Of a DNA stretch of 64,000 nt, positions 1 to 64,000 are shown one piece after another. Source of the DNA: Alkaliphilus flagellatus (GTDB taxonomy: Bacteria; Bacillota; Clostridia; Peptostreptococcales; Natronincolaceae). The DNA lies in the NCBI RefSeq assembly GCF_018919215.1, contig NZ_JAHLQK010000001.1, forward strand, positions 92,430 through 156,429, written 5' to 3'. Numbering within the stretch: position 1 is the first letter of the stretch; the number at the start of each line of letters is the position of its first letter. Under the pieces are notes generated by a model. That model was not told the origin of the DNA and did not search any database. It saw nothing but the letters and a program-made list of their open reading frames with translations. The position numbers and the translations under genes were made by a program.

Positions 1-393
1 GTAGGACCTGCTACTGGAGGAATTATTATGGCCTATGAAATAGCTAGACAGCTGGAAACCCCAACTATGTTTACAGAAAGAGAAAATGGAAAGATGGTTT
101 TACGAAGGGATTTTGCTATACCTAAGGGAGCGAAGGTTTTAGTTGCGGAAGATGTAATTACAACAGGTGGCTCTGTAAAGGAAGTTATAGAGCTAGTAAA
201 AGAGGCAGGAGGAGAACTAGTAGGGGTTGCAGTTTTGGTAGATAGGAGTAATGGTAAAATTGATTTTGGAACTAAGCTAAGGGCAGGTTTAAATTTGGAG
301 GTTTTATCATACGGTGCTGAAGAATGCCCTATCTGTAAAGAAGGAAATATCCCTCTTGTAAAACCAGGTAGTAGGGGAATTAAAAAGGATTAA
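1..393 (+). CDS. pyrE: orotate phosphoribosyltransferase, C-terminal part (5' end lies outside the window)
   Basis: The frame is open from base 1 (VGPATGGII-MAYEIARQ...). It carries the type-I PRTase PRPP-binding motif VLVAEDVITTGGS. The EECPICKEGNIPLVKPGSRG tail matches what I recall of clostridial PyrE. Confidence 0.5.
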   Translation, partial: VGPATGGIIMAYEIARQLETPTMFTERENGKMVLRRDFAIPKGAKVLVAEDVITTGGSVKEVIELVKEAGGELVGVAVLVDRSNGKIDFGTKLRAGLNLEVLSYGAEECPICKEGNIPLVKPGSRGIKKD

Positions 394-436
394 TTATAAT
401 GGGGATGGTTAAATAATCCCCATTATAATTTTTTGT
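393..436 (+). terminator. rho-independent terminator
   Basis: A 13-bp stem ATTATAATGGGGA/TCCCCATTATAAT is followed by TTTTTT. Confidence 0.7.
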
Positions 437-494
437 TGTTAAGTAAGTATTAATAGTATAAAATTGTATTAAATTGTAAGGGGAGGAAAAGGGG

Positions 495-938
495 ATGAAT
501 AGGCTGTTAGAAAAAATAGAAAATCTATTTGTTATTAATAGAAAAGAAACAACCTATACAAGGGGATTTATATCCTTTATTATAGTATTAGCTGGCGTAG
601 CAGTTTTACCTACTTATTTTAAATATGAAGATTATGTTTATGCAAAATATAAAAAAGAATATGATTCTGTAGTAGAAATAGTTGAACAATACAATAAGGA
701 ATATGGTAGATATCCTTTAGGAGAGTCAATTAATTGGACTAAGGAGAAAAATTTAAATTTATTTTTTACAGAAAATAAATTTAGTAGAAACCGTGAATTG
801 TATTATATAGATATAAAATTATTAGATGAATTAAAAAACAATAAATATACTTATATTATTGATGGGCAAGGGGGTAAGCTATATACAAGGGAATTTGTAG
901 TTTATAAAAATCGTCGATGGCATTTTGCATTTTACTAA
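495..938 (+). CDS. hypothetical protein with one N-terminal TM segment
   Basis: 147-aa ORF with a hydrophobic stretch FISFIIVLAGVAVL and K/Y-rich composition. I recognise no motif. Confidence 0.4.
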   Translation: MNRLLEKIENLFVINRKETTYTRGFISFIIVLAGVAVLPTYFKYEDYVYAKYKKEYDSVVEIVEQYNKEYGRYPLGESINWTKEKNLNLFFTENKFSRNRELYYIDIKLLDELKNNKYTYIIDGQGGKLYTREFVVYKNRRWHFAFY

Positions 939-1003
939 ATTAATAAAGATCTTATACTTTCAAGGCTAGATTAAATATAAGACATAAAAAGGGTGATTGG
1001 AGT

Positions 1004-1903
1004 ATGGATATATATTATATTGATAGGAAAACAGGAGAAAGAAAAAAGGAAGTTGTAGCAGGTGATAGATTTTTAAGATGGATGTATAATACCTATTCTG
1101 GAAATTCTATACTACAGTTAATTGTAAAAAAGAAGTTATTTTCATCTTTATATGGTAAAATTCAGGATATAGCTTTTAGCAAAAATAAAATTTCATCTTT
1201 TGTTAACCAATTAAATATTCAAATGGATGAGGCTGAAATAGAAGATATATTAAAATATAAAAACTTTAATGATTTTTTCGCTCGTAGACTTAAAAAAGAT
1301 GCAAGGCCTATTTGCAATGAAGCAGGTAGTTTAGTCTCTCCCGCCGATGGCAGGGTTTTAGCCTATGAAAATATTAAGATGGATGAAATAATTCAGGTTA
1401 AGGGTTCTATATATAGATTAGAAGAGCTTTTTCAAGATACTAAGTTAGCTCAGCAGTATGATGGAGGTACATGTGTTGTTGTAAGACTATGTCCTTCAGA
1501 TTATCATAGGTTTCATTTTCCAGACAGTGGAGTATCTTATTACAGTAAAAAGATAGATGGTAATTATTATTCTGTTAATCCTATAGCCTTAAGTAAGATA
1601 GCTAAAATTTATTGTGAAAACAAAAGAGAGATTACCTTATTTAACTCAGATAATTTTGGACAAATGGTACTTATTGAAGTAGGTGCTACATGTGTAGGGT
1701 CTATCATTCAAACCTATGAAGAAGGCAAGAAGGTTGAAAAAGGAGAAGAGAAGGGCTACTTTAAGTTTGGAGGTTCCACAGTCATTATGTTTTTACAGAA
1801 AGATAGTGTAAAAATTGATGATGATATTATTAAAAATACAAATGATGAAATAGAGACTAAGGTGGATATGGGAGATAGGATAGGAAAGATTTATTTGACA
1901 TAA
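1004..1903 (+). CDS. psd: phosphatidylserine decarboxylase proenzyme
   Basis: The [12 protein letters not shown]-terminus is characteristic. FKFGGSTV is the GST self-cleavage (pyruvoyl-forming) motif near the C-terminus. A length of 299 aa is typical. Confidence 0.8.
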
Positions 1904-1906
1904 ATT

Positions 1907-1936
1907 ATAATGGCTGACTTAGCCATTATTTTTTTG
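1907..1936 (+). terminator. rho-independent terminator
   Basis: Stem ATAATGGCT/AGCCATTAT followed by a T-tract. Confidence 0.6.
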
Positions 1937-2026
1937 TTGAAAATTAGAGTCAGATGAATAGTTTTTGTCGAAAAATGAAGGTTAGTATGCGATTATGAAA
2001 AAAATTATCAATTTTACAAATAAAGT

Positions 2027-2055
2027 TTGAAATATATTTTCAAGGGTATTATAAT
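2027..2055 (+). promoter_or_regulatory. sigma-A promoter TTGAAA-17-TATAAT with an overlapping palindrome TTGAAAtatatTTTCAA (candidate MurR operator)
   Basis: Perfect 17-nt spacing about 45 nt upstream of the murQ ATG. The 6-5-6 palindrome spans the -35 element and spacer. Confidence 0.5.
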
Positions 2056-2099
2056 ATTAATATGCAAAGAAACTAAATTTTTAGAATAGAGGATGAAAT

Positions 2100-3002
2100 A
2101 TGGAACTCAATTTATCAAAATTAATAACTGAGGGTAGAAACCCTAATACTATGAATATTGATTGTGTGTCCACAGATGAAATGATTAAGATGATTAATGA
2201 GGAAGACAAAAAGGTAGCATTAGCTGTAGAAAATGAAATTTCGAATATTGCAAGGGCAGTAGATGCAATTGCAGAAAAGCTAAGGGAAGGCGGAAGACTG
2301 ATTTATATGGGGGCAGGCACCAGTGGAAGAATTGGAATTTTAGATGCATCTGAGTGTCCGCCAACCTATGGAACAGATCCTTCTATGGTGCAAGGATTAA
2401 TTGCTGGAGGACAAAGCGCTATACTAAAGGCAGTAGAAGGAGCAGAGGATGATGGGCCAAGGGGAGTACAAGATTTAAAAGATATTAATTTTAATATTAA
2501 AGATGTGGTTGTCGGTATTGCTGCTAGTGGAAGAACTCCTTACGTTGTATCTGCTTTAGAATATGCTAATGATATGGGCGCAATTACAATTGGAGTAAGC
2601 TGTAATCCGAATTCAGACTTAGCAGAGGCTTCACAAATTTCTATAGCACCAATTGTTGGTCCAGAGGTAGTAACAGGTTCCACACGAATGAAAGCAGCTA
2701 CAGCGCAAAAAATGGTATTAAATATGTTATCTACAGGTGTCATGATTAAATTAGGTAAAGTATATCAAAACCTGATGGTAGATATGCAGGCATCAAATTT
2801 AAAATTAGTTGAACGAGCTATTCGAATTGTAATACAAGCAACTGATATATCTAGAAAAGAAGCAGAAGAAGTATTAAAAGAGACTGAGTATGATGTGAAG
2901 TTGGCAATACTTATGATTGAATCTAAACTTTCAAAGGAAGATGCAAGAAAGCTTTTAGATGTAAATCATGGATATATTAGAAAGGCTTTAACAAATATAT
3001 AA
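2100..3002 (+). CDS. murQ: N-acetylmuramic acid 6-phosphate etherase
   Basis: Carries the N-terminal signature [26 protein letters not shown] and a SIS domain. 300 aa. Confidence 0.85.
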
Positions 3003-3018
3003 AGAGGGGAGAATTTAT

Positions 3019-4377
3019 ATGAGTAGTAAAGCTCCAAACAAAATCGATAATCTTTCTAGAAGTATTATCAATGAAGTAGGTGGAAGTAGTAACATTAAAA
3101 CCGCAGTAAATTGTATGACAAGATTGAGATTAACCTTAAAGGATGAAAGTAAGGTTAATCTGGATGCTCTAAAAGCTGTGGAAGGTGTTATGGGGGTAGT
3201 AAAATCTGATGGACAACTACAAGTAATTGTAGGTCCAGGAACAGCAACTAAAGTTGCTGAAGAAGTAAGAAAAATTGCTGGTGTATCAGAAAACATCAAG
3301 TTTGGCGAAGCTGACAAAGTAAAGAGTGAAATGAAATCTAAATATGGAAGTTCATTAAGTGGACCATTAAAGAAGATTTCTAATATTTTTATTCCTCTTA
3401 TTCCTGCTTTTATAGGCTCTGGTTTAATTATGGGTATTAATAACCTAATTACAAAGTGGGAATGGGTACAACCAGGAACATTAACTGCTTTATTAGGCAT
3501 ATTTGGTAATGCAGTATTTGCTTATATGGCTATAATGGTTGGTATGAATGCTGCAAAAGAATTTGGTGGTTCTTCAGCTCTAGGTGGAGTTATGGCTGGT
3601 ATTCTTCTTGCACCAGGCTTAGCAGATGTTGAACTTTTTGGTAAGGCCCTAGTACCAGGTAGAGGTGGAATAATTGCAGTTTTATTAGTAGTGGCATTTT
3701 CATCTTTTATAGAAAAGAAATTAAGAAAATCTATACCGGAATCATTAGAATTAATATTTACACCTCTTTTAACTATACTAATTTCTGGTTTTGTTGCAAT
3801 GATAGTACTCCAACCTTTAGGAGGAATGATTTCAGATGGTATAGGTAATATTGTTACAAGTGCCATAGAAACAGGTGGACCTGTTGTTGGAGCTCTTTTA
3901 GCTGGTACTTTCTTACCACTTGTAATGACAGGACTACACCAAGGATTAACACCAATACATGCAGATTTGATTACTAAGCTTGGTGTAAACACACTTCTTC
4001 CTATATTAGCTATGGCAGGGGCAGGTCAAGTAGGAGCAGCTTTTGCAGTATATATGAAAACTAAAAATGAGAGATTAAAGAGAACAGTAAAAAGTGCTTT
4101 ACCTGTTGGTATTTTAGGAATAGGAGAACCTTTAATATATGGTGTTACTTTACCTTTAGGAAGACCCTTCCTTGGAGCTTGTATAGGAGCCGCATTTGGT
4201 GGAGCATTTAATGCAATGTTTAAAGTTGGATCTATTAGTATGGGATTATCAGGTCTTCCTTTAGCAACTTTAATAACTCCGAATAAAATTGTATTCTATC
4301 TTCTAGGTGTTGTAATAGCTTATGTAGCAGGATTTATTGCAACTTCTTTATTAGGCTTTGAAGATCCAGTTGAATAA
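3019..4377 (+). CDS. murP: PTS EIIBC component, MurNAc-specific (MurP-like)
   Basis: N-terminal EIIB with the CMTRLR phosphocysteine motif, followed by a polytopic glucose-family EIIC domain. It overlaps the murQ context. Confidence 0.75.
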   Translation: MSSKAPNKIDNLSRSIINEVGGSSNIKTAVNCMTRLRLTLKDESKVNLDALKAVEGVMGVVKSDGQLQVIVGPGTATKVAEEVRKIAGVSENIKFGEADKVKSEMKSKYGSSLSGPLKKISNIFIPLIPAFIGSGLIMGINNLITKWEWVQPGTLTALLGIFGNAVFAYMAIMVGMNAAKEFGGSSALGGVMAGILLAPGLADVELFGKALVPGRGGIIAVLLVVAFSSFIEKKLRKSIPESLELIFTPLLTILISGFVAMIVLQPLGGMISDGIGNIVTSAIETGGPVVGALLAGTFLPLVMTGLHQGLTPIHADLITKLGVNTLLPILAMAGAGQVGAAFAVYMKTKNERLKRTVKSALPVGILGIGEPLIYGVTLPLGRPFLGACIGAAFGGAFNAMFKVGSISMGLSGLPLATLITPNKIVFYLLGVVIAYVAGFIATSLLGFEDPVE

Positions 4378-4412
4378 ATTTTAAAATATAAATTTAAATA
4401 ATTATTAAAAAT

Positions 4413-4452
4413 AATACAGAATGAGAAATCAAATCTCTTCTGTATTATTTTA
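4413..4452 (+). terminator. rho-independent terminator or attenuator between murP and mupG
   Basis: Stem AATACAGAA/TTCTGTATT followed by ATTTT. Confidence 0.5.
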
Positions 4453-4491
4453 TAATATAATAAAATCAAATTTCAAGGAGGTTTACTAATT

Positions 4492-5532
4492 ATGATAGGA
4501 ATTTCACTTTATAATGGAATGAACTCTACATTGGAAGAAAACTTAAAATATATGGAATTGGCTAGTAGCTATGGAATTAAAAAAGTATTTACATCCTTTC
4601 ATATTCCAGAATCTAATAATAATGTATATGAAGAATTTAATGAGATACTAAATAAGTCCAAAGAACTAGGAATGGAGCTAATAATTGATATATCTAAGAG
4701 TTATATGGATAAAATAGATATAGAAAAATACTCTATACATGCTCTAAGACTAGATTTCGGATTTAATATTGAAGAAGTAGCTAATCTTTCAAATACACTT
4801 CCATTTAAAGTACAGCTTAATGCTAGCACTGTTTCAGAAGATTATTTAAATCAATTAATAAAGCTTAAGGCTAATCTTAAAAATATGGAGGTTTGCCACA
4901 ATTATTACCCTAGAAGAGATACTGGTATTTCTTATGAACTAATGCTTGATCGTAATAGAGTATTTAAATCTCATGGCATGAATGTAATGGCCTTTATTCC
5001 ATCTCAAGTAGGAAAAAGAGGCCCTATCTATGAAGGACTACCGACTATAGAATCCCATAGAGATATTGATCCTATCATATCGGCTCAACATTTATTGAAA
5101 GGATATGTAGATGAGGTTTTAATAGGTGATCCATTTGCATCTAAAGAAGAGTTAGAGAGATTATCTAAAATTAAAAGTGATATAATAACTCTACCAATAA
5201 GACTATTTGGAAAATTATCATCATCAGAAGAAGAAATATTAACAGGTATTCATACTAATAGAATGGACCCTGGCGAATTTGTTATCCGTTCTCAAGAAGC
5301 TAGAATTAAGAAAAAGTCTGCAATTGATCCAAGAAATACAATGGAGAGAGAGAAATATTGTGTTACTATAGATAATAAAGATTATTTAAGATATGAAGGA
5401 GAATTGCAAATTTTGAAGAAAGATATGAAAAGAGATGAAAGAATAAATGTTGTAGGTGATTGTAAGAATGCAGGACTACTCATTGATTTAATTAAGCCAG
5501 GGGATAGCTTTGAATTCACAATCATAGAGTAA
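4492..5532 (+). CDS. mupG: DUF871 family protein, MupG-like 6-phospho-N-acetylmuramidase
   Basis: The N-terminus MIGISLYNG...FTSFHIPE is typical of the DUF871 outer-membrane-less MupG family. It sits in a murQ/murP operon, as in the S. aureus mupG-murP-murQ-murR locus. Confidence 0.55.
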   Translation: MIGISLYNGMNSTLEENLKYMELASSYGIKKVFTSFHIPESNNNVYEEFNEILNKSKELGMELIIDISKSYMDKIDIEKYSIHALRLDFGFNIEEVANLSNTLPFKVQLNASTVSEDYLNQLIKLKANLKNMEVCHNYYPRRDTGISYELMLDRNRVFKSHGMNVMAFIPSQVGKRGPIYEGLPTIESHRDIDPIISAQHLLKGYVDEVLIGDPFASKEELERLSKIKSDIITLPIRLFGKLSSSEEEILTGIHTNRMDPGEFVIRSQEARIKKKSAIDPRNTMEREKYCVTIDNKDYLRYEGELQILKKDMKRDERINVVGDCKNAGLLIDLIKPGDSFEFTIIE

Positions 5533-5553
5533 CAGTAGAACGGAGTTGATAGA

Positions 5554-6405
5554 TTGAGCTCTATATTAAAAATGAGGGAAATATTTAATGAATTAACACC
5601 ATCAGAGAAAAAAATTGCTGATTATATATTCAACAATAGTGAAAATGTTTCAAAATTATCTACTGGAGAATTAGCGGAGGTATCAAACACTAGTGCTGCT
5701 AGTATTACTAGGTTTGCTCGAAAGCTAGGGTTTGATGGTTTTCAAGAGCTAAAAATAGATATAGCAAAGTCTGTAGCCATAAATGAAAATGCTGGAGATG
5801 ATAGTGTATACGAGGCAGTAAGGGTTCATGATAATACTAGAGAAATAATACAAAAAATTGCACTAGGTAATATAAAGGCAATAGAAGAAACTGTAAGTGT
5901 AATAGATGAGGAAGCAATTTTCCAATCTATTAAAGCTATAAATATGGCTAAAAAAATAAATATATATGGAGTAGGTGCATCAGGACTAGTAGGTTTAGAT
6001 TTACAATACAAACTTATGAGAATTAATAAACAGGCAAATATGTTTTTAGACAGTCATACACAATTGGCATCAGCTATTCATATAAAAAAAGGTGATGTTG
6101 CTATTGGTATTTCTCATAGCGGAAGAACATTAGAAGTATATAAGGCATTAGAGGCAGCAAAAAAACAAGGTGCAATAACTATTTCTATTACTAAATACGG
6201 TAAACATCCTATTAGTGACTTGGCAGATATTAATATATATACTGCCAGTGTAGAAAAACATTTACGAACTGGTGCAATTGCTTCTAGAATTGCCCAGCTA
6301 ACAGTAGTAGATATATTATTTATAGGTGTTGCTAAGGATAATTTTGGGGAAATTACAAAATATCTACAACATACCCGTGAAATTGTGGATGATCTTAAAT
6401 TATAG
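5554..6405 (+). CDS. murR: RpiR/MurR family transcriptional regulator (HTH_6 + SIS)
   Basis: N-terminal HTH (SEKKIADYIFNN...LSTGELAEVSNTSAASITRFARKLGF) and a C-terminal SIS domain. TTG start with a GGAG RBS. Confidence 0.75.
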   Translation: MSSILKMREIFNELTPSEKKIADYIFNNSENVSKLSTGELAEVSNTSAASITRFARKLGFDGFQELKIDIAKSVAINENAGDDSVYEAVRVHDNTREIIQKIALGNIKAIEETVSVIDEEAIFQSIKAINMAKKINIYGVGASGLVGLDLQYKLMRINKQANMFLDSHTQLASAIHIKKGDVAIGISHSGRTLEVYKALEAAKKQGAITISITKYGKHPISDLADINIYTASVEKHLRTGAIASRIAQLTVVDILFIGVAKDNFGEITKYLQHTREIVDDLKL

Positions 6406-6458
6406 AAGAAAATTATGTGGATAAATTATTTGTAATATAAAATAAGTAGGTGATTTAT

Positions 6459-7601
6459 ATGAAAGCATTGCACAATGGAAAGCTAATATTAGGTGATAGT
6501 ATTGATGAAGGAAAGATTTTATTATTTAATAATAAAATAGTAGAAATAATAGATGAAAGTCAACTAGTTAATCACACTAACTTAGAATTGATTGATGCAA
6601 AGGGAAATTACATCTCACCGGGGTTTATTGATATTCATATACATGGCTCTGGTGGATGCGATACTATGGATGGAAATATAGATGCCCTTAATATAATAAG
6701 TAAAACTATTATTAAGAATGGAACAACCGCTTTTTTACCTACAACCATGACTATGGATATAGAAGATATTCATAATGCTTTGGATGTAATTAGACAAGGA
6801 ATGAATATAGATATGGAAGGAGCACAGGTTTTAGGTGCTCATATGGAAGGACCATTTATTAATGCAAAGTTTAAAGGAGCACAAAATGAAACCTATGTAT
6901 TGTTACCCCATATTAAGTATTTAGAAGACTATTTAGATGTTATAAAAATTATTACAATGGCTCCTGAGGTTGAAGGTGGAATAGATTTCATAGATAGAGT
7001 ACTAGAGATGAAAGAAATTGTTTTATCCATTGGGCATACTAATGCTAGTTATGAAGAAGCAATGGAAGCCATAAAGAGAGGAATACGCCATGCTACTCAT
7101 ACCTTTAATGCAATGACTCCATTGCATCACAGAAATCCAGGAGTTGTTGGAGCAATATTCAATAGCAATATTACTTGTGAATTGATTGCTGATAAAATTC
7201 ATATTCATCCCGAATTGTTTAAGCTTCTAATGAATATAAAGGGTAAGGATAAACTGATTTTAATTACAGATGCTATGAGGGCAGGTTGTATGAAGGATGG
7301 AGAGTATGATTTGGGTGGACAAAAAGTTGTTGTTAATGGTGGCAGTGCAAGGCTTGAAAATGGCAGTTTAGCAGGGAGTATTTTAACAATAAATAAGGCT
7401 ATTAAAAACTTTAAAGAGGCTACTGGATTACCTTTAAATGAAGTTATACAGTTATCAACCCTAAATCCAGCTAAACTATTAAGTGTAGATAATGTTAAAG
7501 GAAGCTTAGATATAGGAAAAGATGCTGATATTATTGTATTTGATGAAAATATAGAAATACAAAAAGCATATGTACAAGGAGAAGAAAAATATAATAGTTA
7601 A
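6459..7601 (+). CDS. nagA: N-acetylglucosamine-6-phosphate deacetylase
   Basis: DIHIHGSGGCD metal-binding motif with amidohydrolase fold. The ATG at 6459 follows an AGTAGGTGA RBS, whereas the ORF-track GTG start at 6450 lies inside that RBS. Confidence 0.85.
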   Translation: MKALHNGKLILGDSIDEGKILLFNNKIVEIIDESQLVNHTNLELIDAKGNYISPGFIDIHIHGSGGCDTMDGNIDALNIISKTIIKNGTTAFLPTTMTMDIEDIHNALDVIRQGMNIDMEGAQVLGAHMEGPFINAKFKGAQNETYVLLPHIKYLEDYLDVIKIITMAPEVEGGIDFIDRVLEMKEIVLSIGHTNASYEEAMEAIKRGIRHATHTFNAMTPLHHRNPGVVGAIFNSNITCELIADKIHIHPELFKLLMNIKGKDKLILITDAMRAGCMKDGEYDLGGQKVVVNGGSARLENGSLAGSILTINKAIKNFKEATGLPLNEVIQLSTLNPAKLLSVDNVKGSLDIGKDADIIVFDENIEIQKAYVQGEEKYNS

Positions 7602-7707
7602 TATTTAAAATGTTTTTGTCCACTTTTAATTTCATGTTATAATTAAAGTGATTTAAATAAAATTTGCAAGAAGAATAAAGTTTAATAAGAAAGAAGGGAG
7701 TATTTCA

Positions 7708-8436
7708 GTGAAGATTTATATAGAAGAAAACTATGAAAAGGTCAGTAAGAGAGCGGCCTTAATTATGGCTAGTCAAGTTGTTTTGAAACCAGACAGTGTT
7801 CTAGGTTTAGCCACAGGTAGTACTCCAATAGGAATGTATGAAGAATTAATAGCTATGTATAAAAGAGGAGAAATAGATTTTTCTAATGTGACTACATTTA
7901 ATTTAGATGAATATTACAAACTTCCAATAGAAAATGAAAATAGCTACTATTCATTTATGATGAATACACTATTTAATCATATTAATGTAAAGAAGGAAAA
8001 TATCCATCTGCCTAATGGAATGACTGAAAGTGTAGAAGAAGAATGTAAAAATTATGAGGAAAAGATTAAAAAAGCAGGCGGTATTGATATGCAGCTACTA
8101 GGTATAGGTGGAAATGCACATATAGGCTTTAATGAGCCTGCAGATAAGTTAAGTGTAGATACTAATATAGTTGATTTAACACAAAAAACTATTAAAGATA
8201 ATAGTAGATTTTTTGATAATGAAGAAGATGTACCTAAAAAAGCTATTTCTATGGGGATTGGTTCAATAATGAAAGCTAAAAAGATAATACTATTAGCCAG
8301 TGGAGAAGGCAAAGCTGAAGCCATTAGAGATATGACTAATGGATACATTAATACTCAAGTACCAGCTTCTATTTTACAGGCTCATCCAGATTTTACTTTA
8401 ATTATTGACAAGGATGCGGCAAAGTTAATTAAATGA
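7708..8436 (+). CDS. nagB: glucosamine-6-phosphate deaminase
   Basis: MKIYIEENYEKVSKRAA...GLATGSTP is the classic NagB N-terminus. 242 aa. Confidence 0.85.
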   Translation: MKIYIEENYEKVSKRAALIMASQVVLKPDSVLGLATGSTPIGMYEELIAMYKRGEIDFSNVTTFNLDEYYKLPIENENSYYSFMMNTLFNHINVKKENIHLPNGMTESVEEECKNYEEKIKKAGGIDMQLLGIGGNAHIGFNEPADKLSVDTNIVDLTQKTIKDNSRFFDNEEDVPKKAISMGIGSIMKAKKIILLASGEGKAEAIRDMTNGYINTQVPASILQAHPDFTLIIDKDAAKLIK

Positions 8437-8438
8437 GA

Positions 8439-8482
8439 AAAAACCTTCCTATCAACTTTAAACTAATAGGAAGGTTTTTTAT
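8439..8482. terminator. bidirectional rho-independent terminator (nagB / rubrerythrin)
   Basis: Stem AAACCTTCCTAT/ATAGGAAGGTTT followed by TTTTT. Confidence 0.7.
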
Positions 8483-8506
8483 GTATTAATATGTTAGTAA
8501 TTTATA

Positions 8507-9079
8507 TTAAGCTTCTGCACAGACAGCTTCAGTTACGAATGTTTTAAACATATTAACTCCTACTTTACATACAGGACATGAATCAGTTAAGTCACCTGCT
8601 AATGTATGACCACAAACATTACATACATGAACTGTATCTTGATCATAATCTACTCCACTATCTACAGCAGCTTTAGCAGCTGAGAATAATGTAATATGAG
8701 TTTTTTCAGCTTCAATAGCATATTTAAATGAACGTAAGCTTCCTTTTTCACCTTGTAGTTCTGCAACAGCCATAAAAGCTGGATACATTTGTTCTACTTC
8801 ATGTTTTTCACCATTAATAGCACCTTGAAGGTTTTCGGATGTAGTTGTTAATCCAAAACCTGCACCAGCAGTAACATCTGCATCTCCTACTTGATCTTTA
8901 AGTTCTCTAAAGTGGTTATGAGCATGTACTTGCTCAGCATAGGCAGTAGCTATAAATAAGTTTCCTACATTTGGAAAGCCTTCTTTTTTAGCAAATTCTC
9001 CCCATACTAAATAGCGCATATGCGCCATGCTTTCTCCCCCGAAAGCAGATTTTAAGTTTGATGATGTCATTGCGTTCAT
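8507..9079 (-). CDS. rbr: rubrerythrin
   Basis: Ferritin-like diiron domain with ExxH motifs (AEQVHAHNHF, EAEKTHITLF) plus a C-terminal rubredoxin-like CNVCGHT...CPVCK. Confidence 0.85.
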   Translation of the reverse strand: MNAMTSSNLKSAFGGESMAHMRYLVWGEFAKKEGFPNVGNLFIATAYAEQVHAHNHFRELKDQVGDADVTAGAGFGLTTTSENLQGAINGEKHEVEQMYPAFMAVAELQGEKGSLRSFKYAIEAEKTHITLFSAAKAAVDSGVDYDQDTVHVCNVCGHTLAGDLTDSCPVCKVGVNMFKTFVTEAVCAEA

Positions 9080-9294
9080 ATAATCTCCTCCTAAAATAAA
9101 TTTACATATATTTTTCTTATATGTCCATAAACATATCTACCCTAATTAATATTTATTAATCAAATAAATTATTACTATTAACATCGTTTACTTAAACTTC
9201 CAAATATCAAAGTACTTAGGGCAGGAGTTAGGCATATTATATAGAATAAATATAGTATTAATACTGAATAATTTGTTTTGGGGAGGATAGAAGT

Positions 9295-9666
9295 ATGGAT
9301 AGCCAAAAAAATAATTTAAAGGAAGCAATCGTATTTCTATTTCAAGAAATTTTAGTAGCTGTAAAACAGGGTATTATAGGTGTATTAGTAGGTACTGGAA
9401 TTGGAATCATCATTAGCTTAACAAAACATACAGAAATTATTTCAAGTATTAATCGATGGCTATATATTACAGGTGTAGCTCTAATGGTTTTGGCAATTTT
9501 TCCAAGTAGTAATTTAGACTATGCATATTATTCGTATGAACAGTCAAAAGCGGCTGCTAATAGAAGATCGGAAAGATATGATAGTATATTAAAGAATTTT
9601 ATTAGAGCTGCTACAGTATTAATATTAGCAGTGATTTTAGAAAAGATAAGACGTAATTTATTATAG
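9295..9666 (+). CDS. hypothetical membrane protein
   Basis: 123 aa with 2-3 predicted TM helices. The downstream ORF is coupled by a 9-nt gap. Confidence 0.4.
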   Translation: MDSQKNNLKEAIVFLFQEILVAVKQGIIGVLVGTGIGIIISLTKHTEIISSINRWLYITGVALMVLAIFPSSNLDYAYYSYEQSKAAANRRSERYDSILKNFIRAATVLILAVILEKIRRNLL

Positions 9667-9675
9667 GAGGTAAAT

Positions 9676-10650
9676 ATGAGTATAAAACAATTAAAGGATA
9701 TTAATAAAAATTATATAAGTCAAACCTTTGAAGCTACAGTTCTAATGAGTGACATAAAGGTTAAAGCATCAAAAAATGGAAAGCGGTATGCTGACGTTAT
9801 AATACAGGATTCTTCTAAAGCTATGGAAGTAAAATATTGGGATTATGAAGAAAATGAAGAGTTTATAAATTCACTATCTCCAGAAAATGCTATCAACATA
9901 AAAGCTGTTGTAGGAGAGTATCAAGGTCAAATTCAAATTACTATTAAACAGATTGAAAAGGCTAATATGGATAATGTAAATATAGGGGACCTTATTCCAA
10001 CTAGTAATTGGGGAATAGATAGTATGAAAAATGGACTGGACTTTTTTTATGAAAAAGTAAAGAGTTCTCATATGAAGAAGTTAATTGACAGAATGATTTT
10101 CTCTAATGACTATTTTAAAAAGTTTTCCACCCATCCTGCCGCGAGGCAAGTTCATCATAATTTTTATCATGGACTACTTCAACATACTCTAGAAGTATTA
10201 AAGTTTGGTTATACAGTGGCTACTACTAAAAAACTTTCTGAAAGACAAATAGAACGCTTAATTGTTATGACTATGCTTCATGACTGGGCAAAGATTATAG
10301 AGTATAAAGCACTTCCAAGTGTTGGCTTTACAGAAGAAGGCACTATGCTAGGTCATATATTTTTAGGTGCTCATACTACTCTAAATGTTATAAATGAAAT
10401 AGAAGATTTCGATCAAGATGATAAGCTTATTATTTTAAATGGTATTTTATCACATCATGGACACTTGGAGTTTGGGTCACCAGTACTGCCTAAAACAGTA
10501 GAGGCTCAAATTCTACACCAAGCAGATAAAATGTCAGGAGATATTGAAAGTATAATGTCATTTATGGCAGATCAAGAAAACGAAGAGGATACATTTACAA
10601 CTAAGCTATGGAATATGGGAACGGATTATTATAAAAAAGGTATAAATTAG
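9676..10650 (+). CDS. yhaM: OB-fold + HD-domain 3'-5' exoribonuclease, YhaM-like
   Basis: N-terminal OB-fold region followed by an HD motif (HGLLQHTLEV...HD...LSHHGHLEFGSP). The 324-aa length fits YhaM. Confidence 0.6.
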   Translation: MSIKQLKDINKNYISQTFEATVLMSDIKVKASKNGKRYADVIIQDSSKAMEVKYWDYEENEEFINSLSPENAINIKAVVGEYQGQIQITIKQIEKANMDNVNIGDLIPTSNWGIDSMKNGLDFFYEKVKSSHMKKLIDRMIFSNDYFKKFSTHPAARQVHHNFYHGLLQHTLEVLKFGYTVATTKKLSERQIERLIVMTMLHDWAKIIEYKALPSVGFTEEGTMLGHIFLGAHTTLNVINEIEDFDQDDKLIILNGILSHHGHLEFGSPVLPKTVEAQILHQADKMSGDIESIMSFMADQENEEDTFTTKLWNMGTDYYKKGIN

Positions 10651-10720
10651 TTTCTATAATAATGAATTATTAGGGGTATAGAGTTATAGAGGATATAGAA
10701 TTGTTGTAGGGGGGATAGCA

Positions 10721-10954
10721 TTGGATATAGCTAGCTTTTTCATATTAATAGTATTTTCAATACCTATATATGGACTATTAATATGGCAATATATAGAACC
10801 TGAAGAAATTTTTTTATGGGGTAGAAGATGGATGTATGAAGAAGAACCTGAACCAAGTGAAGAGCTTATAGAATACTATAAAAAAACAGCTATTATAGGA
10901 ATTGTATTTATGACAATTGTAATAATAATAAGTTTTATAAAGTTGTTATTATAG
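10721..10954 (+). CDS. small hypothetical membrane protein
   Basis: 77 aa with two hydrophobic helices. No other support. Confidence 0.3.
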   Translation: MDIASFFILIVFSIPIYGLLIWQYIEPEEIFLWGRRWMYEEEPEPSEELIEYYKKTAIIGIVFMTIVIIISFIKLLL

Positions 10955-11124
10955 GTTTGCCTTTTTCAGATCGCCCATAATACTGATTTATTGTATATAA
11001 AATAGGGGTAAGTAGGTGAATCAAAATCAGAACATTATGATGAAATAGATGAAAAAGGTATCCAACCAGAAATAATACTTCCAGAAAATATAAGAGATAG
11101 TATTTTGAAAGGGGATAATTCACC

Positions 11125-11997
11125 TTGATTAATAATTCTAATGAAAAATTAGTTTTATTTGATGCCGAAGATCATATTACATTTCTTACAAATAAAGTGG
11201 ATACTGATTATCATAGTCACAACTATATTCAGATTACAGTTGGACTAGATAAGCTAAGGCTGAGTTCGGAGGAAACTTTTGCTCCCAACTCAAAGTTGTG
11301 TAAGTGCCCTGTGGGTATATCTAGGAATTGTAAGTCGTCGGATAAAAATTTTAAAATTTGTACAGAAAAAAATGAGTTTAATACAAAAGGAGTTATTCTG
11401 GATTCCAATACTAGTCATAAGTTATATGGTTATAATGAGTGGCAATTATATTTACTAATTAACCCAGAATCTGTTTTTGGAGAAACATTAAGAATAAAAT
11501 TTTTACAAGAAAAAGAAATCTATGTTTTAGAAGAAGAAGATATAGATAAAATTATTCAACTAGATATTCAGTCAGTACCAAGAATTATTAGTTCGGAAGA
11601 ATATAGTAAATTTATAAAAGGACTAAAAGAAGTTTTAAACATACCAATTTATAATTCAGATTGCAAGATAGATAATCGTATACAAGAGATTTTAAGTTAT
11701 ATAGAAGCCTACCCTTTAGATAAGTTATCTGTTAAAGACCTAAGCAATGCGATTTTTTTATCAGAGAGTAGGTTGTCTCATTTATTTAAGGAAGAAATCG
11801 GTATATCTTTATCTAGCTATATACTTCATGAAAAATTAAGGAAAGCTTTTCATTTGATATTTAAGGGGTTAAGTATTACTGATGCAGCTATTGAAGCCGG
11901 ATTTAGCAGTTCTTCTCATTTTACGAATAGTGTTCGTGATAAGCTGGGGATGACCCCTAGCGCAATTATAAAAAATAGCAGATATTTGCAAGTATGA
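11125..11997 (+). CDS. AraC family transcriptional regulator
   Basis: C-terminal double HTH (LSVKDLSNAIFLSESRLSHLFKEEIGISLSSYI...ITDAAIEAGFSSSSHFTNSVRDKLGMTPS). Confidence 0.7.
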   Translation: MINNSNEKLVLFDAEDHITFLTNKVDTDYHSHNYIQITVGLDKLRLSSEETFAPNSKLCKCPVGISRNCKSSDKNFKICTEKNEFNTKGVILDSNTSHKLYGYNEWQLYLLINPESVFGETLRIKFLQEKEIYVLEEEDIDKIIQLDIQSVPRIISSEEYSKFIKGLKEVLNIPIYNSDCKIDNRIQEILSYIEAYPLDKLSVKDLSNAIFLSESRLSHLFKEEIGISLSSYILHEKLRKAFHLIFKGLSITDAAIEAGFSSSSHFTNSVRDKLGMTPSAIIKNSRYLQV

Positions 11998-12038
11998 TAA
12001 TGAAAAACCCTTTATAATTAAATAAAAAGGGTGATTAG

Positions 12039-12737
12039 ATGGAAACATATTTAAAATCAACAAAACTATTAGACTTTAACACTTCAGATATTGAACATTT
12101 AATAAAAAAAAGAAAATGGAATTATTTAAACCAGGAAGAAAAGATTGCGGCAGCATATGATTTTGTAAGAAATGAAATTAAATTTGGCTATAATAGTGGA
12201 GATGATATATCTGCTTCTGAAGTCTTAAGAGATGGATATGGGCAATGTAATACAAAGAGTACTTTATTAATGGCATTGCTGAGGGCCTTAGGTATACCAT
12301 GTAGAATTCATGGTTTCTTTATTGATAAAAAGATGCAGAAAGGTGCATTAACAGGAATTACTTATTTATTTGCTCCTAAAAAGATTGTTCATGCTTGGAC
12401 TGAAGTATATTTTAATAATCAGTGGATAGCTTTAGAAGGTGTTATTATTGATGATAAATATCTCAATCAAGTAAGAAATAAGCTTTGTAATTTTAATAAT
12501 GGATATATGGGATATGGTATTTCTGTAAAGGATAAAGAGAAGATAAGTCTTTGTTGGAAAGGAGAAAGCACATATATTCAAAGCTTTTCTATTGTAGAAG
12601 ATTTAGGCTTATTCAATAGTCCTGATGATTTTTTTATCCAATATAACAATACTAATAATAGAATTAAAAGTCTCTTATTTAACTTTTTACGAAAAAGGAT
12701 AAATAGGAAGTTAGACTTAATTAGAAGTGACAGATAA
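12039..12737 (+). CDS. transglutaminase-like cysteine protease domain protein
   Basis: Cys-His core motif GYGQCNTKSTLLMALLRALGIPCRIHGF ... HAWTEVY. Confidence 0.6.
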   Translation: METYLKSTKLLDFNTSDIEHLIKKRKWNYLNQEEKIAAAYDFVRNEIKFGYNSGDDISASEVLRDGYGQCNTKSTLLMALLRALGIPCRIHGFFIDKKMQKGALTGITYLFAPKKIVHAWTEVYFNNQWIALEGVIIDDKYLNQVRNKLCNFNNGYMGYGISVKDKEKISLCWKGESTYIQSFSIVEDLGLFNSPDDFFIQYNNTNNRIKSLLFNFLRKRINRKLDLIRSDR

Positions 12738-12842
12738 TATGTAAGGATAATGGGATTAGGCTCAAAGATTATCAAAGATTATTAATATAAATTAAAAAAT
12801 ATTAAATACAGAATAATAGGTATGGTAATAATAAGCTAATAT

Positions 12843-12871
12843 TTGCAATATTTATTTCCATATGTTATAAT
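12843..12871 (+). promoter_or_regulatory. sigma-A promoter TTGCAA-17-TGnTATAAT (extended -10)
   Basis: Near-consensus hexamers with 17-nt spacing, in an otherwise ORF-free 1-kb region. Confidence 0.5.
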
Positions 12872-12877
12872 CCAAGT

Positions 12878-13090
12878 TAGAAATAAACAAAAATAAAGGG
12901 AGAGAATTTGATGTCCGAGGTTGTTCTTAACTAATCAACTAAATAGTTGTTTCTTAAAAAACTTTTAAACTTGATTTACATCGAGTCTGTTTCTTGATGA
13001 GTTTTTTAAGAAGAAGTTAGGAACACGGATAGAGTTCAACCTTATAATATATTAATAAACCGTGCTTTTGTACGGTATTTTTATGTCAAA
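12878..13090 (+). promoter_or_regulatory. candidate leader-peptide attenuator or small RNA
   Basis: A 7-codon ORF, MSEVVLN (12911-12934), follows an AGGGAGAG RBS. A 12-bp stem TTCTTAAAAAAC/GTTTTTTAAGAA (12949-12960 with 13000-13011) is followed by an ACCGTGC-TTTT-GTACGGT hairpin and a U-tract (13060-13085). Confidence 0.3.
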
Positions 13091-13258
13091 AAATAAATTT
13101 TATATACTATATTATCCTTTCTGATAATTTACTATTCAAAAATTTGAGTGGCTTATTTTTAATCATCAATATAGCTACTAAAAATTTTGATAAAGGATTT
13201 AATAACTCAGATTAAGGTTAAAATAGAATATTGTTTTGACATATATTATAAAATATAA

Positions 13259-13300
13259 AAGGCTGTAGTGACTTTGTGTTGCTATGGCCTTTTTTATTGT
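13259..13300. terminator. hairpin AAAAGGC...GCCTTTT with flanking T-runs
   Basis: 7-bp GC-containing stem with a roughly 23-nt loop and TTTTTTATT downstream. It could terminate either strand. Confidence 0.35.
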
Positions 13301-13731
13301 CTAATAAAGTATAAGTTTCTTAACTACTAAGCGATTTTTAAAGAGGTATAAGGTTAGCAATATTTTAAGCACTCAATTTAAAAGCTTAAGCTTTTGGATC
13401 GAGCGCATCATGAGTCGATGTAATAGCATCAGACAAATTTTTTTATTTTGTTATCCATGTTTCTAACGTACTTTCAGTTATTAGTATAACCATAGCTATC
13501 ATTCTTGACCTTTAAGAAAGGAGAGAGTAATTTGCTAATTGCAAATAAAGAACATGTACTATGAAAATGATAAAAATTAGGATTTGTAGTAAATGGTTGT
13601 TTAAAGCATCTTTTATTTAGATAATAAAGTATTTTCTATAGGTTTAAATGTAGTAATAAAAGCATTAAGCAACTGAAATTTCTAGAATATACGTGAAAAA
13701 ACTAAAATCAATATAATATGGAGTGATATTA

Positions 13732-14898
13732 ATGATTAATTATATACAAGAGGTAAATAAAAATGTAAATATACAAGAAGGAAAGCAGGCAATAGAAAAT
13801 ATATTGTTAAATATATATTTCAAAGAGGGTATTTCTAATAAAGAATTGTCAAGAAATAATCTTTTACCTATACCTGTTATTGTAGCCATAAAAAAAGAAT
13901 TTATTAAATATGGTTTGCTAGTTCAAGACAGTGGAGTAAGGTTAACTAAAGAAGGGTTAAGTTTCATAGAAAATAGGCTAGGCTTTCGTGGAATAAGAAA
14001 GGACCTATATATGAAATTATTAAAGGAAACATGGGAAGAAGAACAAGAGATTATTGAAGTTAAAAGGACATTAAGTGAAGTATTTATAAATCGACCATTG
14101 GCGGATGTTACTATAGATCAGTCAAAATGTACTTTAGATACAGCTGTAAAAAGAGCAGTGTTATGTCTACAAAATTACGCACTAGTAGGTAAAAATATTT
14201 TATGTATAGGGGACGACGATTTAGTAAGTATAGCTCTAGGTTTTTTACTTAAGAAGTTATTTGCTGATATAGAATACTGCAATACAACTATTTCTGTAAT
14301 GGATATTGATAATAGAGTCCTTACCTATATAAAAGATATTGCTGAGAAGGAAAGGCTCCCTATTAAATGTGTATGTTCAGATTTTAGAAAGCCATTATCA
14401 AAGGATTTTACAGAACAATTTGATTGTTTTTTTACTGATCCTCCTTATACTTTGGAGGGAATGAATTTATTTCTTTCAAGAGGGATTGAAGCTTTAAAAA
14501 AACAAAATGGTCTTCCTGTTTTTCTTTCTTATGCCCACAAGTCACCAGATTTTGAATTTGCTATGCAGCAATGCTTCCTAGATATGGGACTTATAGTTTC
14601 TAATGTGATGACTAGGTTCAATACCTATGAGGGGGCAGGAATAATTGGTAATACAGGGCAAATGATAGTTCTTAAAACTACTAGTAAGAGCAAGACATTA
14701 ATGCAAACTTTTTATCAAGGTCCACTTTATACTGGAGAACTAAAAAAAACAGTTCGCTTTTATAGGTGTAAGAGTTGTGGCCAAACTAATAAAGTAGGTC
14801 TTTCAGAGAAGATTAAAACTATAGAAGAACTAAAATCAAAAGGTTGTAATAAATGTAGTAATCAAATATTCAATCTAATTGATAAAAATAAGCTTTAA
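13732..14898 (+). CDS. DUF43/BpsA-like class-I SAM(dcSAM)-fold protein with N-terminal wHTH and C-terminal zinc ribbon (putative aminopropyl- or methyltransferase)
   Basis: N-terminal wHTH-like segment (GISNKELSRNNLLPIPVIVAIKKEFIKYGLL). GDDD loop (NILCIGDDDLVSIALG). A DPPY motif (CFFTDPPYT) about 70 aa later. C-terminal CKSCGQT...CNKCSN. The ATG at 13732 follows a GGAG RBS, and the ORF-track GTG at 13723 is probably not the true start. Confidence 0.45.
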   Translation: MINYIQEVNKNVNIQEGKQAIENILLNIYFKEGISNKELSRNNLLPIPVIVAIKKEFIKYGLLVQDSGVRLTKEGLSFIENRLGFRGIRKDLYMKLLKETWEEEQEIIEVKRTLSEVFINRPLADVTIDQSKCTLDTAVKRAVLCLQNYALVGKNILCIGDDDLVSIALGFLLKKLFADIEYCNTTISVMDIDNRVLTYIKDIAEKERLPIKCVCSDFRKPLSKDFTEQFDCFFTDPPYTLEGMNLFLSRGIEALKKQNGLPVFLSYAHKSPDFEFAMQQCFLDMGLIVSNVMTRFNTYEGAGIIGNTGQMIVLKTTSKSKTLMQTFYQGPLYTGELKKTVRFYRCKSCGQTNKVGLSEKIKTIEELKSKGCNKCSNQIFNLIDKNKL

Positions 14899-15088
14899 TT
14901 TATAAAAATTAAGAGCATAAACGGCTTAGCGTTCAGTGGGAGTAAAAGTTGGCTCTAAATTGAGTCTTAGTTTGTCTGTAACTTTATAATATTTCATTAA
15001 AAGTTCTATATTAGTACACAGAAAAGACACAACAAAGTATTAAACTAAAAAGTGTAGAACAATAAAATAAATATTAGGAGGAATAAAC

Positions 15089-15877
15089 ATGAAAAGAATT
15101 TTATCAACGGCGTTACTATTAACTTTATCAAGTTCATTAATTGCTACACCTGTATTTGCGAATGAGGCAAATCAAAATGTAAAGCCAACCAATGTTTTAT
15201 ATGCAAATCAAGAAATGGATCTACATGTTCTAGAAGGTACGATTAAAGATATTAGGGAATTTGATTTAGTAGTAGAGGATTCTGAGGGAAAAGAATATGT
15301 TGTACCAATATTAGGCTTTAAAAATCTAGAGGAGTACCAAGCTGCTAATGTTCAAGTAGGACAAAAAGTCTTGTTAAAAGGAATAGATCTTTCTGAATCA
15401 AAACCTGGTATATTAGTAAAAGCAATCCATGCTGATGATACTATAAATCTTGATACTAATGATTTAGAAGTTATTGAAACAGAGGAATTTAGAGATAAGG
15501 TTATATCGAATTTAAAAATAACAAAACAACTAGATACAGAAGCTGTAACAGCAATAGATGAAGCTGATTTAGATGATATGAAAACTAAGAACAGTGGACC
15601 TATACGCATAAAATTAAAGTCAGATTTTGATGAAAATAAAGTACAAGAATTAAGGAACATAGATATACTTGAAAAGGGTAAAAACATATCTAGCGAGGAT
15701 CAAGTGCAATTTGGCAAAGCTGTAATGATAGATTCAGAAGGTACAGAAGGCATGGCTGTAAAAGTTACTCCATTTAGTGATAATATGTTTATACCTCAAG
15801 AAATTACTATTAATGAAGTAACTATAAAATTACCTATGATGACAAAAAGTATAGAAACTGCTAAAACCATAAATTAG
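15089..15877 (+). CDS. secreted hypothetical protein (signal peptide)
   Basis: MKRILSTALLLTLSSSLIATPVFANE has a signal peptide with an AxA cleavage site. The mature part is acidic. Confidence 0.5.
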   Translation: MKRILSTALLLTLSSSLIATPVFANEANQNVKPTNVLYANQEMDLHVLEGTIKDIREFDLVVEDSEGKEYVVPILGFKNLEEYQAANVQVGQKVLLKGIDLSESKPGILVKAIHADDTINLDTNDLEVIETEEFRDKVISNLKITKQLDTEAVTAIDEADLDDMKTKNSGPIRIKLKSDFDENKVQELRNIDILEKGKNISSEDQVQFGKAVMIDSEGTEGMAVKVTPFSDNMFIPQEITINEVTIKLPMMTKSIETAKTIN

Positions 15878-15959
15878 TATAATATAAAATGAAGTTTATA
15901 CCTACTTATACGATATAATTATAAGTAGGTATTTTTTTCGAAATTTAGGAGGAGCTTTT

Positions 15960-16640
15960 ATGTATAGAAATTTATTATTGATAGAAGATGAAAAAAGAAT
16001 GAGAGAAATATTAGTGGATTATTTCAAACGTGAAGATTTTACAATATTTGAAGCAGCTAATGGAAGAGAGGCATTAGAGATATTTGATACTAATAATATT
16101 CATTTGGTGATTCTAGATATAATGATACCAGAAATAGATGGATGGTCTGTATGTAAAAGGATTCGAAAGGAATCAGGAGTACCTATTATTATGCTAACTG
16201 CTAGATCTGATGAAGATGACAAGCTTATGGGATACGAGTTAGGGGCAGATGACTATATGACTAAGCCGTTTAGTCCAAGAGTATTAGTTGCAAAATCAAA
16301 AATGCTTCTTAAAAGAGCTGAAGGAAATGTAGTTAATGATAATGGTCTAATTTTATGTACAGATATTGAAGTTAATAAATTATCCCGTACGGTTAAAGTA
16401 GATAATGAGCTAATAGAACTTGCTCCAAAGGAATTTGATTTACTAGTGTATATGATTCAAAATAAAGAAATGGTATTAACAAGGGAGAATATCTTAAATC
16501 ATGTTTGGGGATATGACTACTTCGGAGATTTGCGTACTATTGATACTCATATAAAAAAGCTAAGATACAAACTAAAGGATAAGGCGAAATATATTAATAC
16601 CGTTAATAGAGTAGGCTATAAATTTGAGGTGAACGAATGA
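15960..16640 (+). CDS. OmpR-family response regulator
   Basis: Receiver domain (LLIEDE...DIMIPEIDG...) with winged-helix output (TIDTHIKKLRYKL...VGYKF). Confidence 0.85.
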   Translation: MYRNLLLIEDEKRMREILVDYFKREDFTIFEAANGREALEIFDTNNIHLVILDIMIPEIDGWSVCKRIRKESGVPIIMLTARSDEDDKLMGYELGADDYMTKPFSPRVLVAKSKMLLKRAEGNVVNDNGLILCTDIEVNKLSRTVKVDNELIELAPKEFDLLVYMIQNKEMVLTRENILNHVWGYDYFGDLRTIDTHIKKLRYKLKDKAKYINTVNRVGYKFEVNE

Positions 16641-18580
16641 AAAGAAATAGTATTACCTTTAAGCTTTTTATAATAACAACTATCTTTTTTATATTATTTT
16701 TAATGATTGTAGTAATTAGCCAGTCCATGTTTTTTGAAAAATTTTATATAAATCATAAAATTAGTAAATTGGAAAAAAATTTGGAGGGGTTTGCTAAAAA
16801 ATATTATAAAGAGGGTTGGGACCAAATAACAATAACGAAAAATATTAGTAATTTTATAAATAATAATAATGCTCAAATTGCAATATTAGATGATAAAGCT
16901 ATAACTAGGCATATTCCACTATTTAATTTAATTATTGAAACAGAAGATAAAAATGAAGTAATGGTGCCTTTAAACAATATGATTTTAATGGAGACAATAC
17001 AAAAATTAAACCTTTCAATAGGAGATCCAATCGTAATTAAAGGAGTTTATTCAAATAATGAGCACAATATTATATATCCATCTAGTATTCAAGGTAAGGG
17101 AAATAGTCTGGAAGTATTGGACTCAGTAGGATTAAACATAAAAGAAAACTTAGTGATTGACACTCCTGGAGTTACTGGAATCAGCGAGAGAGAAATACTC
17201 TCAGAAAACAATTCTATCCAAGTATTAAAAAAAACACCAACTAGTTTTGCCGTTAATATCAGTAACCTTAGGCAAGAAATGATCCGGATAGATATGCGAG
17301 AAATTAAAGGGAACATAGTAGAATTAAATTTTCCAACACAGAAGGATTTTATTATGTCATATAGAGAAGATATGTTTTGGTCTGCAATGGATAACTGGTT
17401 TTGGATTTCAAAGAGTGATGATTTTGCCATAGAAAATGAAGAAATAATTAGCTATAAATATAAAAGTCCTATGAATGGAATAGATAATATTGTTATGATA
17501 AAACCTATTTTCGATAAGGGCGAATTAAAGGAAATGGTATTTGCTATGTCTTCCCTACAGCCTGTAGGAGAGGCTATAGGAGTAATGAAGGACTATTATA
17601 TTTATGGATTTTTAGTGGCAATATTAATAATTATTATTTTGTCTTATATTTATTCTAAGCTTATAGCTAATCCCCTAATAAAAATAAATAATACAGCCAT
17701 AAAAATGGCAGAATTAGATTTTTCAGTAGAATGCAATGTTAAATCTAATGACGAAATTGGAAATCTAGCTAATAGTATAAATATATTGGCTTCAAATCTA
17801 AATAAAAATATGAAAACCCTGCAGGATACAAACGAGAAGCTTAGAGTTGAAATAGAAAAAGAACGGACCTTAGAGAGAATGAGAAAAGAATTTGTATCTA
17901 GTGCTTCACATGAATTAAAAACTCCATTAGGAATTATGAGAGGTTTTACGGAAGGACTTAAAGATGAGGTTGCAATTGAGAAAAAGGATTACTATATAGA
18001 TGTTATATTAGAAGAGATAGAAAAAATGGATACCCTTGTATTAGATATGTTAGATTTGTCTAAGCTTGAGTCTAAAGCATATCTATTGGCAGAGGAAAAC
18101 TTTTATATAGATTCACTGATGCAATTGGTGAAAAATAGATTTATCCAACAGTTAAAGGAAAAAGATATTAAAGTTAATTACATGTATAGTGCCGAAGAAA
18201 TTATGGTTAGGGCAGATAAAAAAAGAATAGAGCAGGTTATAACCAATATTATTAGTAACGCCATAAGACATACGAAATTAGAAGGTTTTATTAACATTGG
18301 CATAAGGAAATATAATGAAGATAAAATTTATATAACTGTTGAAAATGAAGGAGATAGGATTCAAGAAGACAAGTTAAATCATATTTGGGATAGATTTTAT
18401 CGTGTGGAGGAATCAAGAGATCGTGAATTTGGAGGAACAGGACTTGGATTATCAATTGTAAAGAATATTTTAGAACTTCATAATAGTGATTATGGTGTGA
18501 AGAATACAGAGAATGGTGTGATGCTGTATTTTACACTAAGATTAGCTGTTGAAAAAAATTATATGAAAGCCGATTTATAG
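16637..18580 (+). CDS. sensor histidine kinase with a large extracytoplasmic domain
   Basis: 2 TM segments flank a roughly 290-aa periplasmic domain. HAMP, HisKA H-box SASHELKTPL, and HATPase N/G boxes (GGTGLGLSIV). Overlaps the RR stop by 4 nt. Confidence 0.85.
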   Translation: MKRNSITFKLFIITTIFFILFLMIVVISQSMFFEKFYINHKISKLEKNLEGFAKKYYKEGWDQITITKNISNFINNNNAQIAILDDKAITRHIPLFNLIIETEDKNEVMVPLNNMILMETIQKLNLSIGDPIVIKGVYSNNEHNIIYPSSIQGKGNSLEVLDSVGLNIKENLVIDTPGVTGISEREILSENNSIQVLKKTPTSFAVNISNLRQEMIRIDMREIKGNIVELNFPTQKDFIMSYREDMFWSAMDNWFWISKSDDFAIENEEIISYKYKSPMNGIDNIVMIKPIFDKGELKEMVFAMSSLQPVGEAIGVMKDYYIYGFLVAILIIIILSYIYSKLIANPLIKINNTAIKMAELDFSVECNVKSNDEIGNLANSINILASNLNKNMKTLQDTNEKLRVEIEKERTLERMRKEFVSSASHELKTPLGIMRGFTEGLKDEVAIEKKDYYIDVILEEIEKMDTLVLDMLDLSKLESKAYLLAEENFYIDSLMQLVKNRFIQQLKEKDIKVNYMYSAEEIMVRADKKRIEQVITNIISNAIRHTKLEGFINIGIRKYNEDKIYITVENEGDRIQEDKLNHIWDRFYRVEESRDREFGGTGLGLSIVKNILELHNSDYGVKNTENGVMLYFTLRLAVEKNYMKADL

Positions 18581-18660
18581 GTATAGGAATTAGAGTCACT
18601 CTATTAGAGTAGGTTTTTTAGCAAAAATCCAAACTATAGAAGAATTACGAGGTGATAGGA

Positions 18661-20394
18661 ATGGAACAATTATTTTCATTTATTCAAAATGAATTGATTT
18701 ATTTTGTTCAAGCAATATCTGAAGTGTTAAAAGTGGACGTACAAATTATAGATTATCAATATAATCGTGTTGCAGGAACAGGATATTGGAAAAACAAAAT
18801 AAATGAAAATATAAAGGACTATGCTTATATTACTAAGAGAGTCTTTAGGACAGGAAAAAATGCAGTTATTGAGAATCCTAGAGAAAATTTAATTTGTAAT
18901 AATTGCAATAAGAAAGAGTTTTGTAAAGAAACAATGGAAATTTCAATTCCTATAAGATTTGACAAAAGAATTATTGGTACTATAGAATGTGTATGTATTA
19001 ATAAAGAACAGAAAGAACATATAGTAAATAATAAAGCCACATATATAGTATTTATTGAACAGATGGCTAAATTATTGGAATCAAGGGTAATTGAAGAACT
19101 GGAGAAAAGAAAGAAACTAAAGGTTTTGGATTTATTAGATAATGTTTTAAATAAACTTAACGAAGGTGTTATAACAATAGATAGTAATCATAATATTGTA
19201 AATGCTAATAATTATGCAAAACGGATATTAAAGATTGACAATCATTCAAGTAATAAGATAAGTATTAAGGAAACTGGAAATATGGTATTGAAACTACAGG
19301 AATATAAAATTGAATATAATAGTAGTACATTTATAGTAGTTGGAGAAAGATATGATGTTAATTATGGCGGTCAAGAAATTAATGAAGTAATTGTGTTTAC
19401 ATCTAAACAGACCCTTAAAGAACAATTTTTAGAATTATCAGGTTCTAAGCATAATATTGAATTAGATAAAATTGTTGGAAATTCAAGTATAGTAAAGGAG
19501 TTAAAAAGAAAAATTAATACTGTTGCCTCATCAGAATCAACAGTATTAATAACAGGTGAGAGTGGAACAGGAAAAGAATTAATAGCAAGAGCTCTTCATA
19601 ATGAAAGCAATCGTTCTAACAAGCCATTTGTTGCTGTCAATTGTGCTGCTATACCGGATACATTATTGGAAAGCGAACTTTTTGGATATAGTAAGGGAGC
19701 ATTTACAGGGGCAAATCCAAAGGGTAAAATTGGGAAAATTGAGTTGGCAGATGGAGGAACATTGTTTTTAGATGAAATTGGTGATATGCCTTTATATATG
19801 CAAGCTAAAATCTTGAGAGTAATTGAAGATAAAAGTATAGTTAAACTTGGAGATATTCAAGAGAAGTTACTTGATATTAGAATTGTAGCGGCTACAAATA
19901 AAAACTTAGAAGAAATGATTAGAGAAAATGTATTTAGAGGAGATTTGTATTACAGGTTAAATGTTATTCCAATAAATATTAAACCATTAAGAGAACGAAA
20001 AGAAGATATTAAAACTTTATTCCTTCATTTTCTAAAAAAATATGGGATTATTTTTGATAAGAAAGTTACAGTAATTTCTGAGGAAATTTGGAAATATTTA
20101 TATACATATGAGTGGCCAGGTAATATACGTGAGTTAGAAAATGTTGCAGAGTATAGTGTAAATATGTTAAATAGCAATGAAATTATTTCTGTTGAACATC
20201 TACCTAATAAGATATTAATTAATAAAAAATCTGACATAGAAATAAATACTAATTTGGATGACGTAGAGCGACAATTGATTAACGAATATTTAAATATCTA
20301 TGGTTTGAGCGTAGAAGGAAAGAAAAGAGTAGCCGAAAAATTAGGTGTAAGTATAGCTACTTTATATAGAAAAATTAAAAAGTATAATATATAG
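18661..20394 (+). CDS. sigma-54-dependent transcriptional activator (sensor domain + PAS + AAA+ + HTH_8)
   Basis: GESGTGKE Walker A, GAFTGA sigma-54 contact motif, and a C-terminal Fis-type HTH (RVAEKLGVSIATLYRKIKK). The ATG at 18661 follows AGGTGATAGGA. Confidence 0.85.
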   Translation: MEQLFSFIQNELIYFVQAISEVLKVDVQIIDYQYNRVAGTGYWKNKINENIKDYAYITKRVFRTGKNAVIENPRENLICNNCNKKEFCKETMEISIPIRFDKRIIGTIECVCINKEQKEHIVNNKATYIVFIEQMAKLLESRVIEELEKRKKLKVLDLLDNVLNKLNEGVITIDSNHNIVNANNYAKRILKIDNHSSNKISIKETGNMVLKLQEYKIEYNSSTFIVVGERYDVNYGGQEINEVIVFTSKQTLKEQFLELSGSKHNIELDKIVGNSSIVKELKRKINTVASSESTVLITGESGTGKELIARALHNESNRSNKPFVAVNCAAIPDTLLESELFGYSKGAFTGANPKGKIGKIELADGGTLFLDEIGDMPLYMQAKILRVIEDKSIVKLGDIQEKLLDIRIVAATNKNLEEMIRENVFRGDLYYRLNVIPINIKPLRERKEDIKTLFLHFLKKYGIIFDKKVTVISEEIWKYLYTYEWPGNIRELENVAEYSVNMLNSNEIISVEHLPNKILINKKSDIEINTNLDDVERQLINEYLNIYGLSVEGKKRVAEKLGVSIATLYRKIKKYNI

Positions 20395-20404
20395 AATAGA
20401 TAAA

Positions 20405-20441
20405 TTATCAAAAATGATAAATTTATCAAAAATGATAAATT
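20405..20441 (+). promoter_or_regulatory. tandem direct repeat (2 x about 18 bp) each containing the palindrome TATCAaaaaTGATA; candidate EBP upstream activating sequence
   Basis: TTATCAAAAATGATAAATT repeats twice, about 140 bp upstream of the -24/-12 element. Confidence 0.45.
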
Positions 20442-20579
20442 GTTAATTACAACAGAAATCATGTATATATGGTATTTTAATAAATAATAATTCTCAATAA
20501 TGATAAAATCTTAAAAATTAGAATGTGCTAATATGGTTTTAAATTAGCATAGAATAAGACTCCATATGAAATTTTATAT

Positions 20580-20596
20580 TTGGCATAATATTTGCT
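20580..20596 (+). promoter_or_regulatory. sigma-54 (-24/-12) promoter TGGCAT-N5-TTGCT
   Basis: The GG to GC spacing matches the TGGCAC-N5-TTGCW consensus exactly. It lies 45 nt upstream of the ATG at 20641, next to an EBP gene. Confidence 0.6.
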
Positions 20597-20640
20597 TATT
20601 AATATTGCGTAACCAATTTTATAAGTGAAGGAGAGATAAT

Positions 20641-21822
20641 ATGCCAGTAAAGCAAGTATTATTATTAGGTAACGAAGATTTATACAAAATATCTAAAGAA
20701 GTTAGATATGAAGAGATTAGAGATGTTAAACACATTATTAAAGATTTACACGATACCTTAATGGATTTTAGAGAAAAATATGGATATGGAAGAGCAATAG
20801 CTGCTCCTCAACTGGGGTATTTTAAAAGAATCATCTACATGAACATTAATGATTGTGAAACCATCTTTATTAATCCTAAATTAGAGTTTTTAGATAATGA
20901 AATGATAGAAGTATGGGATGATTGTATGTCTTTTCCAAATTTGCTCGTGAAAGTAAAGAGGTACAATCATTGCAAAATATACTATAAAGATTTGGATTGG
21001 AATGATAATGTAATAGAAGTAGAAGGAGATATTGCTGAATTATTACAGCATGAATACGATCATTTAAAAGGAGTATTAGCTATTTCAAAGGCAATAGACG
21101 ATCATTCTTTTAGACTTAAAACCGTAGAAACTAAACTGTCAAAAAAAATTGGGATATTAGGTGGAATAAGTCATGAGTCAACTATTAAGTATTATGAGCT
21201 TATATTAAAGAAATATTATGAGCTTAAAGGGGATTATTATTATCCAGAAATAATTATATACAGCTTAGACTTTCAGAAATTTACTGACTTTGAGGATAAT
21301 GGGGATAAAGAGGGCTATATTAAGTATATAATGGAAGGCATGTATTCACTAGAAAATAGTGGGGCAGATTTTATAATTATGTCTGCAAATTCACCACATT
21401 CAGTATATGATGAAGTAAAGAATCTTACTAAACTACCTATGATCAGCATTGTAGAGGCTGTTGGAGAAAAGGCAAAGGAAAAAGGATTGAAAAAGATTTT
21501 GCTGTTAGGTATAAAATATACAATGGAAAGTGGTTTTTATGAAAATTACTTAAATCAGTTCGGAATAGATGTAATTGTTCCATCTGAAGATGAAAGAGTA
21601 TTAATCAATGATATTATTTTTGATGAGTTGGCTATAGGTATATTTCATAAGAATAGCAAAGAAAGGCTTATTAATATTATTAAGAAGTATGATGTAGAAG
21701 GTGTAATATTAGGATGCACAGAATTACCACTAATTATTTCTGAAGCTGATCTTGAAATAGAAGTTTTAAACACTGTAGAACTTCATGTAAATAAAATATT
21801 AAGGTATTCTCTTGGAATGTAA
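20641..21822 (+). CDS. fusion protein: peptide-deformylase-like domain (aa 1-165) + Asp/Glu/hydantoin-racemase-fold domain (aa 168-393)
   Basis: PDF motifs GRAIAAPQLG (I), DDCMSFP (II, Cys retained) and QHEYDHLKG (III, HExxH). Racemase motifs GILGGISHESTIKYY and ILGCTELPL. The first catalytic Cys position reads MSANSPH, with Ala instead of Cys. Confidence 0.7.
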   Translation: MPVKQVLLLGNEDLYKISKEVRYEEIRDVKHIIKDLHDTLMDFREKYGYGRAIAAPQLGYFKRIIYMNINDCETIFINPKLEFLDNEMIEVWDDCMSFPNLLVKVKRYNHCKIYYKDLDWNDNVIEVEGDIAELLQHEYDHLKGVLAISKAIDDHSFRLKTVETKLSKKIGILGGISHESTIKYYELILKKYYELKGDYYYPEIIIYSLDFQKFTDFEDNGDKEGYIKYIMEGMYSLENSGADFIIMSANSPHSVYDEVKNLTKLPMISIVEAVGEKAKEKGLKKILLLGIKYTMESGFYENYLNQFGIDVIVPSEDERVLINDIIFDELAIGIFHKNSKERLINIIKKYDVEGVILGCTELPLIISEADLEIEVLNTVELHVNKILRYSLGM

Positions 21823-21883
21823 TTAAAGTAGACGCTCGTAATCAGTGCGTGGTAACGACGAATCCCGACTAGTGCAGTATAGA

Positions 21884-21928
21884 AAGCCCTATTTTTCCTT
21901 GATTTATAAGGTGAGGTAGGGCTTTTAT
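21884..21928 (+). terminator. probable terminator
   Basis: Stem AAGCCCTA/TAGGGCTT with a long loop, then TTTTAT. Confidence 0.35.
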
Positions 21929-22108
21929 ATGTACAATGCGGCTTCTTGTCGTAGTTTTAAAGAAGTATATTTACACTTCTTTATTAAATTTGTTTACGAT
22001 TTATATTCTTGATTTTTCCATTATAACTTAGTATCATTGTACTTGTGGATATTTTAACTATCTAAATATCCAAGCTTATAATATTATTTCAGCGAAGGGG
22101 ATAGTCAT

Positions 22109-22726
22109 ATGTTAAAAGCAAAAAAAAGATTAATGATTTTATTAAGTATGTTTTTAGTATTTTCAATTGTAGGCTGTAGCGAGAAAGGACCTACCTTTGA
22201 ACCACTGAATATAAATGTGAATGGTACCGAAATTCTACTTGGACAGTCAACATTACAGACATTTATTGATGCAGGCTATAGAGTAACCTTAGACAAAAGC
22301 TTAGAAGAAGATATTGCGGGAGAAGAAATGCCAACTATGACCTATGATGTAGCTGCTTATGTGAGCAAGGACAATAGCATAGTAGGTATGGTAAGTTTTT
22401 TAAATAATACTAAGGATACTATTCCTTTGGAAGAATGTATTGTTAATGAATATGAAATAGTATATAAAGATCCTTCCTGGAGTGGAAGCTATGATACAGA
22501 CAATATTTTAGTAGATAATGTTAACCTTAAAGGAATGAAGCTAGAAGATGTAAAAAAAGCATTTGAAGAAAAAATGGAAGACTATAAGGAATTTACAAAT
22601 CCAGATGGAAGTGTTGCTATTATATCATTTGATATAAATAAGGTTTATATGAGTGTAAGTTTTGATTATGAAACGAAAGAAGTAAGAACTGTTAAAATGA
22701 AAGTTTTCTTATCACATTTTGAATAA
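22109..22726 (+). CDS. lipoprotein, hypothetical
   Basis: Signal peptide ending in the lipobox IVGC-SEK. 205 aa. Confidence 0.5.
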   Translation: MLKAKKRLMILLSMFLVFSIVGCSEKGPTFEPLNINVNGTEILLGQSTLQTFIDAGYRVTLDKSLEEDIAGEEMPTMTYDVAAYVSKDNSIVGMVSFLNNTKDTIPLEECIVNEYEIVYKDPSWSGSYDTDNILVDNVNLKGMKLEDVKKAFEEKMEDYKEFTNPDGSVAIISFDINKVYMSVSFDYETKEVRTVKMKVFLSHFE

Positions 22727-22778
22727 ATCCTAAAACTAATAAATCAATTCATATAACGATATAAATTTTATAAATAGG

Positions 22779-22825
22779 CTATGTATAGAGTTATTTTTAT
22801 AATAAATCTATACATAGTCTTTTAT
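22779..22825 (+). terminator. rho-independent terminator
   Basis: 10-bp stem CTATGTATAG/CTATACATAG followed by TCTTTTAT. Confidence 0.5.
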
Positions 22826-22947
22826 AATTTAAAGTATTATGCCTGTGTATATTCAAAAGACCTAGATTTCATAAAATGATCATTTTTCTGATATAATATG
22901 TAATAAGTAACTAAATAGCTTTAAGCAAGTTGTATTGGAGGATAGAT

Positions 22948-23616
22948 ATGCAAAAAATTATTATAATAGAGGATACTGAAACCATAAGAGAAGAACTTAA
23001 AATATTTTTATCTAAATATGGTTACGAGGTTGATGCTCCAGATGATTTTAGCAATATAGTTGAGTATATATATAGATCCAATGCTGATCTAATTTTATTA
23101 GATATAAATTTACCTGTTTTTGATGGATATCATATATGTAGAGAAGTTAGAAAAAATTCGGATGTACCAATAATAGTAGTTACAAGTAGAGATAGTGAAA
23201 CAGATGAACTTATGAGTATGAATTTAGGTGCAGATGATTTTATCACGAAACCTTATAACACACAAATACTTTTAGCTCGTATTTCAGCAGTTTTAAAGAG
23301 AACTTCCAAAAGCAATCCTAGTGATGTATTAGAGTACAATGATATAAAGTTAAATCTATTAAATGGTAGTATTATCTATAAAGGAAATACAGAACAATTA
23401 ACTAAGAATGAAATAAAAATACTTTCTTATCTCATAAAGTATAAGGGAACTATAGTATCAAGAGAAGCATTAATGGAACACTTATGGAATTCAGATGTTT
23501 TTATTGATGATAATACATTGTCTGTAAATGTAACAAGATTAAGAAAAACACTTGAAGATATAGGTGTAAAAGATGTAATAGAGACGAGGAGAGGTTTGGG
23601 ATATATAATGCCATGA
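22948..23616 (+). CDS. OmpR-family response regulator, BceR-like
   Basis: Receiver domain with winged helix. Located upstream of a BceS-type kinase and a BceAB-type ABC transporter. The ATG at 22948 follows a GGAGG RBS, so the ORF-track TTG at 22930 is less likely. Confidence 0.8.
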   Translation: MQKIIIIEDTETIREELKIFLSKYGYEVDAPDDFSNIVEYIYRSNADLILLDINLPVFDGYHICREVRKNSDVPIIVVTSRDSETDELMSMNLGADDFITKPYNTQILLARISAVLKRTSKSNPSDVLEYNDIKLNLLNGSIIYKGNTEQLTKNEIKILSYLIKYKGTIVSREALMEHLWNSDVFIDDNTLSVNVTRLRKTLEDIGVKDVIETRRGLGYIMP

Positions 23617-24626
23617 GTATAAAAGAGTATTTAAAAGAAAGATTTTTGTTCATGTTTATAAATTTCATAGGATTTTTTATTTTGGCTTTTGTGCTGGCTA
23701 TACTAGACATAAAAACTATTGTCATATTTTTAATTTTTATTATATGGTTTTTACCTCTAATAATCTATATTAGTATAGAGTTTTTTAAGCATAAAAAATA
23801 TTATAATAATATGGAAGAAACATTACAAAGTCTTGATAAAAAGTATTTATTGCCAGAAATCATGGAAAAACCAGACTTTTTAGAAGGAAAACTTTTTTAC
23901 GATATACTAAAAGTATGTAATAAAGAAATGCATGAGCATGTAAATTATTATAAAAATCTTCAGTCCGAATATAGAGAATATATTGAGACCTGGGTTCATG
24001 AAATTAAAACACCTATTTCATCAAGTATGTTGATTATAGAGAATAATAAAAGCCCTATTATGGATAATATAGGTCAAGAAATAAAGAAAGTAGAAGGGTT
24101 TGTAGAACAGGCATTATACTATTCAAGAAGCAATGATGTTAGTAAAGATTATATAATAAAGAAGTTTGATTTATCAACAGCTGTAAATAATGCTATTAGA
24201 AGAAATTCTAAGGATTTTATAGGTAAAAGGATAAATTTACAATTAGACGAAATAGATGCTGTTGTATATAGTGATATAAAGTGGGTACAATTTATACTCA
24301 ATCAAATCATAAGTAATTCAATCAAGTATATTAAGCCTAAAGAAGGTAATATAAGAATATATTCAACCAGCAATAAAAATAATGTAGTACTTACAATTCA
24401 AGATAATGGAATAGGAATTTCAGAGAAGGATATTAATAGAGTTTTTGAAAAAGGCTTTACAGGAGAGCATGGAAGAAAATACAATGCATCTACAGGTATG
24501 GGATTATATCTTTGCAGAAAACTTTGTGACAAGCTAGGTTTAGAAATAAATATTGCATCTGAATTAGGAGTAGGAACAAAGGTTAATATAATATTTCCGT
24601 TAAGTAAGTTTAATTTAGGGATTTGA
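23613..24626 (+). CDS. intramembrane-sensing histidine kinase, BceS-like
   Basis: Two TM helices with almost no extracellular loop. H-box region ETWVHEIKTPI and HATPase (GIGISEKD...GMGLYLC). Overlaps the RR stop. Confidence 0.8.
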   Translation: MSIKEYLKERFLFMFINFIGFFILAFVLAILDIKTIVIFLIFIIWFLPLIIYISIEFFKHKKYYNNMEETLQSLDKKYLLPEIMEKPDFLEGKLFYDILKVCNKEMHEHVNYYKNLQSEYREYIETWVHEIKTPISSSMLIIENNKSPIMDNIGQEIKKVEGFVEQALYYSRSNDVSKDYIIKKFDLSTAVNNAIRRNSKDFIGKRINLQLDEIDAVVYSDIKWVQFILNQIISNSIKYIKPKEGNIRIYSTSNKNNVVLTIQDNGIGISEKDINRVFEKGFTGEHGRKYNASTGMGLYLCRKLCDKLGLEINIASELGVGTKVNIIFPLSKFNLGI

Positions 24627-24627
24627 A

Positions 24628-24660
24628 AAGTGTGAGTTGAAATACTTACACTTTTTTATT
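24628..24660 (+). terminator. hairpin terminator (imperfect)
   Basis: AAAGTGTGAGT...ACTTACACTTT followed by TTT. One mismatch in the stem. Confidence 0.4.
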
Positions 24661-24854
24661 TAAGTTTTTTGATGAATGTGTAATAGGATTTGTATCAATG
24701 GGAAATGTATAGCAAAAGATTATCTTACGAAAATGCAACTTTAATGAAAGCTAATTCGATATGTGATCTCTTAATAATTCAATATAATAACATCATAAGA
24801 CATATTCAAAAAATAATTAGCAAATTTCAATAAAGTTGAATGGAGGATATAGAT

Positions 24855-25622
24855 ATGAAAAATATATTAAGTGTAGAGAACATTGAAAAGTATTATGGCA
24901 AAAAAGAAATCATAACTAAGGCATTAGATGGTATAAGCTTTAAGGTAGATAAAGCAGAATTTGTTGGAATAATGGGACCATCAGGAAGTGGTAAAACTAC
25001 ATTGCTTAACTGTATTGCAACAATTGACAACGTAACAACTGGTCAGATTATTGTAAATGACCAAAATATTACAAAGATAAAATCTAAAAAATTAGATAAA
25101 TTTAGAAGAGATGAGTTAGGGTTTATATTTCAAGATTTCAATTTGCTTGACACATTAACTGGTTATGAAAATATAGCTTTAGCTTTAACAATACAAGAAA
25201 GAAACCCAAAAGAAATAGATAGTTTAATAAGGAAGGTTGCAGAAACGCTTAATATTTTAGACATTTTAAATAAATACCCATACCAAATGTCGGGTGGACA
25301 GCAGCAAAGGGTAGCTTGTGCTAGAGCAATAGTTACTAATCCATCATTAATATTAGCAGATGAACCTACAGGTGCTTTAGATTCTAAATCTTCAAGATTA
25401 CTACTAGAATCTTTTGAGAGGCTAAATAAAGAGTTGGAGGCTACTATATTACTTGTAACCCATGATGCTTTTACTGCAAGCTATGCTAATAGGATATTAT
25501 TTATAAAAGACGGTAAAATATTTAATGAGTTAGTTAGGGGAAATGATTCTAGAAAAGAATTTTTTAATAGAATTATCGAAGTAATGACGCTTTTGGGGGG
25601 TGACGTTAATAATGTATTTTAA
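24855..25622 (+). CDS. ABC transporter ATP-binding protein, BceA-like
   Basis: Walker A GPSGSGKTT, signature MSGGQQQRVA, Walker B ILADEPTGALD. ATG at 24855 after a GGAGG RBS. Confidence 0.8.
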   Translation: MKNILSVENIEKYYGKKEIITKALDGISFKVDKAEFVGIMGPSGSGKTTLLNCIATIDNVTTGQIIVNDQNITKIKSKKLDKFRRDELGFIFQDFNLLDTLTGYENIALALTIQERNPKEIDSLIRKVAETLNILDILNKYPYQMSGGQQQRVACARAIVTNPSLILADEPTGALDSKSSRLLLESFERLNKELEATILLVTHDAFTASYANRILFIKDGKIFNELVRGNDSRKEFFNRIIEVMTLLGGDVNNVF

Positions 25623-27642
25623 TATAGCTATTAATAATATAAAAAAGAGTTTTAAAGATTATGCAATATATTTCATAACTCTTACATTAGCAGTATGTAT
25701 ATTTTACAATTTTAACTCAATGAATTCTCAAACAGTAATGCAAGATATGAATAAAATAGAAGTATTAGTTAAGTTAATATCCTATATATCTATATTTATT
25801 TCAGTTGTTTTTGGTGGATTAGTTATATACGCTAATAATGCTCTATTAAAGAAACGTAAAAAAGAGTTTGGAATATATACAACTTTAGGTATGTCAAAAA
25901 CAAAAGTATCTAAAATATTAATTTATGAAACCTTTGTAGTAGGGATGATATCACTTGTTACAGGATTATTACTAGGAATAGTATTATCACAAGGAATTTC
26001 AGTAATTACAGGGAAATTGTTTGAATTTAATATGGAGGAATATAAATTTATTATATCTACCAACGCAATTGGCAAAACTTTTATATATTTTGGCGCAATG
26101 TTTATTTTAGTTATGATATTTAATACAGTAGTTGTGTCCAAGCATAAATTAATTGATATGATAAATGCCTCAAAGAAAAATGAAGAAATAAAAACTAGAA
26201 ATCCCATAGTTTCAGTTATAATATTCATTTTATCTTTGGCTGTTTTATCAAGAGCTTACTATTTAGGGTGGAAGTTTGCACCTACTCCTAAAAATATTAA
26301 TTTCCCCTTATCTATAATATGGGGAAGTGCTGGTACTCTATTGTTTTTCTTTGGATTAGCTGGATTTATATTAGTTATACTGAAAAAAAATCCACAAATA
26401 TATTTAAAAAGGTTAAATATATTTGTTATAAAACAGTTTAATAATAAAATAAATACAAACTTTATATCCATGGCAATAATATGTCTTATGCTATTTGTAA
26501 CTATAGTAATGTCATCATCAAGCTTAAGTATTAAGACTAAATTAGAAGAAAGATTAGAAAATTTAACACCTTTTGATGCTAATATTGAACTAAATATTAG
26601 AAGTGACCAACAAGAAGTACGAGATATAGAAAAGGCTTTGAAAACAGTAGATTTCCAATTGAGAGAATCTTATAAGTATGCTGTATTAGATGTTTATGGC
26701 ACAGACATTAAAGTATCTAATTTATTAAATGAGTATGCAAATAAGGATTTAAAAGCTAGATTAAAAAATTATGTTGGAAATTTAAAAACTATAGGAATAT
26801 CACAATACAATGAAATGAAAAAGTTAAAAGGTGAGTCAACAATAGAATTAAAAGCAAATGAAGCTTTATTGCTAACAAGGGATAATGATGAAAAACAAGC
26901 AATAAACAATCTAATAAAGGATAAAAATGGGATAGATATTAATGGGAAGAAATATACTCTCATTAATGGCAAGAAATACACTCTCAAAACAGATATAGAC
27001 TTAAAAGAGATTGAGTATAATTTAATTGCAATAGTACCTGATTATGCTGTAGAAAATATGACTAAATATTATTCAACAATGTATATGAAAAATATAGATG
27101 AAATGGCTAAAGAAGACCTTGAAGAACAGGTTAAAGAACTAAAACAAAAATTTTCGAATTTAGATTATGATTACGATAAAATTTTAAATAAATATGGCTT
27201 TATTTTACGTGCAGAAACTAGAACTCAAGTATATAATGAGACTAAAAATGCTATAGGAACAAATTTATATATAGGAATATACTTGGGGTTTGTATTTTTA
27301 ATAGCAAGTGCAGCAGTATTAGCAATTCAACAATTAACAGAAGCAAGTGATAGTGTAAATAGATATAAGACACTCAAAAAAATTGGGGCATCAGATCATA
27401 TGATTAATAAAACTATATTTACTCAAATTCTAATACACTTTATGGCACCTCTAATGTTAGCACTAGTGCATTCTATAGTAGCATTAGTAATTATAGGTAG
27501 ATTGTCAAAATATGCAGGCTTATTGGCCATTTTCAAACTTGGACCGACTATATTTATAACTGGCATTGTAGTTATTGTAATATATGGTTCCTATCTATAT
27601 GCTGCTTATACTGGATATAAAAATATAGTTAAAAGTAGTTAA
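25612..27642 (+). CDS. ABC transporter permease, BceB-like (FtsX-type, 10 TM, large extracellular loop)
   Basis: About 677 aa. TM bundle 1-4, a roughly 200-aa extracellular domain, TM 5-10 and a C-terminal FtsX region. Overlaps the bceA stop. Confidence 0.8.
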   Translation: MYFNIAINNIKKSFKDYAIYFITLTLAVCIFYNFNSMNSQTVMQDMNKIEVLVKLISYISIFISVVFGGLVIYANNALLKKRKKEFGIYTTLGMSKTKVSKILIYETFVVGMISLVTGLLLGIVLSQGISVITGKLFEFNMEEYKFIISTNAIGKTFIYFGAMFILVMIFNTVVVSKHKLIDMINASKKNEEIKTRNPIVSVIIFILSLAVLSRAYYLGWKFAPTPKNINFPLSIIWGSAGTLLFFFGLAGFILVILKKNPQIYLKRLNIFVIKQFNNKINTNFISMAIICLMLFVTIVMSSSSLSIKTKLEERLENLTPFDANIELNIRSDQQEVRDIEKALKTVDFQLRESYKYAVLDVYGTDIKVSNLLNEYANKDLKARLKNYVGNLKTIGISQYNEMKKLKGESTIELKANEALLLTRDNDEKQAINNLIKDKNGIDINGKKYTLINGKKYTLKTDIDLKEIEYNLIAIVPDYAVENMTKYYSTMYMKNIDEMAKEDLEEQVKELKQKFSNLDYDYDKILNKYGFILRAETRTQVYNETKNAIGTNLYIGIYLGFVFLIASAAVLAIQQLTEASDSVNRYKTLKKIGASDHMINKTIFTQILIHFMAPLMLALVHSIVALVIIGRLSKYAGLLAIFKLGPTIFITGIVVIVIYGSYLYAAYTGYKNIVKSS

Positions 27643-27656
27643 AAGCAAAATAAAAA

Positions 27657-27697
27657 CAATGATCCACCAACTTATCTGGTGGATCATTGTTTTTTTA
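27657..27697. terminator. bidirectional rho-independent terminator
   Basis: 13-bp stem CAATGATCCACCA/TGGTGGATCATTG with TTTTTTT. Convergent genes lie on both sides. Confidence 0.7.
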
Positions 27698-27748
27698 GAG
27701 ACTCATCAATTTAAATATACATTGGTATATGGTAGGTATTAATTCAAT

Positions 27749-28750
27749 TTATAAATTAAGATTAACTATAGTTCTACCTTTGTGTGTACCTTCTAAGATC
27801 ATATCTATTTTTTTACTTAATCCTTCTAAGGAAACTTCATCTACATTATCATTTAAATTATTAAGCTTCCAATCTGAGGATAATTTATCCCAAATCTTAA
27901 GTCTAATATCCATAGGACATTGAACAGAATCGATTCCAAATAATGTTACTCCTCGTAGAATAAAGGGATAGACTGATGTTGACAATTCATGAGATGCAAC
28001 ATTCCCACAACATGTTACAATACCCCCATAATTAGTTGATTTAATTGCTGTGGCTAACATATTTCCGCCTACTGTATCTATTACTCCTGCCCATCTACCC
28101 TTTAAAAGTGCTCTCTGAGAATCGTCATCTATTTCTTTTCTATCGATTATATCCTTTGCACCAATTCCTAATAGCATTTCTTTTTCAGAAGCTTTTCCTG
28201 TAGCAGCAATTACATTATATCCAATCTTACTTAAGATTGAAATAGCGATACTACCTACTCCTCCTGTTGCTCCTGTTACTAATATAGGTCCATCATTAGG
28301 TTTTACACCTGAGTTAACTAGTTTATAAACTGATAAGGCAGCAGTAAATCCAGCAGTTCCATATATCATACTTTCTCTTAAAGAAAGATTTTCAGGAAGT
28401 TTTACAATCCATTCAGCAGGAACTCTAATATACTCTCCATATCCTCCTGACGTATTCATTCCTAAATTATATCCTGTTACAATCACCTTGTCTCCAATCT
28501 TAAAGTTATCATTATTGCTTTCAGCTACGATACCTGCCGCATCAATTCCTGGAGTATGAGGATAGTTTTTGGTCACTCCACGATTACCTGTAGCAGAAAG
28601 AGCGTCTTTATAGTTTAATGAAGAATATTTTACATTTATTATTACGTCTCCTTCTGGTAGGTCTTCAATTTGTTTAGCTACAATTTCTCTTTTAAATTTT
28701 TTTTCTTCCGTTTCTGATACTAACAGTGCACTATATGTATTATTGATCAT
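27749..28750 (-). CDS. YhdH/YhfP-family MDR oxidoreductase (acrylyl-CoA/quinone reductase-like)
   Basis: N-terminal GroES-like domain with a Rossmann region (VTGATGGVGSIAISI). The overall YhdH signature is typical. Confidence 0.7.
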   Translation of the reverse strand: MINNTYSALLVSETEEKKFKREIVAKQIEDLPEGDVIINVKYSSLNYKDALSATGNRGVTKNYPHTPGIDAAGIVAESNNDNFKIGDKVIVTGYNLGMNTSGGYGEYIRVPAEWIVKLPENLSLRESMIYGTAGFTAALSVYKLVNSGVKPNDGPILVTGATGGVGSIAISILSKIGYNVIAATGKASEKEMLLGIGAKDIIDRKEIDDDSQRALLKGRWAGVIDTVGGNMLATAIKSTNYGGIVTCCGNVASHELSTSVYPFILRGVTLFGIDSVQCPMDIRLKIWDKLSSDWKLNNLNDNVDEVSLEGLSKKIDMILEGTHKGRTIVNLNL

Positions 28751-28907
28751 TTTAAAAATCCTCCTATAAAATATAGTTTTATATAAAACTAATTATAACA
28801 AAAATATAGTTGGATATCAAACTATATCCAGTAAATTGCTTTATAGTTTATACAATATTATAATTAAATATATAATTTAAATTATACATTAGAATGGGAG
28901 TCTAGTT

Positions 28908-29345
28908 ATGAATGATAAATATATAGTATATTTCATAAGTAAAACTAAGAAAAAAATGACTGAATTTATTGAAAGAGAACTTAAAGAAGAAGAGCTAGAT
29001 GATTTAGTACCTTCCTATGGAAATATACTTACAGTACTGTATGACAATGATGGAAAATTAAGCATGAAGGAAATAGGAGAATTAATAGGAAAAGACAAGT
29101 CTACTATTACCGTATTAATCAATAAGTTATCAAAATTAGGATATGTACAAAAGGAAAAATGTCAAGAAGATAGAAGAGTAACTTACATAGTACTTACCGA
29201 AAAAGGTAAGTCAATAGAAGGTAAATTCAATGATATTTCTAAAAAAGTATATTTAACAGCATATAAAAATTTCTCTAAAGAAGAAAAAGATATATTTCTT
29301 AACCTGTTAAAGAAAATGAACAATAATTTTGATTTAAATAAGTAG
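28908..29345 (+). CDS. MarR family transcriptional regulator
   Basis: wHTH region SMKEIGELIGKDKSTITVLINKLSKLGYVQK. 145 aa. Confidence 0.7.
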   Translation: MNDKYIVYFISKTKKKMTEFIERELKEEELDDLVPSYGNILTVLYDNDGKLSMKEIGELIGKDKSTITVLINKLSKLGYVQKEKCQEDRRVTYIVLTEKGKSIEGKFNDISKKVYLTAYKNFSKEEKDIFLNLLKKMNNNFDLNK

Positions 29346-29370
29346 GGCAATATTATAATATTGCCCTACT
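29341..29370. terminator. bidirectional hairpin (perfect palindrome)
   Basis: GTAGGGCAATAT-TA-ATATTGCCCTAC sits between convergent genes. Confidence 0.6.
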
Positions 29371-29382
29371 ATTATTTATTAA

Positions 29383-30423
29383 CTATTTTAATAAATTTAT
29401 TGTAAACTCTTCTCCAACTTTTTTGAAATCATTACTCATTCTGCCGCTTTTATCAGGAAATTTAACAGCATAAGGAGTAAGATATAGTTTTTTTGCATTT
29501 TTATCAAGATTTCCATTAATAGTTTCTAACTTAAACATTCCATTATAGGCATTTGCACTGGACATAGAAAATTCAACTTGATTTCCTAAATCATCATGTC
29601 CTTTTAATAGCATATCGTAATAAATACCTTCTGATTCTTTTGAGAAATAGATTTTTTGTCCTAAATTATTACTAGTATATTTTTCTAATATAATCTCTTG
29701 GTCATTATCAAGCTTAAAACTATAATCAAGTAAAATGTCTTTAGTATTTAAAGCTAACTCATCTCCATTAGTTTTAAATTCAAATGCCCATTGTCCTGAA
29801 ACTGTTTTTCCATTAATAATTGGATCTGAGAACACAACTTTAACATTTAAGTCACCATTTAAATAATCTAAGTCACCATCGATATCATTTTTTATGTTAT
29901 GAAACATCACTTCTTCTACTGTATAATCATCTAGTTGCTTTGAGCTTCCGCTACCTCCATTATTTACTCTTTCTCCGTTTATATAAATACTAGAGCTTAA
30001 CGAAATTGAATCGTTTTCTAATTTCTCATTATATTTGGAAGTAGCTGAAACCACTAACTGATCATTGTCTAAAACAACTTCGTTTAATTGAATAGTTAGA
30101 CCATTTTTAGATATTGACTGATTTACAACTGTTTTATATTCATCTAAGCTTTTCTCTATTCCTAAGTAACTTACTATGTCGTAAGCAAGGGTGTTTGCAT
30201 ATGATAAAACATTATCACCTAAATTAGTTGTAAATAATGTTACTACTAATAGACCTATGGAAGCAGTTGATACATATTTTTTGTATAGAGTAGTATTCTT
30301 TCTTATAGATTTTTTAAAGATATTCTTTATTTTTCTTTTTTCAATATCAGTAAATTCCTCTTTATTGTATTCATTTAAATCCATTTCAACTTCATTTAAC
30401 AGATCATATATATTTTTTTTCAT
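29383..30423 (-). CDS. DUF4179-type putative anti-sigma factor (single TM, extracytoplasmic domain)
   Basis: Cytoplasmic N-terminus (MKKNIYDLLNEVEMDLNEY...), one TM (ASIGLLVVTLFTTNL), and an extracellular beta-rich domain. Separated from the upstream sigma gene by 4 nt. Confidence 0.5.
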   Translation of the reverse strand: MKKNIYDLLNEVEMDLNEYNKEEFTDIEKRKIKNIFKKSIRKNTTLYKKYVSTASIGLLVVTLFTTNLGDNVLSYANTLAYDIVSYLGIEKSLDEYKTVVNQSISKNGLTIQLNEVVLDNDQLVVSATSKYNEKLENDSISLSSSIYINGERVNNGGSGSSKQLDDYTVEEVMFHNIKNDIDGDLDYLNGDLNVKVVFSDPIINGKTVSGQWAFEFKTNGDELALNTKDILLDYSFKLDNDQEIILEKYTSNNLGQKIYFSKESEGIYYDMLLKGHDDLGNQVEFSMSSANAYNGMFKLETINGNLDKNAKKLYLTPYAVKFPDKSGRMSNDFKKVGEEFTINLLK

Positions 30424-30426
30424 TTT

Positions 30427-30981
30427 TTATCTCCTCTCTATAACATTAAACATACTTCTAAGTTTTCTTTTTCCTCTAGATACTCTGTTATAAATTACAT
30501 CTTTTTTCAATCCTGTTACCTTGCTTATATGGGAAACATCTTGTTCTTCAACATATAATCTAAGAAATAAATTTTTATCTTCATTTTTTAAGCAATTTAA
30601 TAATTCATCTAAATCTTTGTCTAAATCTTTTTTAGTAATTTCCTTAAAAATGTCATCCTCTGATATTATTTTTATATTATCTATATTTTCATTTTTTAAA
30701 TCTCTTAAATACTTCCGTCTATAATCAATAGTTTTATATTTTGATATTGCCGCCACCCAACTTTTAAAAGTACTTTTATCTTTATTAAAACTATATATAT
30801 TGTTCCAAATTCCTAAAAGTATATCATTTATACATTCTTCTTGATGACTTTCTAAGTTATATAAATGCTTCCTAACAATGGATTTAATAATCCATCCATA
30901 AGTATCTATAACATATTCTAGAGCTTTTTCGTCCCTGCTTTTTAGCCGATCAATAAAATTTTCTTCTGTAATCCTCCCCAT
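30427..30981 (-). CDS. sigma-70 family (ECF-like) RNA polymerase sigma factor
   Basis: Region 2 (DILLGIWNNIYSFNKDKSTFKSWVAAISKYKTIDYRRK) and region 4 HTH (EEQDVSHISKVTGLKKDVIYNRVSRGKRKL). Confidence 0.8.
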   Translation of the reverse strand: MGRITEENFIDRLKSRDEKALEYVIDTYGWIIKSIVRKHLYNLESHQEECINDILLGIWNNIYSFNKDKSTFKSWVAAISKYKTIDYRRKYLRDLKNENIDNIKIISEDDIFKEITKKDLDKDLDELLNCLKNEDKNLFLRLYVEEQDVSHISKVTGLKKDVIYNRVSRGKRKLRSMFNVIERR

Positions 30982-31357
30982 TCAGTTCCCTCCTTTCATA
31001 GGTTTACTGTTTAATTTGTCCGGACACTTAATACTTCGTACTCTATAATATATTATCTATCAAGAAATTGTAAAAATTTTTAGTAATAATATATCTACCA
31101 AATAGGCAGGTACATTTTGTCGAATTTTGCGGTTTAAAATTCATGGTGAATTTTAGGTTTATGAAGGAATAAAATGAAAATATGTCGAAAAGTATAGATT
31201 GCAATATAAAACGGTAGTACATATAATAATGAGATTAACAATAAAAACTACATAGATTCAAAGGTATTTGAATAAAGATTATAAAGTAAAAATAAACTAA
31301 TGTTTATTTAAGTTAAAGATTTTAAACTAAATCAATTAATATAGAGAGGTGTTCATA

Positions 31358-32644
31358 ATGGGAATAGTAGAGGTTGTAAAATATAATGGAAATCCAGATG
31401 TATTTGCTTGGAAATATCCGAATGAAGAGCTGGGAACTTGGACACAGCTTATTGTTAATGAATCTCAGGAGGCTATCTTATTTAAAGGCGGGCAAGCTCT
31501 AGATTCATTTTCAGCTGGAAGACATACTTTGGAAACTGCAAATATTCCACTTTTAAATAAAATAGTAAATCTTCCCTTTGGTGGACGTTCACCTTTTATT
31601 GCGGAAATTTGGTATATAAACAAGATAGTGTCCCTTGATGTAAAGTGGGGCACACCTACACCAATTCAGCTTCAGGATCCTAAATATGGAATATTTATTT
31701 CACTGAGATCTTTTGGTCAATTTGGGATTCAAATTGAAGATTCAAGAAAGTTTTTAATGAAGTTAGTTGGTACCCTTCCTGTATTTGATAAAGATAATTT
31801 GATAAGGTTTTTTAGAGGGATATACCTTACAAAGGCAAGAGATGCTATATCTTCCTATTTAGTACATAAAAAAGTAAGTGTTTTGGAGATAAATGCATAT
31901 GTTGATGAATTATCCGAGCATATAAAGGAGAAAATGGCACCTATAATGTCGGAATATGGAATAAAGCTAGTTAATTTCTACGTAAATGACATAAATATTC
32001 CAGAAGATGATTCTGGGGTGGCCAAACTAAAAGACGCTTTAGCAAAGCGAGCTGAAATGGACATTGTAGGATATAACTATATACAAGAACGCTCCTTTGA
32101 TACTTTGGACGGAGCTGCTACTAATCCTGGTTCAGCTCAATCTGGACTAATAGGAGCTGGAATTGGTTTAGGAATGGGGGCTGGTATGGGAGGTGCTATT
32201 GGTTCTCAATTTGGTGGGATAGTGGAAAATATAAATATAACAGCTAAAACAAAAAGCTGTCCTAACTGCGATGCTACTCTTAAAATAGAAAAGCGGTTTT
32301 GTGGTCGATGTGGATATAATTTTGATGATTCAATAGATAAAGAACAAATTATGTGCAGTAATTGTAATTATAAATATGATAAAAATGTAAAATTCTGTCC
32401 TGAATGTGGTGATCCATACAATCCTTGTCCAGAGTGTAAAGCAGATGTGAATATGGGTGCGGATAATTGTCATAAATGTGGGACTTCAATGCCAAGGCCA
32501 TGTTCTAACTGTGGTACATCAATAAAAGGGAAAAATAAATTTTGCCCTGAGTGTGGAATAAGCTTAGTAAAAAGATGTTCAAGCTGCAATTTTGAAATAG
32601 AAGGTAGTCCTAAGTTTTGTCCGGAATGTGGTAATAAAATGTAG
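31358..32644 (+). CDS. SPFH/Band-7 (YdjI-like) domain fused to five tandem zinc-ribbon modules
   Basis: N-terminal VEVVKYNGNPDVFAWKYP...SPFIAEIWYINK is SPFH/Band_7_1-like. A Gly-rich linker GAGIGLGMGAGMGGAIG follows. Then five CxxC-Xn-CxxC units (CPNC..CGRCG, CSNC..CPECG, CPEC..CHKCG, CSNC..CPECG, CSSC..CPECG). ATG at 31358 after AGAGAGGTG. Confidence 0.7.
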   Translation: MGIVEVVKYNGNPDVFAWKYPNEELGTWTQLIVNESQEAILFKGGQALDSFSAGRHTLETANIPLLNKIVNLPFGGRSPFIAEIWYINKIVSLDVKWGTPTPIQLQDPKYGIFISLRSFGQFGIQIEDSRKFLMKLVGTLPVFDKDNLIRFFRGIYLTKARDAISSYLVHKKVSVLEINAYVDELSEHIKEKMAPIMSEYGIKLVNFYVNDINIPEDDSGVAKLKDALAKRAEMDIVGYNYIQERSFDTLDGAATNPGSAQSGLIGAGIGLGMGAGMGGAIGSQFGGIVENINITAKTKSCPNCDATLKIEKRFCGRCGYNFDDSIDKEQIMCSNCNYKYDKNVKFCPECGDPYNPCPECKADVNMGADNCHKCGTSMPRPCSNCGTSIKGKNKFCPECGISLVKRCSSCNFEIEGSPKFCPECGNKM

Positions 32645-32668
32645 TTTTTGACTATGAGGAGGGATCAG

Positions 32669-33376
32669 ATGAAAAATAATAAAAGATTAGTTGCAAATAT
32701 TATAATATGTTTAATAATAGCAACTGTTACATTAGTGACTTTTTTCGTAGGCTTCTCAAAAGGTGAAAGAACAAGCTTTGACTATGCGAGCTTGATTTTT
32801 GTGATGATTTCAGAATTTGCCTTGTTTGCTGGATTGATTTTACTATCTGTAAATAGTGCTTATATGAAGACGGCACTTATTAGGTCAGGAATAATTACAG
32901 CATTGAGTGGTTATTGGATATTAACTACATTGGTGTCTTTGTTTTTTAGAGTAATATTCAATGATAACCTAGGCGGTTTTATTACAGTACAAATTATAAT
33001 AATGGGTATTACAGCTATTATTTGTATAACCTTGTTTATAGTCTCCTCTAATGTCCAAAGCTCTAACAATAATATAAGCCAGCAAAATTATTTGCATGAT
33101 GGGGAAAACATTGCGTTCTCTCTTAAAAGCAATGTAGAGTTTCAATCTTATAGAAATCACCTTGATGAATTATATGAAATTTTAAAATACAGTGATAAGA
33201 TTTCTACAAATGCGGCTTTAGATAGAGAAATCAATAATAAAATAACATTATTATCTAGCTATTTAAATGATAAAGAAATGAAAGAAGTTGAAGTAAATCA
33301 ATATATAGATAATATTATTTCCATGATTAAAGAAAGAAATATGATAACTCTTCAGGCAAAACGAGGAGGTTATTAA
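32669..33376 (+). CDS. membrane protein (4 TM + cytoplasmic coiled-coil tail), YdjH-like context
   Basis: Four hydrophobic helices, then a charged C-terminal 100 aa. ATG at 32669 follows an AGGAGGG RBS. Confidence 0.45.
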   Translation: MKNNKRLVANIIICLIIATVTLVTFFVGFSKGERTSFDYASLIFVMISEFALFAGLILLSVNSAYMKTALIRSGIITALSGYWILTTLVSLFFRVIFNDNLGGFITVQIIIMGITAIICITLFIVSSNVQSSNNNISQQNYLHDGENIAFSLKSNVEFQSYRNHLDELYEILKYSDKISTNAALDREINNKITLLSSYLNDKEMKEVEVNQYIDNIISMIKERNMITLQAKRGGY

Positions 33377-33415
33377 AATAATTTTAGTAGAGTTGAAAGC
33401 AAGGAGGAAAATAAA

Positions 33416-34273
33416 ATGGGAATAAACTATAGCAGCTATAATACTAACGACCAAGAAAGTCTTACAAATCCTAAAATACCGTGGTGGCTGTCTTTTCCAG
33501 CACTTACTATTATAACAATGTTATCTTTTCCAGTTGGAATATTTTTAATTTGGAAGAGAACTAAAGTTGATACTAATTCTAAAGGAATTATAATTACTGT
33601 ATTTGGTGGAATATTGGTTTTCATTGGAACCTTGGCTTTTGTAATACTAGTAATCCCACCACAAGATATTGACAATAGTGATATTAATGTGATTGTATTC
33701 TTTTTAATTCTAGGTTTTTCACTGATCTTCCTTGGTAGGAAAAAGAGAAAGGATGCAGAGAAGCTTAAAAAATATATATCGATTATCTTAACTAACAAAG
33801 AAACATCTATTAATAATATAGCGGCAGCCATACCAACATCATATAAAACTGCAAAAAAGGATATACAAAACTTGATTAAGAAAGGTTATTTAACTGGTAT
33901 ATATATTAACGAAGCAACAGGAGAAATTATTTTTCCTAGAGAGCAAAGATTAAATTATGGAAATGTGCATAGTAATCAAGAAACGCGTAGTAATCAAGCA
34001 CCACGTAGTAATGTATATACAAGTGTACATTCTACCACTACTACTAGTGGTAATGTTGATCCTGATACTGCAAGGAGGGTATTTGAAAACTTACAGCCTT
34101 TAATGGATATGGCATTTAATACTGATTCTAATATTAATACCAATACTAATAATAACAGGAATACTAATACATCAGAGACTGTTGTTGCTTGTAAAGGCTG
34201 TGGTGCCAATAATAGGATTATTAGAGGTAATTTAGCTGAATGCCAATACTGTGGTTCGCCAATTGATAATTAA
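33416..34273 (+). CDS. membrane-anchored protein with wHTH-like segment and C-terminal zinc ribbon
   Basis: 3 TM. The segment SINNIAAAIPTSYKTAKKDIQNLIKKGYLTGIYINEATGEIIF resembles a GntR/DeoR-like wHTH. An N/T-rich linker follows, then CKGCGANN...CQYCGSP. Confidence 0.45.
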   Translation: MGINYSSYNTNDQESLTNPKIPWWLSFPALTIITMLSFPVGIFLIWKRTKVDTNSKGIIITVFGGILVFIGTLAFVILVIPPQDIDNSDINVIVFFLILGFSLIFLGRKKRKDAEKLKKYISIILTNKETSINNIAAAIPTSYKTAKKDIQNLIKKGYLTGIYINEATGEIIFPREQRLNYGNVHSNQETRSNQAPRSNVYTSVHSTTTTSGNVDPDTARRVFENLQPLMDMAFNTDSNINTNTNNNRNTNTSETVVACKGCGANNRIIRGNLAECQYCGSPIDN

Positions 34274-34300
34274 GAAAGTGAGAAAATAGTCAAATAAATA

Positions 34301-34340
34301 AAAACATCTTTTCTTTTTCTATTAGAAAAGATGTTTTTTA
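34301..34340. terminator. bidirectional rho-independent terminator
   Basis: Stem AAAACATCTTTTC/GAAAAGATGTTTT followed by TTATTT. Confidence 0.6.
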
Positions 34341-34401
34341 TTTGTTAAAAATGTTTGTTTAATGGATTTAGATTTGCTAATATGTCAAAATCTAACATTC
34401 C

Positions 34402-35262
34402 TTATGCTAGTGATAGCATAATTAGCCCAATTATCATTACACATATACCAATTAGCTTTGTTTTACTCAAATCTTCTGACAGCAATTTAACGCCAAGAAA
34501 TGTTCCAATTAAAATACTGAGTTCTCTCATTGGTGCAACATAGTATACAGGGGTAAAAACCATAGCAGTTAAAACTAAAATATATGATAGTGGAGATAAT
34601 ATTGCTACTGTAAATACTTCTTTTTTATGATTAAGCATTAAATGTTTTATTTGATCCTTTCTACGTAATGAGTAAGGAGTGAGAAGCAGAATTCGCCCAA
34701 AATTTACTGACCAATCTAGCAGAATTGGCGGTAACATAAGTGTGCTTACTGCTATTTTATCAAAGATAGTATAAGAAGCAATTGTAAGACCACATAGGAA
34801 AGCGTAAATAAGAGAACTATCTTTATTTGATTTTAGGATTGACACAGGGTTTCCTGTAATTGTAACAATTCCTAATATCATTAGAAAGATACCAACCATT
34901 GCGGTTAAAGAAGCACTCTCATTTAAGAAAACAATAGCTATAATAGTTGAAAATAGTGGGCCTGTTCCTCTGGCTAAAGGGTATATAACAGAAAGATTTC
35001 CTATTCTATAACCTTTACTCAGCAATATAGTGTAAATAGAATGTAATGCTGCACTTCCTATAATAAAGAAAATAAAGTAGAATTTAAAATTAACCTCATA
35101 AATAAATAATGATGCCAAAGCAAAAGGTAAATAAACGATTGAAGAAATACATGAAAACAACCAAATAAAAGTTGTATTGCTTTCAATCTTTTTAGTAGCA
35201 TAATTCCATGTTGCGTGAAAAATTGCAGAAAGAATAATTAGTATAAAGCCTATGCCTGTCAT
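34402..35262 (-). CDS. EamA/DMT-superfamily transporter
   Basis: 10 TM with two EamA-like repeats. N-terminal AIFHATWNYATKK is typical. Confidence 0.7.
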   Translation of the reverse strand: MTGIGFILIILSAIFHATWNYATKKIESNTTFIWLFSCISSIVYLPFALASLFIYEVNFKFYFIFFIIGSAALHSIYTILLSKGYRIGNLSVIYPLARGTGPLFSTIIAIVFLNESASLTAMVGIFLMILGIVTITGNPVSILKSNKDSSLIYAFLCGLTIASYTIFDKIAVSTLMLPPILLDWSVNFGRILLLTPYSLRRKDQIKHLMLNHKKEVFTVAILSPLSYILVLTAMVFTPVYYVAPMRELSILIGTFLGVKLLSEDLSKTKLIGICVMIIGLIMLSLA

Positions 35263-35388
35263 TTTAATTCCTCCAATAATATTGATGTTTTTTTCTTGGT
35301 ATGTTAATTTTATATATAGAAATAATAGATGTAAAGCTCAAAAAATAGATAATAAATATCTAAAAATTAGATAAATGGGGAGATATAA

Positions 35389-36312
35389 ATGCTAAATTAT
35401 TTGGGGATAGAAGCTTTTTTAACTATTGTTAAAACTAAGACTTTAACGAATGCTGCTGAAGAATTACATCTTTCACAGTCAACCATAAGTTATAGATTAA
35501 AAGTTTTAGAGCAAGAGGTGGGTAAAAAGCTTTTAATTAGAAAAAAAGGTGTGCAAGAAATAATACTGACACCTTTTGGAGAAGAATTTATTAATATCTG
35601 CGAAAGATGGATGAGTCTTCAACAAGAGATGGAAATTTTAAAAAAGAGAGGAACAAAGCTGAGTATAATTATAGGAGGTGCTGACAGCTTTAACAGCTAT
35701 ATTTTGTCACCACTATATCAGAAATTGTGCCAACATAACCCAATTATAAATATAGAAATTCGTTCTCAACATACTGACGAATCGTATGAAAGTGTTGAAC
35801 GGAGAGATATTGATATTGCTTTTGTAAAAAAAGAAAGAATTATACCTAATGTATTGGTTGAACCTTTCTATGAGGATGAGATGGTTGTTGTCCGTTTGGC
35901 TACGGATTACCGAGTTCACAATGAACTAATTTCACCTGAAGAATTAAATAGTAATCATGAAATTTTTATGAATTGGGGACCATCTTATCAAATTTGGCAT
36001 GAAAAATGGTGGGATCCAATATCTAGCTCGAGAATAATAGTTGATACAGCTGCATTGGTTTTTTCACTAATGTATGATGAAAATCAGTGGGCAATCGTGC
36101 CCAGATCAATAGCAAATCATTTTATTATATATAAAAAGTTTATTATTCAAAAGCTTAAATATCCAGCCCCACCAAGAATATGTTATAAGATTAGGAATAA
36201 GCATATGAACAAAATGAAGCAGGAATGTCTTGAAATTTTAGAACACTATGCTAAAATTGTATACTCAACAGATGGTGAGGGCTTAAGTTTTCCAGTGGAT
36301 AGCAGTTATTAA
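35389..36312 (+). CDS. LysR family transcriptional regulator
   Basis: N-terminal HTH (LEAFLTIVKTKTLTNAAEELHLSQSTISYRLKVLEQEVG) with a substrate-binding domain. Confidence 0.8.
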   Translation: MLNYLGIEAFLTIVKTKTLTNAAEELHLSQSTISYRLKVLEQEVGKKLLIRKKGVQEIILTPFGEEFINICERWMSLQQEMEILKKRGTKLSIIIGGADSFNSYILSPLYQKLCQHNPIINIEIRSQHTDESYESVERRDIDIAFVKKERIIPNVLVEPFYEDEMVVVRLATDYRVHNELISPEELNSNHEIFMNWGPSYQIWHEKWWDPISSSRIIVDTAALVFSLMYDENQWAIVPRSIANHFIIYKKFIIQKLKYPAPPRICYKIRNKHMNKMKQECLEILEHYAKIVYSTDGEGLSFPVDSSY

Positions 36313-36329
36313 AAAATCATAATAACCTT

Positions 36330-36363
36330 GGGCCGAGCTGGAATTTAAATTCTAGCTCGGCCC
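36330..36363. terminator. bidirectional terminator, 17-bp stem
   Basis: GGGCCGAGCTGGAATTT/AAATTCTAGCTCGGCCC with one mismatch, sitting between convergent genes. Confidence 0.6.
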
Positions 36364-36388
36364 ATTCTTGGTTTATTAGATATCAGCT

Positions 36389-37144
36389 CTATTTTCGATA
36401 TGCTTCAAAGGTAATAATTTGATCTTGTTTTGTTGGATATTGTCCTAACTTATAATCTGAGGAGATAATAATATCTGAGAAACCGATACTTTCGAGAATC
36501 AATTTAAACTCCTCAACTCCATACCACCTAAGGGGGAAACGCTCTAATTCAGTTTGTATTAATTTTTTATTACGCCATTTTTCATATCGCATATGAGATA
36601 CAGTATATTGATTTATAAAGTTAACCTCTACAAGTGTTTCATTTAATGTGATTAAATCTCCTGTAGGAGTGGTCCAGGTTCTTGTTGAAGTAACTCCAGT
36701 TTTAAAATTCGTTTGCATAAAAATATCAATGATAAGTCGACCACCTATGGAAAGATGTTCGTAAAAGCATTTCAGTGCATTGATAGAATCATTTCTATTC
36801 TCTAGTAGTAAAAAAGAACCAGTAGGAACAATAACAGCTTCATATCTATGTGGCAGAGAAAAAGACTGCATATTTTCCTGATAAAGCTCAGGTTTAAGTC
36901 CTCTTTCTTTACAATAAGATTTGCATAAATCTAGCATTTCACAAGAAACATCTATACCGTCTACATTAAGTCCTGCATCCAATAGAGGAATTAATATACG
37001 ACCTGTTCCAACTGCTGGCTCAAGAATTCTTCCATTCAAATTTTCAAGTCTTTCCCTATAAAATTCAACATCTCCAAAAGAGTGACCAATAGGTTTATCT
37101 ATATCATATACTTCTGTAGAAAGCTTACTATAAAAGCTGAACAT
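36389..37144 (-). CDS. class I SAM-dependent methyltransferase
   Basis: Motif I ILEPAVGTGRILIPLLDAGLNVDGIDVS. 251 aa. Confidence 0.7.
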   Translation of the reverse strand: MFSFYSKLSTEVYDIDKPIGHSFGDVEFYRERLENLNGRILEPAVGTGRILIPLLDAGLNVDGIDVSCEMLDLCKSYCKERGLKPELYQENMQSFSLPHRYEAVIVPTGSFLLLENRNDSINALKCFYEHLSIGGRLIIDIFMQTNFKTGVTSTRTWTTPTGDLITLNETLVEVNFINQYTVSHMRYEKWRNKKLIQTELERFPLRWYGVEEFKLILESIGFSDIIISSDYKLGQYPTKQDQIITFEAYRK

Positions 37145-37242
37145 AGTATTTCACCTCCAATCTAAGTTAATATTAATAATATAATAATTAAATTTTCACC
37201 TTAATTCAAATAGAGAATCAACTTTAAAATCTATTAATTAGT

Positions 37243-38136
37243 TTAGATTTTTTTAATAGGCACATAGATTTCCATAGAAACTTTGCTATACTCCCAAGGA
37301 TGACAACGTTCGTCGTAAAACTCAAAATCTAGTTTTGTATCATCAATTTCATATCCAGAGTTTGGAAACCATTCTTCTAGTATATATTTCCAAGTACCTT
37401 GAATAGAATCTACAAAATCAGGGTCCTCAACAGAAGGGGTAGTAAATACAGCATAGGTTGCCGATGGAACCTCAAGTTTATACATATCTACCATAGCATT
37501 TTCAAAGCTGGTCACTTCTACTCCTAAAATATAGGAAAACTCGTCGGTTTCCATATTGGTATTCACGCAAATACCATACTCGCCATGTCTAGGGGGTGAC
37601 TGTGTTTCATATAGTTTAGCTTCCTTACCTTCAAGATTACAGTTATCCCAAAAAGCTGGTATATCTCGAGAATGGGCATTATTTCTTAGAGTTGTTTTAA
37701 ATTCATATCCAACTATTTTAAAGGAATCTCTGTTAATTATTTTAGGCTGCATTATAATACCTCCAGTTTTATTTTCTCTTAATTTTTTTAGATCAATCCT
37801 TTTAAGTAGACCAATTGGTGCGTGTATTCTATAAAAGCTTGGAGGATATCCAAAGGATTTTTTGAAAGCCTTTGTGAAACCAGCATGGGTTTCAAAACCA
37901 TAGGTTAAGGCGATGTCCAGTACTTTTTGTCCATTACTAAGATCATAGAGAGCATATTGAAGTTTACGCCTAGTTATATACTCCATTACAGGCATGCCAA
38001 CAAAACTGTTAAAGACTTTATAATAATGATATGTTGAAAATCCTGATATTTTAGCTAGTTCATCCACGGTTATTTTTTCTAGTATATGATCATCAATATA
38101 GTCTAAAGTTTTCTGTATTAAATTTAAGTAGTGCAT
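37243..38136 (-). CDS. AraC-family regulator with C-terminal GyrI-like effector-binding domain
   Basis: N-terminal AraC HTH pair (ITVDELAKISGFSTYHYYKVF...ALTYGFETHAGFTKAFKK) followed by a roughly 150-aa GyrI-like domain. Confidence 0.75.
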   Translation of the reverse strand: MHYLNLIQKTLDYIDDHILEKITVDELAKISGFSTYHYYKVFNSFVGMPVMEYITRRKLQYALYDLSNGQKVLDIALTYGFETHAGFTKAFKKSFGYPPSFYRIHAPIGLLKRIDLKKLRENKTGGIIMQPKIINRDSFKIVGYEFKTTLRNNAHSRDIPAFWDNCNLEGKEAKLYETQSPPRHGEYGICVNTNMETDEFSYILGVEVTSFENAMVDMYKLEVPSATYAVFTTPSVEDPDFVDSIQGTWKYILEEWFPNSGYEIDDTKLDFEFYDERCHPWEYSKVSMEIYVPIKKI

Positions 38137-38489
38137 TAGAGGCCTCCCTTCAAATAAAAACCTACCTAGGTTAATTATATAATATCAATATGAAGTAAAA
38201 TTTTCTTATCCTATTTTGTTACTTTTTAAAACTACATTACGATACATCCCATTTTAGCACAGAGTTAAAATAGAATTAAAAATTTTTACTGTTGAATCTA
38301 TTTGTTATTCACTTTATAAACAATGCTTGTAAAACTTTAAGGTGAATCTCAACATAAGTAAGTGACATTTATTTTGCCAAACAATTTTACTCGATCCTTA
38401 TAGTATAGTGCTAAAACATTCTAAATTTAAATTAATAATAACCCTCTATATAGGCAAAAATATATTTAAACTAGGAGGGAGTTGTTTTT

Positions 38490-39512
38490 ATGTTTATACC
38501 AAATCGAGTATTACTTGAAAAAGAATCCTTAGATTATCCATTAGGTAAAGAATTATATGATAGATTTAGAAATGATTCAGAGGTCGAAATTATAAAACTT
38601 ACATCAAATAAAATTAATCAATATATACCAGGGGAAGATATGTATAAAAAATATAGAGAGGGTAAAAAAACCCTAGTAGTTGGTACAAAAAAGAGTCTAA
38701 AGTTTCAAAGCTGTAAGCCATCGGCCCATTATCAGCTTCCATTGGTTAGCGGCTGTATGGGACAATGTGAATACTGTTATTTAAATACTCAATTAGGTGA
38801 TAAACCTTTTGTAAGGGTACATGTAAATGTGGATGATATATTAAATCAGGCTAAAAAATATATAGATGCAAGAAAACCAGAAATAACTATATTTGAAGGA
38901 GCTGCTACTTCAGATCCTATTCCAGTAGAGCCATATACTAATTCACTTAAAAAAGCTATAGAGTACTTTGGTAAAGAAGAATTTGCTAGATTTAGATTCG
39001 TTACTAAATATAATGACGTAGATAGCTTAATAGATGCAAAACATAATGGACACACAGAGGTTAGATTTAGCATAAATACGGATAAAATAATAAAAGAGTA
39101 TGAACATTATACAGCGGGAGTAAAAAGGAGAATAGAAGCTGCCGCAAAACTTGCAGATAGTGGATATCCTATAGGATTTATAATAGCTCCAGTATTTATA
39201 TATGATAATTGGAAAGAAGATTATAGAGAGCTTATAGATATGCTATATACAATTTTACCAAAGGACATAGATAAACCTATTGGCTTCGAGGTTATTTCCC
39301 ATAGATATACTACTAAAGCTAAAAATACTATATTGCAAGTTTTCCCAGAGACCACGTTGCCTATGAATGATGAGGAAAGAAAATATAAATATGGTCAATT
39401 TGGATATGGTAAATTTGTATATACAAAAGAAGAGCTGCAGGATATGAAGGATTTTTTTCAATTAGAGATAGATAGTAAATTTAAAAACAAGAATATAAAG
39501 TATATAATATAG
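38490..39512 (+). CDS. splB: spore photoproduct lyase (radical SAM)
   Basis: CMGQCEYC is a CxxxCxxC radical-SAM cluster motif at the expected position. 340 aa, with the typical SplB N-terminus. Confidence 0.8.
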   Translation: MFIPNRVLLEKESLDYPLGKELYDRFRNDSEVEIIKLTSNKINQYIPGEDMYKKYREGKKTLVVGTKKSLKFQSCKPSAHYQLPLVSGCMGQCEYCYLNTQLGDKPFVRVHVNVDDILNQAKKYIDARKPEITIFEGAATSDPIPVEPYTNSLKKAIEYFGKEEFARFRFVTKYNDVDSLIDAKHNGHTEVRFSINTDKIIKEYEHYTAGVKRRIEAAAKLADSGYPIGFIIAPVFIYDNWKEDYRELIDMLYTILPKDIDKPIGFEVISHRYTTKAKNTILQVFPETTLPMNDEERKYKYGQFGYGKFVYTKEELQDMKDFFQLEIDSKFKNKNIKYII

Positions 39513-39659
39513 ATAGACATTAGAATAAGCCACGATTTAACCTTACTCTCAGTTTCTTAAGGAGTTAGCTTATTATAAGCAGATGATAATCCCTAGGTTA
39601 ATATAAAAAATAATGGTACAATATATCTACATATATTAATTAAAGGGAGGAGCAGCAGA

Positions 39660-40418
39660 ATGAAGAAACTAATTTCGTGGAATGTTAATGGAATAAGAGC
39701 TTGTGTTCAAAAAGGATTTTTGGACTACTTTAATGAAGTAGATGCAGATATATTTTGTATTCAAGAAAGTAAACTTCAAGAAGGGCAGATAGATTTAGAA
39801 CTTGAAGGATACTACCAGTATTGGAACTATGCAGAAAAGAAAGGTTATTCTGGTACTGCTATTTTTACTAAGGAAGAACCAATTTCTGTGACCTATGGAC
39901 TAGGTATAGAAGGGCATGACAATGAAGGAAGAGTTATTACATTAGAATTTGAGGAATATTACGTTATAACGGTATATACTCCAAATTCTCAGAGAGAACT
40001 GGCAAGACTAGATTACAGAATGCAGTGGGAAGATTGCTTTAGGGAGTATATAAATAACCTTGATAAAAAGAAACCTGTAATAGTATGTGGAGATTTAAAT
40101 GTTGCGCACAATGAAATAGATCTTAAAAATCCAAATAGCAATAGGAAAAATGCTGGTTTTAGTGATGAAGAAAGAGGAAAATTCACTGAACTTTTACAAA
40201 GTGGTTTCATTGATACATATAGATATTTCTATCCAGAGAAAGAAGGAGCTTACACTTGGTGGTCCTATATGTTTAATGCTAGAAAAAATAATGCGGGGTG
40301 GAGAATAGATTATTTTTGTGTTTCGGAAAGACTAAAGGATAAACTAGTAAGTGCAGATATACATAATGAGATATTAGGCTCAGACCATTGTCCAGTGAAA
40401 CTTGTACTAGACATTTAA
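39660..40418 (+). CDS. exoA: exodeoxyribonuclease III (AP endonuclease)
   Basis: MKKLISWNVNGIRA N-terminus and catalytic motifs (CIQESK, VCGDLNVAHNEIDL, GSDHCPV). Confidence 0.85.
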   Translation: MKKLISWNVNGIRACVQKGFLDYFNEVDADIFCIQESKLQEGQIDLELEGYYQYWNYAEKKGYSGTAIFTKEEPISVTYGLGIEGHDNEGRVITLEFEEYYVITVYTPNSQRELARLDYRMQWEDCFREYINNLDKKKPVIVCGDLNVAHNEIDLKNPNSNRKNAGFSDEERGKFTELLQSGFIDTYRYFYPEKEGAYTWWSYMFNARKNNAGWRIDYFCVSERLKDKLVSADIHNEILGSDHCPVKLVLDI

Positions 40419-40426
40419 AAACAACA

Positions 40427-40467
40427 AACCATGCTATACCTGATCAGGTATAGCATGGTTTAAATTT
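40427..40467. terminator. bidirectional terminator, 14-bp perfect stem
   Basis: AACCATGCTATACC-TGATCA-GGTATAGCATGGTT. Confidence 0.7.
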
Positions 40468-40707
40468 AGGAGATTGAATTACCTTTATATTCTTCTTGCT
40501 ACGGATTTCTTGTAGATTACCGTCTTTTTTAACTACAACACTTTCTGTAATTTCAACACATTTTGCATTTGTAATTGTGTTTATGCCAGAGTGGTGTAAG
40601 CTTTCTATTACAACATTTCCAGATGCAGTTGTATTTCCAACAAGTATATCATGGGAGTTAGTTACATGAGGTAAATTGCTACCAGAAATAAGATGAATGT
40701 TTTTATT
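40447..40707 (-). pseudogene. start-less remnant with bactofilin-like beta-helix repeat pattern
   Basis: An 87-codon open frame without an ATG/GTG/TTG start (NKNIHLISGSNLPHVTNSHDILVGNTTASGNVVIESLHHSGINTITNAKCVEITESVVVKKDGNLQEIRSKK...). Confidence 0.2.
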
Positions 40708-40725
40708 TTACATTAATTATATATA

Positions 40726-40755
40726 TTGACATACATCGGAGTAATGTGATATAAT
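40726..40755 (+). promoter_or_regulatory. near-consensus sigma-A promoter TTGACA-18-TGaTATAAT
   Basis: Perfect -35 and extended -10. The next start codon is 335 nt downstream. Confidence 0.5.
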
Positions 40756-41096
40756 GAACAAATTGGCAAAATAATCGGCTGGAGCTGAACAGAAGTATAG
40801 AAAATAATTTTTCGAAATAACCTTATCTCTAATTCCAAAATTATTATTAAGATACTTTTCATTCTATTTCAAAGTGCTACAAGAATATAACTCTTATCTT
40901 GTTTTACACTAGAAACCCTAAAATTCCGATATAAACTATTTAAATGATAAAATTTTTAAAGTGATTTGATTTACAAAGTATATCTGTTTATTTTTATACA
41001 TGAAATCGAGATAAATAGCTGATTATGGACTAATATAATATATTAGTTTTTTGTTGTGCCATATTTTATTACAATAAAAAAGAAGGAGGTGTGTAG

Positions 41097-41636
41097 GTGA
41101 CAAAAGAAATTATATTTTCGCTTGTAGGTTTATTTTTAATAACTTCTCTAACCAATGTACTAGCAACATTAAAAACTATGCTAATGTCAAAAAATATCAT
41201 GAATCCAGTATATGTTCTAGTATTTATAGATTCTATGATTTTTGCAACAATTGTAAGTAAAGTAACTAGTTCTAATGGGATACATTTTACTATTTCTTAT
41301 GCTTTAGGAAAAACAGCAGGAGTAATTATTGGTGGTATAATCGAAGATAGGTTAGCTTTAGGTATTTTGGAAGTTGACTTATTTTTAAGCAATAAAAACA
41401 AAATGATGAAAATTGCAGAAAAGCTTAGAATAGAAGGTTATACAGTTAATAACTTTCGTGCCCAAGGTAATAATGAAGATACAAGATACAAAGTTGAAGT
41501 TGTTATTAAGAGAAAAGAGTTTCATGTATTTCAAGATATTTTAAATGAATGTGGTGTAAGTAACCCAACTCTTAAAATTAAAAACCTAAGTAAAGTAAAT
41601 GGAAAAATTACTACAACAAGAGTTCAAACGACATAA
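41097..41636 (+). CDS. UPF0316/YebE-like membrane protein (DUF2179 C-terminal domain)
   Basis: Three TM helices, then GKTAGVIIGGIIEDRLALG...EGYTVNNFRAQGNNEDTRYKVEVVIKRKE, an architecture like B. subtilis YebE. GTG start after GGAGGTG. Confidence 0.55.
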   Translation: MTKEIIFSLVGLFLITSLTNVLATLKTMLMSKNIMNPVYVLVFIDSMIFATIVSKVTSSNGIHFTISYALGKTAGVIIGGIIEDRLALGILEVDLFLSNKNKMMKIAEKLRIEGYTVNNFRAQGNNEDTRYKVEVVIKRKEFHVFQDILNECGVSNPTLKIKNLSKVNGKITTTRVQTT

Positions 41637-41904
41637 AAACTTAAGTATAATCTAATGCAAAGGAATGATAAAAATGAATTCTATGCAGTTAGGGAAAAAA
41701 ACAATATTTTAAAAAATACTACACCTTTAGAGATGTAGTATTTTTTATTCAATATAAATAGTACTAAGGCATAAATGTAAAATATAAAGAATAAATGTTA
41801 TAATTAAAATATATTAATTATAATAGTCTGAATTATTTTTCACAACAAAATGATCTGACGGTAACAAATTTGGGTTAAAAATAAAATATAATGGGGGAGC
41901 AAAG

Positions 41905-42942
41905 ATGGAAATTACAATTAATAAGGAATATGTACTACAAAAAGCAAAGGAATTATTAGAGTTTAATAGTCCGAGTGGATTTTGCTTTGAGATTATGGAC
42001 AAGATTAGTGCATGGGTAAAGGAGTTTGGATATGCATTTGAGACAATGAATAAAGGCTGTGGAATAATTACTATACCTGGTAAAAGTAATAATAAGGTAA
42101 TTGGTTTATCTGCCCATGTAGATACATTGGGAGCTATGGTTAGATCTATTACTGATAATGGTACATTGAAATTCACTCTAATTGGAGGACCTATTGTACC
42201 TACATTAGATAGTGAGTATTGTAGAATTAGAACAAGAGATGGTAAGATTTATACTGGAACCTTCTTAAGCACAAGTCCAGCTGCCCATGTGTTTGAAGAT
42301 AGTTCTTCTAAAAAACGAGATACTCAAAACATGGAAATAAGGATAGATGAAGTAGTAAAATCTAAAAAAGATGTAGAAGATATAGGCATTGCCGTTGGGG
42401 ACTTTGTATTTATAGATCCTAAAACAACAATAACTGAAAGTGGTTTTGTAAAGTCTAGATTTATAGATGATAAAGGCAGTGTTGCTTGCTTAATATCCTT
42501 GTTAGAGATTATGAGCAGACAAAATATAGTTCCTGAGTATACCACTAAAATATTGATTTCTACATACGAGGAAGTTGGACATGGAGCTTCCTATATACCA
42601 GAAGATATAACAGAAATGATAGCTGTGGATATGGGCTGTATAGGTGATGACCTTAGCTGCACGGAGTATGATGTTTCTATATGTGCTAAGGATTCTGGCG
42701 GACCATATGATTATAATATGACTACTCGGTTAATTAATCTTGCTAAAGAAAATAATATTAACTTTGCAGTTGATATTTATCCTATGTATGGCTCTGATGT
42801 TGTAGCAGCTCTAAGGGGAGGAAATAATATTAGAGGAGCTTTAATTGGACCAGGAGTGCATGCATCCCACGGTATGGAAAGAACACACTATAATGCCCTT
42901 GAAAATACTATTAAGCTACTATATTTATACTTAACTAAGTAG
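41905..42942 (+). CDS. M42 family (FrvX/TET-type) aminopeptidase
   Basis: Overall M42 signature (NSPSGF...LSAHVDTLG...EEVGHGAS...HASHGMERTH). 345 aa. Confidence 0.75.
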   Translation: MEITINKEYVLQKAKELLEFNSPSGFCFEIMDKISAWVKEFGYAFETMNKGCGIITIPGKSNNKVIGLSAHVDTLGAMVRSITDNGTLKFTLIGGPIVPTLDSEYCRIRTRDGKIYTGTFLSTSPAAHVFEDSSSKKRDTQNMEIRIDEVVKSKKDVEDIGIAVGDFVFIDPKTTITESGFVKSRFIDDKGSVACLISLLEIMSRQNIVPEYTTKILISTYEEVGHGASYIPEDITEMIAVDMGCIGDDLSCTEYDVSICAKDSGGPYDYNMTTRLINLAKENNINFAVDIYPMYGSDVVAALRGGNNIRGALIGPGVHASHGMERTHYNALENTIKLLYLYLTK

Positions 42943-43039
42943 TTAAGTATAAGGCTGTTTTATACAAAACAAACAAGCAAACTATAACTATATAGAAGTT
43001 TAAGTAGTCACTTTATATTAGATGATTAATATAAAAAAT

Positions 43040-43078
43040 AAGCAAGGTATATTAGCAATAGTATACCTTGCTTTAAAT
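43040..43078 (-). terminator. terminator downstream of gerAC (read on the - strand)
   Basis: 11-bp stem AGCAAGGTATA/TATACCTTGCT. On the minus strand it is followed by TATTTTTT. Confidence 0.5.
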
Positions 43079-44185
43079 TTAATAAAAATTAGTTATATCC
43101 GAACTTCCTTCTATACGAATATTAGGTTCTATAATTAGATTTACAGAATTAAGTGTTTCATCTATATCAGCATGAGGATATTTTGCATCAATATGTCTTT
43201 TTAAATTAAATATATCTACGTCTATATCTTTATACTTGTTATATAAATCTAAACATCCTTTTTTTATGTCCTCTGCCGCATATTTTGATAATTTCTCTCT
43301 ATCTTTTTTATTATTTAAATGAATGGTAATTTGAGCATAAGCAACAGTAATTTCCATATTTATTTCTTTTTTTACGTCTATATTTTCACCATCATAATTT
43401 ATATGGGTTTTTGTTTTAGTTTTTAAAATTTCAAAATCCATTAATTTACCTTTTTCATCTGGATTTGGTACTTGGATAAAGCCAGTTTTTAGCTCATCAA
43501 CAGCAATATTATAATAAAAGGTCTCATCATAGTTTAATTCATTAATCATTTTATCTTCCTTAAAAACAGCTAACTTTTTAATAAATATCCTTTCTGTAAT
43601 AGCAGTATGATCTTTTTCTATAATACTGATTGCATTAATTTTACTACCTAGTTTTCTGCAAATAAGAAATTCATCAATTCTCATTTGAGGTCTTTTGGTT
43701 ATTGATGGCCTATTCTCAGATAGATCAGCTAAAAAAATTCCTAGGTATTTTTCTTCTTGTAGTTTAATTTTCATTAGCTCTTCTAAATCTACCTTAGAAA
43801 TATATAGATACTGTCTAACTAAAAATTCTTGATCTCTAATTAATGTATCTAAAAAATTATCTAAACCATACTTAGCAGCTCTTTCACTGAATATTATTGC
43901 CTTATTTTGAGTAAAATTTAATCTTAGACTGGAACTTGCGAATAAATTCCTTATTGCTTCATAAATTGTGTTGCCAATACCTCTAAATACTACTCTACCC
44001 TCTTCCTCAGATGTTTCACCAACACCTCTTAAACTTGAAAAGGCTTCCGCATAAATTATAGTATTATTATCTTCATCAATGTCTATTCCTAGGGAGGTTA
44101 CAAAAACAACTCTATTTACATCTTTATAACTAAAGCAGCCAGTTAGAAATAAGGTTAGAATTAATATAACTATGATTTTTTTCAT
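43079..44185 (-). CDS. gerAC: spore germination receptor C subunit (GerAC family lipoprotein)
   Basis: Lipobox LTGC-FS with the GerxC N-terminal pattern (KDVNRVVFVTSLGIDID). Overlaps gerAA by 4 nt. Confidence 0.8.
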   Translation of the reverse strand: MKKIIVILILTLFLTGCFSYKDVNRVVFVTSLGIDIDEDNNTIIYAEAFSSLRGVGETSEEEGRVVFRGIGNTIYEAIRNLFASSSLRLNFTQNKAIIFSERAAKYGLDNFLDTLIRDQEFLVRQYLYISKVDLEELMKIKLQEEKYLGIFLADLSENRPSITKRPQMRIDEFLICRKLGSKINAISIIEKDHTAITERIFIKKLAVFKEDKMINELNYDETFYYNIAVDELKTGFIQVPNPDEKGKLMDFEILKTKTKTHINYDGENIDVKKEINMEITVAYAQITIHLNNKKDREKLSKYAAEDIKKGCLDLYNKYKDIDVDIFNLKRHIDAKYPHADIDETLNSVNLIIEPNIRIEGSSDITNFY

Positions 44186-45606
44186 TCTTTATCATCATCC
44201 TTGATAAAAATATATTGATTTATCTTATCAAGCTCTCCTGTAAGGAATATATCTTTATATTTAAAATTACCTAAGGTTCCAAGTGGATATAAGTAAGGAT
44301 ATCCGCAGCTGGTAAGTCCTGCAAGATGAGAACAAAATAAAACAAAGCCTGTATAGAACCCTGGTAAACCTAAAAACGTGGAAAAAAGTAAAATTATAAT
44401 ACTCCAAGTAAATATTCCTGCAGACACTTTAGGAACTAAAAATGCGGCTATAGAAGTTATAGCTACTATTAATACTGTAACATGAGAAGTTAATCCAGAT
44501 CGCACTGCTGCATCTCCAAGTATTAGAGCCCCTACTATACTTAAAGTAGGACCAATAGGTTGAGGCAGTCTAACCCCTGCCTCTCTTAAAATTTGAAAAA
44601 ATACAATCATCACTATCACTTCAATTATCATAGGAAATGGTACACCAGCTCTAGAAGAAGCTACACGAAATATAAAAACATAAGGTATTAAATTAAAATG
44701 GTGGGTAAATAGGGCTACGTACAGTCCAGGTACTAAAGTTGATAATATAAAAGATCCCCATCTTAAAATCACCCCGAAATTTGACATGAATTTATTTGTT
44801 GTGTAGTCATCTGTAGTATGGAAGTTTTCTATAAAGAAAAAAGGAGCAGAAATCACAAAAGGAGTACCATCTACTAAAATTAAAATTTTTCCTTCAGCAA
44901 GATCTACTGCAGCTGTATCTGGCTTTTCTGTAAAACCTATAGTATCGAAAGGAGTAAGTTTACATTTTAATTCTTCCTCTATGTAATTTCCATATATTAG
45001 ATAATCTGTTGTTACATTGTTCAACTTTTGTTTAACATATTCTATAAGATGTGGGGGAATGCTACCTTTTATATAGGCTATTGCCACTTTAGTTTTGGAT
45101 TTTTCTCCTATTACAATACTTTCAAATTTTAGATTTGGGTCTTTTATTATCTTTTTAAGAGCGGATACATTATCATCTATAGACTCATTAAATCCTACTC
45201 TAGGCCCTTTTATAACTGTTTCTGCAGAGGGAACTTCGACTTGTCTTTTAGCGAAATTCTCAGCATGACAAGCTATAACTTTATTAAGAAAGCCAAATAT
45301 TAGAATTACCTCTCCGGAAAGAATATGCTCTATGGCCTTTTCTTTATTTTCTACATCAATAACAGAAGAAGTTTCTATTATTTCCCTTTTTATTGTTTCT
45401 ATATTATTAAAGGATTTAGTAGTAGTAATAATTGGTGAGATTATAAATTGACTAATAATCTGTCGATCACAAGCATCATTATCATAAACTATGTTTATTA
45501 TTCCTCTATCAACCTTTAATTCTCTATAAATTATAGAGTTATTATTATATAAATTTTCTTTAATATAGTCCAGCCAGGTTTTAGCCATTTTAGTTATTCC
45601 CTTCAT
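44182..45606 (-). CDS. gerAA: spore germination receptor A subunit (GerAA family)
   Basis: N-terminal soluble domain with a C-terminal 5-TM domain, matching the GerA family (IIYRELKV...). 474 aa. Confidence 0.8.
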   Translation of the reverse strand: MKGITKMAKTWLDYIKENLYNNNSIIYRELKVDRGIINIVYDNDACDRQIISQFIISPIITTTKSFNNIETIKREIIETSSVIDVENKEKAIEHILSGEVILIFGFLNKVIACHAENFAKRQVEVPSAETVIKGPRVGFNESIDDNVSALKKIIKDPNLKFESIVIGEKSKTKVAIAYIKGSIPPHLIEYVKQKLNNVTTDYLIYGNYIEEELKCKLTPFDTIGFTEKPDTAAVDLAEGKILILVDGTPFVISAPFFFIENFHTTDDYTTNKFMSNFGVILRWGSFILSTLVPGLYVALFTHHFNLIPYVFIFRVASSRAGVPFPMIIEVIVMIVFFQILREAGVRLPQPIGPTLSIVGALILGDAAVRSGLTSHVTVLIVAITSIAAFLVPKVSAGIFTWSIIILLFSTFLGLPGFYTGFVLFCSHLAGLTSCGYPYLYPLGTLGNFKYKDIFLTGELDKINQYIFIKDDDKE

Positions 45607-45653
45607 ATTGCATCACCTCAGTATATTTTGTGTGTTTTATGAAAAAATATACA

Positions 45654-45958
45654 ATGGTTATTGACCTCGGCCATGGTGGAAGTGATCTAGGAGCAGTTTC
45701 AAGCGAATTAAAAGAAAATCATGTAGTATGGAGAATAGCATGTATGGTAACGGATATTCTTATATGCCAGCTGTATTAGTTGAAGTAGCCTTTATTAATA
45801 ATCCTGTAGAGGAACAGTTATTAAAGAGTGATGAGTTTTTAGAGAAGGCTGCTGTAGGAATTGCAAAAGGAATACTTGAGCATGTGGATATTGACTACAT
45901 GTTGAAGAAGGATAAATCTATGGAAAAAGGAAGGAATAGAATATCTAGCAAAAAATAA
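45654..45958 (+). pseudogene. N-acetylmuramoyl-L-alanine amidase (Amidase_3) remnant with internal deletion and frameshift
   Basis: MVIDLGHGGSDLGAVSSELKENHVVW matches the amidase_3 N-terminus but runs into a stop after 41 codons. A different frame encodes the family's C-terminal motif PAVLVEVAFINNPVEEQLLKSDEFLEKAAVGIAKGI. About 110 residues of the catalytic core are missing. Confidence 0.5.
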
Positions 45959-46069
45959 TTTGATGTCTGATCCTGCAGGATGGCTTGAAAAAATAGATGA
46001 ACCTATGCCAGTATGGGCGGTAATAACTTTACTTATGAATATACATAAGGATTTGAAATGAGATAAATA

Positions 46070-46330
46070 ATGAACTATAAAACAGTTTGAAATAGTTTGG
46101 TTGCTTTTTTAGGTACATGGACAATGTATCTTCTTGGAGAGTGGGATAGCACATTGAAAATACTAGCTATTTTAATGGCAATAGACTATATAATAGGATT
46201 AATGGAAGGATTCAAGAATAAGAATTTAGCCAGTGATATAGGTTTTTAATGGACTAATGAAAAAAGGTGCTATATTCTTAGTTATCATTTTCTTTAACTG
46301 TGTTATTTTATGGAATTAGGAGATGGTTTA
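46070..46330 (+). pseudogene. phage holin (phage_holin_4_1/BhlA-like), disrupted
   Basis: MNYKTV-TGA-NSLVAFLGTWTMYLLGEWDSTLKILAILMAIDYIIGLMEGFKNKNLASDIGF-TAA, then in another frame NGLMKKGAIFLVIIF. The holin signature is broken by an in-frame TGA at codon 7 plus a later stop and frameshift. Confidence 0.45.
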
Positions 46331-46491
46331 CTTTTCTTTTTCTTATTCCTTGTTGTATTATTTGGTGGACGTGAATTTTTCGGATGCTAAAAATATAGAT
46401 GAAACAGGAAAGGGGCTTATCGCCCCTATTTTTTATAAAACAAAGTTCCTACTAAGATAGAAGATATCTTAAGCTCCTGATAACAATTAAT

Positions 46492-46947
46492 TTAAAGATT
46501 ATTTTCTAACAGTCTAAAAGCTATAGCAACTTTTATAGCAAAAATAATCGGGTCTTCTATTGAGAGGAAGTGAATATAAAATAATCTTGGTTCATCGAAT
46601 AGCCAATGGTTGTGTAAAGCTGTAACTTCAATTCCTAGTGCTCTAAGAGCACTTATAAATGGATTAATTTCTTCTTGTAATATAACTGTTTCACCTAAAT
46701 TAAGAGTGTTACCTTGTGCGTCAGGTGATTCAAATGAAAAAAGCGCATTAATAACAAGTGGACTTCTAGTAGGTCTTCCAGCAATTTCTGGTCTAAGATT
46801 TCTTGCACGGGTTACTGCACATAAATCCCCCTGTGATACAAGAATTTGACTCTCAAGAATATCAGCAAATTGTTGACATAAATTACAATTAAGGCTTTGT
46901 TCACTTTTCACTGTATTTTGTTCATTGGATTGAGAATTTTTAATCAT
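46492..46947 (-). CDS. hypothetical protein, possibly DUF1259-like
   Basis: Good RBS AAAGGTGGTG. The motif TALHNHWLFDEPRLFYIHF is reminiscent of DUF1259. The family call is weak. Confidence 0.45.
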   Translation of the reverse strand: MIKNSQSNEQNTVKSEQSLNCNLCQQFADILESQILVSQGDLCAVTRARNLRPEIAGRPTRSPLVINALFSFESPDAQGNTLNLGETVILQEEINPFISALRALGIEVTALHNHWLFDEPRLFYIHFLSIEDPIIFAIKVAIAFRLLENNL

Positions 46948-47105
46948 CTATTTTTCACCACCTTTCACTAGATATATATGCAGTTTATATTTAGTGGTGA
47001 TTATTTTTTTAAAATAAGAAAGCATGGGTTAATGTAGCATCGCAATTTTTTTGCGAAAATTCGCAACTTATTTTGCAAAAACGAAGTTTGAAAAAGAAAA
47101 TCCCC

Positions 47106-47396
47106 TTAACTATATAAATTGCTAAGGGAATTTTCTTTATTTAATCTCTCAATATTTTTTGCCTCTACAATTTGAGCAATAAACTTTATAGCTTTTTCGT
47201 TGGACTCAGTATACTGCTTAGCCTTTTCCATTCCTATTTGATTAATCATCTTATCGTATATTAAATCATGTTCAGAAGTTATTTTAGCTGTTGTGTGGCC
47301 TGTAATACCATTAAGAATACGATCTGCATCAACAATAGCAACATTTAAACCTTCTTTTAAAAAGTATTTTGAAACAAAGTAAAAAACCCTGAACAT
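47106..47396 (-). pseudogene. fragment of an FAD-dependent oxidoreductase (DAO-like)
   Basis: GLNVAIVDADRILNGITGHTTAKITSEHDLIYDKMI matches the region just after the GxGxxG dinucleotide loop of DAO/glycine-oxidase-like enzymes. The GxGxxG itself is missing. The apparent N-terminus (MFRVFYF) is read out of the neighbouring terminator hairpin. Only 96 of the expected 370+ codons remain. Confidence 0.4.
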
Positions 47397-47415
47397 TTTA
47401 CATTCAGGGTTTTCG
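47380..47415 (-). terminator. rho-independent terminator for the 47421-47744 gene
   Basis: Stem AACCCTGAA/TTCAGGGTT with TTTTTT on the minus strand. Confidence 0.6.
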
Positions 47416-47420
47416 TATTG

Positions 47421-47744
47421 CTAAAATAATCCTTTACTATTACCACTTTCTTGTACCTTGTTTTTTGCATTCTGTAATTCCTGATCTCCTACAGATGTAG
47501 AACTATTTAAATTAGGAACAGCACTTGCTGTATTTACTTGACTTGTAGTTGAGTTCATATTCTGTTTAACATTTTGAATTTCTTTTTGACCCACTGAATT
47601 TGAAGAACTTAGGTTTGGTACTGAACCTGCAACCATTCCTTGTCCTGTTGTTGCATTAATGCTTTGCTTAACGTTTTGGATTTCTTCTTGTCCAACAGCT
47701 GTTGAATTTTTAAGGCTAGGGTTATTTTTATTTATATGTGACAT
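47421..47744 (-). CDS. N/Q/S-rich repeat protein (three roughly 33-aa repeats), possibly spore-associated
   Basis: ATG at 47744 after a GGAGGT RBS. Repeats of the form VGQEEIQNVKQ..N.TT.Q...AVPNLSSS occur three times. A terminator follows downstream. Confidence 0.5.
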   Translation of the reverse strand: MSHINKNNPSLKNSTAVGQEEIQNVKQSINATTGQGMVAGSVPNLSSSNSVGQKEIQNVKQNMNSTTSQVNTASAVPNLNSSTSVGDQELQNAKNKVQESGNSKGLF

Positions 47745-48128
47745 ATCATTACCTCCGAAAATAGTTATTTTTAGTTTTGTAAGTTTACTTACATAAATTA
47801 TTATCTCCAGAAAAAGAATAAGTATTCTAGTACTTTGTTTTGTAAAGGTTATTAAGTTTAGCATCATAAACATGTAACTTCTGGTTAAACTAATGTTAAA
47901 CTTTAATCCACAATATTTAACAATTAATTAGTAAAGGTGAATAGATTATTTATTACATAGAGTGTATAGCTTTTAGTAGCAAAAAATTTAAAAAGTATGA
48001 TTTTGAAAGCGAAGGTAAAGAATTATCTTAACTAAAGAGTTTAGATGAGATCAATAAATAATAAAATAATAAATATGAATTCACTTTATTGTTTAGAAAA
48101 ATACTAGAAAATTAGAGCAGGAGATATT

Positions 48129-49283
48129 ATGAGCGGAAAACTACTAAAAAATGCACTTACTATCAATATAAATGATGGTAAAGTTTATAAAAAAGATATT
48201 TTGGTGATAAATGGAAAAATTAAGAGGGTTGAGAAGGATATTCTGTTGGATGAGGATGATATAGAAATAATTGATGTAAAAGAGAATTATGTTTTACCCG
48301 GAATGATTGATTGTCATACGCATCTAGGGATTATAGAAGAAGCTACCGGAAAAATTGGTATTGATAACAATGAAATTTCTGAGCCAGTAACACCCCAACT
48401 GAGGGGAATAGATGCTATTAATCCTATGGATATAGCCTTCTGGGATGCAGTGAAATCTGGAGTAACTAGTGTCATGAGTGGCCCTGGTAGTAATAATGCT
48501 GTAGGTGGATTAAGTGCAGCTATCAAAACCCACGGAACAATTATTGATAGAATGATTCTTAGAAATCCTGTAGGTCTTAAAATCGCTTTAGGAGAAAATC
48601 CAATTAGTACCTATGGTATAGATAAAAAAAGCCCTGTGACAAGAATGGGCACCGCTTACCTTATTCGTGACTTATTTATGAGAGCACAAGATTATATGGA
48701 TCTAAAAGAAAGAAATAAAATAATTCAAAGAGACATTAAGTTAGAGGCTATTATTCCCGTATTAACGGGACAAATATCACTCCGGGCCCATGCTCATAGA
48801 GCTGATGATATTGTAACAGCTATAAGAATAGCGGAGGAATTTGGAATTAATAAATTAGTTATTGAGCACGGAACAGAAGCAAATATTATAAAGGATTATC
48901 TCAAAGAGAAAAAAGTAGCTGTTGCTTTGGGGCCTATGTTGACGCCTCGAATAAAAATGGAACTCAAAAAACGGAATTATTACTCAGCTATAGAATTAGT
49001 AGAAGCAGGGATTAAGGTTGCACTTATAACAGATCATCCCTATAATTCTATTGACCAGCTAAGAACCATAACAATTCTTGCTATGGCTGAGGGATTAAGT
49101 GTTCAAGACGCTCTAAAGTGTATTACTATACATCCAGCAGAAATATTGGAATGTGACAATAAAATAGGAAAGATTGAAAAAGGATATGATGCAGATCTTG
49201 CAATCTATTCAGGCCATCCATTTAATATAAACACCAGAGTAAATATGACAATGATAAATGGTGATATTGTATTTAAGGCATAA
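48129..49283 (+). CDS. amidohydrolase-family metallohydrolase
   Basis: DCHTHL metal-binding His pair, with a later HAH/EHG and a distal D of the TIM-barrel amidohydrolase fold. Confidence 0.65.
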   Translation: MSGKLLKNALTININDGKVYKKDILVINGKIKRVEKDILLDEDDIEIIDVKENYVLPGMIDCHTHLGIIEEATGKIGIDNNEISEPVTPQLRGIDAINPMDIAFWDAVKSGVTSVMSGPGSNNAVGGLSAAIKTHGTIIDRMILRNPVGLKIALGENPISTYGIDKKSPVTRMGTAYLIRDLFMRAQDYMDLKERNKIIQRDIKLEAIIPVLTGQISLRAHAHRADDIVTAIRIAEEFGINKLVIEHGTEANIIKDYLKEKKVAVALGPMLTPRIKMELKKRNYYSAIELVEAGIKVALITDHPYNSIDQLRTITILAMAEGLSVQDALKCITIHPAEILECDNKIGKIEKGYDADLAIYSGHPFNINTRVNMTMINGDIVFKA

Positions 49284-49462
49284 ATTAACTTCATGCGCTA
49301 GTAAATCCAGCATACCTAAAACAGCATTATCTATATTCCATATTAAAAGAGATTTTTAAAATATAGCCTTGTAATATTATTAAGAAAAATATAGCTAAAA
49401 TAAAAGCGATAATCTAATTAAAGATTATTGCTTTTATATTTGCCGTCAAAAAAACGTCAAAA

Positions 49463-49530
49463 ATTAATTTATATTTATTTATTTATATTTATTTATATTT
49501 ATTTATTTATATTTATTTATATTTATTTAC
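49463..49530. repeat. AT-rich tandem microsatellite (ATTTAT/ATTTATAT)n
   Basis: A run of about 65 bp of alternating ATTTAT and ATTTATAT units, visible directly in the sequence. Confidence 0.8.
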
Positions 49531-49683
49531 TTTATTAAAACAGTCAACTCTTTTAAAGTATTGATTTTACCATTTAACTTATTATTTGGTAGATATTTGG
49601 AAACAATATTATATTATATGTAATAATATACAGAAAACATGACTTAAACTTACACTATTAATTTTTAAGGGGTAGAGAATAAA

Positions 49684-50781
49684 ATGGATAAATTTACATC
49701 AAGGCATTATGCTTTTTTAATTTTAGCTACAGGAATCGTTTCTATTAAAACATATCCGGGAATTCTTATTAAAGACGGAGGAAGAGAAAGTTGGATAGGA
49801 ATTATTATTGCATCAATGTTAATGCTAGGTTTTTATATGTATATTGTTGGAATATGTAAAAAATATAACTGCTATAGCTTTTGCAAAATATATGAAAGAG
49901 CCCTGGGAGAAAAATTAAGTAAGGTTTTTATAGGGTTATTTATGATAACACTGTTTATAACACTAGTTGAAAGTGCTTCTGCAGAGGCAAATTCTATGCA
50001 TACAAATATGTTATTAGACACCCCCGAGTGGTATTTGTTATTATTTTTTATAGTTCCAATTATATATACTATTAGGAAGGATATTGTAGCAGTTATTACT
50101 ATTACTATGATAGGAATAGTGCTTATAATGCTTGCAGGAATTAATCTTTCCATACTTACTGCAAGGTATAAAAGCTTCGAACGACTTTTTCCTATTTTTA
50201 GCTATGGGCTGCATAAAGGTTTTTTTATATCTATAATAAAAATGCTAGGGTTATATGGATGCATATCTATAACATTACCCTACCTTGCAAAAATAGGAGA
50301 TACTAAAAAAATAACTAAACATACTGTAATTGGTTTACTAATTGTAGCACAAATGCAAATAGTGGCAATAGCTGGAGTTATAATGACATTTGGCGTTGAC
50401 TATGTTAAGCCAATGCCCTATCCAAAGCTTATACAAACTCAACAGGTAAGTTATATGAGGTTTTTAGAGTTTGGGGAGCTTTATGTAATGCTTCAAATTG
50501 TAGGTGGGTGGATTTTAAAGTATGTAATCTCATTTTATGCAATATTACTTTTAAGTAAGGAGTTTAATTTAAAGAGGAAGCATCTTATATATATGACTTA
50601 TATAATAAGTGTACTTGTATATATCGCAGCTTACTTTATTTCTAATAATCTATTTGTACTTTTTTCATTTTTTAATATATATTCATACATTTGCTTTATA
50701 AACTTTGTTATAATTCCATTTATAGTTTTTACTGTATTTGCTGTAAAAATGAGTAAGGAAAAGTTCGAGGCTAATGTATAA
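49684..50781 (+). CDS. gerAB: spore germination receptor B subunit (GerAB family, APC-type permease)
   Basis: 10 TM. The N-terminus FTSRHYAFLILATGIVSIKTYPGIL is typical of the GerAB/GerKB family. Confidence 0.75.
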   Translation: MDKFTSRHYAFLILATGIVSIKTYPGILIKDGGRESWIGIIIASMLMLGFYMYIVGICKKYNCYSFCKIYERALGEKLSKVFIGLFMITLFITLVESASAEANSMHTNMLLDTPEWYLLLFFIVPIIYTIRKDIVAVITITMIGIVLIMLAGINLSILTARYKSFERLFPIFSYGLHKGFFISIIKMLGLYGCISITLPYLAKIGDTKKITKHTVIGLLIVAQMQIVAIAGVIMTFGVDYVKPMPYPKLIQTQQVSYMRFLEFGELYVMLQIVGGWILKYVISFYAILLLSKEFNLKRKHLIYMTYIISVLVYIAAYFISNNLFVLFSFFNIYSYICFINFVIIPFIVFTVFAVKMSKEKFEANV

Positions 50782-50796
50782 TATTTATAATCTTAC

Positions 50797-50843
50797 ATAA
50801 AGTCTTACCTTAATAATATATTAAGGTAGACTTTATTTGTGTT
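50797..50843 (+). terminator. rho-independent terminator
   Basis: A roughly 17-bp stem ATAAAGTCTTACCTTAAT/ATTAAGGTAGACTTTAT with one bulge, followed by TTGTGTT. Confidence 0.5.
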
Positions 50844-51002
50844 ATAGGGATGGAAGATGGGGTATCCTTTCTATAGGGTATTTTGTTATTTGTAAATTAA
50901 TATATTGACATTATTAATTATGTTATATAGTATATATGTATTTACTATGTAATTAATTAAGATAATTTAAATTTATTTATAAAATTTAAAGGGGGTAAAA
51001 TA

Positions 51003-52874
51003 TTGAAGAAACAAAAAAATTCTAAAAAACCTTTGATTTACTATTATGGAATGGTCATTTTAATAATGATGCTACTCAACGCACTGGTATTTCCAGAGTT
51101 CCTGGATCAACATATAAAAGAAGTTGACTATGGAACTTTTTTAAAACGTGTTGAAGATGGAGATGTAAGTCAGGTTCAAATAGAAGGTAATAGGATTGCT
51201 TTTCTTGTCAAAAATGAGGATGAAAAAAACAATATTTATGTTACTGGACTTATGGAAGACCCAGATTTAGTAAATCGTCTATATAAGGCAGATGTGAAAT
51301 TTACCAAGGATATTCCAAGAGAAAAGTCACCTTTGCAGAATTTCATTATTACATGGATATTGCCTATGGCTTTATTTATTGGAATCGGGCAGATTTTAAC
51401 AAGACAAATGCGGAAGCGCATGGGTGGCCCAAGTGCTATGACCTTCGGCAAGAGTAATGCCAAAATTTATGTTCAGGCGAAGACAGGTAAAACCTTTGCA
51501 GATGTAGCAGGACAGGATGAAGCTAAAGAGGCATTGAACGAAATTGTAGACTTTCTTCATAATCCTAAAAAATATGCAGAAATTGGAGCTGCATTACCTA
51601 AGGGTGCGTTACTGGTTGGACCTCCTGGTACTGGTAAAACATTGTTAGCTCGTGCAGTTGCTGGTGAAGCTAATGTACCATTCTTTTCAATATCTGGCTC
51701 TGAATTTGTTGAAATGTTTGTAGGTATGGGTGCAGCGAAGGTTCGTGACTTGTTTAAACAAGCCAATGAGAAAGCTCCTTGTATCGTATTTATAGATGAG
51801 ATTGACACTATCGGTAAAAAACGTGATAGTGGTGGTATTGGTGGCAATGATGAACGGGAACAGACCTTGAATCAGCTTCTTACAGAAATGGATGGATTTG
51901 ATGGTAAAAAGGGAGTCGTTATCCTTGCTGCAACTAACCGTCCAGAAACACTAGATAAAGCCTTATTGCGTCCAGGACGTTTCGATAGACGTATTCCAGT
52001 CGAACTTCCAGACCTTGCAGGGAGAGAAGCAATCCTAAAGGTTCATGCTGAAAAAATAAAAATGGAGTCTAAAATTGATTTTAATGTCATTGCAAGAGCT
52101 ACTGCTGGAGCTTCTGGTGCAGAGCTTGCTAATATTGTGAATGAAGCGGCCCTACGTGCAGTAAGATCGGGGCGTAGCTTAGTTGCTCAAGAAGATTTAG
52201 AAGAATCTGTTGAGGTTATTATAGCAGGTTATCAACGGAAAGGTGCAGTAATATCTCCAAAAGAAAAAAATATTATTGCATATCACGAAATAGGCCATGC
52301 CTTGGTAGCTGCAAAGCAAACAGATTCTGCCCCTGTTCACAAAATTACTATTATCCCAAGAACCTCTGGTGCTTTAGGCTACACTATGCAGGTGGAAGAG
52401 GATGAACGTACATTAATGAGTAAAGAACAAGCCTTTAATAAGATAGTTACCTTCACAGGGGGACGTGCTGCAGAAGAATTGATATTTAATACTGTTACAT
52501 CTGGAGCATCTAATGATATAGAGCAAGCGACAAGGATTGCTCGTGCCATGGTTACACGCTTTGGAATGAGTGAGAACTTTGATATGATGGCTTTAGAAAC
52601 AGTAAGTAATCAGTATCTTGGAGGAGATGCATCTCTAATATGTTCTCCAGAAACAGCCGCAAGGATTGACGAAGAGGTTCTATCTATTATTAAGAACGCC
52701 CATGAAAAAGCCATAAGAATTTTAAAAGAAAACCAAGATAAACTACACGAATTGACAAGCTATTTACTAGAAAAAGAGACTATTACTGGCGAAGAATTTA
52801 TGGATATTCTATCTAAAGATAGTAATATTATTTCTAAGGACGGTGATATTGTTTCCAAGGATGGTGTGGAATGA
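51003..52874 (+). CDS. ftsH: ATP-dependent zinc metalloprotease FtsH
   Basis: Two TM helices, an AAA module ([12 protein letters not shown]) with the SRH, and the HEIGHAL zinc motif. TTG start after GGGGGT. Confidence 0.9.
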
Positions 52875-53515
52875 ATAATATTATAAGTCAATTGCTTTAC
52901 ACTTTACCCGCAATACTTATTGCAATATCTATGCATGAGTTTGCACATGGTTATGTTTCATATAGACTGGGTGACCCTACCCCTAAGCATATGGGTAGAC
53001 TTTCAGTTAATCCCTTGGCCCATCTTGATCCTGTAGGTACTATTTGTCTATTAATTTTTCATTTTGGATGGGCAAAACCTGTAGGTGTTAATCCCTATTA
53101 TTATAAAGATAGAAAAAAAGGTATGGTAATGGTGGCCCTTGCTGGGCCTATTATGAACTTTTTTATTGCATTTATAAGTATTTTTGCTATGGGATTAATT
53201 TTAAAGGTTACGGGAGGATATGCTGGAGAATTTATTATATATATATTTAATTTTTTAAACTATTTATTTATTATAAATATTGGGCTTGGTGCATTTAATC
53301 TTATACCAGTTCCGCCTTTAGATGGTTCTAAAGTTCTAGGGGCAGTTCTACCTTCTGATAAATACTTTAAATATATGCAGTACGAAAGATATGGAACCCT
53401 TATCTTAATGGGACTTCTATATTTAGGAATTTTAGATGTACCCCTTACTATTGTCCGTAGTTCATTAAGTAAGGTTATGTGGACAGTTGTAAGCTTTATC
53501 TTTAGATTAGGTTAA
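52871..53515 (+). CDS. M50 family site-2-type membrane metalloprotease
   Basis: HEFAHG HExxH motif within a TM helix, plus a second metal ligand region (NLIPVPPLDG). 214 aa. Overlaps the ftsH stop. Confidence 0.75.
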   Translation: MNNIISQLLYTLPAILIAISMHEFAHGYVSYRLGDPTPKHMGRLSVNPLAHLDPVGTICLLIFHFGWAKPVGVNPYYYKDRKKGMVMVALAGPIMNFFIAFISIFAMGLILKVTGGYAGEFIIYIFNFLNYLFIINIGLGAFNLIPVPPLDGSKVLGAVLPSDKYFKYMQYERYGTLILMGLLYLGILDVPLTIVRSSLSKVMWTVVSFIFRLG

Positions 53516-53524
53516 ACAAGATTT

Positions 53525-53570
53525 ACAAAAATCCTCTCACAGGAAATTGGGTGAGAGGATTTTTGTAAAC
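53525..53570. terminator. bidirectional terminator, 19-bp perfect stem
   Basis: TTTACAAAAATCCTCTCAC/GTGAGAGGATTTTTGTAAA. Confidence 0.7.
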
Positions 53571-53585
53571 TACTCAATATGACTT

Positions 53586-54629
53586 TTATATTTGTCCTAT
53601 GGCCATTTGCACTAAAAATGCAACTATAACTACTAGTGCAGAAATAATAAATCCATGAAACATTGGAGCAAATCCAGATTTCGAAAGTTTTTTAAAGTTA
53701 GTTTTAAGTCCTATAGCACCTAAAGACATAACCATAAAGAATTTACTTATCCTAGATATGGAAGAACTTAGCCCTTCAGGAAGAATTCCAATACTTTTAA
53801 TAGCAACCATACCAAGAAACATTAGAATAAACCAAGGAAAAATCTTTTTAATATCAACCTTTTTCTTTTCATGGATGGCTACAGTACCATCTCCAGCCAC
53901 AGATATTTCTTCCGCCTTTCTAATAAGTCTCTCATTGATATAAGAGAATATAAGCACAACAGGAACAATTGATAAAGTCCGTGTAAGCTTAACTATTACA
54001 GAAAAATTTCCTGCAATATCTGAAAAAGCATAGCCCGCAGCAACTACTGAAGAAGTGTCATTTACAGCTGTTCCAGTCCAAAGACCATATCCTAAATCAG
54101 ACATACCAAAGTACTTACCCATAATAGGGAATAAAATTACCATAACAATGTCAAATATAAATGTAGCAGATATGGCATATGCAATATCACTATCTTCAGC
54201 ATCAATAGCTTGTGCAATAGCAGCCACGGCAGAACCACCACATATACCTGTTCCCGCTGATATAAGTCCCGACAATTTCCAATTCATTTTAAAAAGCTTA
54301 CCAAATAAATATCCACCACCAAAGGCAGTTATAAGTGTAAATATCATAACAAACAAGGAAAATTTTCCAACCTCTACTACCTGAGAGAAACTTAGGGTAG
54401 CCCCCATTAGAATAATGGCAAGGCGTAATATTTGCTTAGATGTAAAGTTAAAGCCTTTTTCAAGGATTTCATATTTCGCTGTTAAAGGATTTAATAACAT
54501 ACCTATAATTAGGGCAAAGACTCCTGCACCTATAAGATTATATGGTATAAGTCCACTTAAAAAAACTGAGGCAATTGCAAGTGTAACGGTAACCAATATT
54601 CCTGAGGAATATTTTTTAATAAATTCCAT
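53586..54629 (-). CDS. YeiH/UPF0324 family putative sulfate exporter
   Basis: A roughly 10-TM protein. N-terminus GILVTVTLAIASVFLS and overall resemblance to YeiH. Confidence 0.7.
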   Translation of the reverse strand: MEFIKKYSSGILVTVTLAIASVFLSGLIPYNLIGAGVFALIIGMLLNPLTAKYEILEKGFNFTSKQILRLAIILMGATLSFSQVVEVGKFSLFVMIFTLITAFGGGYLFGKLFKMNWKLSGLISAGTGICGGSAVAAIAQAIDAEDSDIAYAISATFIFDIVMVILFPIMGKYFGMSDLGYGLWTGTAVNDTSSVVAAGYAFSDIAGNFSVIVKLTRTLSIVPVVLIFSYINERLIRKAEEISVAGDGTVAIHEKKKVDIKKIFPWFILMFLGMVAIKSIGILPEGLSSSISRISKFFMVMSLGAIGLKTNFKKLSKSGFAPMFHGFIISALVVIVAFLVQMAIGQI

Positions 54630-54885
54630 AAAATCAACTCCTTATTTAAATGTCTTCTTGATTTTATCATCTATAAACTATAATTTCTACTTATAAATAT
54701 TTATATATCTATAATATAAATTTATAGAAGTAAGAGCAAAATATTGAATAACATTAAAGCTATTTTGTTTATTTTAAACTAAAATAATGTTATAATAGAG
54801 AGTCAAAGTTTTTTTACGTCTAGTATTTATTAAAGCAGTTTAATTATAAATATTTAAATAATAATTCATAAGGGGAGGAAGACAA

Positions 54886-56394
54886 ATGAAAATAGGATTC
54901 GATCATGAAAAATACTTAGAAGAGCAATCGAAGTATATTTTAGAAAGAGTTAATAATTATGATAAGCTATATTTAGAATTTGGAGGAAAGCTCCTGTTTG
55001 ATCTTCATGCAAAAAGGGTTTTACCTGGATTTGACGAAAATGCAAAGGTGAAACTATTACAGAAATTAAAAGAAAAAATTGAAGTTGTTATTTGTGTATA
55101 TGCAGGTGATATTGAAAGAAATAAAATAAGGGGAGACTTTGGCATCACCTATGATATGGATACCTTAAGATTGATTGATGATTTAAGGGCTTATGAGCTT
55201 GATGTAAATAGTGTTGTTATAACAAGATATGATGGACAACCAGCGACCACTGTTTTTATTAATAAACTTGAACGCAGGGGAATAAAGGTTTATACTCATC
55301 GAACTACTAAAGGATACCCTACAGACGTAGATACAATTGTAAGTGATGAAGGATATGGTAAAAATCCATATATTGAGACAACAAAGCCTATTGTTGTTGT
55401 AACTGCTCCAGGGCCAGGAAGTGGTAAGCTAGCAACTTGTCTTAGTCAGTTATATCATGAATATAAAAGAGGTAAAGCAGCAGGTTATTCAAAATTTGAA
55501 ACCTTCCCTGTATGGAATGTTCCTTTAAAGCACCCTTTAAATATAGCTTATGAAGCAGCAACAGTAGATCTAAAAGATGCAAATATGATAGATCCCTTTC
55601 ATCTTGATGCCTATAATGAGGTAGCAGTTAACTACAATCGTGATGTAGAAACCTTCCCCGTACTTAAAAGAATTATAGAAAAAATAACAGGAACAGAATC
55701 AGTATACAAATCTCCAACGGATATGGGAGTTAACAGAGTAGGTTTTGGTATAATTGACGATGAGGCAGTAAAAGAAGCATCTAAGCAAGAAATTATTAGA
55801 AGGTATTTTAAAACAGGGTGTGAGTATAAAAAAGGTTATGTAGAAAAAGAAACCTTTGAAAGATCGAAACTAATTATGGAGGAGCTAAAACTAAGACCGG
55901 AAGATAGAACAGTGGTTGGCCCTGCAAGAGAGCGATCTGCTAAACTAAAAGAAGTATCCAATAAAAATGAAGTCCGTCCAGCAGTAGCAATAGAGCTTAA
56001 TAATGGAACAATCTTAACAGGTAAAAGTTCCGAGCTAATGGACGCAACAGCGGCTGTGATTTTAAATGCTGTTAAATATCTAGCAAGTATATCTGATGAA
56101 ATTTATCTAATTTCTCCAGTTATACTTGAACCGATTAGAAGCCTAAAGTCTAAAACATTAGGAAATAGAAATGGAGTTTTAGACTGCGAGGAAATACTTA
56201 TTGCCCTTAGTATATGCGCAGCTACTAATCCAACAGCACAGGTAGCTATGGAAAAGTTATCTATGCTAAAGGGGTGTCAGGCTCATTCAACTACTATTTT
56301 AAGCTCAAATGATGAGCAGATATTCAATAAGCTGGGAATAGACATAACGAGCGACCCTGAATATGCTACGGAAAGTCTTTATTATAATGCATAG
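54886..56394 (+). CDS. UPF0371/DUF1846 family protein
   Basis: N-terminus [22 protein letters not shown]...[23 protein letters not shown]. 502 aa, typical of this family. Confidence 0.65.
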
Positions 56395-56430
56395 GAAATT
56401 ATGCACTTAATGAAATTGCATATAAATCAA

Positions 56431-56471
56431 AAATCCCTAGAAGTCAAGAAATGATTTCTAGGGATTTTTTA
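56431..56471 (+). terminator. rho-independent terminator
   Basis: Stem AAATCCCTAGAA/TTCTAGGGATTT followed by TTTTTAT. Confidence 0.6.
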
Positions 56472-56551
56472 TAAAATAACTTGACACTAGAGGTTTAACG
56501 CATTAAACTGAAACTGAGGTCTAATACATTAAACCAAGGAGGTGTTTTTTT

Positions 56552-56920
56552 ATGGAAAGTACAAAAATATTCGATGCAGAATTTAAGTTTATGAATTTAG
56601 TGTGGGACAGAGCGCCAATAAGAAGTTCGGAGCTTGTAAAGCTTGCTGAAGATGAGCTGGGATGGAAAAAATCAACAACTTATACTGTTATCCGCAGACT
56701 CAGCGATAGAGGAATTATCAAGAATGAAAACTCTATAGTCATAGTACTTAAAGAGAGAGATAAAATTCAAAAAGCTGAAGCATATGAATTTATAGATAAA
56801 GTCTTTGATGGATCATTAAAGATGTTCTTTACATCATTTCTTAAGAAAGAAAAATTATCTAAAGAGGAACTTGAAGAGCTTAAAAAGATAGTCGAAATGA
56901 ATTCTAAAAGAGGTGAGTAA
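56552..56920 (+). CDS. BlaI/MecI/CopY family repressor
   Basis: wHTH FMNLVWDRAPIRSSELVKLAEDELGWKKSTTYTVIRRLSDRG with a C-terminal dimerisation helix. Confidence 0.8.
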   Translation: MESTKIFDAEFKFMNLVWDRAPIRSSELVKLAEDELGWKKSTTYTVIRRLSDRGIIKNENSIVIVLKERDKIQKAEAYEFIDKVFDGSLKMFFTSFLKKEKLSKEELEELKKIVEMNSKRGE

Positions 56921-58821
56921 TGATGTTGGAAAATATATTTTTATCTATATTTAACATGAGCATAACTGCAACCATAGTAGCTTTATTTGTAATAGTGATA
57001 AGGCTTATTTTAAATAAAAAGCTCTCAAAAACATTTAGTTATATACTATGGGTAGTTGTTCTAATAAGACTCATTATACCTTTTTCCTATTATTCCAAGT
57101 TTAGCATTTTCAATATATCCTCAGTACCTTCACAGATAATTAAAATCAATAAAGACAGTGGAGGAATACAATATATTTCAAATGGTATAGAGGTTTTAGA
57201 AAATCCAACTATCAACTCACTTCTTCCAGCACCTAATCCGACGGCATCTATAGACCCCGTACAGGTAGTAACCTTTGTTGGTTCTCGAATATGGTTTATA
57301 ATAGCTATCTCCATGCTTTTATTATTAGTTATAGCATATATTAGAACATCATCAAAACTTAAAACTGCAATAATTAATAAAGACAAAACTATTATAGATA
57401 TTACCGAGAAATGTAGTAAAAGACTTAATTTTAAAAGGAAAATAAAAATATATACATCTGAAATTGTACAAAGTCCTGTAGTGTTTGGTTTAGTAAGACC
57501 TAAAATTATTATGCCAAAATTAATGTTGGATACTTATGATAAGGAAACCCTTTCTTATATAATTACCCATGAAATAGTTCATATTAAAAGATTTGACTAC
57601 ATTATAAAACCAATTATGATAATTGTTCTAAGTATCCACTGGTTTAATCCAATAATATGGATATCATTTATACTGGCAAGCATGGATATGGAATTTGCAT
57701 GTGATGAAAAGGTAATAAAGACATGGGAAGATGATATAAGATCAGAATATGCCACTTCCTTAATAAATACAGCTGCAATTCAAAATGGTATATTTGGTGG
57801 AGGAATTTTAGCTTTTGGTCAAAGTAATATTAATAAAAGGGTGAGCGGTATTATGAAATATAAAAAACCAACATTGTTTTTGTCAGGTTTAGCAATAACA
57901 ATATTGTTGATAACAATGATATTTACTTTAACAAATAGGCCTCCAGATATACTATATGAAAATGATGAATACGGATTTTCATTAACCATACCAAAGAGTA
58001 TATCGGATGATATAAATATAATAGAGAATAGCGACGTTATATATTTTACAAGCAAAGATGTTGAAGAGATGTTTCCTGAAGAAGTTTTGGGGGTAATTGG
58101 TAGAATTGAAATCTATTATAAAAAAAATTCTACAAAAGAAGATTTAAAGGAGCTAGAAGAAATCTATAACTTAAAATATTTAGGAGAAAATGATAAATAT
58201 TACTTTGGATGGGCTATTGCCACAGATGTTCAGGTTCCACCTGAAGCACCTAACCAGTTAAAGGATAAATACAGGAATTTGGAAGAAAAATTTAGAGACG
58301 TTATTAAGACTTTTAAGATAAATAAGGTTAATGGACTAAATAATTCTAAAAAGCTGTCAGGCAAACACCCTATTGAACCACCACCTATTATAATAATAGA
58401 TGAAACAAATCCTCATACAATTGGTAACTATGCAATACTTAAAACAAGTTGGAATGGCACTATGTATGATAGACTCTCTTTTTATCAAGCAGCTTGGAAT
58501 AGTGAACCGACTCTTTTAACAGGACTACATAGACCTAAACCAGGAGAAAAATTTAAAATTGATTTTGGGGATTATTTGCCTGATGAAGTATCAGTAAAAA
58601 TGGCTTATCTAACAGATAGTTTTAATGAATCATTGCTACCTATAGTAGATATCCCTGTTAGTAATGTGGAGGGTATTTATGAATTTATTAACCCGTCTGC
58701 ATCGAAAGATAGTACAGTACCTACATCAGGTAGAGTATTTAGCATTACTGCCACATGGGATGAAAATATATGTGAGTATGTTTTTGCAACGGATGGGAAA
58801 TTTGATAATTGGAATGAATAA
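56920..58821 (+). CDS. BlaR1/MecR1-like M56 peptidase membrane protein with a non-PBP extracellular C-terminal domain
   Basis: 4 TM with HEIVHIKRFD, the M56 HExxH. The C-terminal roughly 300 aa lacks SxxK/SxN/KTG penicillin-binding motifs. Confidence 0.7.
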   Translation: MMLENIFLSIFNMSITATIVALFVIVIRLILNKKLSKTFSYILWVVVLIRLIIPFSYYSKFSIFNISSVPSQIIKINKDSGGIQYISNGIEVLENPTINSLLPAPNPTASIDPVQVVTFVGSRIWFIIAISMLLLLVIAYIRTSSKLKTAIINKDKTIIDITEKCSKRLNFKRKIKIYTSEIVQSPVVFGLVRPKIIMPKLMLDTYDKETLSYIITHEIVHIKRFDYIIKPIMIIVLSIHWFNPIIWISFILASMDMEFACDEKVIKTWEDDIRSEYATSLINTAAIQNGIFGGGILAFGQSNINKRVSGIMKYKKPTLFLSGLAITILLITMIFTLTNRPPDILYENDEYGFSLTIPKSISDDINIIENSDVIYFTSKDVEEMFPEEVLGVIGRIEIYYKKNSTKEDLKELEEIYNLKYLGENDKYYFGWAIATDVQVPPEAPNQLKDKYRNLEEKFRDVIKTFKINKVNGLNNSKKLSGKHPIEPPPIIIIDETNPHTIGNYAILKTSWNGTMYDRLSFYQAAWNSEPTLLTGLHRPKPGEKFKIDFGDYLPDEVSVKMAYLTDSFNESLLPIVDIPVSNVEGIYEFINPSASKDSTVPTSGRVFSITATWDENICEYVFATDGKFDNWNE

Positions 58822-58850
58822 GATTTAAAAAGTTAGATAATTTAAAGTAA

Positions 58851-58890
58851 AAAAATCTCTAGATGTATTATCTAGAGATTTCAGTCTTTA
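58851..58890 (+). terminator. probable terminator
   Basis: Stem AAATCTCTAGA/TCTAGAGATTT with a weak T-tract. Confidence 0.4.
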
Positions 58891-59120
58891 TTTAGCCTTT
58901 TAACCTTTAGGTATTTAGTATATAAAGTGACATTATGTTTAAGGAGTTAGATTTTTTAAATTTTATTCACCGAGTTATGTTTTACTTTCAATATTAAATA
59001 AAAATTAAGTTACAGTCCTAAGCTTTTCTATAAAAGGATAAAAATTTAACATTTTGGCAACAAGTAGGTCTTACTTGGCAACAAGAATGTGATAAAATTA
59101 AGCCAAAGGAGGAATGGTCA

Positions 59121-60443
59121 ATGAAAAAACGAATAATGGTCATAATTCTGCTTAGTCTTATAACATTAAATACTAGCTGCAATTATAGAAAAGAAGGAGA
59201 TATAAAGAAAGTCGTACTACAAAAAGATATATCCAAGGACTCAATAAAAGAAGATGAAATTAAAATAGTAATGGAAGAAATAGATTTAGAACTAGAGGAA
59301 GGAGAGTATTTTGAACCTTCATTTTATCATAATGGAGACGTATACGGTTATATACATAGTGGATTTGGTATAGTACATAGCGAGAGGTCAACTGAGCAGT
59401 TTCCTATAGGAGGACAATTAAAAGAACATTTATATAGATTACAACAAGATAATACATTAAAAGAGACTACAAAAAAGGTATTTATGTTTAATATACATGA
59501 TCCTAAAACCATTGGTTATGAATTATATAAAGATGAACCAAAACTTCTAGCTATAGATTATCTAAAACAGGATGAACCATTGGAGATGAAGGATTTAGAT
59601 AATGCATTAAGTACATTAGAGAAAGATACTAATACGCCTATGTTTAAGAAGAATACTAATACATACATAAGGGAAACAGTTATTGATGAAGATACAACTT
59701 ATTTGACTATTATGGCTCATGTACCATATGAAGGACACGATTTATATTTTTATGATATACAGAAGAAACAACTCTACAGAAGAAGGGGAAATATATCTAA
59801 TGGTGAACATGTTGAATATATACAAGCTTTAAAATCTTTTATATGTTTAGATGACGACTTAAAAAGCTATAAAGTTGTTTTTAAAGATAATGAATATGAC
59901 TTCATAGAATATATTGATTTAAATAAGTATACAAATAATCTGAAAGAAATAGATTCTAAAGCGAGAGTGGGCTTCTTTCCTATAAATGATGAGGAAGTTT
60001 TAATTTGGATCTCAGAACCATTTAGGTTAGGAGGATATTTTGATTATCATCCTAGCTATCAGACAAAAGCTATTAGCAGCTTTAATTTTAAAACAAATCA
60101 ATTTGAGGAATTATTTGCTGCAAAAGAGGGGCAGTATGTCGATTTTAATTATGTTGGTACTGTAGAATCAATAGGAAGAGATTTATTTATTATCGATGAA
60201 TTCCAAGAAAGTGATGGTAATATAGTCCCTAAAAAAAGAACTTTTAAAATTATAGCAGATGGACAATTAAATACAATATATGAAGAGAATATAGAGGATG
60301 AAGGAATTACATTAAACTCATATCTATATACTTTATTAAGTGAAGATGGAAAAGAAATATTTTTGAATAAAGTTATTTCTACAATGGAAAATAAAGTGGA
60401 AACTAGTAAGGATGCTATTTACAAGAAATATACTTTCGAATGA
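59121..60443 (+). CDS. lipoprotein, hypothetical
   Basis: Lipobox LNTSC. 440 aa. I recognise no motif. Confidence 0.5.
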   Translation: MKKRIMVIILLSLITLNTSCNYRKEGDIKKVVLQKDISKDSIKEDEIKIVMEEIDLELEEGEYFEPSFYHNGDVYGYIHSGFGIVHSERSTEQFPIGGQLKEHLYRLQQDNTLKETTKKVFMFNIHDPKTIGYELYKDEPKLLAIDYLKQDEPLEMKDLDNALSTLEKDTNTPMFKKNTNTYIRETVIDEDTTYLTIMAHVPYEGHDLYFYDIQKKQLYRRRGNISNGEHVEYIQALKSFICLDDDLKSYKVVFKDNEYDFIEYIDLNKYTNNLKEIDSKARVGFFPINDEEVLIWISEPFRLGGYFDYHPSYQTKAISSFNFKTNQFEELFAAKEGQYVDFNYVGTVESIGRDLFIIDEFQESDGNIVPKKRTFKIIADGQLNTIYEENIEDEGITLNSYLYTLLSEDGKEIFLNKVISTMENKVETSKDAIYKKYTFE

Positions 60444-60472
60444 TTTAATATAAATAATTTGGAGGATATAAA

Positions 60473-61159
60473 ATGAACAAAAAACTATTAGTAGTAGAGG
60501 ATGAATACTCTATTAATGACATACTTACTTTGACTTTTAAAAAAGAGGGATATGAAGTAAGAAGTATATTTGATGGAAAAAGAGCCTTGGATGAAATAAA
60601 AGAATTCAATCCGGATATGATTTTGTTAGATGCTATGTTTCCAGATTGTGATGGATTTGAAATTTGCAAGCAAATTTCAGATAAACATTTAGTTATAATG
60701 ATTACAGCTAAGGATACGATTTTTGATAGAGTACTGGGCTTAGAGTTAGGGGCAGATGATTATATTACAAAGCCCTTTGAGATTAAAGAAGTAGTGGTTA
60801 GAGTAAAAGCCCTATTTAGAAGTCTAAAAAAAGAAATTGGAGGGCCTGAAGAATCTATAATTAAATTAGGTCAAGGTATCTCCGTAGATGTAAAAGGTGA
60901 GAGGGTCTTCAAGGATTCAGTAGCAGTATTACTTAAAAGAAAAGAGTGGGAGCTATTATTCTATCTACTAATGAATAGAAATCAAGTATTTTCTAGGGAG
61001 GAATTATTGAATAAGGTATGGGATTATGAATACTGTGGAGATACAAGAACTGTAGACGTACATATTAGAAGACTTAGAGCAAAACTAGGTTTAGAGAAGG
61101 ATTCCCTTATAGAAACTGTGTTTGGAAGAGGCTATGTAATGAGGTACAATGATGATTAA
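60473..61159 (+). CDS. OmpR-family response regulator
   Basis: Receiver domain with winged helix (TVDVHIRRLRAKLG...GYVM). Confidence 0.85.
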   Translation: MNKKLLVVEDEYSINDILTLTFKKEGYEVRSIFDGKRALDEIKEFNPDMILLDAMFPDCDGFEICKQISDKHLVIMITAKDTIFDRVLGLELGADDYITKPFEIKEVVVRVKALFRSLKKEIGGPEESIIKLGQGISVDVKGERVFKDSVAVLLKRKEWELLFYLLMNRNQVFSREELLNKVWDYEYCGDTRTVDVHIRRLRAKLGLEKDSLIETVFGRGYVMRYNDD

Positions 61160-62585
61160 AACAATCAAAGGTAAAATTATTGGAGGCTTAGTATTAACAA
61201 GCTTAGTAGTTCATGTAATCACCAACGCTATAATATGGAAGGTGTTCGAAGACAATTTAGAAAAATACATTATTAATGATACGGATAAAATAAAAAGTAT
61301 GGTATTTAAAGAGATTTATGAACAGTATACATCAGATTTTATTGAGGACAGTGAGGATATTGAGGGATCACTACTACCTATATTAAATACAATGAATAGG
61401 GAGTATGATAGCTATATATCTATTGATTGGGATGAAAAGAATAACATAGCCTTTACCGGTAGGGAGTTAAATAATAATTATAAAAATAGTATTCTAATAG
61501 AAAGTAGAAAAAAGGATGTAATACTTTATACGGTTTTAGACAATCAAGTTTTCTTTGCTACCTATGCATATCCTATGTATATAGAAAATAATTATAAAGG
61601 AACTTTAGTACTCCAAAAAAATTATACGAAGGATTATATGGAGTATAGGAAAATAATGAATCAAATAATGGTAGTAGAAAGTATTTTGTATATAATAATG
61701 ATGCTAATCCTTTTAGTTTGGCTTACAAAGACAACTAAATCATTAAAATATTTAGCTAAGGGTATGGAGCTTGTTGGAGAGGGAAATTATACTAGGGAAT
61801 TAGAAATAAAGGGTAATGATGAAGTTGCTAATTTGACTAAACATTTTAATAGAATGCAGCATAAGATAACAAATCAAATGGAGCAGCTTAGTGTAGAAAA
61901 AAATAGAATAGAATTATTGGAAAAAAACAGAAAAAACTTTTTTAACTATGCAACCCATGAAATGAAGACCCCAGTTACAGCCCTTAAAGGCTATGGGGCA
62001 TTGTTAGAAGAAGGAGAATTAGAGGAAGAAACACAAAAAAAGATATATCAGAGAATTAGGCTAGAAGCAGATCGAATTCATAAGCTTGTTCAAAATATGC
62101 TAATTGTAGCAAGTGGTAAAGAAAAAACTAATCAAAAATATGAAAGCTTTAATATAAAAACCTTAATATTGGAAATGATAGAAGAACTTGAATTTATTCT
62201 AAATAGAGAGCAAGTAAAAATTGAAGTAGATATTAAGGATGCATATATATACGCTATTAAAGAAGAAATTAGAATCGCTTTTAAAAATCTTATAGAAAAT
62301 GCTATTAAATATAGTAGTGACAAAAAGATATATATTAAATCATACAATGAAAATCCCTTTAAAATAGCAGTATGTAATAAGTGTAGACCTATGCCAGAAA
62401 AGTTAAAGAACCATTTGTTAGAACCCTTTATCAAATACAATTATGAAGACTTAGAACTGGTAAGTTCAGGTCTGGGGCTATTTATTTGTAAAGAACTACT
62501 ATCTAAAAATAAGGCTGAAATAACTTATAGTATAGTAGAAGATAATATTTGTTTTAGTATAGAATTTATGAATTACCAATGTTAA
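61149..62585 (+). CDS. sensor histidine kinase
   Basis: 2 TM, HAMP-like region, H-box ATHEMKTPV and HATPase (GLGLFICKELL). Confidence 0.85.
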   Translation: MMIKTIKGKIIGGLVLTSLVVHVITNAIIWKVFEDNLEKYIINDTDKIKSMVFKEIYEQYTSDFIEDSEDIEGSLLPILNTMNREYDSYISIDWDEKNNIAFTGRELNNNYKNSILIESRKKDVILYTVLDNQVFFATYAYPMYIENNYKGTLVLQKNYTKDYMEYRKIMNQIMVVESILYIIMMLILLVWLTKTTKSLKYLAKGMELVGEGNYTRELEIKGNDEVANLTKHFNRMQHKITNQMEQLSVEKNRIELLEKNRKNFFNYATHEMKTPVTALKGYGALLEEGELEEETQKKIYQRIRLEADRIHKLVQNMLIVASGKEKTNQKYESFNIKTLILEMIEELEFILNREQVKIEVDIKDAYIYAIKEEIRIAFKNLIENAIKYSSDKKIYIKSYNENPFKIAVCNKCRPMPEKLKNHLLEPFIKYNYEDLELVSSGLGLFICKELLSKNKAEITYSIVEDNICFSIEFMNYQC

Positions 62586-62765
62586 TTGGATTTTTCATTG
62601 AAGAAAGAAAAAAGATAAGGGTCTATTAAGTTATTTTTTCTTAGCTGTTTTTTAGGAATATTGTATTTTACAATAAAATTGGTTATAGGATGAATATATA
62701 GATAAAATTATTAGAACTACAAGCAATAGTCAATATCTAAATTAAAACTATATAAATCATTAAAC

Positions 62766-62806
62766 AAATCGTCCCTTTATTTATTTTGAGGGGCGATTTT
62801 TTGTGT
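62766..62806. terminator. bidirectional terminator
   Basis: ATCGTCCCT...AGGGGCGAT followed by TTTTTTG. Confidence 0.45.
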
Positions 62807-62830
62807 TTACTATATTAATTTTCCTTCGTA

Positions 62831-63682
62831 TTACTCAAAGTTTGTTAGTTTATATTGTTTGGGGGTGACGAGATACTTATCTTTAAACAATCTGATGAAG
62901 TAAGAGATATTGTCGTATCCTAGTCGAAATGCCACTTCCGTTACGTTTTCATTTCTTAAATACTTTAAAGATAATGTCAGTTTTTTATTATTAATATAGG
63001 TAATAGGCGTGACTCCCACAGTTTTTTTAAACAGATGAGAAAAATTTGAGACAGACATATTTAATTCTTTTGCCAAATGATTGACGTTGATTTTGGTTTC
63101 TATATTCTCCTCAATATACCGTAAGGCGATACTGATGGGAGAAGAGCGGTTGCTTTTAAATATATTTAAAGGCATCTTTTGCTTTGCTAATTCAAATACT
63201 AATTTTTGTGCATATAAGTCAACGAGAAACGCATTATTCTTTTCTCCACTTTGATAGGCGGTAAACATATTGTTCATATCTTCATAGATATTAAAGCGAT
63301 TAGCACCTAAGAAGAAAGAATTTGTCAAATTCAAGCCTTCTTTCATGTCTTCATTTAAATTGATGCTATCCAGAACTTTACATACAAGATCGTTACTTAA
63401 CTCAAAAACCAGAGCTTTTGTATTTTGGCTGATCTCCATATGTACCTTTGTATTTGGGGCTAACAGGAGATAATTGTCTTTTGAATAAGTAATCTTTTTA
63501 GTATCATTTATCTTGATATTTTTTTCACCATCTAAAATCGTACAAAATCGTACATGTTGATAGGATCGATAATCATCACAATAGTTTTGGGGTAAATCAT
63601 AATATAAGATTTTCACATGGTCTGTTTCAAAACCATCTATAGTTTCTAGCTTTTTATCGAAACTACTCAACATACCTTTCAT
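62831..63682 (-). CDS. AraC family transcriptional regulator (cupin-like N-domain)
   Basis: C-terminal AraC HTHs (VNHLAKELNMSVSNFSHLFKK...VAFRLGYDNISYFIRLFKDKY). The ATG at 63682 follows a GGGAGG RBS. Confidence 0.75.
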   Translation of the reverse strand: MKGMLSSFDKKLETIDGFETDHVKILYYDLPQNYCDDYRSYQHVRFCTILDGEKNIKINDTKKITYSKDNYLLLAPNTKVHMEISQNTKALVFELSNDLVCKVLDSINLNEDMKEGLNLTNSFFLGANRFNIYEDMNNMFTAYQSGEKNNAFLVDLYAQKLVFELAKQKMPLNIFKSNRSSPISIALRYIEENIETKINVNHLAKELNMSVSNFSHLFKKTVGVTPITYINNKKLTLSLKYLRNENVTEVAFRLGYDNISYFIRLFKDKYLVTPKQYKLTNFE

Positions 63683-64000
63683 ATTTTCGCCTCCCATGGA
63701 TTCAAAAAACAATTAAATTATAAAAATATCGGTTAGTTTTTTTGTGTTGAGCCCATTATACTTTAAATAACAACTGCCACTCATAATATAACACATTGTT
63801 ATATTTTTAACCATACATTATTATAATATAATTTTAAGGTATATAATATATCAAATCGTGTACAATATATCAAATTATGTATAAAGAAAAATTAAATGAT
63901 ATGGTTAAGTAAAAAACATGATATTAAAATCAATGTTTTTATTGGTAATTCATCAGCCACAGAGAATATAAAAGAATAAGATCTCACTATACACATATTT

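Follow-up and report, generated by a model that had tools for sequence, protein, structure and literature searches.

A zinc-ribbon branch of the BpsA family in Bacillota, preceded by a conserved uORF leader and possibly tied to translation stress

The Locus

The window analyzed here is a 64,000-nucleotide stretch of the Alkaliphilus flagellatus genome. On its forward strand lies a gene for a 388-residue enzyme, and ahead of the gene is a leader of about 420 nt that runs from a putative promoter through a very short upstream open reading frame (uORF) to two terminators (Table 1). The coding sequence starts at the ATG at 13732, which follows a GGAG Shine-Dalgarno sequence at 13720-13723, and the homologues share the same Met.

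Table 1. Coordinates of the enzyme gene, its encoded domains and its leader in the window.
Feature	Positions	Strand	Basis or remark
Putative promoter, TTGCAA, 17 nt, TG-n-TATAAT	12843..12871	+	Consensus scan 10/12, extended -10 TG
Shine-Dalgarno GGGAGAG (12898-12904) and uORF (12911-12934)	12898..12934	+	ATG TCC GAG GTT GTT CTT AAC TAA, MSEVVLN*
Structured 5' domain, helix H1 (predicted)	12922..13025	+	uORF 3' end (12922-12932) pairs with AGUUAGGAACA (13015-13025)
First attenuator with terminator T2 (13059-13076 and U-run)	13024..13084	+	Terminator scan; 4 T2 pairs with compensatory change
Second terminator T3, 16-bp stem and U-run, conserved apex	13257..13299	+	Terminator scan; 99.4% paired; 4 pairs with compensatory change
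Segment between T3 and gene	13313..13622	+	Lacking in Alkaliphilus sp. B6464, the closest relative; break points from blastn with L001
CDS, 388 aa, PF01861/BpsA-family enzyme with C-terminal zinc ribbon	13732..14898	+	ORF, profile and structure matches
N-terminal winged helix-turn-helix domain, residues 18-71	13783..13944	+	Model secondary structure; aligns with Tk-BpsA and 2qm3 N-terminal domain
Rossmann-fold catalytic domain, residues 135-316	14134..14679	+	Contains GDDD, DPPY, His269, Tyr299
Y333-T-G-E336 in flexible linker	14728..14739	+	pLDDT <50 at residues 335-338
Basic C4 zinc ribbon, C-terminal (C346, C349, C372, C375)	14749..14895	+	11 K+R versus 4 D+E

Architecture of the Enzyme

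The AlphaFold model of the enzyme (pLDDT 90, pTM 0.86) places the helices of the winged-helix domain at residues 18-30, 36-43 and 47-59 and its strands at 63-65 and 69-71. In the catalytic domain, the GDDD loop (residues 160-163, nt 14209-14220) lies within NILCIGDDDLVSIAL. It is invariant among 49 relatives and is found in 135 of the 150 more distant representatives (28-49% identity) on which the motif counts given here are based. The DPPY motif, in FFTDPPYT (residues 236-239, nt 14437-14448), is invariant among the closer relatives, and its Tyr239 is retained in 142 of the representatives. DPPY is a motif classically found in amino-group methyltransferases, and METTL5, an m6A rRNA methyltransferase, can likewise be superposed on the catalytic domain (TMt 0.72); both points run counter to an aminopropyltransferase.

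Past the catalytic domain, the linker is conserved at Y333 (143 of 150 representatives) and T334 (133), and position 336 is Glu in 78 and Asp in 36. The ribbon that follows has the spacing C346-x2-C349-x22-C372-x2-C375. Its four Cys are invariant among the closer relatives and present in 111 of the 150 representatives, the remainder being mostly fragments, and its net charge has a median of +5 among the representatives. When the isolated ribbon was compared with Pfam, no family was significant (Zn_ribbon_8, E 0.035), and a Trm112-like ribbon was dropped because no Trm112 family was among the matches.

A first-pass annotation of the sequence had read four elements in this ORF, namely a winged helix, GDDD, DPPY about 70 aa later and a C-terminal ribbon. 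All four are present, with DPPY 73 aa beyond the GDDD loop. The ribbon had been given as CxxC-X23-CxxC; its cysteines hold up, but the spacer is 22 residues and not 23. The winged helix had been counted as part of an unusual combination and is in fact nothing special, since the archaeal BpsA enzymes have an N-terminal domain to which it can be aligned. The proposed DUF43/BpsA assignment was borne out by the profile and structure matches described below, and so was the view that the protein is not a standard spermidine synthase and not obviously a methyltransferase of DNA or rRNA.

Placement in the BpsA Family

The PF01861 profile (BpsA_C, DUF43) matches residues 110-318 at 154.7 bits against a gathering cut-off of 27 (E 3.3e-45). 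Tk-BpsA, Tt-BpsA and 2qm3 are the sole sequence matches in the PDB and also the top fold matches (E 1e-20), and identity to the solved BpsAs is 21-25%. A search of NCBIfam with the protein gave nothing significant, and no spermidine/spermine synthase (SpeE-type) profile was among the Pfam and NCBIfam matches at E up to 1. The methyltransferase matches in Pfam were not significant (E 0.03-0.1; PF10237 E 0.097, PF03602 E 0.034). Set against the amino-group methyltransferases (N6-adenine, N4-cytosine and HemK-type), the enzyme has DPPY, carries GDDD instead of a glycine-rich motif I and matches none of their profiles significantly.

The relatives with the signature GDDD, DPPY, YTx(E/D) and basic C4 zinc ribbon form at least 150 clusters at 50% identity in Bacillota. 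Judged by sequence, this clade is a large, distinct, Bacillota-specific and uncharacterized branch of the BpsA family that differs from orthodox BpsA. The source databases label the protein a "bis-aminopropyl spermidine synthase family protein" (NCBI and UniRef naming), a tag of family homology that should not be read as a function. Nothing was found in the literature searched on the clade or on its 7-codon uORF leader, an absence that is no proof of novelty.

The closest characterized enzyme is BpsA itself (EC 2.5.1.128; Thermococcus kodakarensis 5xnc, Thermus thermophilus 6j27; PF01861). Both have a winged-helix N-domain and a Rossmann domain, and they have in common the GDDD loop, the Asp of the DPP motif (Asp236 here, Asp225 in Tk-BpsA) and Tyr299 (Tk Tyr290). 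In Tk-BpsA, the GDDD aspartates place the aminopropyl group of decarboxylated SAM (dcSAM), and the motif is essential for this placement (PMC12979288). The use of dcSAM is likely common to both.

The differences are found around the acceptor and at the C-terminus. DPPE in Tk-BpsA and DPVE in Tt-BpsA correspond to DPPY here, and Tk Glu259 aligns with His269, a position that is H in 52 representatives and otherwise Q, A, P, S, R or N. Tk Tyr316 lies beyond the alignable region, and Tyr333 here may correspond to it. The flexible acidic C-terminal carrier of BpsA (Tk Glu339 and Asp342-Glu345; a DEE-containing motif in Tt-BpsA) is missing here; in its place are the flexible YTG(E/D) linker and the basic zinc ribbon. 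E/D336 is the only conserved acidic residue of the linker and, by analogy, a candidate counterpart of the C-terminal aminopropyl carrier of BpsA. With no acidic carrier, and with His or a variable residue where BpsA has Glu259, the enzyme may not work by the BpsA mechanism. Also, the acceptor pocket differs from that of BpsA, so a product other than N4-bis(aminopropyl)spermidine is possible. Hosts and regulation differ as well, the clade being found in Clostridia, Paenibacillaceae and relatives. BpsA-type enzymes have been regarded as a specialty of thermophiles, and here is a large branch in Clostridia, Paenibacillus and relatives, with an altered acceptor pocket and a zinc ribbon where BpsA has its catalytic acidic tail. 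The branch probably makes a polyamine or amine conjugate so far unassigned in these organisms.

Gene Neighborhood

In 20 of 85 genome loci, the enzyme gene is directly followed, on the same strand and at a distance of 2-242 nt, by a SAM decarboxylase gene (PF02675 5e-45, TIGR03330). In three representatives (P0124, P0131 and P0137), SAM decarboxylase is fused to the C-terminus of the enzyme. The use of dcSAM is supported because the decarboxylase adjoins or is fused to the enzyme in these relatives. Another set of neighbors is GNAT-FkbH-ACP, which follows the enzyme gene in 19 of the 85 loci, and the clade also includes fusions with GNAT, LPG_synthase_C (the MprF-like C-terminal domain) and a PP-binding carrier domain. 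These neighbors and fusions suggest that some members may act on carrier-bound or other substrates. A general link with ABC-F proteins was rejected, since the cluster of ABC ATPase genes seen close to some loci is mixed; of two that were tested, one (L008) is a ribosomal-protection-like ABC-F and the other (L032) an exporter.

In the 64-kb window, no SAM decarboxylase gene was found by tblastn, in line with the earlier remark that there is no speD nearby, and none of the GNAT, FkbH, ACP or MutS2-like partners is present. The description of the gene as stand-alone is right for Alkaliphilus flagellatus and does not extend to many of the relatives, in which it is operonic.

The Leader: Promoter and uORF

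The TATAAT of the putative promoter is found at the equivalent place in three other loci (L001, L006 and L025; alignment A2). The uORF lies upstream of the orthologue in 51 of the 85 genome loci in a fuzzy search, and in 60 when operon forms are included. All 118 non-redundant leaders have a Shine-Dalgarno sequence, an ATG and exactly seven codons. After the ATG come three variable codons and then GTT (116 of 118), CTT (106), AAC (114) and TAA (112); position 2 is Ser in 73 leaders and Leu in 26. Codons 5-7 show no synonymous variation and are paired in helix H1, and a specific arrest peptide is unsupported, as RNA pairing alone suffices to explain these codons. The sequence GTTCTTAACTAA is present once in the window. 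A second candidate uORF, ATGAGTTTTTTAAGAAGAAGTTAG (12997-13020), was rejected because its ATG is not conserved in other species.

The Leader: RNA Structure

The leader had been described in the first-pass annotation as unusually long and structured, which undersold it. Its nucleotide sequence is conserved across genera, the element as a whole extends over Clostridia and Bacilli, and the region 12878-13300 folds at -111.6 kcal/mol (z = -8.3 versus shuffles). In helix H1, the 3' end of the uORF has its partner 81 nt downstream. H1 encloses a hairpin at 12936-12949 and a long hairpin (12953-12962/13001-13010) with an inner stem. It is predicted by RNAalifold, is 94.7% paired over 23 leaders and shows covariation at uORF codon 6, where C-G (10) changes to U-A (7). 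In Bacilli, the two strands form a perfect 12-bp complement, GTTCTTAACTAA/TTAGTTAAGAAC, and H1 and its enclosed hairpins are all recovered in the minimum free energy (MFE) fold of the window sequence.

At the first attenuator, CACGG (13024-13028) could pair with CCGUG (13060-13064) in the 5' arm of T2 and so form a candidate antiterminator. This helix is 85.6% paired with limited covariation, its Bacilli equivalents are ACGGAU/AUCCGU, and a permutation test of the complementarity was positive but weak (-5.9 vs -4.8 kcal/mol, p 3e-6). A T3-like hairpin with the apex AAUGAC..GUUCAUU is found in Bacilli and in the leaders of MutS2-like genes. Overall, the leader helices are 92% paired as against 40-53% in slid controls; in 15 pairs both partners have changed, and none of 500 shuffles did as well. 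The segment between T3 and the gene contains a conserved element at about 13441-13480 (TTATCCATGTTTCTAACGTACTTTCAG), which is kept behind T3 in alignment A2 as ATTCATGTTTC..TTTACTTT.

Other candidates in the leader did not survive. A terminator-like hairpin at 12979-12999 lies across the conserved H3/H4 hairpin, and other species do not preserve its pairing, so it was taken as window-specific. A -35-like TTGACA at 13236 was rejected as a promoter, being without a usable -10. It pairs back to UGUCAAAA near 13093 in the MFE fold, and a register drawn for that helix proved wrong (61.9% paired).

Rfam gave no match at gathering score in the whole window, nor at E up to 1 in 12600-15200, and a Paenibacillus leader gave only chance-level hairpin matches. 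By its conserved sequence and pairing, the leader is a conserved, previously undescribed regulatory RNA, and it adds a widespread cis-regulatory element missing from Rfam.

One could compare the leader to the known short-uORF attenuators (B. subtilis vmlR and bmrB-bmrCD; erm/cat; E. coli toiL). Both have a Shine-Dalgarno sequence and a very short uORF, mutually exclusive helices (predicted in this case, with a putative antiterminator) and one or more intrinsic terminators before the regulated gene, and here too one regulated gene is a ribosome-rescue-type factor. The sequences, however, are unrelated, and this leader is without an Rfam family. Here the uORF stop and last three codons make up one strand of the sequestering helix, and two terminators follow one another, of which the second has a conserved apex. 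Conservation of the element reaches from Clostridia into Bacilli, and genes of two unrelated families stand behind it.

A Leader Shared with MutS2-Like Genes

The second family is MutS2-like. Of 56 metagenomic uORF leaders, 41 stand before a MutS2-like gene and 9 before the gene of the BpsA-like enzyme. The order leader, mutS2-like gene, enzyme is seen in L097, L109 and 9 Paenibacillus/Brevibacillus loci; the window itself has no MutS2-like gene. The MutS2-like protein, of about 650 aa (TIGR01069, 586-610 bits), matches residues 1-515 of B. subtilis MutS2/RqcU, a ribosome-collision sensor (PDB 7qv3). The MutS2-like proteins match the first 511-551 of 790 model positions, and the C-terminal part is missing or replaced. 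In MutS2, the Smr domain lies in this C-terminal part.

Proposed Function

On balance, the enzyme is probably a dcSAM-dependent aminopropyltransferase, gated by its leader and part of a translation-stress response, the last because MutS2-like ATPase genes are under this leader as well. If it works as in BpsA, the GDDD loop would hold the aminopropyl end of dcSAM, and the group would pass to an amine bound near Asp236, Tyr239 and Tyr299, possibly via the acidic residue that is conserved in the flexible YTGE linker. A small polyamine is the most likely acceptor.

As for the switch, a ribosome that pauses at the end of the uORF, on its last codons or its stop codon, would prevent H1 from forming. 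The adjacent segment would then be free to compete with the first terminator, and read-through would follow, with the second terminator still ahead. In mammals, the uORF of AdoMetDC (AMD1), which codes for MAGDIS, causes polyamine-responsive stalling at termination. The uORF here is likewise tiny and in 17 loci stands ahead of an operon that includes SAM decarboxylase, and a stall on the stop codon or close to it is, by this analogy, a plausible control point. Of course, MAGDIS is eukaryotic translational control, whereas transcription attenuation is proposed here, and the two have no sequence similarity.

The shared leader leads to a concrete hypothesis that can be tested, namely that ribosome stalling induces a dcSAM-using enzyme together with a MutS2 paralogue. 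We tentatively raise a wider possibility, that a stall-reporting uORF attenuator found throughout Bacillota switches on a two-part rescue module. In this module, the MutS2-like ATPase would deal with stalled ribosomes, and the aminopropyltransferase would restore or protect translation by supplying a special polyamine or by aminopropylating an amine that is ribosome-associated, carrier-bound or part of an antibiotic. If true, this would be an unrecognized link of polyamine-type chemistry to ribosome quality control or intrinsic antibiotic tolerance.

Other Readings of the Enzyme

The target of aminopropylation might not be a free polyamine. It could be an intermediate bound to a carrier protein, an amine-containing antibiotic (in which case the enzyme would confer resistance) or a ribosomal, RNA or protein target to which the basic ribbon and the winged helix give access. 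The clade fusions and the GNAT-FkbH-ACP loci fit such a target, and so do the co-regulation with a MutS2-like ATPase and the charge of the ribbon. The leader also fits, since a short uORF followed by terminators is the typical layout of antibiotic-inducible resistance genes. Leaders of this layout have been described for vmlR (PMC9226507) and toiL (PMC12121999). This reading is nevertheless rather unlikely. In the 64-kb window the gene is not accompanied by any of these partners, BpsAs that make polyamines have a winged helix too, and we know of no precedent for dcSAM-dependent aminopropylation of macromolecules or antibiotics.

It is doubtful that the enzyme is an orthodox BpsA that makes the branched polyamine N4-bis(aminopropyl)spermidine, as the database names imply. 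The common Pfam family, BpsA as the best structural match, the retained GDDD, Asp and Tyr299, and the linkage to SAM decarboxylase speak for it, together with the naming. However, the name is a family-level label, the identity to the solved enzymes is low, and the Glu259 position, DPPE and the acidic carrier tail have all been replaced. To our knowledge, many of the host Clostridia and Paenibacillus species are not known as thermophiles. This sits poorly with the report that branched polyamines are thermophile-specific (PMC12979288).

An N-methyltransferase that uses SAM, such as an rRNA adenine methyltransferase of the Erm kind with a leader peptide that induces it, would suit DPPY, the erm-like leader layout, the METTL5 superposition and weak N6-adenineMlase matches (E 0.097, and 1.7e-4 in P0131, below the cut-off), but it is very improbable. 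No methyltransferase family is significant in Pfam or NCBIfam, and the fused and adjacent SAM decarboxylases would be hard to explain. In place of a glycine-rich SAM loop there is the acidic GDDD, a motif that holds the dcSAM amine in BpsA (PMC12979288) and that would be expected to repel the carboxylate of SAM. Polyamine chemistry and N-methylation had been left side by side in the first-pass annotation; the invariant GDDD and the SAM decarboxylase linkage clearly favor the aminopropyl or polyamine side.

Identity of the enzyme

In its best-supported reading, the zinc-ribbon enzyme is a decarboxylated SAM (dcSAM)-dependent aminopropyltransferase that belongs to a Bacillota clade of its own and is expressed upon ribosome stalling on a small upstream ORF (uORF) in its leader. 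The first-pass annotation placed the gene at 13732-14898, exactly the ORF that begins at ATG 13732. The ORF listing has it with an earlier GTG start, but the ATG is the start common to all homologues and gives a product of 388 aa. The motifs named in that annotation (NILCIGDDDLVSIAL, FFTDPPYT, and the CKSC/CNKC ribbon) are each found in the product, although the C-terminal pair reads CKSC-x22-CNKC, a spacer of 22 residues rather than the reported 23. Its DUF43/BpsA assignment agrees with the Pfam profile search, in which PF01861 (BpsA_C, formerly DUF43) covers residues 110-318 (E 3.3e-45; 154.7 bits, cut-off 27). Beyond this, Pfam gives the product non-significant matches to methyltransferase families only, and no NCBIfam model matches. 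Membership of PF01861 is not new, since database names already reflect it; the source name of the homologues is "bis-aminopropyl spermidine synthase family protein."

The only sequence relatives of solved structure are 2qm3 (Pyrococcus furiosus) and the branched-chain polyamine synthases 5xnc (Thermococcus kodakarensis) and 6j27 (Thermus thermophilus). The alignment to them begins at residue 1-5 and so takes in the N-terminal domain, which all of them share. The AlphaFold model, built from an alignment of 49 relatives, is confident (pLDDT 90, pTM 0.86). In a Foldseek search of the PDB with this model, BpsA structures come out on top (E 1e-20), followed by DnrK-type O-methyltransferases; the catalytic domain alone also matches METTL5, an m6A rRNA methyltransferase.

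Coordinates of features in the window and in the enzyme
Feature	Position	Description
Upstream neighbours	11125-12737	AraC-type regulator, transglutaminase-core protein
Leader	12843-13299	Promoter-like site, SD, uORF M-x-x-x-V-L/F-N-stop, two terminators; Clostridia and Bacilli
uORF	12911-12934	MSEVVLN*
Helix H1	12922-12932 with 13015-13025	uORF last codons and stop paired with AGUUAGGAACA
Small hairpin and long hairpin		Enclosed by H1
Terminator T2	13059-13076	Followed by U-run; downstream of H1
Variable region		Between T2 and T3
Terminator T3	13257-13293	Apex kept even across classes
Segment between T3 and gene	13313-13622	About 310 nt
Conserved element	~13441-13480	Within the segment between T3 and gene
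Ten-codon TTG ORF	~13533-13565	SD-preceded; within the same segment
GGAG	13720-13723	Precedes ATG 13732
Enzyme ORF, GTG start	13723-14898	As called in the ORF listing
Enzyme ORF, ATG start	13732-14898	Plus strand
Winged helix	residues 18-71	Three helices and two strands (AlphaFold model)
Rossmann domain	residues 135-316	AlphaFold model
Disordered linker	includes residues 335-338	pLDDT <50 at these residues (AlphaFold model)
Ribbon domain	residues 340-387	Small, beta-rich (AlphaFold model)
Downstream neighbours	15089-20394	262-aa protein, response regulator and histidine kinase pair, sigma-54 activator

A clade distinct from orthodox BpsA

A word-indexed search returned 1362 homologues, the nearest (95%) from Alkaliphilus sp. 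B6464, to which the source of the window is probably closely related, and the remainder from Clostridium, Tissierella, Gottschalkia, and Metaclostridioides. A genome scan adds Paenibacillus, Brevibacillus, Aneurinibacillus, Tumebacillus, and others, each with a complete protein that includes the ribbon. Cluster representatives, searched exhaustively, yielded 1448 matches, 187 of them with E <=1e-30. Among the best 150 of these 1448 (28-49% identity), 135 have GDDD, 142 have Tyr239 of DPPY, 143 each have Tyr299 and Tyr333, 133 have Thr334, and 114 carry an acidic side chain at position 336. The four ribbon cysteines are all present in 111, and fragments make up most of the remainder.

According to a 2026 review (PMC12979288), BpsA uses the aspartates of GDDD to place the dcSAM aminopropyl group and Asp225, Glu259, Tyr290, and Tyr316 to activate the amine that accepts it; the mechanism is ping-pong, with an acidic cluster in the flexible C-terminus (Glu339, Asp342-Glu345) as the aminopropyl carrier. 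Asp225 and Tyr290 have counterparts in Asp236 and Tyr299 of the enzyme. Glu259 falls opposite His269, where acidic residues never predominate within the clade, and the DPPE of T. kodakarensis (DPVE in T. thermophilus) is replaced by DPPY. The acidic tail is gone, and in its place are a YTG(E/D) linker and a basic ribbon (11 K+R vs 4 D+E; clade median net charge +5). By sequence, then, the clade is distinct from orthodox BpsA: one defining feature is absent and another only partly present, so the protein is assigned to the family and not to the enzyme BpsA. A literature search found no description of this architecture (DPPY, acidic carrier lost, zinc ribbon) or of fusions of the zinc-ribbon enzyme.

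Predicted chemistry

When the genes around 85 homologues were clustered, two recurrent partners emerged. In 20 of the 85 loci, a gene for a Bacillus-type SAM decarboxylase (PF02675, 5e-45; TIGR03330) follows on the same strand after 2-242 nt. In 19, the enzyme gene is directly followed by a trio encoding a GNAT, an FkbH-domain protein (TIGR01686, 2e-71), and an acyl carrier protein (ACP), as at L031:7179-9017 and 18 more loci, such as L042 and L085. Fusions that retain the whole enzyme, ribbon included, occur among the longer representatives and join it to SAM decarboxylase (P0124, P0131, P0137), GNAT (P0155, P0161, P0194), or LPG_synthase_C, an MprF-like C-terminal domain (P0144, P0199); in P0128, a PP-binding (carrier-protein) domain is N-terminal to the enzyme. 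The window fits the earlier description of a stand-alone gene without speD nearby, as tblastn of its 64 kb found no SAM decarboxylase, GNAT, FkbH, ACP, or MutS2-like gene.

No evidence at hand speaks more strongly for transfer of aminopropyl rather than methyl groups by the clade than its fusion and adjacency to SAM decarboxylase, the enzyme that makes dcSAM. The simplest acceptor is a free polyamine. An aminopropyltransferase with some other acceptor is less likely but plausible, since the acceptor pocket has changed, the ribbon is basic, and some partners belong to acyl transfer. Partners of the GNAT, carrier-protein, and MprF-like kinds hint at later acylation of the amine product, or at a carrier-bound acceptor, in some lineages, and the trio suggests a small pathway for either. 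An orthodox BpsA, the next rival, has the shared GDDD, Asp236, and Tyr299 on its side and the lost acidic tail and Glu259 against it. An N-methyltransferase, the least likely rival, would suit the METTL5 match of the catalytic domain, but the decarboxylase partners argue against it.

A conserved leader

The 995-nt gap upstream of the gene is, on comparative grounds, no random spacer. With blastn, window positions 12738-13761 match homologue upstream regions in many genera at 68-84% identity over ~12830-13298, and the leader core, an SD and a 7-codon ORF, is discernible in Bacilli as well. In 118 non-redundant leaders, the uORF always consists of ATG, three variable codons, and four conserved positions (GTT in 116, CTT in 106, AAC in 114, TAA in 112). 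Its last codons pair with a segment ~80-100 nt downstream in the window and in the leaders found upstream of genome homologues and in metagenome loci. RNAalifold of 23 clostridial leaders gives this pairing as H1, in which codon 6 alternates between Leu and Phe (CUU/UUU) and the opposite base covaries between G and A (C-G in 10, U-A in 7). In Bacilli, H1 joins two perfectly complementary 12-mers, GTTCTTAACTAA and TTAGTTAAGAAC. The combined structure is 92% paired across the 23 sequences, compared with 40-53% in slid controls; 15 pairs are altered on both sides, and none of 500 shuffles was as good. The long structured leader of the first-pass annotation is borne out by these conserved helices and by the fold of the window sequence (-111.6 kcal/mol, z = -8.3), whose MFE contains them all. 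No Rfam family matched the element.

The bases just 3' of H1 complement the 5' arm of T2 (CACGG/CCGUG in Clostridia, ACGGAU/AUCCGU in Bacilli), which points to the classic attenuator logic of 1:2, 2:3, and 3:4 pairing; the putative 2:3 (antiterminator) helix has modest support. A ribosome held at the end of the uORF would open H1, and opened H1 would favour the antiterminator and so transcription read-through. A specific arrest peptide is not claimed: codons 5-7 show zero synonymous variation, but the same bases form one strand of H1, and RNA pairing suffices to explain this.

The T3 apex, UGAC..GUUC/G (AAUGAC-n-GUUCAUU in Bacilli), recurs at L031 ~3940-3985, L104, L148, and L164. A plain terminator would not usually show such conservation across classes and both downstream gene families, and the apex may be the binding site of a factor.

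A leader shared with MutS2-like genes

A metagenome scan with GTTCTTAACTAA-N75-105-AGTTARGAAC returned 88 stretches, of which 80 were analysed as loci; among these are 56 genuine uORF leaders. In 41 of the 56, a gene for a ~650-aa protein follows within 200-450 nt, and in nine the zinc-ribbon enzyme is next; among these matches, the leader is thus commoner before the former gene. The 650-aa protein scores 586-610 bits against TIGR01069 (mutS2) in a match confined to positions 1-511/551 of the 790 in the model, and matches residues 1-515 of 785 of Bacillus subtilis MutS2 (7qv3), so the C-terminal part of MutS2 is missing. Examples behind the leader include L104:5416-7659 and others among L087-L165, and L031:3700-5995.

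At least 60 of the 85 genome loci have the leader. It precedes the enzyme by itself, the arrangement seen in the window (31 loci), the enzyme and speH (17), the enzyme and the trio (three), the mutS2-like gene, the enzyme, and the trio (seven), or the mutS2-like gene and the enzyme (two). The mutS2-like gene lies 3 nt upstream of the enzyme gene in nine Paenibacillus/Brevibacillus genomes, with the uORF ~310 nt upstream of the mutS2-like gene; the order leader, 650-aa gene, enzyme also occurs in two metagenome loci (L097, L109). Two terminator-like hairpins are present in most leaders of both gene families, and a T3-type apex in all seven complete MutS2-like leaders inspected.

The enzyme would act beside a MutS2-like ATPase, at times from the same operon. 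B. subtilis MutS2 is recruited to ribosomes that have collided and splits them (PMC10897456). Examples of short uORFs that sense translation stress and turn on protective genes are those of vmlR (PMC9226507) and toiL (PMC12121999). The literature searched held no description of the leader or its link to MutS2-like genes, and the proposed regulatory and functional tie to ribosome rescue stands a real chance of wider relevance.

Surroundings of the gene

The Pfam labels of the window neighbours are those of syntenic genes in the close relative Alkaliphilus sp. B6464, and no functional link of these neighbours to the enzyme is evident. The 262-aa downstream protein has no Pfam match; its N-terminus is hydrophobic and resembles a signal peptide. 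Just ahead of the leader in Tissierella simiarum is an ABC-F gene of the ribosomal-protection-like kind (L008:3851-5398; NF000355, 409.8 bits). A general ABC-ATPase/ABC-F link is not claimed, as the two cluster members tested were this ABC-F and an exporter (L032). The segment between T3 and the gene is missing from Alkaliphilus sp. B6464, whose protein is 95% identical; in the window, it holds the short TTG ORF and an element that other genera also keep behind the terminator.

Follow-up and report, generated by a model that had tools for sequence, protein, structure and literature searches.

The locus described here lies in a 64-kb window, the whole stretch of Alkaliphilus flagellatus DNA that was analysed. 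Read 5′ to 3′, it consists of an activator gene, three palindromes, a predicted sigma-54 promoter, a 393-aa ORF in which a peptide deformylase (PDF)-like domain is fused to a racemase domain, and a strong terminator hairpin (Table 1). An earlier note, made from the sequence of this DNA, had described such a unit, and all the sequence features it listed were found where it had placed them.

Table 1. Features of the activator and fusion gene locus, in window coordinates.
Feature	Position	Strand	Basis or remark
Sigma-54 enhancer-binding protein gene, 577 aa	18661..20394	+	Pfam, NCBIfam, orthologue alignment
Candidate UAS site 1, perfect 16-bp palindrome TTATCAAAAATGATAA	20405..20420	.	-236 from ATG
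Candidate UAS site 2, palindrome identical to site 1 TTATCAAAAATGATAA, 18 bp further	20423..20438	.	-218 from ATG
Candidate UAS site 3, degenerate palindrome TTCTCAATAATGATAA, 2 mismatches	20491..20506	.	-150 from ATG
Predicted sigma-54 promoter TGGCATAATATTTGCT, TGGCAT-N5-TTGCT	20581..20596	+	GG 20582-20583, GC 20594-20595
Ribosome-binding site GAAGGAGAG, good	20627..20635	+	Sequence; AAGGAGAGATA conserved in orthologue alignment
Fusion gene, 393 aa, PDF-like then racemase domain	20641..21822	+	Pfam, NCBIfam, homologue clusters
Peptide-deformylase-like domain, residues 4-152	20650..21096	+	Pep_deformylase (PF01327)
Asp/Glu-racemase-superfamily domain, residues 173-385	21157..21795	+	Asp_Glu_race (PF01177), TIGR00035
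Terminator-like hairpin, then UUUUAUAU	21872..21934	+	RNAfold

The activator scores 238 bits against Sigma54_activat (PF00158; Pfam cutoff 20.2), also matches AAA_lid_14, and carries a C-terminal HTH_8 (30.6 bits versus a cutoff of 22). Its translation contains Walker A and B motifs (GESGTGKE and LFLDEIGD) and the sigma-54-contacting GAFTGA loop (within GYSKGAFTGA). The AAA+ module, the HTH_8 and the gene end given in the earlier note were thereby confirmed, but the GAF/PAS sensor is represented by GAF_2 and PAS matches that stay below the Pfam threshold in three orthologues. A cluster of Cys residues in the GAF-like region is conserved. The assigned ATG is supported as the start by 577-aa orthologues that begin with MEQL, and the Gottschalkia orthologue is 85% identical. 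PrdR was considered as the identity of this protein and rejected: NCBIfam NF041552 gives 364 bits versus an equivalog cutoff of 795, and the gene it would control is the fusion gene instead of prd. By sequence, the activator resembles PrdR without being PrdR.

The tandem repeat that had been noticed at 20405-20441 holds two exact copies of TTATCAAAAATGATAA, and a third copy, at site 3, had been overlooked. With up to two mismatches, TTATCAAAAATGATAA occurs six times in the window (0.93 expected), a count reached in 0 of 100 shuffles. Sites 1 and 2 are conserved at the related loci L001, L002 and L016 (Tissierella), and L020 has a 16-mer identical to TTATCAAAAATGATAA. Site 3 and its flanks are identical in the window, L001 and L002; the site in Tissierella is interrupted by a 1-bp gap. 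The orthologous loci of Alkaliphilus, Gottschalkia and Tissierella have diverged in the spacers but have kept both the palindromes and the -24/-12 element. A gene for a 45%-identical activator in Clostridium sp. OS1-26 is followed by three sites with the identical 16-mer palindrome and by TGGCATAAATTTTGCT. The palindromes are predicted to be the binding sites of the activator, an assignment that shares the even chance we give to the joint explanation set out below.

The -24/-12 element proposed earlier, TGGCAT-N5-TTGCT, is the sole match to TGGCAY-N5-TTGCW in the 64 kb (0.12 expected; at least one match in 12 of 100 shuffles). It lies between the UAS and the start codon, ending 44 nt ahead of the ATG. 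The element is present at L001, L002, L003, L016 and L020, and TTGGCAT-N5-TTGC is conserved in four species. The layout here, a promoter at -60 and UAS between -236 and -150, agrees with that of Clostridiales sigma-54 regulons in the literature (PMC6615313), and we infer that expression of the fusion gene is sigma-54-dependent in vivo. No RpoN-box ORF occurs in the 64-kb window; other Alkaliphilus species carry sigL (PMC6615313), and the presence of rpoN here is assumed from those genomes. A consensus scan found no terminator between the activator gene and the target gene, so read-through transcription is possible. The same scan missed the hairpin behind the fusion gene because its loop is long, but in RNAfold it reaches -29.3 kcal/mol (z = -6.1), a stability equalled by 0 of 200 shuffles. 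Since this terminator-like hairpin and UUUUAUAU follow the gene, the fusion unit is probably monocistronic.

Pfam/HMM scans place both halves of the fusion protein, PF01327 and PF01177, above cutoff. The fusion is rare: it forms about 20 clusters at 90% identity, with one full-length representative at 50%. The earlier note knew of no characterised enzyme with this architecture, and no description of a deformylase-like/racemase fusion was found in the literature searched either; the gene is a rare and uncharacterised one. The fusion has at least two origins, as the PDF half of one member (P0020) is 53-60% identical to a PDF-like clade encoded by adjacent genes and 37-43% identical to the other fusions. 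The P0020 locus, which holds the most divergent fusion, adjoins a convergent fmt gene. One could suppose that the fusion is an assembly or annotation artefact, two separate genes joined through a lost stop codon or a frameshift, and one NCBI record (P0011) does annotate only a 228-aa racemase part. The internal "start", however, is a CTG without a ribosome-binding site, and the continuous ORF, its linker included, is conserved in about 20 clusters (45-96% identity) that come from both isolates and metagenomes. Such an artefact is effectively refuted. The AF2 model of the fusion protein has a mean pLDDT of 92.8 and a pTM of 0.62; the latter gives no confident inter-domain geometry, and the model therefore lends no support to channelling between the two halves.

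The N-terminal domain scores 123 bits against Pep_deformylase (cutoff 22.8), and its AF2 model has the PDF fold (TM ~0.9 to solved PDFs) without the long C-terminal helix. It stays below the equivalog cutoff of TIGR00079 (82.4 versus 103.95 bits) and below the cutoff of the 136-aa model NF006670/PRK09218 (62.6 versus 162 bits). The three PDF signature boxes reported earlier are present as GRAIAAPQ, WDDCMS and QHEYDH, but motifs I and II, when aligned to E. coli Def, are non-canonical (GRAIAAPQ and DDCMS for GxGxAAxQ and EGCLS). The subfamily has invariant departures from E. coli Def, namely Ile44->Arg, Gly45->Ala, Glu88-Gly89->Asp-Asp and Leu91->Met. The metal ligands Cys95 (motif II), His137 and His141 (motif III), the catalytic Glu138 and the motif I residue Gln57 do not vary either among 17 fusions and 39 standalone relatives. 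The domain is also widespread by itself, in proteins of about 165 aa, and the subfamily is found at more than 589 loci, including Loki-, Jord-, Hermod-, Thor- and Freyarchaeota. To our knowledge, Asgard archaea do not formylate initiator methionine.

There are at least two other ways to read this domain. It could be inactive, as the type 3 PDFs of S. aureus and S. pneumoniae are, and contribute only binding, regulation or oligomerisation to an inducible, broad-spectrum racemase. Its motif I/II substitutions resemble those of type 3 PDFs, and those studied so far were weak or inactive (PMC12690207, PMC5591237); the P0011 genome, in which only the racemase half is annotated by NCBI, would also fit. 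We consider an inactive domain quite unlikely, as the invariance of the metal ligands and of the catalytic Glu and Gln across 56 sampled sequences from bacteria and archaea argues for selection on catalysis, and the domain occurs widely without a partner.

Alternatively, the same full set of catalytic residues could belong to a genuine accessory PDF that deformylates fMet-proteins, nascent or released, during a particular stress or when PDF inhibitors are present, with the racemase fusion being functionally unrelated. Accessory PDFs are frequent and in many cases adaptive (PMC12690207), in vivo activity is documented for a short phage PDF without that helix at the C-terminus (PMC5591237), and the fmt gene beside the P0020 fusion points the same way. 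However, the subfamily is present in several Asgard lineages that do not formylate initiator Met, the substitutions Ile44->Arg and Gly89->Asp are invariant at substrate-contacting positions, the TIGR00079 score is under the cutoff, and adjacency or fusion to a racemase is recurrent and arose independently. This makes an accessory PDF unlikely. The earlier argument that the gene is no housekeeping def is strengthened by the TIGR00079 result, the altered motifs I and II, the Asgard occurrence and dedicated regulators of three kinds (see below). In the joint explanation, which we hold to be about as probable as all else together, the fusion enzyme would not be a housekeeping peptide deformylase, and its N-terminal half would be a catalytically equipped, non-canonical "type-3-like" deformylase-family metallo-amidase, a label that refers to the motif I/II substitutions and the archaeal occurrence and not to a placement on the published PDF tree.

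The C-terminal half matches Asp_Glu_race with 119 bits (Pfam cutoff 31) and TIGR00035, "amino acid racemase", with 179 bits (cutoff 93.1). The two cysteines of a two-base racemase are here Ala249 (motif SANSPH), which replaces the first catalytic Cys, and Cys359 (motif GCTELP), which is the second; the same Ala/Cys pair is seen in 35 standalone relatives, and Cys359 is invariant in 17 fusions and 35 standalone racemases. One-Cys members of the Asp/Glu racemase superfamily include arylmalonate decarboxylase. It could thus be that the domain is no racemase but a one-base isomerase, a decarboxylase or a ligand-binding domain, and that the substrate is an N-formyl compound other than an amino acid. 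The closest solved relative, PH1733 (2zsk; TM 0.90, 43% identity), fits this possibility insofar as PMC12838360, citing Kita 2009, describes it as lacking Asp and Glu racemase activity. On the other hand, RacX, which has the same Ala/Cys pair, is an active, broad-spectrum and bidirectional racemase (PMC12838360), the TIGR00035 score is well above its cutoff, and regulators of the MocR type, which sense amino compounds, stand beside some fusions. A non-racemase function is, in our judgement, improbable, to the same degree as an inactive N-terminal domain. As a component of the joint explanation, and with the same balanced probability, the C-terminal half would be a one-cysteine (Ala/Cys) racemase of the PH1733/RacX/YgeA type.

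A search for the same fusion and for conserved neighbours, as the earlier note had proposed, showed that adjacency of a PDF-like gene to a racemase gene recurs. A co-directional PDF-like gene lies within 1.5 kb upstream at 12 of the 59 related racemase loci that have at least 600 bp of upstream sequence. Among 80 standalone PDF-like genes fetched, 76 have no racemase nearby, and no neighbour is universally conserved. Three types of regulator accompany the PDF-like family, namely a sigma-54 activator, LysR and a MocR/GntR-aminotransferase. Related racemase loci, at least one PDF-racemase pair among them, have MFS transporters downstream. Elsewhere, fusions to GNAT and to VOC domains occur for the PDF-like domain as well as for the racemase domain, and a fusion of the PDF-like domain to a GDSL esterase exists.

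The flanks of the module differ among Alkaliphilus, Gottschalkia and Tissierella (at the Tissierella locus, the upstream ORFs were compared by clustering only and not by individual annotation). A two-component system upstream had been suggested to feed into the same circuit; a close relative, Alkaliphilus sp. B6464, is the only other one to have it beside the module, the Gottschalkia module lacks it there, and the suggestion is not supported. A YbaK/tRNA_edit gene adjoins the Gottschalkia module.

In Clostridium sp. OS1-26, the promoter behind the homologous activator gene would drive a PF04414 gene of the D-aminoacyl-tRNA-deacylase family, which stands beside a standalone PDF-like gene. This arrangement raises the possibility of chiral proofreading. 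Here the deformylase-like enzyme would remove the block from D-aminoacyl-tRNA, or related esters, that carry an N-formyl group or an aldehyde modification; the D-amino acid, set free by a DTD2-type deacylase, would be recycled by the racemase. The shared UAS at the PF04414 gene, the YbaK/tRNA_edit neighbour in Gottschalkia and the GDSL esterase fusion are in its favour. Yet the DTD2-like link is seen at only 1 of 95 loci, and there a sigma-A-like promoter stands before the PDF-like gene itself, which makes co-regulation with the deacylase-like gene uncertain; a tRNA-binding feature is absent, and the downstream MFS transporters are better suited to imported small molecules. We regard chiral proofreading as very unlikely. 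For the joint explanation, we counted the OS1-26 PF04414 gene and the GNAT and VOC fusions as a common D-amino-acid/N-acyl theme.

The joint explanation is that the activator gene and the fusion gene form a self-contained, inducible two-gene module, and that its enzyme, made on induction through a sigma-54 activator, both deblocks N-formyl and/or D-amino acids and racemises them; we put the chance that it is correct at roughly one half. The activator, with its GAF-like/PAS-like sensor, would bind the three TT[A/C]TCA-N4-TGATAA palindromes 150-236 bp upstream of the start codon. When an inducing signal is sensed, it would use ATP to open the sigma-54 holoenzyme at TGGCAT-N5-TTGCT, and a monocistronic mRNA for the 393-aa enzyme would result. 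The N-terminal half would then remove formyl, or another small acyl group, from a substrate that is free and not ribosomal; N-formyl amino acids and short N-blocked peptides are candidates. The C-terminal half would invert the α-carbon of the same amino-acid moiety, presumably in that order. The net result would be a usable L-amino acid and formate, obtained from an amino acid that is N-blocked and/or D-configured. If this is true, the fusion enzyme serves the salvage or detoxification of N-blocked and/or D-amino acids and not protein synthesis. Overall, the earlier interpretation is supported, and none of the tests run refuted it.

With E. coli type 1B Def (EC 3.5.1.88), the fusion enzyme shares the PF01327 fold, the Cys/His/His ligands and the catalytic Glu and Gln. 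It differs in its altered motifs I and II, the missing long C-terminal helix and the sub-cutoff TIGR00079 score, and its gene is unlinked to fmt, stands behind a predicted sigma-54 promoter and is joined to a racemase. Pairs of N-acylamino-acid racemase and aminoacylase are used for dynamic kinetic resolution. By analogy, the logic proposed here would be the same, deacylation plus racemisation giving one free enantiomer, but those enzymes belong to unrelated families (enolase superfamily, M20/amidohydrolases) and the likeness is functional only.

Type 3 PDFs share the motif I/II substitutions and the archaeal occurrence and have no solved structure (PMC12690207, PMC5591237), whereas the domain described here falls far short of the NF006670/PRK09218 cutoff and the catalytic residues are all strictly conserved in its subfamily. 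The only other deformylase gene fusion found in the literature searched is def-fmt of Exiguobacterium, which unites the two formylation-cycle enzymes and is able to complement an E. coli def-fmt mutant (PMC12690207); here, a non-canonical PDF-like domain is joined to a racemase. PH1733 and the Halocola RacX have the same Ala-for-Cys change and retained second Cys as the racemase half, and YgeA/EcL-DER is a one-cysteine member with Thr at the position of Ala249. None of the three is fused to a deformylase domain or reported to be under sigma-54 control.

The closest regulatory parallel is with the clostridial PrdR-type regulons (Nie et al. 2019, PMC6615313), although their published tables do not include the fusion gene as a target. 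These share the activator-beside-target layout with an amino-acid-related target and, as here, have multiple palindromic UAS at -150 to -250 and a TTGGCAT-N5-TTGC promoter at about -60. The UAS themselves differ, being TTATCA-N4-TGATAA at this locus and TGT-N10-12-ACA in the PrdR-type regulons.

The 246 bp that separate the activator gene from the fusion gene carry what is predicted to be a sigma-54 control region. The earlier note had described a tandem repeat just after the activator gene and a -24/-12 element before the ATG at 20641, and both were recovered. The repeat consists of two exact copies of a perfect 16-bp palindrome (candidate upstream activator sites, UAS) and is accompanied by a third, degenerate copy, while the promoter element is unique in the 64-kb window. 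At up to two mismatches the palindrome is matched 6 times in the window where 0.93 would be expected, a count reached in 0 of 100 shuffles; for the promoter pattern 0.12 matches are expected, and at least one occurred in 12 of 100 shuffles. No convincing sigma-70-type promoter was seen on the + strand from the repeats to the ATG. A consensus terminator scan found none; instead, folding revealed a long-loop hairpin (-29.3 kcal/mol, z = -6.1) that runs into a U-rich tail. Because this strong hairpin and tail lie downstream of the stop codon, the fusion gene is predicted to be a monocistronic transcription unit; its dependence on sigma-54 is strongly predicted. rpoN was not found within the window. 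GC content along the region is uniform, so a compositional island signal is absent. A comparison with known plasmids did not find the module (activator, UAS, promoter and fusion gene), and matches to other activators were limited to the AAA+ region.

Features of the Alkaliphilus flagellatus locus, in window coordinates
Feature	Position	Strand	Remarks
391-aa protein	13723-14898		BpsA_C (branched-chain polyamine synthase C-terminal) domain; Cys-rich zinc-ribbon-like C-terminal tail
Predicted secreted/lipoprotein-like ORF	15089-15877		262 aa; no Pfam family
Two-component system	15960-18580
Activator ORF	18652/18661-20394	+	co-directional with fusion gene
UAS 1	20405-20420		perfect 16-bp palindrome TTATCAAAAATGATAA
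UAS 2	20423-20438		exact copy of UAS 1
UAS 3	20491-20506		degenerate third palindrome copy
Predicted sigma-54 promoter	20581-20596	+	sole TGGCAY-N5-TTGCW match in window
Ribosome-binding site	just 5' of ATG 20641	+	strong
Fusion gene	20641-21822	+	393 aa
Racemase part as annotated in P0011	21136-21822		228 aa; start codon CTG
Terminator-like hairpin	21872-21934	+	3' of stop 21822; U-rich tail
Predicted secreted/lipoprotein-like ORF	22109-22726		205 aa; no Pfam family
OmpR-type response regulator, histidine kinase, ABC ATPase, 680-aa FtsX-type permease	22930-27642		four genes in a row

The activator and fusion genes are also paired in Alkaliphilus sp. B6464, Gottschalkia purinilytica and Tissierella simiarum (locus L016). 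The flanks of the module in B6464 are those of the window; in Gottschalkia they are entirely different: upstream stand genes for an MFS transporter and an EF-G-like protein, and downstream one of the tRNA_edit family. When the four loci are aligned, the three palindromes (TT[A/C]TCA-N4-TGATAA), the element TTGGCAT-N5-TTGC and the ribosome-binding site are kept, and the stretches between them diverge. The regulatory unit finds its strongest single support in Clostridium sp. OS1-26 (locus L020), where the activator has an overall identity of 45% and its sensor region about 34%. Downstream of that gene the 16-mer TTATCAAAAATGATAA recurs unchanged; next to it is a near-identical palindromic site, CTATCATTTTTGATAA, and another site, TTATCATCTTTGATAA, and the promoter element TGGCATAAATTTTGCT are present as well. 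Because the same palindromes follow so distant an activator, TTATCA-N4-TGATAA is very probably the operator of this activator family.

At positions 2733-6504 of L020, the activator, the UAS and the sigma-54 promoter are followed by a 349-aa PF04414 gene and then by a standalone PDF-like (peptide-deformylase-like) gene; the activator ORF apparently shifts frame in an A-run close to its 3' end, which leaves the HTH out of the called ORF. The PF04414 gene right behind the sigma-54 promoter codes for a D-aminoacyl-tRNA deacylase family member (104 bits), which counts in favour of a rival, low-ranked reading of the system, proofreading of N-blocked D-aminoacyl-tRNA. Co-transcription of the two L020 genes is uncertain, because the PDF-like gene comes with a sigma-A-like extended -10 promoter of its own and the same intergenic sequence precedes the PDF-like gene behind a decayed activator gene in Clostridium aciditolerans (locus L018). 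In L018 (4381-6504), the orthologous activator gene is broken into two ORFs, a probable pseudogene; this locus has neither the UAS nor the sigma-54 promoter nor the deacylase-like gene, and its PDF-like gene retains the L020-type sigma-A-like promoter region.

A suggestion that the two-component system upstream might feed into the same circuit found no support, since its adjacency is not conserved: only B6464, a close relative, also has it beside the module, and in Gottschalkia it is absent from that place. In B6464 the conserved 391-aa BpsA_C protein is likewise encoded upstream of the two-component system, and both secreted/lipoprotein-like ORFs occupy equivalent positions in that genome. 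Further downstream in the window, the four-gene row at 22930-27642 has a layout that we take to resemble a BceRS-BceAB module for peptide-antibiotic sensing and detoxification.

The activator itself had been described as a sensor domain plus PAS, an AAA+ module with GAFTGA and an HTH_8. The AAA+ (Sigma54_activat, 238 bits), its lid and the C-terminal HTH_8 were recognised by Pfam, and the GAFTGA loop and Walker motifs can be read in the translation; for the N-terminal 265 residues, GAF and PAS gave only sub-threshold hits across three orthologues, and a homologue search with residues 1-265 gave no matches. ATG 18661 is the likely start, because the orthologues are 577 aa long and begin with MEQL. 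Of the NCBIfam models PrdR fits best, but its 364 bits fall short of the cutoff of 795, so the protein is best classed as a PrdR-like paralogue and not as PrdR. The GAF-like sensor region (window 18661-19100) has a conserved cysteine cluster, C-x2-C-x5-C ... C(-x-C), that is kept in the 45%-identical Clostridium orthologue and could be a metal, Fe-S or redox-sensing site. We consider it likely that this activator, acting from the three palindromes, drives the fusion gene via sigma-54: it would bind the palindromes and, on receipt of a signal, remodel the sigma-54 holoenzyme at the -24/-12 element to give a monocistronic mRNA.

The fusion gene is rare. Among 5.8 billion sequences, the full two-domain architecture forms about 20 clusters at 90% identity, including Alkaliphilus sp. 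B6464 and Gottschalkia purinilytica, that are 45-96% identical to the window protein; among 1.84 billion 50%-identity representatives there was a single full-length match, P0018. An assembly or annotation artefact was considered as a rival, and one NCBI record (P0011, Alkaliphilus sp. MSJ-5, 100% identical) annotates the racemase part alone and leaves the deformylase half unannotated. An assembly or frameshift artefact was rejected on account of the conserved ORF and of the linker and both domains, which align gap-free across the fusion family. The P0011 annotation is itself probably a start-site miscall, because its CTG start has no ribosome-binding site, and it conceals the fusion from annotation-based searches. 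The earlier note named no characterised enzyme with this architecture, and a deformylase-racemase fusion was not found described in the literature searched, where the only PDF fusion discussed is the def-fmt of Exiguobacterium (PMC12690207).

In the N-terminal half, Pfam places a Pep_deformylase domain at residues 4-152 (123 bits), which bears out the proposed PDF domain, and Foldseek aligns it with bacterial PDFs at a TM of about 0.9 and 25-30% identity. Three PDF signature boxes had been read in it. The metal ligands and catalytic residues (Cys95, His137, His141, Glu138 and Gln57) are indeed present and invariant; motifs I and II are not canonical. When compared with E. coli Def, whose numbering is used here, motif I is G-R-A-I-A-A-P-Q (Ile44 to Arg, Gly45 to Ala) and motif II is W-D-D-C-M-S (Glu88-Gly89 to Asp-Asp, Leu91 to Met); across 17 fusions and 39 standalone relatives these substitutions vary little or not at all. 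The invariant Arg (for Ile44) and Asp (for Gly89) presumably stand where canonical PDFs touch the substrate backbone and the S1' pocket, and would be well matched to a substrate whose carboxylate is free. The TIGR00079 equivalog gives 82 bits, below its cutoff of 104. The model of this half stops soon after the HExxH helix and lacks the long C-terminal helix that type 1B enzymes have; by itself this proves nothing, since a short phage PDF without that helix is active (PMC5591237). By the published description of type 3 enzymes (motif I/II substitutions, presence in Archaea, no solved structure; PMC12690207, PMC5591237), this half classifies as type-3-like.

Standalone members of the same subfamily, about 160-170 aa long with the same altered motifs, bring it to at least 589 confirmed loci in species-representative genomes. 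Among the matches listed, the bacterial carriers are Clostridia, Desulfobacterales, Ignavibacteria and Bacteroidota, and the archaeal carriers are Loki-, Jord-, Hermod-, Thor- and Freyarchaeota. Because initiator Met-tRNA is not formylated in Archaea, a co-translational deformylase role is unlikely for this subfamily. The proposal that the gene is not a housekeeping def is strengthened by the TIGR00079 score, the altered motifs, the Asgard carriers and the dedicated regulators. Two rivals, both ranked low, address the PDF-like half: it could be an accessory true PDF, or it could be inactive. Type 3 or accessory PDFs occur in organisms without protein formylation and have been found weak or inactive on standard substrates; the catalytic residues here are kept. 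Clostridium aromativorans carries the PDF-like domain twice in one genome, once standalone and once fused to the racemase (L035, L048), and because of this the subfamily is regarded as accessory and capable of duplication.

In the C-terminal half, Pfam places an Asp_Glu_race domain at residues 173-385 (119 bits), and the TIGR00035 "amino acid racemase" model scores 179 bits against a cutoff of 93. The first catalytic Cys of the two-base mechanism is replaced by Ala249 (motif SANSPH), and the second, Cys359 (GCTELP), is kept without exception in the sampled 17 fusions and 35 standalone relatives. With one cysteine, this domain might be something other than a racemase; a one-Cys domain like maleate isomerase or arylmalonate decarboxylase was ranked low, given the TIGR00035 score and the precedent of RacX (below). 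An AlphaFold2 model of the whole protein (91 sequences) has a mean pLDDT of 92.8 and a pTM of only 0.62, so that both domains are predicted to be confidently folded and their mutual orientation is not.

Coupling of the two halves recurs outside the fusion family. In a racemase-first scan of metagenomes, counting loci whose upstream sequence extended for at least 600 bp, a co-directional PDF-like gene lay within 1.5 kb upstream in 12 of 59 related racemase loci (1 fused, 6 directly adjacent, 5 with one 419-aa gene between); an MFS transporter of about 750 aa stood 3' of the racemase in 15 of 80 loci. Five loci (L104, L108, L117, L118 and L123) have a conserved 419-422-aa membrane/coiled-coil protein without a Pfam family between the PDF-like and racemase genes, and all of these except L104 have a convergent Ntn-hydrolase downstream (annotated as CBAH/AAT family in L117). 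At L097 (5456-10334), PDF-like and racemase genes adjoin each other, and behind them come genes for adenylosuccinate lyase, serine hydroxymethyltransferase and FolD, which are related to one-carbon or formate metabolism. Most racemase-adjacent PDF-like genes form a second clade (GRA/GAAPQ, DSCFS, QHE[IL]DH). The PDF half of P0020, the most divergent fusion, is 53-60% identical to this clade and 37-43% identical to the other fusions, so fusion occurred at least twice. PDF-like domains are also fused to VOC/glyoxalase, GNAT and GDSL esterase domains, and racemase domains to GNAT (in both orders) and VOC (P0264, P0278, P0386, P0337, P0299, P0364 and P0098).

Neighbour clustering of 80 fetched PDF-like loci, 3 of them fusions, gave no universal neighbour, and the commonest family occurred in 9. 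Recurring neighbours were MocR regulators (6) and RimJ-like GNATs directly downstream (6). In a Desulfobacteraceae MAG (L093, 2161-8101), the PDF-like gene lies in an amino-acid-catabolic cluster ordered PALP, Asp_Glu_race (32% identical), PNPOx-like, Beta_elim_lyase, TehB-like methyltransferase, PDF-like and Cys_Met_Meta_PP (methionine gamma-lyase-like); two further MAGs of this family (L043, L072) share its core of Beta_elim_lyase, PDF-like and Cys_Met_Meta_PP. Fusion orthologues without the sigma-54 activator have other dedicated regulators, namely a divergent LysR-type gene (L004, L009) or a divergent MocR/GntR-aminotransferase-type gene (L048, L081), and in their Pfam-annotated loci every neighbour lacks an obvious functional link to the fusion. 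Such a pattern is typical of substrate-inducible catabolic or detoxifying enzymes.

The retained catalytic residues, the recurrent racemase coupling and the dedicated, apparently ligand-responsive regulators together point to a small molecule as substrate, for instance an N-formyl or D-amino acid. We tentatively propose, at somewhat less than even confidence, a deblocking metallo-amidase and a racemase that act on the same amino acid. The substrate of the N-terminal metallo-amidase would be a free N-blocked amino acid or short peptide, which it would relieve of its formyl or other small acyl group; the Ala/Cys racemase would invert that amino acid, so that an N-blocked and/or D-configured amino acid would become a usable L-amino acid. 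A broader reading, which we regard as improbable, is that the type-3-like subfamily (G-R-A-I-A-A-P-Q / D-D-C-M-S / Q-H-E-Y-D-H) has no part in translation and belongs, with one-Cys racemases, DTD2-type deacylases and GNATs, to an unrecognised system for N-blocked D-amino-acid species, of which the Alkaliphilus module would be the sigma-54-inducible fused form. D-aminoacyl compounds, possibly including N-formyl- or aldehyde-modified D-aminoacyl-tRNA, would there be unblocked, released and re-inverted. The locus is a concrete, testable handle on the puzzle of type 3/accessory PDF function, and the promoter/activator pair could be used to screen for the inducer.

Among known proteins, the C-terminal half is closest to PH1733 (2zsk; TM 0.90, 43% identity by Foldseek). 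PH1733 has the same Ala/Cys pair and showed no Asp/Glu racemase activity, whereas Halocola RacX, also with this pair, is an active broad-spectrum racemase that works in both directions; at the positions of Ala249 and Cys359, E. coli YgeA/EcL-DER has Thr and Cys (PMC12838360). The locus may help to explain one-cysteine "aspartate racemase homologues" such as PH1733. A survey of Clostridiales sigma-54 regulons and its supplement record sigL in two other Alkaliphilus species, list no deformylase or racemase target and do not include this regulon (PMC6615313); the module adds to those tables a predicted sigma-54 regulon with the defined operator TTATCA-N4-TGATAA. Its geometry relative to the ATG (promoter at -60; UAS at -150, -218 and -236) fits the tabulated ranges of -57 to -95 for promoters and -150 to -250 for UAS (PMC6615313 supplement). 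The enzyme architecture is rare and joins two poorly understood subfamilies with recurrent coupling; in its regulation the locus follows the standard plan of clostridial sigma-54 units, though its operator and target are newly defined.

What the first reader, a model, noticed from the sequence alone, without database searches (positions are those of the whole stretch)
29383..33376. ECF sigma / DUF4179 anti-sigma pair divergent from an SPFH-zinc-ribbon fusion gene and a YdjH-like membrane protein: a YdjGHI-like envelope-stress module without PspA
On the minus strand a sigma-70 region2/region4 ECF-like sigma factor is followed at a 4-nt spacing by a DUF4179-type single-pass anti-sigma candidate. 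Divergently, the plus strand carries an SPFH/Band-7 (YdjI-type) domain fused to five tandem CxxC-Xn-CxxC zinc ribbons, then a 4-TM protein. In B. subtilis the SigW-controlled pspA-ydjGHI operon encodes the same parts as separate proteins: zinc-ribbon YdjG, membrane YdjH and SPFH YdjI. Here the ribbon and SPFH parts are fused, PspA is absent, and the partner sigma is a different ECF-like factor. The intergenic region carries two copies of TGTCGAA, near 31122 and 31185, which could be ECF-type -10 elements. This looks like a membrane-remodelling or envelope-stress device under dedicated sigma control, and I do not think it has been described in this form.
Basis: partly seen in the sequence, partly recalled or inferred. 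Interest (0 to 1): 0.66.

Follow-up and report, generated by a model that had tools for sequence, protein, structure and literature searches.

The report
Two unrelated neighbours: ECF pair, SPFH operon
However, the sigma/anti-sigma pair and the SPFH-zinc-ribbon operon are independent neighbours, and the repeated TGTCGAA "ECF -10" motif is an exact match to the binding site of the sporulation regulator Spo0A, next to a sigma-H-type promoter.

Summary
- Minus strand: an ECF-type sigma (30427-30981) and a DUF4179+DUF5643 anti-sigma (29383-30423).
- Plus strand: a YdjI-type SPFH protein (PF13421) with five zinc ribbons (31358-32644) and a 4-TM protein (32648-33376).

The interpretation mostly fails.
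- The SPFH-multi-ribbon protein is a common, highly conserved family. B. subtilis YdjI itself carries a C-terminal zinc finger, so this is not a YdjG+YdjI fusion.
- The 4-TM protein has no TPM domain, so it is not YdjH-like.
- In 64 related SPFH loci the two downstream membrane proteins are conserved partners. The sigma pair is adjacent only in three close Alkaliphilus genomes that share the whole syntenic block.
- Sigma orthologues in six other genera sit in unrelated contexts. All carry one conserved promoter, TTGATAGAT-N15-ACGAAG, which is absent upstream of every SPFH gene.
- TGTCGAA is the Spo0A-box core. Copy 1 is invariant across three genera. Copy 2 forms the -10 of a sigma-H-like promoter, a pattern found upstream of 11/62 SPFH loci against 3/308 controls.

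Verdict: an ordinary ECF pair beside an uncharacterised but widespread three-gene SPFH operon, probably under Spo0A/sigma-H control. Interest is modest.

The parts
29383..30423 (-). Anti-sigma factor, 346 aa. It has an N-terminal cytoplasmic part, a single hydrophobic segment (about res 50-68) inside DUF4179, and an extracytoplasmic DUF5643 domain.
   Evidence: Pfam DUF4179 E=1.4e-08 and DUF5643 E=9e-11. It is always found directly after the sigma orthologue in other genomes.
30427..30981 (-). ECF-type (group 4) sigma-70 family factor, 184 aa, with regions 2 and 4 only.
   Evidence: Sigma70_r2 and Sigma70_r4_2. TIGR02937 scores 65.5 bits against a cut-off of 42.9. Orthologues of 57-98% identity occur in many Clostridia.
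31025..31063 (-). Conserved, probably autoregulatory promoter of the sigma operon: TTGATAGAT-N15-ACGAAGTATTAAGTG. It is followed in the 5' UTR by the palindrome GTCCGGAC.
   Evidence: The same motif lies upstream of the sigma orthologues in 7 independent genomes. It is the only strong PWM site in the 64-kb window, at 41.5 bits against 14 for the next best.
31118..31124 (+). Perfect Spo0A box (TGTCGAA), copy 1, within the invariant block TTGTCGAATTTTGCGGT.
   Evidence: It is invariant in the window, L001, L063, L077, Anaerosolibacter (L075) and A. peptidifermentans (L076). The consensus is taken from PMC3485338.
31163..31192 (+). Sigma-H-like promoter GAAGGAATA-N12-GTCGAAAAG. AGGA is at 31165 and GAAA at 31187, 22 nt apart. 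TGTCGAA copy 2 (31183-31189) is its -10 region.
   Evidence: The register is conserved in three genera, while copy 2 drifts to TGTTGAA. The pattern occurs upstream of 11/62 SPFH loci, against 0 on the reverse strand and 3/308 control regions. The SigH consensus is taken from PMC12456013.
31358..32644 (+). Soluble YdjI-type SPFH protein, 428 aa: Band_7_1 domain, Gly-rich low-complexity linker, and five CxxC-Xn-CxxC zinc ribbons.
   Evidence: PF13421 E=6e-45, plus DZR and Zn_ribbon hits. Ten CxxC motifs and no TM segment. The family has more than 5800 homologues.
32648..33376 (+). 4-TM membrane protein (242 aa as the ORF is called; the conserved start is probably the ATG at 32669) with a C-terminal cytoplasmic helical domain. 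It has no Pfam family.
   Evidence: Hydropathy. Homologue adjacent to the SPFH gene on the same strand (+1 in 35 loci, -1 in 7) in 42 loci. No TPM or NfeD hit at E<=10. All-helical AF2 model of low confidence.
33416..34273 (+). Third operon gene, 285 aa: three TM segments, a winged-helix domain (about res 110-175), a clade-specific N/S/T-rich insert, and a C-terminal CxxC-X13-CxxC zinc ribbon.
   Evidence: Homologue adjacent on the same strand in 53 loci. Conserved wHTH-like and ribbon columns. AF2 gives pLDDT 75-88 for an H-H-H-beta-beta unit. There are weak DeoR/CasR/PCI winged-helix hits.

Best explanation
The region holds two functionally independent modules lying back to back. The window is from Alkaliphilus sp. 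MSJ-5.

Module 1 (minus strand) is a standard, self-contained ECF sigma / RsiV-class anti-sigma pair.
- The anti-sigma (DUF4179 TM region plus extracytoplasmic DUF5643 sensor) holds the sigma at the membrane until an unknown envelope signal triggers its proteolysis.
- The freed sigma transcribes its own operon from the conserved promoter TTGATAGAT-N15-ACGAAG at 31063-31025.
- It also transcribes targets elsewhere that are still unknown.

Module 2 (plus strand) is a widespread, uncharacterised three-gene operon.
- It encodes a soluble YdjI-type SPFH protein with a Gly-rich linker and five zinc ribbons.
- It also encodes two dedicated membrane proteins: a 4-TM protein, and a TM-winged-helix-zinc-ribbon protein.
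- By analogy with YdjG/YdjH anchoring YdjI in B. subtilis, these two proteins most likely recruit the SPFH scaffold to the inner face of the membrane.

Module 2 has its own regulatory region, and this region travels with the operon in genomes that lack the adjacent sigma.
- It holds an invariant Spo0A box and a sigma-H-type promoter.
- Expression is therefore predicted at the transition to stationary phase or the onset of sporulation, not under the neighbouring ECF sigma.

Shown here: the domain content, the conserved operon partners, the lack of linkage between the two modules, and the motif identities and their conservation.

Inferred: membrane recruitment, Spo0A binding, sigma-H dependence, and the anti-sigma mechanism.
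For: Domains.

SPFH family size and architecture.

Operon partners. In 64 SPFH loci the only recurrent neighbours are the mem285-like family (53 loci) and the mem242-like family (42 loci). Both lie on the same strand, directly adjacent. Upstream genes are singletons, and there is no sigma.

Sigma contexts.
- Orthologues (57-80% identity) in Maledivibacter, C. ganghwense, C. perfringens, C. botulinum, Inediibacterium and Marinisporobacter always carry the DUF4179 anti-sigma. Their flanks are unrelated and contain no PF13421 gene.
- Adjacency occurs only in the window, L063 and L077. These are three Alkaliphilus genomes that share the whole ADH-MarR-antisigma-sigma-SPFH block.
- The next relative, L001, lost the sigma through a deletion whose breakpoint lies inside the sigma promoter. 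It kept the full SPFH upstream region.

Sigma promoter. The motif is conserved in 7 genomes. A PWM finds it only upstream of sigma genes, at 25-29 bits. The best hit on the SPFH side of the intergenic region is 2.7 bits, and no SPFH locus has one upstream of the operon.

Spo0A box and sigma-H promoter.
- TGTCGAA is the Spo0A-box core (PMC3485338).
- Copy 1 is invariant in three genera.
- The AGGA-18 nt-GAAA register is conserved and matches the SigH consensus AGGA/GAAT with a 17-18 nt spacer (PMC12456013).
- Enrichment is 11/62 against 3/308, Fisher p=3e-07. After collapsing related loci it is 6/57, p=7e-04.

YdjI precedent. YdjI is soluble, has a C-terminal zinc finger, and needs the membrane proteins YdjG and YdjH for localisation (PMC8581546).
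Against: - No expression data exist. The sigma-H-like -10 reads GAAA rather than the consensus GAAT in the window clade.
- Perfect 0A boxes are clearly conserved only in the window's clade. Across all loci the count is 9/63 against 2.2 expected, and 5 of the 9 come from one clade.
- A TATAAT at 31222-31227 and a conserved block at 31259-31292 could mark other promoters or operators.
- The ECF sigma could still act on the SPFH operon through a divergent promoter that the PWM does not capture. The divergent arrangement is kept in three Alkaliphilus species.
- The partner proteins are not homologous to YdjG or YdjH, so the anchoring role rests on analogy only.
- The structure models of both partners have low overall confidence (pLDDT about 56).
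Confidence: 0.7

Rival explanations
1. One reading: the ECF sigma/anti-sigma pair is the dedicated regulator of the divergent SPFH operon, forming one envelope-stress device. The TGTCGAA copies would serve as ECF -10 elements.
For: - The divergent arrangement, with a 376-nt shared intergenic region, is retained in three Alkaliphilus genomes.
- ECF sigmas often control adjacent genes.
- The precedent operon pspA-ydjGHI is controlled by an ECF sigma, SigW (PMC8581546).
- The -10 core of the sigma's own promoter (ACGAA) loosely resembles TCGAA.
Against: - Adjacency is absent from all other SPFH loci (about 60) and from six other sigma-orthologue genera.
- In the three genomes that have it, the whole multi-gene block is syntenic, so adjacency carries no specific signal.
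- L001, L075 and L076 keep both motif copies without any adjacent sigma.
- The invariant -35 TTGATAGAT of the sigma's promoter has no counterpart upstream of either TGTCGAA copy. The best + strand PWM score is 2.7 bits, against 41.5 for the true site.
- In other genera copy 2 mutates at its C, the base the CGAA -10 core would need, while the AGGA...GAAA register is preserved.
Confidence: 0.1
2. The SPFH operon is autoregulated by its own membrane-tethered winged-helix protein (33416-34273). That protein would bind the conserved upstream elements: the TGTCGAA repeats or the ATTCAAA-N4-TTTGAAT palindrome at 31266-31283. It would release or alter its binding when the SPFH/membrane complex senses membrane perturbation. 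Spo0A and sigma-H would play no part.
For: - The operon encodes a TM-wHTH-ZnR protein that is conserved in 53 loci.
- There are two direct repeats and a palindrome in the conserved leader.
- Membrane-tethered transcription regulators are known in other systems.
Against: - Neither the palindrome nor the TGTCGAA motif is found upstream of the operon outside the window's clade, although the wHTH protein is conserved family-wide.
- The winged-helix matches are weak, and they include protein-interaction winged helices such as PCI, ScpB and DDRGK1.
- TGTCGAA matches the Spo0A box exactly.
Confidence: 0.12
3. The operon is transcribed constitutively from a sigma-A promoter (for example TTGCAA-17-TATAAT at 31199-31227, or TTCAAA-17-TATAAA at 31268-31296). 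On this view the Spo0A-box and sigma-H-like matches are non-functional.
For: The promoter scan lists TTGCAA-17-TATAAT, matching 10/12 positions. The TATAAT is conserved in L001 and L077.
Against: - The -35 TTGCAA is not conserved in L001, and the TATAAT is not conserved in L075 or L076. The Spo0A box and the AGGA...GAAA elements are conserved in those genomes.
- Sigma-70-like matches are barely above the shuffled expectation in this AT-rich DNA: 59 found against 43 expected.
- The sigma-H-like pattern is enriched family-wide.
Confidence: 0.15

Closest known systems
B. subtilis YdjI within the SigW-controlled pspA-ydjGHI operon (PMC8581546; PMC11237479)
   Same: - Same SPFH subfamily, Pfam Band_7_1/PF13421.
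- A soluble protein without a TM segment.
- A low-complexity region followed by C-terminal zinc-ribbon(s).
- Encoded together with two membrane proteins, one of which carries a zinc ribbon.
   Different: - Five ribbons instead of one.
- No pspA in the operon or the window.
- The partners are not homologous to YdjG or YdjH. YdjH has a TPM domain, and YdjG has N-terminal ZnRs, an NTF2-like domain and a TM segment. Here the partners are a 4-TM/helical protein and a TM-wHTH-ZnR protein.
- Gene order is SPFH first, not last.
- There is no SigW-type promoter. A sigma-H-like promoter and a Spo0A box are present instead.
SigV/RsiV-class ECF systems with DUF4179 anti-sigma factors (ECF30 and relatives; PMC6066255, PMC7826278)
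   Same: - A Firmicute ECF sigma co-transcribed with a single-pass anti-sigma. The TM-proximal region of that anti-sigma is DUF4179, the element that gates signal-peptidase site-1 cleavage in RsiV.
- A conserved promoter immediately upstream, consistent with autoregulation.
   Different: - The extracytoplasmic sensor is DUF5643, not the lysozyme-binding DUF3298 domain of RsiV, so the inducing signal is unknown.
- The promoter motif TTGATAGAT-N15-ACGAAG was derived here and has not been matched to a published ECF group.
- No local target genes were found.
Spo0A/sigma-H-dependent early stationary-phase and sporulation promoters (0A box TGTCGAA, PMC3485338; SigH AGGA/GAAT, PMC12456013)
   Same: - Exact 0A-box core sequences.
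- AGGA and GAA(A/T) elements in the canonical register, with one 0A box about 40 nt upstream of the -35.
   Different: - The -10 reads GAAA rather than GAAT in this clade.
- To my knowledge no SPFH operon has been assigned to the Spo0A or SigH regulon.
- Nothing here has been tested experimentally.

Membership tests
ECF (group 4) sigma-70 factors | Only regions sigma-2 and sigma-4, small size, and a match to the ECF superfamily model | tested here: met
   184 aa. Sigma70_r2 and Sigma70_r4_2 are the only Pfam families matched. TIGR02937 scores 65.5 bits against a cut-off of 42.9.
ECF (group 4) sigma-70 factors | Co-transcribed cognate anti-sigma factor | tested here: met
   The DUF4179 protein starts 3 nt after the sigma stop codon. 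The pair is conserved in every orthologous locus examined.
ECF (group 4) sigma-70 factors | Autoregulatory ECF-type promoter upstream of the sigma gene | tested here: inconclusive
   A conserved TTGATAGAT-N15-ACGAAG motif lies upstream of all orthologues. Whether this sigma recognises it was not testable.
RsiV-class DUF4179 anti-sigma factors | Single TM with a DUF4179 juxtamembrane region | tested here: met
   PF13786, res 47-128, 35.4 bits against a cut-off of 30.1.
RsiV-class DUF4179 anti-sigma factors | Lysozyme-binding DUF3298 extracytoplasmic domain (RsiV proper) | tested here: not met
   The C-terminal domain is DUF5643 (PF18705). There is no DUF3298 hit.
YdjI-type SPFH proteins (Pfam Band_7_1) | PF13421 SPFH domain | tested here: met
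   E=6.2e-45, 153.9 bits against a cut-off of 24.
YdjI-type SPFH proteins (Pfam Band_7_1) | No membrane anchor; low-complexity region plus C-terminal zinc finger | tested here: met
   No hydrophobic segment. Gly-rich linker at res 258-288. Five CxxC pairs. The YdjI description is taken from PMC8581546.
pspA-ydjGHI module | pspA in the same operon | tested here: not met
   There is no PspA among the neighbours in the window or among the recurrent neighbours in 64 loci. A phmmer search with a memory-typed E. coli PspA found nothing in the window (a weak test).
pspA-ydjGHI module | YdjH partner: membrane-associated TPM-domain protein | tested here: not met
   The 242-aa protein has no TPM_phosphatase hit at E<=10 and an all-helical predicted structure. 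The definition is taken from PMC11237479.
pspA-ydjGHI module | YdjG partner: N-terminal TF_Zn_Ribbon(s), an NTF2-like domain, and a TM segment | tested here: not met
   The 285-aa protein has its TM segments at the N-terminus, then a winged helix, then a single C-terminal ribbon. It has no TF_Zn_Ribbon or NTF2-like hit.
pspA-ydjGHI module | SigW-type promoter (TGAAAC-N16-CGTA) | tested here: not met
   No match anywhere in the window.
Spo0A-regulated promoter | 0A box matching the core TGTCGAA | tested here: met
   Two exact copies at 31118 and 31183. Copy 1 is invariant in six genomes of three genera.
Spo0A-regulated promoter | Binding by Spo0A~P and spo0A-dependent expression | not testable with these tools
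   Needs EMSA or ChIP, plus expression analysis in a spo0A mutant.
Sigma-H-dependent promoter | -35 AGGA and -10 GAAT separated by 17-18 nt | tested here: inconclusive
   The site reads AGGA-18 nt-GAAA, one mismatch in the -10. The register is conserved, and the pattern is enriched upstream of SPFH loci.

The most novel reading that the evidence does not exclude
The SPFH-5xZnR / 4-TM / TM-wHTH-ZnR operon is a widespread, PspA-independent membrane-scaffold system of Firmicutes. It would belong to the Spo0A/sigma-H regulon and act at the onset of sporulation or stationary phase, for example in membrane remodelling at asymmetric division or engulfment. Its membrane-tethered winged-helix/zinc-ribbon subunit would couple membrane state to DNA or to another cytoplasmic partner. 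This would be a previously unrecognised developmental role for a YdjI-type SPFH protein with two new partner families.
Probability: 0.2. Interest if true: 0.6.

Novelty: new variant of a known kind. Interest (0 to 1): 0.33.

Why it matters
The headline idea, a new envelope-stress device under a dedicated ECF sigma, does not hold. That saves effort on sigma-overexpression experiments aimed at the SPFH operon.

What remains is a testable prediction about a very common gene set with no assigned function.
- YdjI-type SPFH proteins with poly-zinc-ribbon tails come with two dedicated membrane partners that have no Pfam family.
- In many Firmicutes the operon is preceded by a sigma-H-type promoter. 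In the Alkaliphilus clade it is also preceded by a perfect Spo0A box.

If confirmed, this would tie an SPFH scaffold to the sporulation and transition-state programme rather than to cell-envelope stress. It would also provide a second, PspA-free context in which to study how soluble SPFH proteins are recruited to membranes.

Tried and rejected
1. Exact-sequence look-up of the SPFH protein. It was not on record with either start codon. The organism was identified instead through the third gene, which is 100% identical to a protein of Alkaliphilus sp. MSJ-5.
2. Defence-system reading. PADLOC gave no hits for the sigma, anti-sigma, SPFH or 4-TM proteins. The third protein gave only weak CasR/SoFic winged-helix hits.
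3. Regulatory RNA in the long leader. There were no Rfam matches at E<=1 across 28700-34600.
4. TGTCGAA as part of the ECF promoter. The full PWM and the reduced (-35 plus -10 core) PWM both failed to find a site on the SPFH side.
5. The leader palindrome ATTCAAA-N4-TTTGAAT as a family-wide operator. It is not found outside the window's clade.
6. Fold assignment of the two partner proteins. The AF2 models have low confidence (pLDDT about 56) and no Foldseek hit reached E<=0.001. Only the winged-helix unit is usable.
7. Solved structures. There are none for the PF13421 domain or for the anti-sigma by sequence.
8. Direct alignment with B. subtilis YdjG, YdjH and YdjI.
9. Mobile-element origin of the sigma pair. 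The 10.6-31.0 kb stretch missing in L001 carries ordinary chromosomal regulators and transporters and no mobility genes. The breakpoint inside the sigma promoter points to a deletion in L001, not an insertion here.

Full report
**What is there**

The window has about 29% G+C. It comes from Alkaliphilus sp. MSJ-5: the product of 33416-34273 is 100% identical to a hypothetical protein of that strain.

On the minus strand:
- 30427-30981 encodes a 184-aa sigma factor. It has only Sigma70_r2 and Sigma70_r4_2. It passes the ECF superfamily model TIGR02937, at 65.5 bits against a cut-off of 42.9.
- Three nucleotides downstream, 29383-30423 encodes a 346-aa protein with DUF4179 (res 47-128) and DUF5643 (res 228-343).

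DUF4179 is the juxtamembrane element of RsiV-class anti-sigma factors. It is almost confined to Firmicutes (PMC6066255, PMC7826278).

On the plus strand, after a 376-nt intergenic region:
- 31358-32644 encodes a 428-aa protein with a Band_7_1 (PF13421) SPFH domain (E=6e-45). It also has a Gly-rich linker and ten CxxC motifs forming five zinc ribbons. It has no hydrophobic segment.
- 32648-33376 encodes a protein with four hydrophobic helices and a helical C-terminal domain.
A third gene follows 39 nt later (33416-34273): three TM segments, a winged-helix unit, an N/S/T-rich insert and a C-terminal zinc ribbon.

The two TGTCGAA copies are at 31118-31124 and 31183-31189. The heptamer occurs only three times in the whole window.

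**The SPFH-ribbon 'fusion' is the normal form of a large family**

A protein search returned more than 5800 hits. The best 120 are all 425-454 aa, 66-95% identical over the full length, and have the same Pfam architecture. They come from Clostridia, Desulfosporosinus, Syntrophomonas, Oscillospiraceae and others, and are annotated only as 'SPFH domain-containing protein' or 'membrane protease subunit (stomatin/prohibitin family)'.

[quoted passage not shown] It describes the protein as band-7 plus C-terminal ZnR (PMC11237479). The ribbons here are therefore not a captured YdjG.

**The partners are conserved, but they are not YdjG or YdjH**

I fetched 62 genomic loci encoding relatives of the SPFH protein, plus two more. 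I then clustered the three genes on each side. Only two neighbour families recur:
- relatives of the 285-aa protein, in 53 loci;
- relatives of the 242-aa protein, in 42 loci.

Both lie on the same strand, immediately adjacent, usually at +1 and +2. All upstream neighbours are singletons. The conserved unit is therefore a three-gene operon.

YdjH is defined by a TPM domain. YdjG is defined by N-terminal zinc ribbons, an NTF2-like domain and a TM segment (PMC11237479, PMC9239133).
- The 242-aa protein has no TPM hit even at E<=10 and is predicted to be all-helical.
- The 285-aa protein has the reverse layout (TM - winged helix - ribbon) and no TF_Zn_Ribbon hit.

Neither partner has a Pfam family on record in any locus. 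The module resembles YdjGHI in logic, a soluble SPFH protein with two membrane partners. It is not a member of that system, and pspA is not a neighbour in any locus.

**The sigma pair is not linked to the operon**

By BLASTP, the anti-sigma has no relative in any of the 62 loci, and the sigma has none near the SPFH gene. The one weak sigma hit is 7 kb away in L045.

The closest relative in the species collection is L001, at 89% DNA identity.
- Its homology runs from window 31044 to 34447.
- Its upstream neighbour is the HD-domain gene found at window 9676-10650.
- The breakpoint lies between the -35 and -10 of the sigma promoter described below. L001 keeps CTTGATAGG and then diverges. L001 therefore lost the sigma by deletion, yet kept the entire SPFH upstream region.

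Anaerosolibacter (82% identity) and A. peptidifermentans (81% identity) have the three-gene operon with unrelated upstream genes.

From the other side, the sigma has orthologues of 57-98% identity.
- In Maledivibacter, C. ganghwense, C. perfringens, C. botulinum, Inediibacterium and Marinisporobacter it is always followed by the DUF4179 anti-sigma.
- Its flanks in those genomes are unrelated, and there is no PF13421 gene.
- Adjacency exists only in the window, L063 and Alkaliphilus sp. B6464 (L077). In these three genomes the whole block is syntenic: deformylase-racemase, ADH, MarR, anti-sigma, sigma, SPFH operon, methyltransferase.

That is ordinary synteny among close relatives, not evidence of functional coupling.

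**Promoter evidence**

Upstream of every sigma orthologue lies the same motif, TTGATAGAT-N15(14)-ACGAAGTATTAAGTG. In the window it is at 31063-31025 on the minus strand.
- A PWM built from seven genomes scores that site at 41.5 bits. Nothing else in the 64 kb scores above 14 bits. The best hit on the SPFH side of the intergenic region scores 2.7 bits.
- A reduced PWM (-35 block plus -10 core) finds one strong site per sigma locus, always directly upstream of the sigma. It finds none upstream of any SPFH gene in 64 loci.

If this motif is the sigma's recognition sequence, as is usual for autoregulated ECF sigmas, the SPFH operon is not a target.

**What the TGTCGAA copies are**

TGTCGAA is the core of the Spo0A box. 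Its G2, C4 and G5 are contacted by Spo0A. Perfect matches to the motif predict binding by C. difficile Spo0A (PMC3485338).

An alignment of the SPFH upstream regions of the window, L001, Anaerosolibacter and A. peptidifermentans shows two things, and L077 agrees.
- Copy 1 lies in an invariant block, TTGTCGAATTTTGCGGT.
- Copy 2 becomes TGTTGAA in the two other genera, but it keeps a fixed register with an upstream GAAGGAATA. The layout is R-N-AGGAWWW, 12 nt, GTYGAAAAG, with AGGA and GAAA 22 nt apart.

This matches the sigma-H promoter consensus of AGGA and GAAT with a 17-18 nt spacer (PMC12456013), with one mismatch in the -10.

I scanned the pattern R.AGGAWWW-N11-12-R..GAAW across the loci.
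- It occurs on the forward strand upstream of 11 of 62 SPFH genes.
- It occurs 0 times on the reverse strand, and 0.29 times on average in shuffles.
- It occurs in 3 of 308 other upstream intergenic regions of the same loci.
- Fisher p=3e-07, or p=7e-04 after collapsing related loci.

Perfect 0A boxes are less general. They occur in 9 of 63 loci against 2.2 expected, and five of those nine are in the window's clade.

The most economical reading is a sigma-H-type promoter with an upstream Spo0A box. That implies expression at the transition to stationary phase or the onset of sporulation. This is inference from sequence only.

**Other checks**
- No Rfam family matches the leader.
- No SigW-type promoter occurs in the window.
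- No PADLOC defence model matches the sigma, anti-sigma, SPFH or 4-TM proteins.
- No solved structure matches the SPFH domain or the anti-sigma by sequence.
- The winged-helix call for the third protein rests on three things. They are conserved columns, an AF2 H-H-H-beta-hairpin unit at pLDDT 75-88, and many weak winged-helix matches. Whether it binds DNA is open.

**Verdict**

The sequence features are real. The proposed single device under dedicated sigma control is not supported. The region is an ordinary RsiV-class ECF pair with an unknown signal and regulon. Beside it lies a widespread, uncharacterised three-gene operon built around a YdjI-type SPFH protein, with new partner families and a probable Spo0A/sigma-H regulatory region.

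I rate it as a new variant of a known kind, of modest interest. The value lies in the re-assignment of the motif and in the operon definition, both of which are directly testable.

Noticed in passing
window 31016-31027 (minus-strand 5' UTR of the sigma gene); L065, L073: Just after the conserved sigma promoter the leader carries a short palindrome that changes by paired substitutions between genera. It reads GTCCGGAC in the window, GTTCGAAC in Maledivibacter (L065) and ATCCGGAT in Marinisporobacter (L073). It is absent in C. ganghwense and C. perfringens. It could be a small hairpin or an operator.
   Followed up: no
window 31259-31292: A block in the SPFH leader, CTACATAGATTCAAAGGTATTTGAATAAAGATTAT, is conserved in the window, L001, L077, Anaerosolibacter and A. 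peptidifermentans. It contains a 7-bp inverted repeat, ATTCAAA-N4-TTTGAAT. It is not found upstream of the operon outside this clade, and its function is unknown.
   Followed up: partly
window about 10650-31044 and 34447-36351, compared with L001, L063 and L077: The chromosome around the operon is highly variable between close relatives.
- L001 lacks about 20 kb (AraC regulator, transglutaminase-like protein, polyamine synthase, two two-component systems, a sigma-54 activator, an ABC transporter, ADH, MarR and the sigma pair). It also lacks the EamA/LysR pair.
- One L001 breakpoint falls inside the sigma promoter, between the -35 and the -10.
   Followed up: partly
window 22930-27642: A BceRS-AB-like module is present here: response regulator, histidine kinase, ABC ATPase and a 680-aa FtsX-type permease. 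It is absent at the equivalent position in L063 and L077, where the 205-aa gene is followed directly by the ADH gene. It looks like a strain-specific insertion of a peptide-antibiotic sensing and detoxification unit.
   Followed up: partly
window 33947-34165 (res 178-250 of the 285-aa protein): There is an N/S/T-rich low-complexity insert between the winged helix and the zinc ribbon. It is specific to the Alkaliphilus clade and varies in length between strains (proteins of 285-303 aa). Most family members are 185-230 aa and lack it.
   Followed up: partly
L070/L071 (C. botulinum) 483-3091: Two tandem 427-aa proteins with weak DUF4179 matches lie a few kb upstream of the sigma orthologue, in addition to its cognate anti-sigma. 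They may be extra anti-sigma-like paralogues.
   Followed up: no
L072 (Inediibacterium massiliense) 4255-4815, 7793-9619 and 9836-10555: The sigma orthologue there sits divergently from a second ECF-like sigma (186 aa). It also lies 4 kb from a classical Band_7 (PF01145) gene next to an HSP90-like ATPase. This is a different SPFH family, and the proximity is probably coincidental.
   Followed up: no
window 20641-21822: A single 393-aa ORF combines a peptide deformylase domain with an Asp/Glu racemase domain. It is conserved in L063 and L077. It is an unusual fusion.
   Followed up: no
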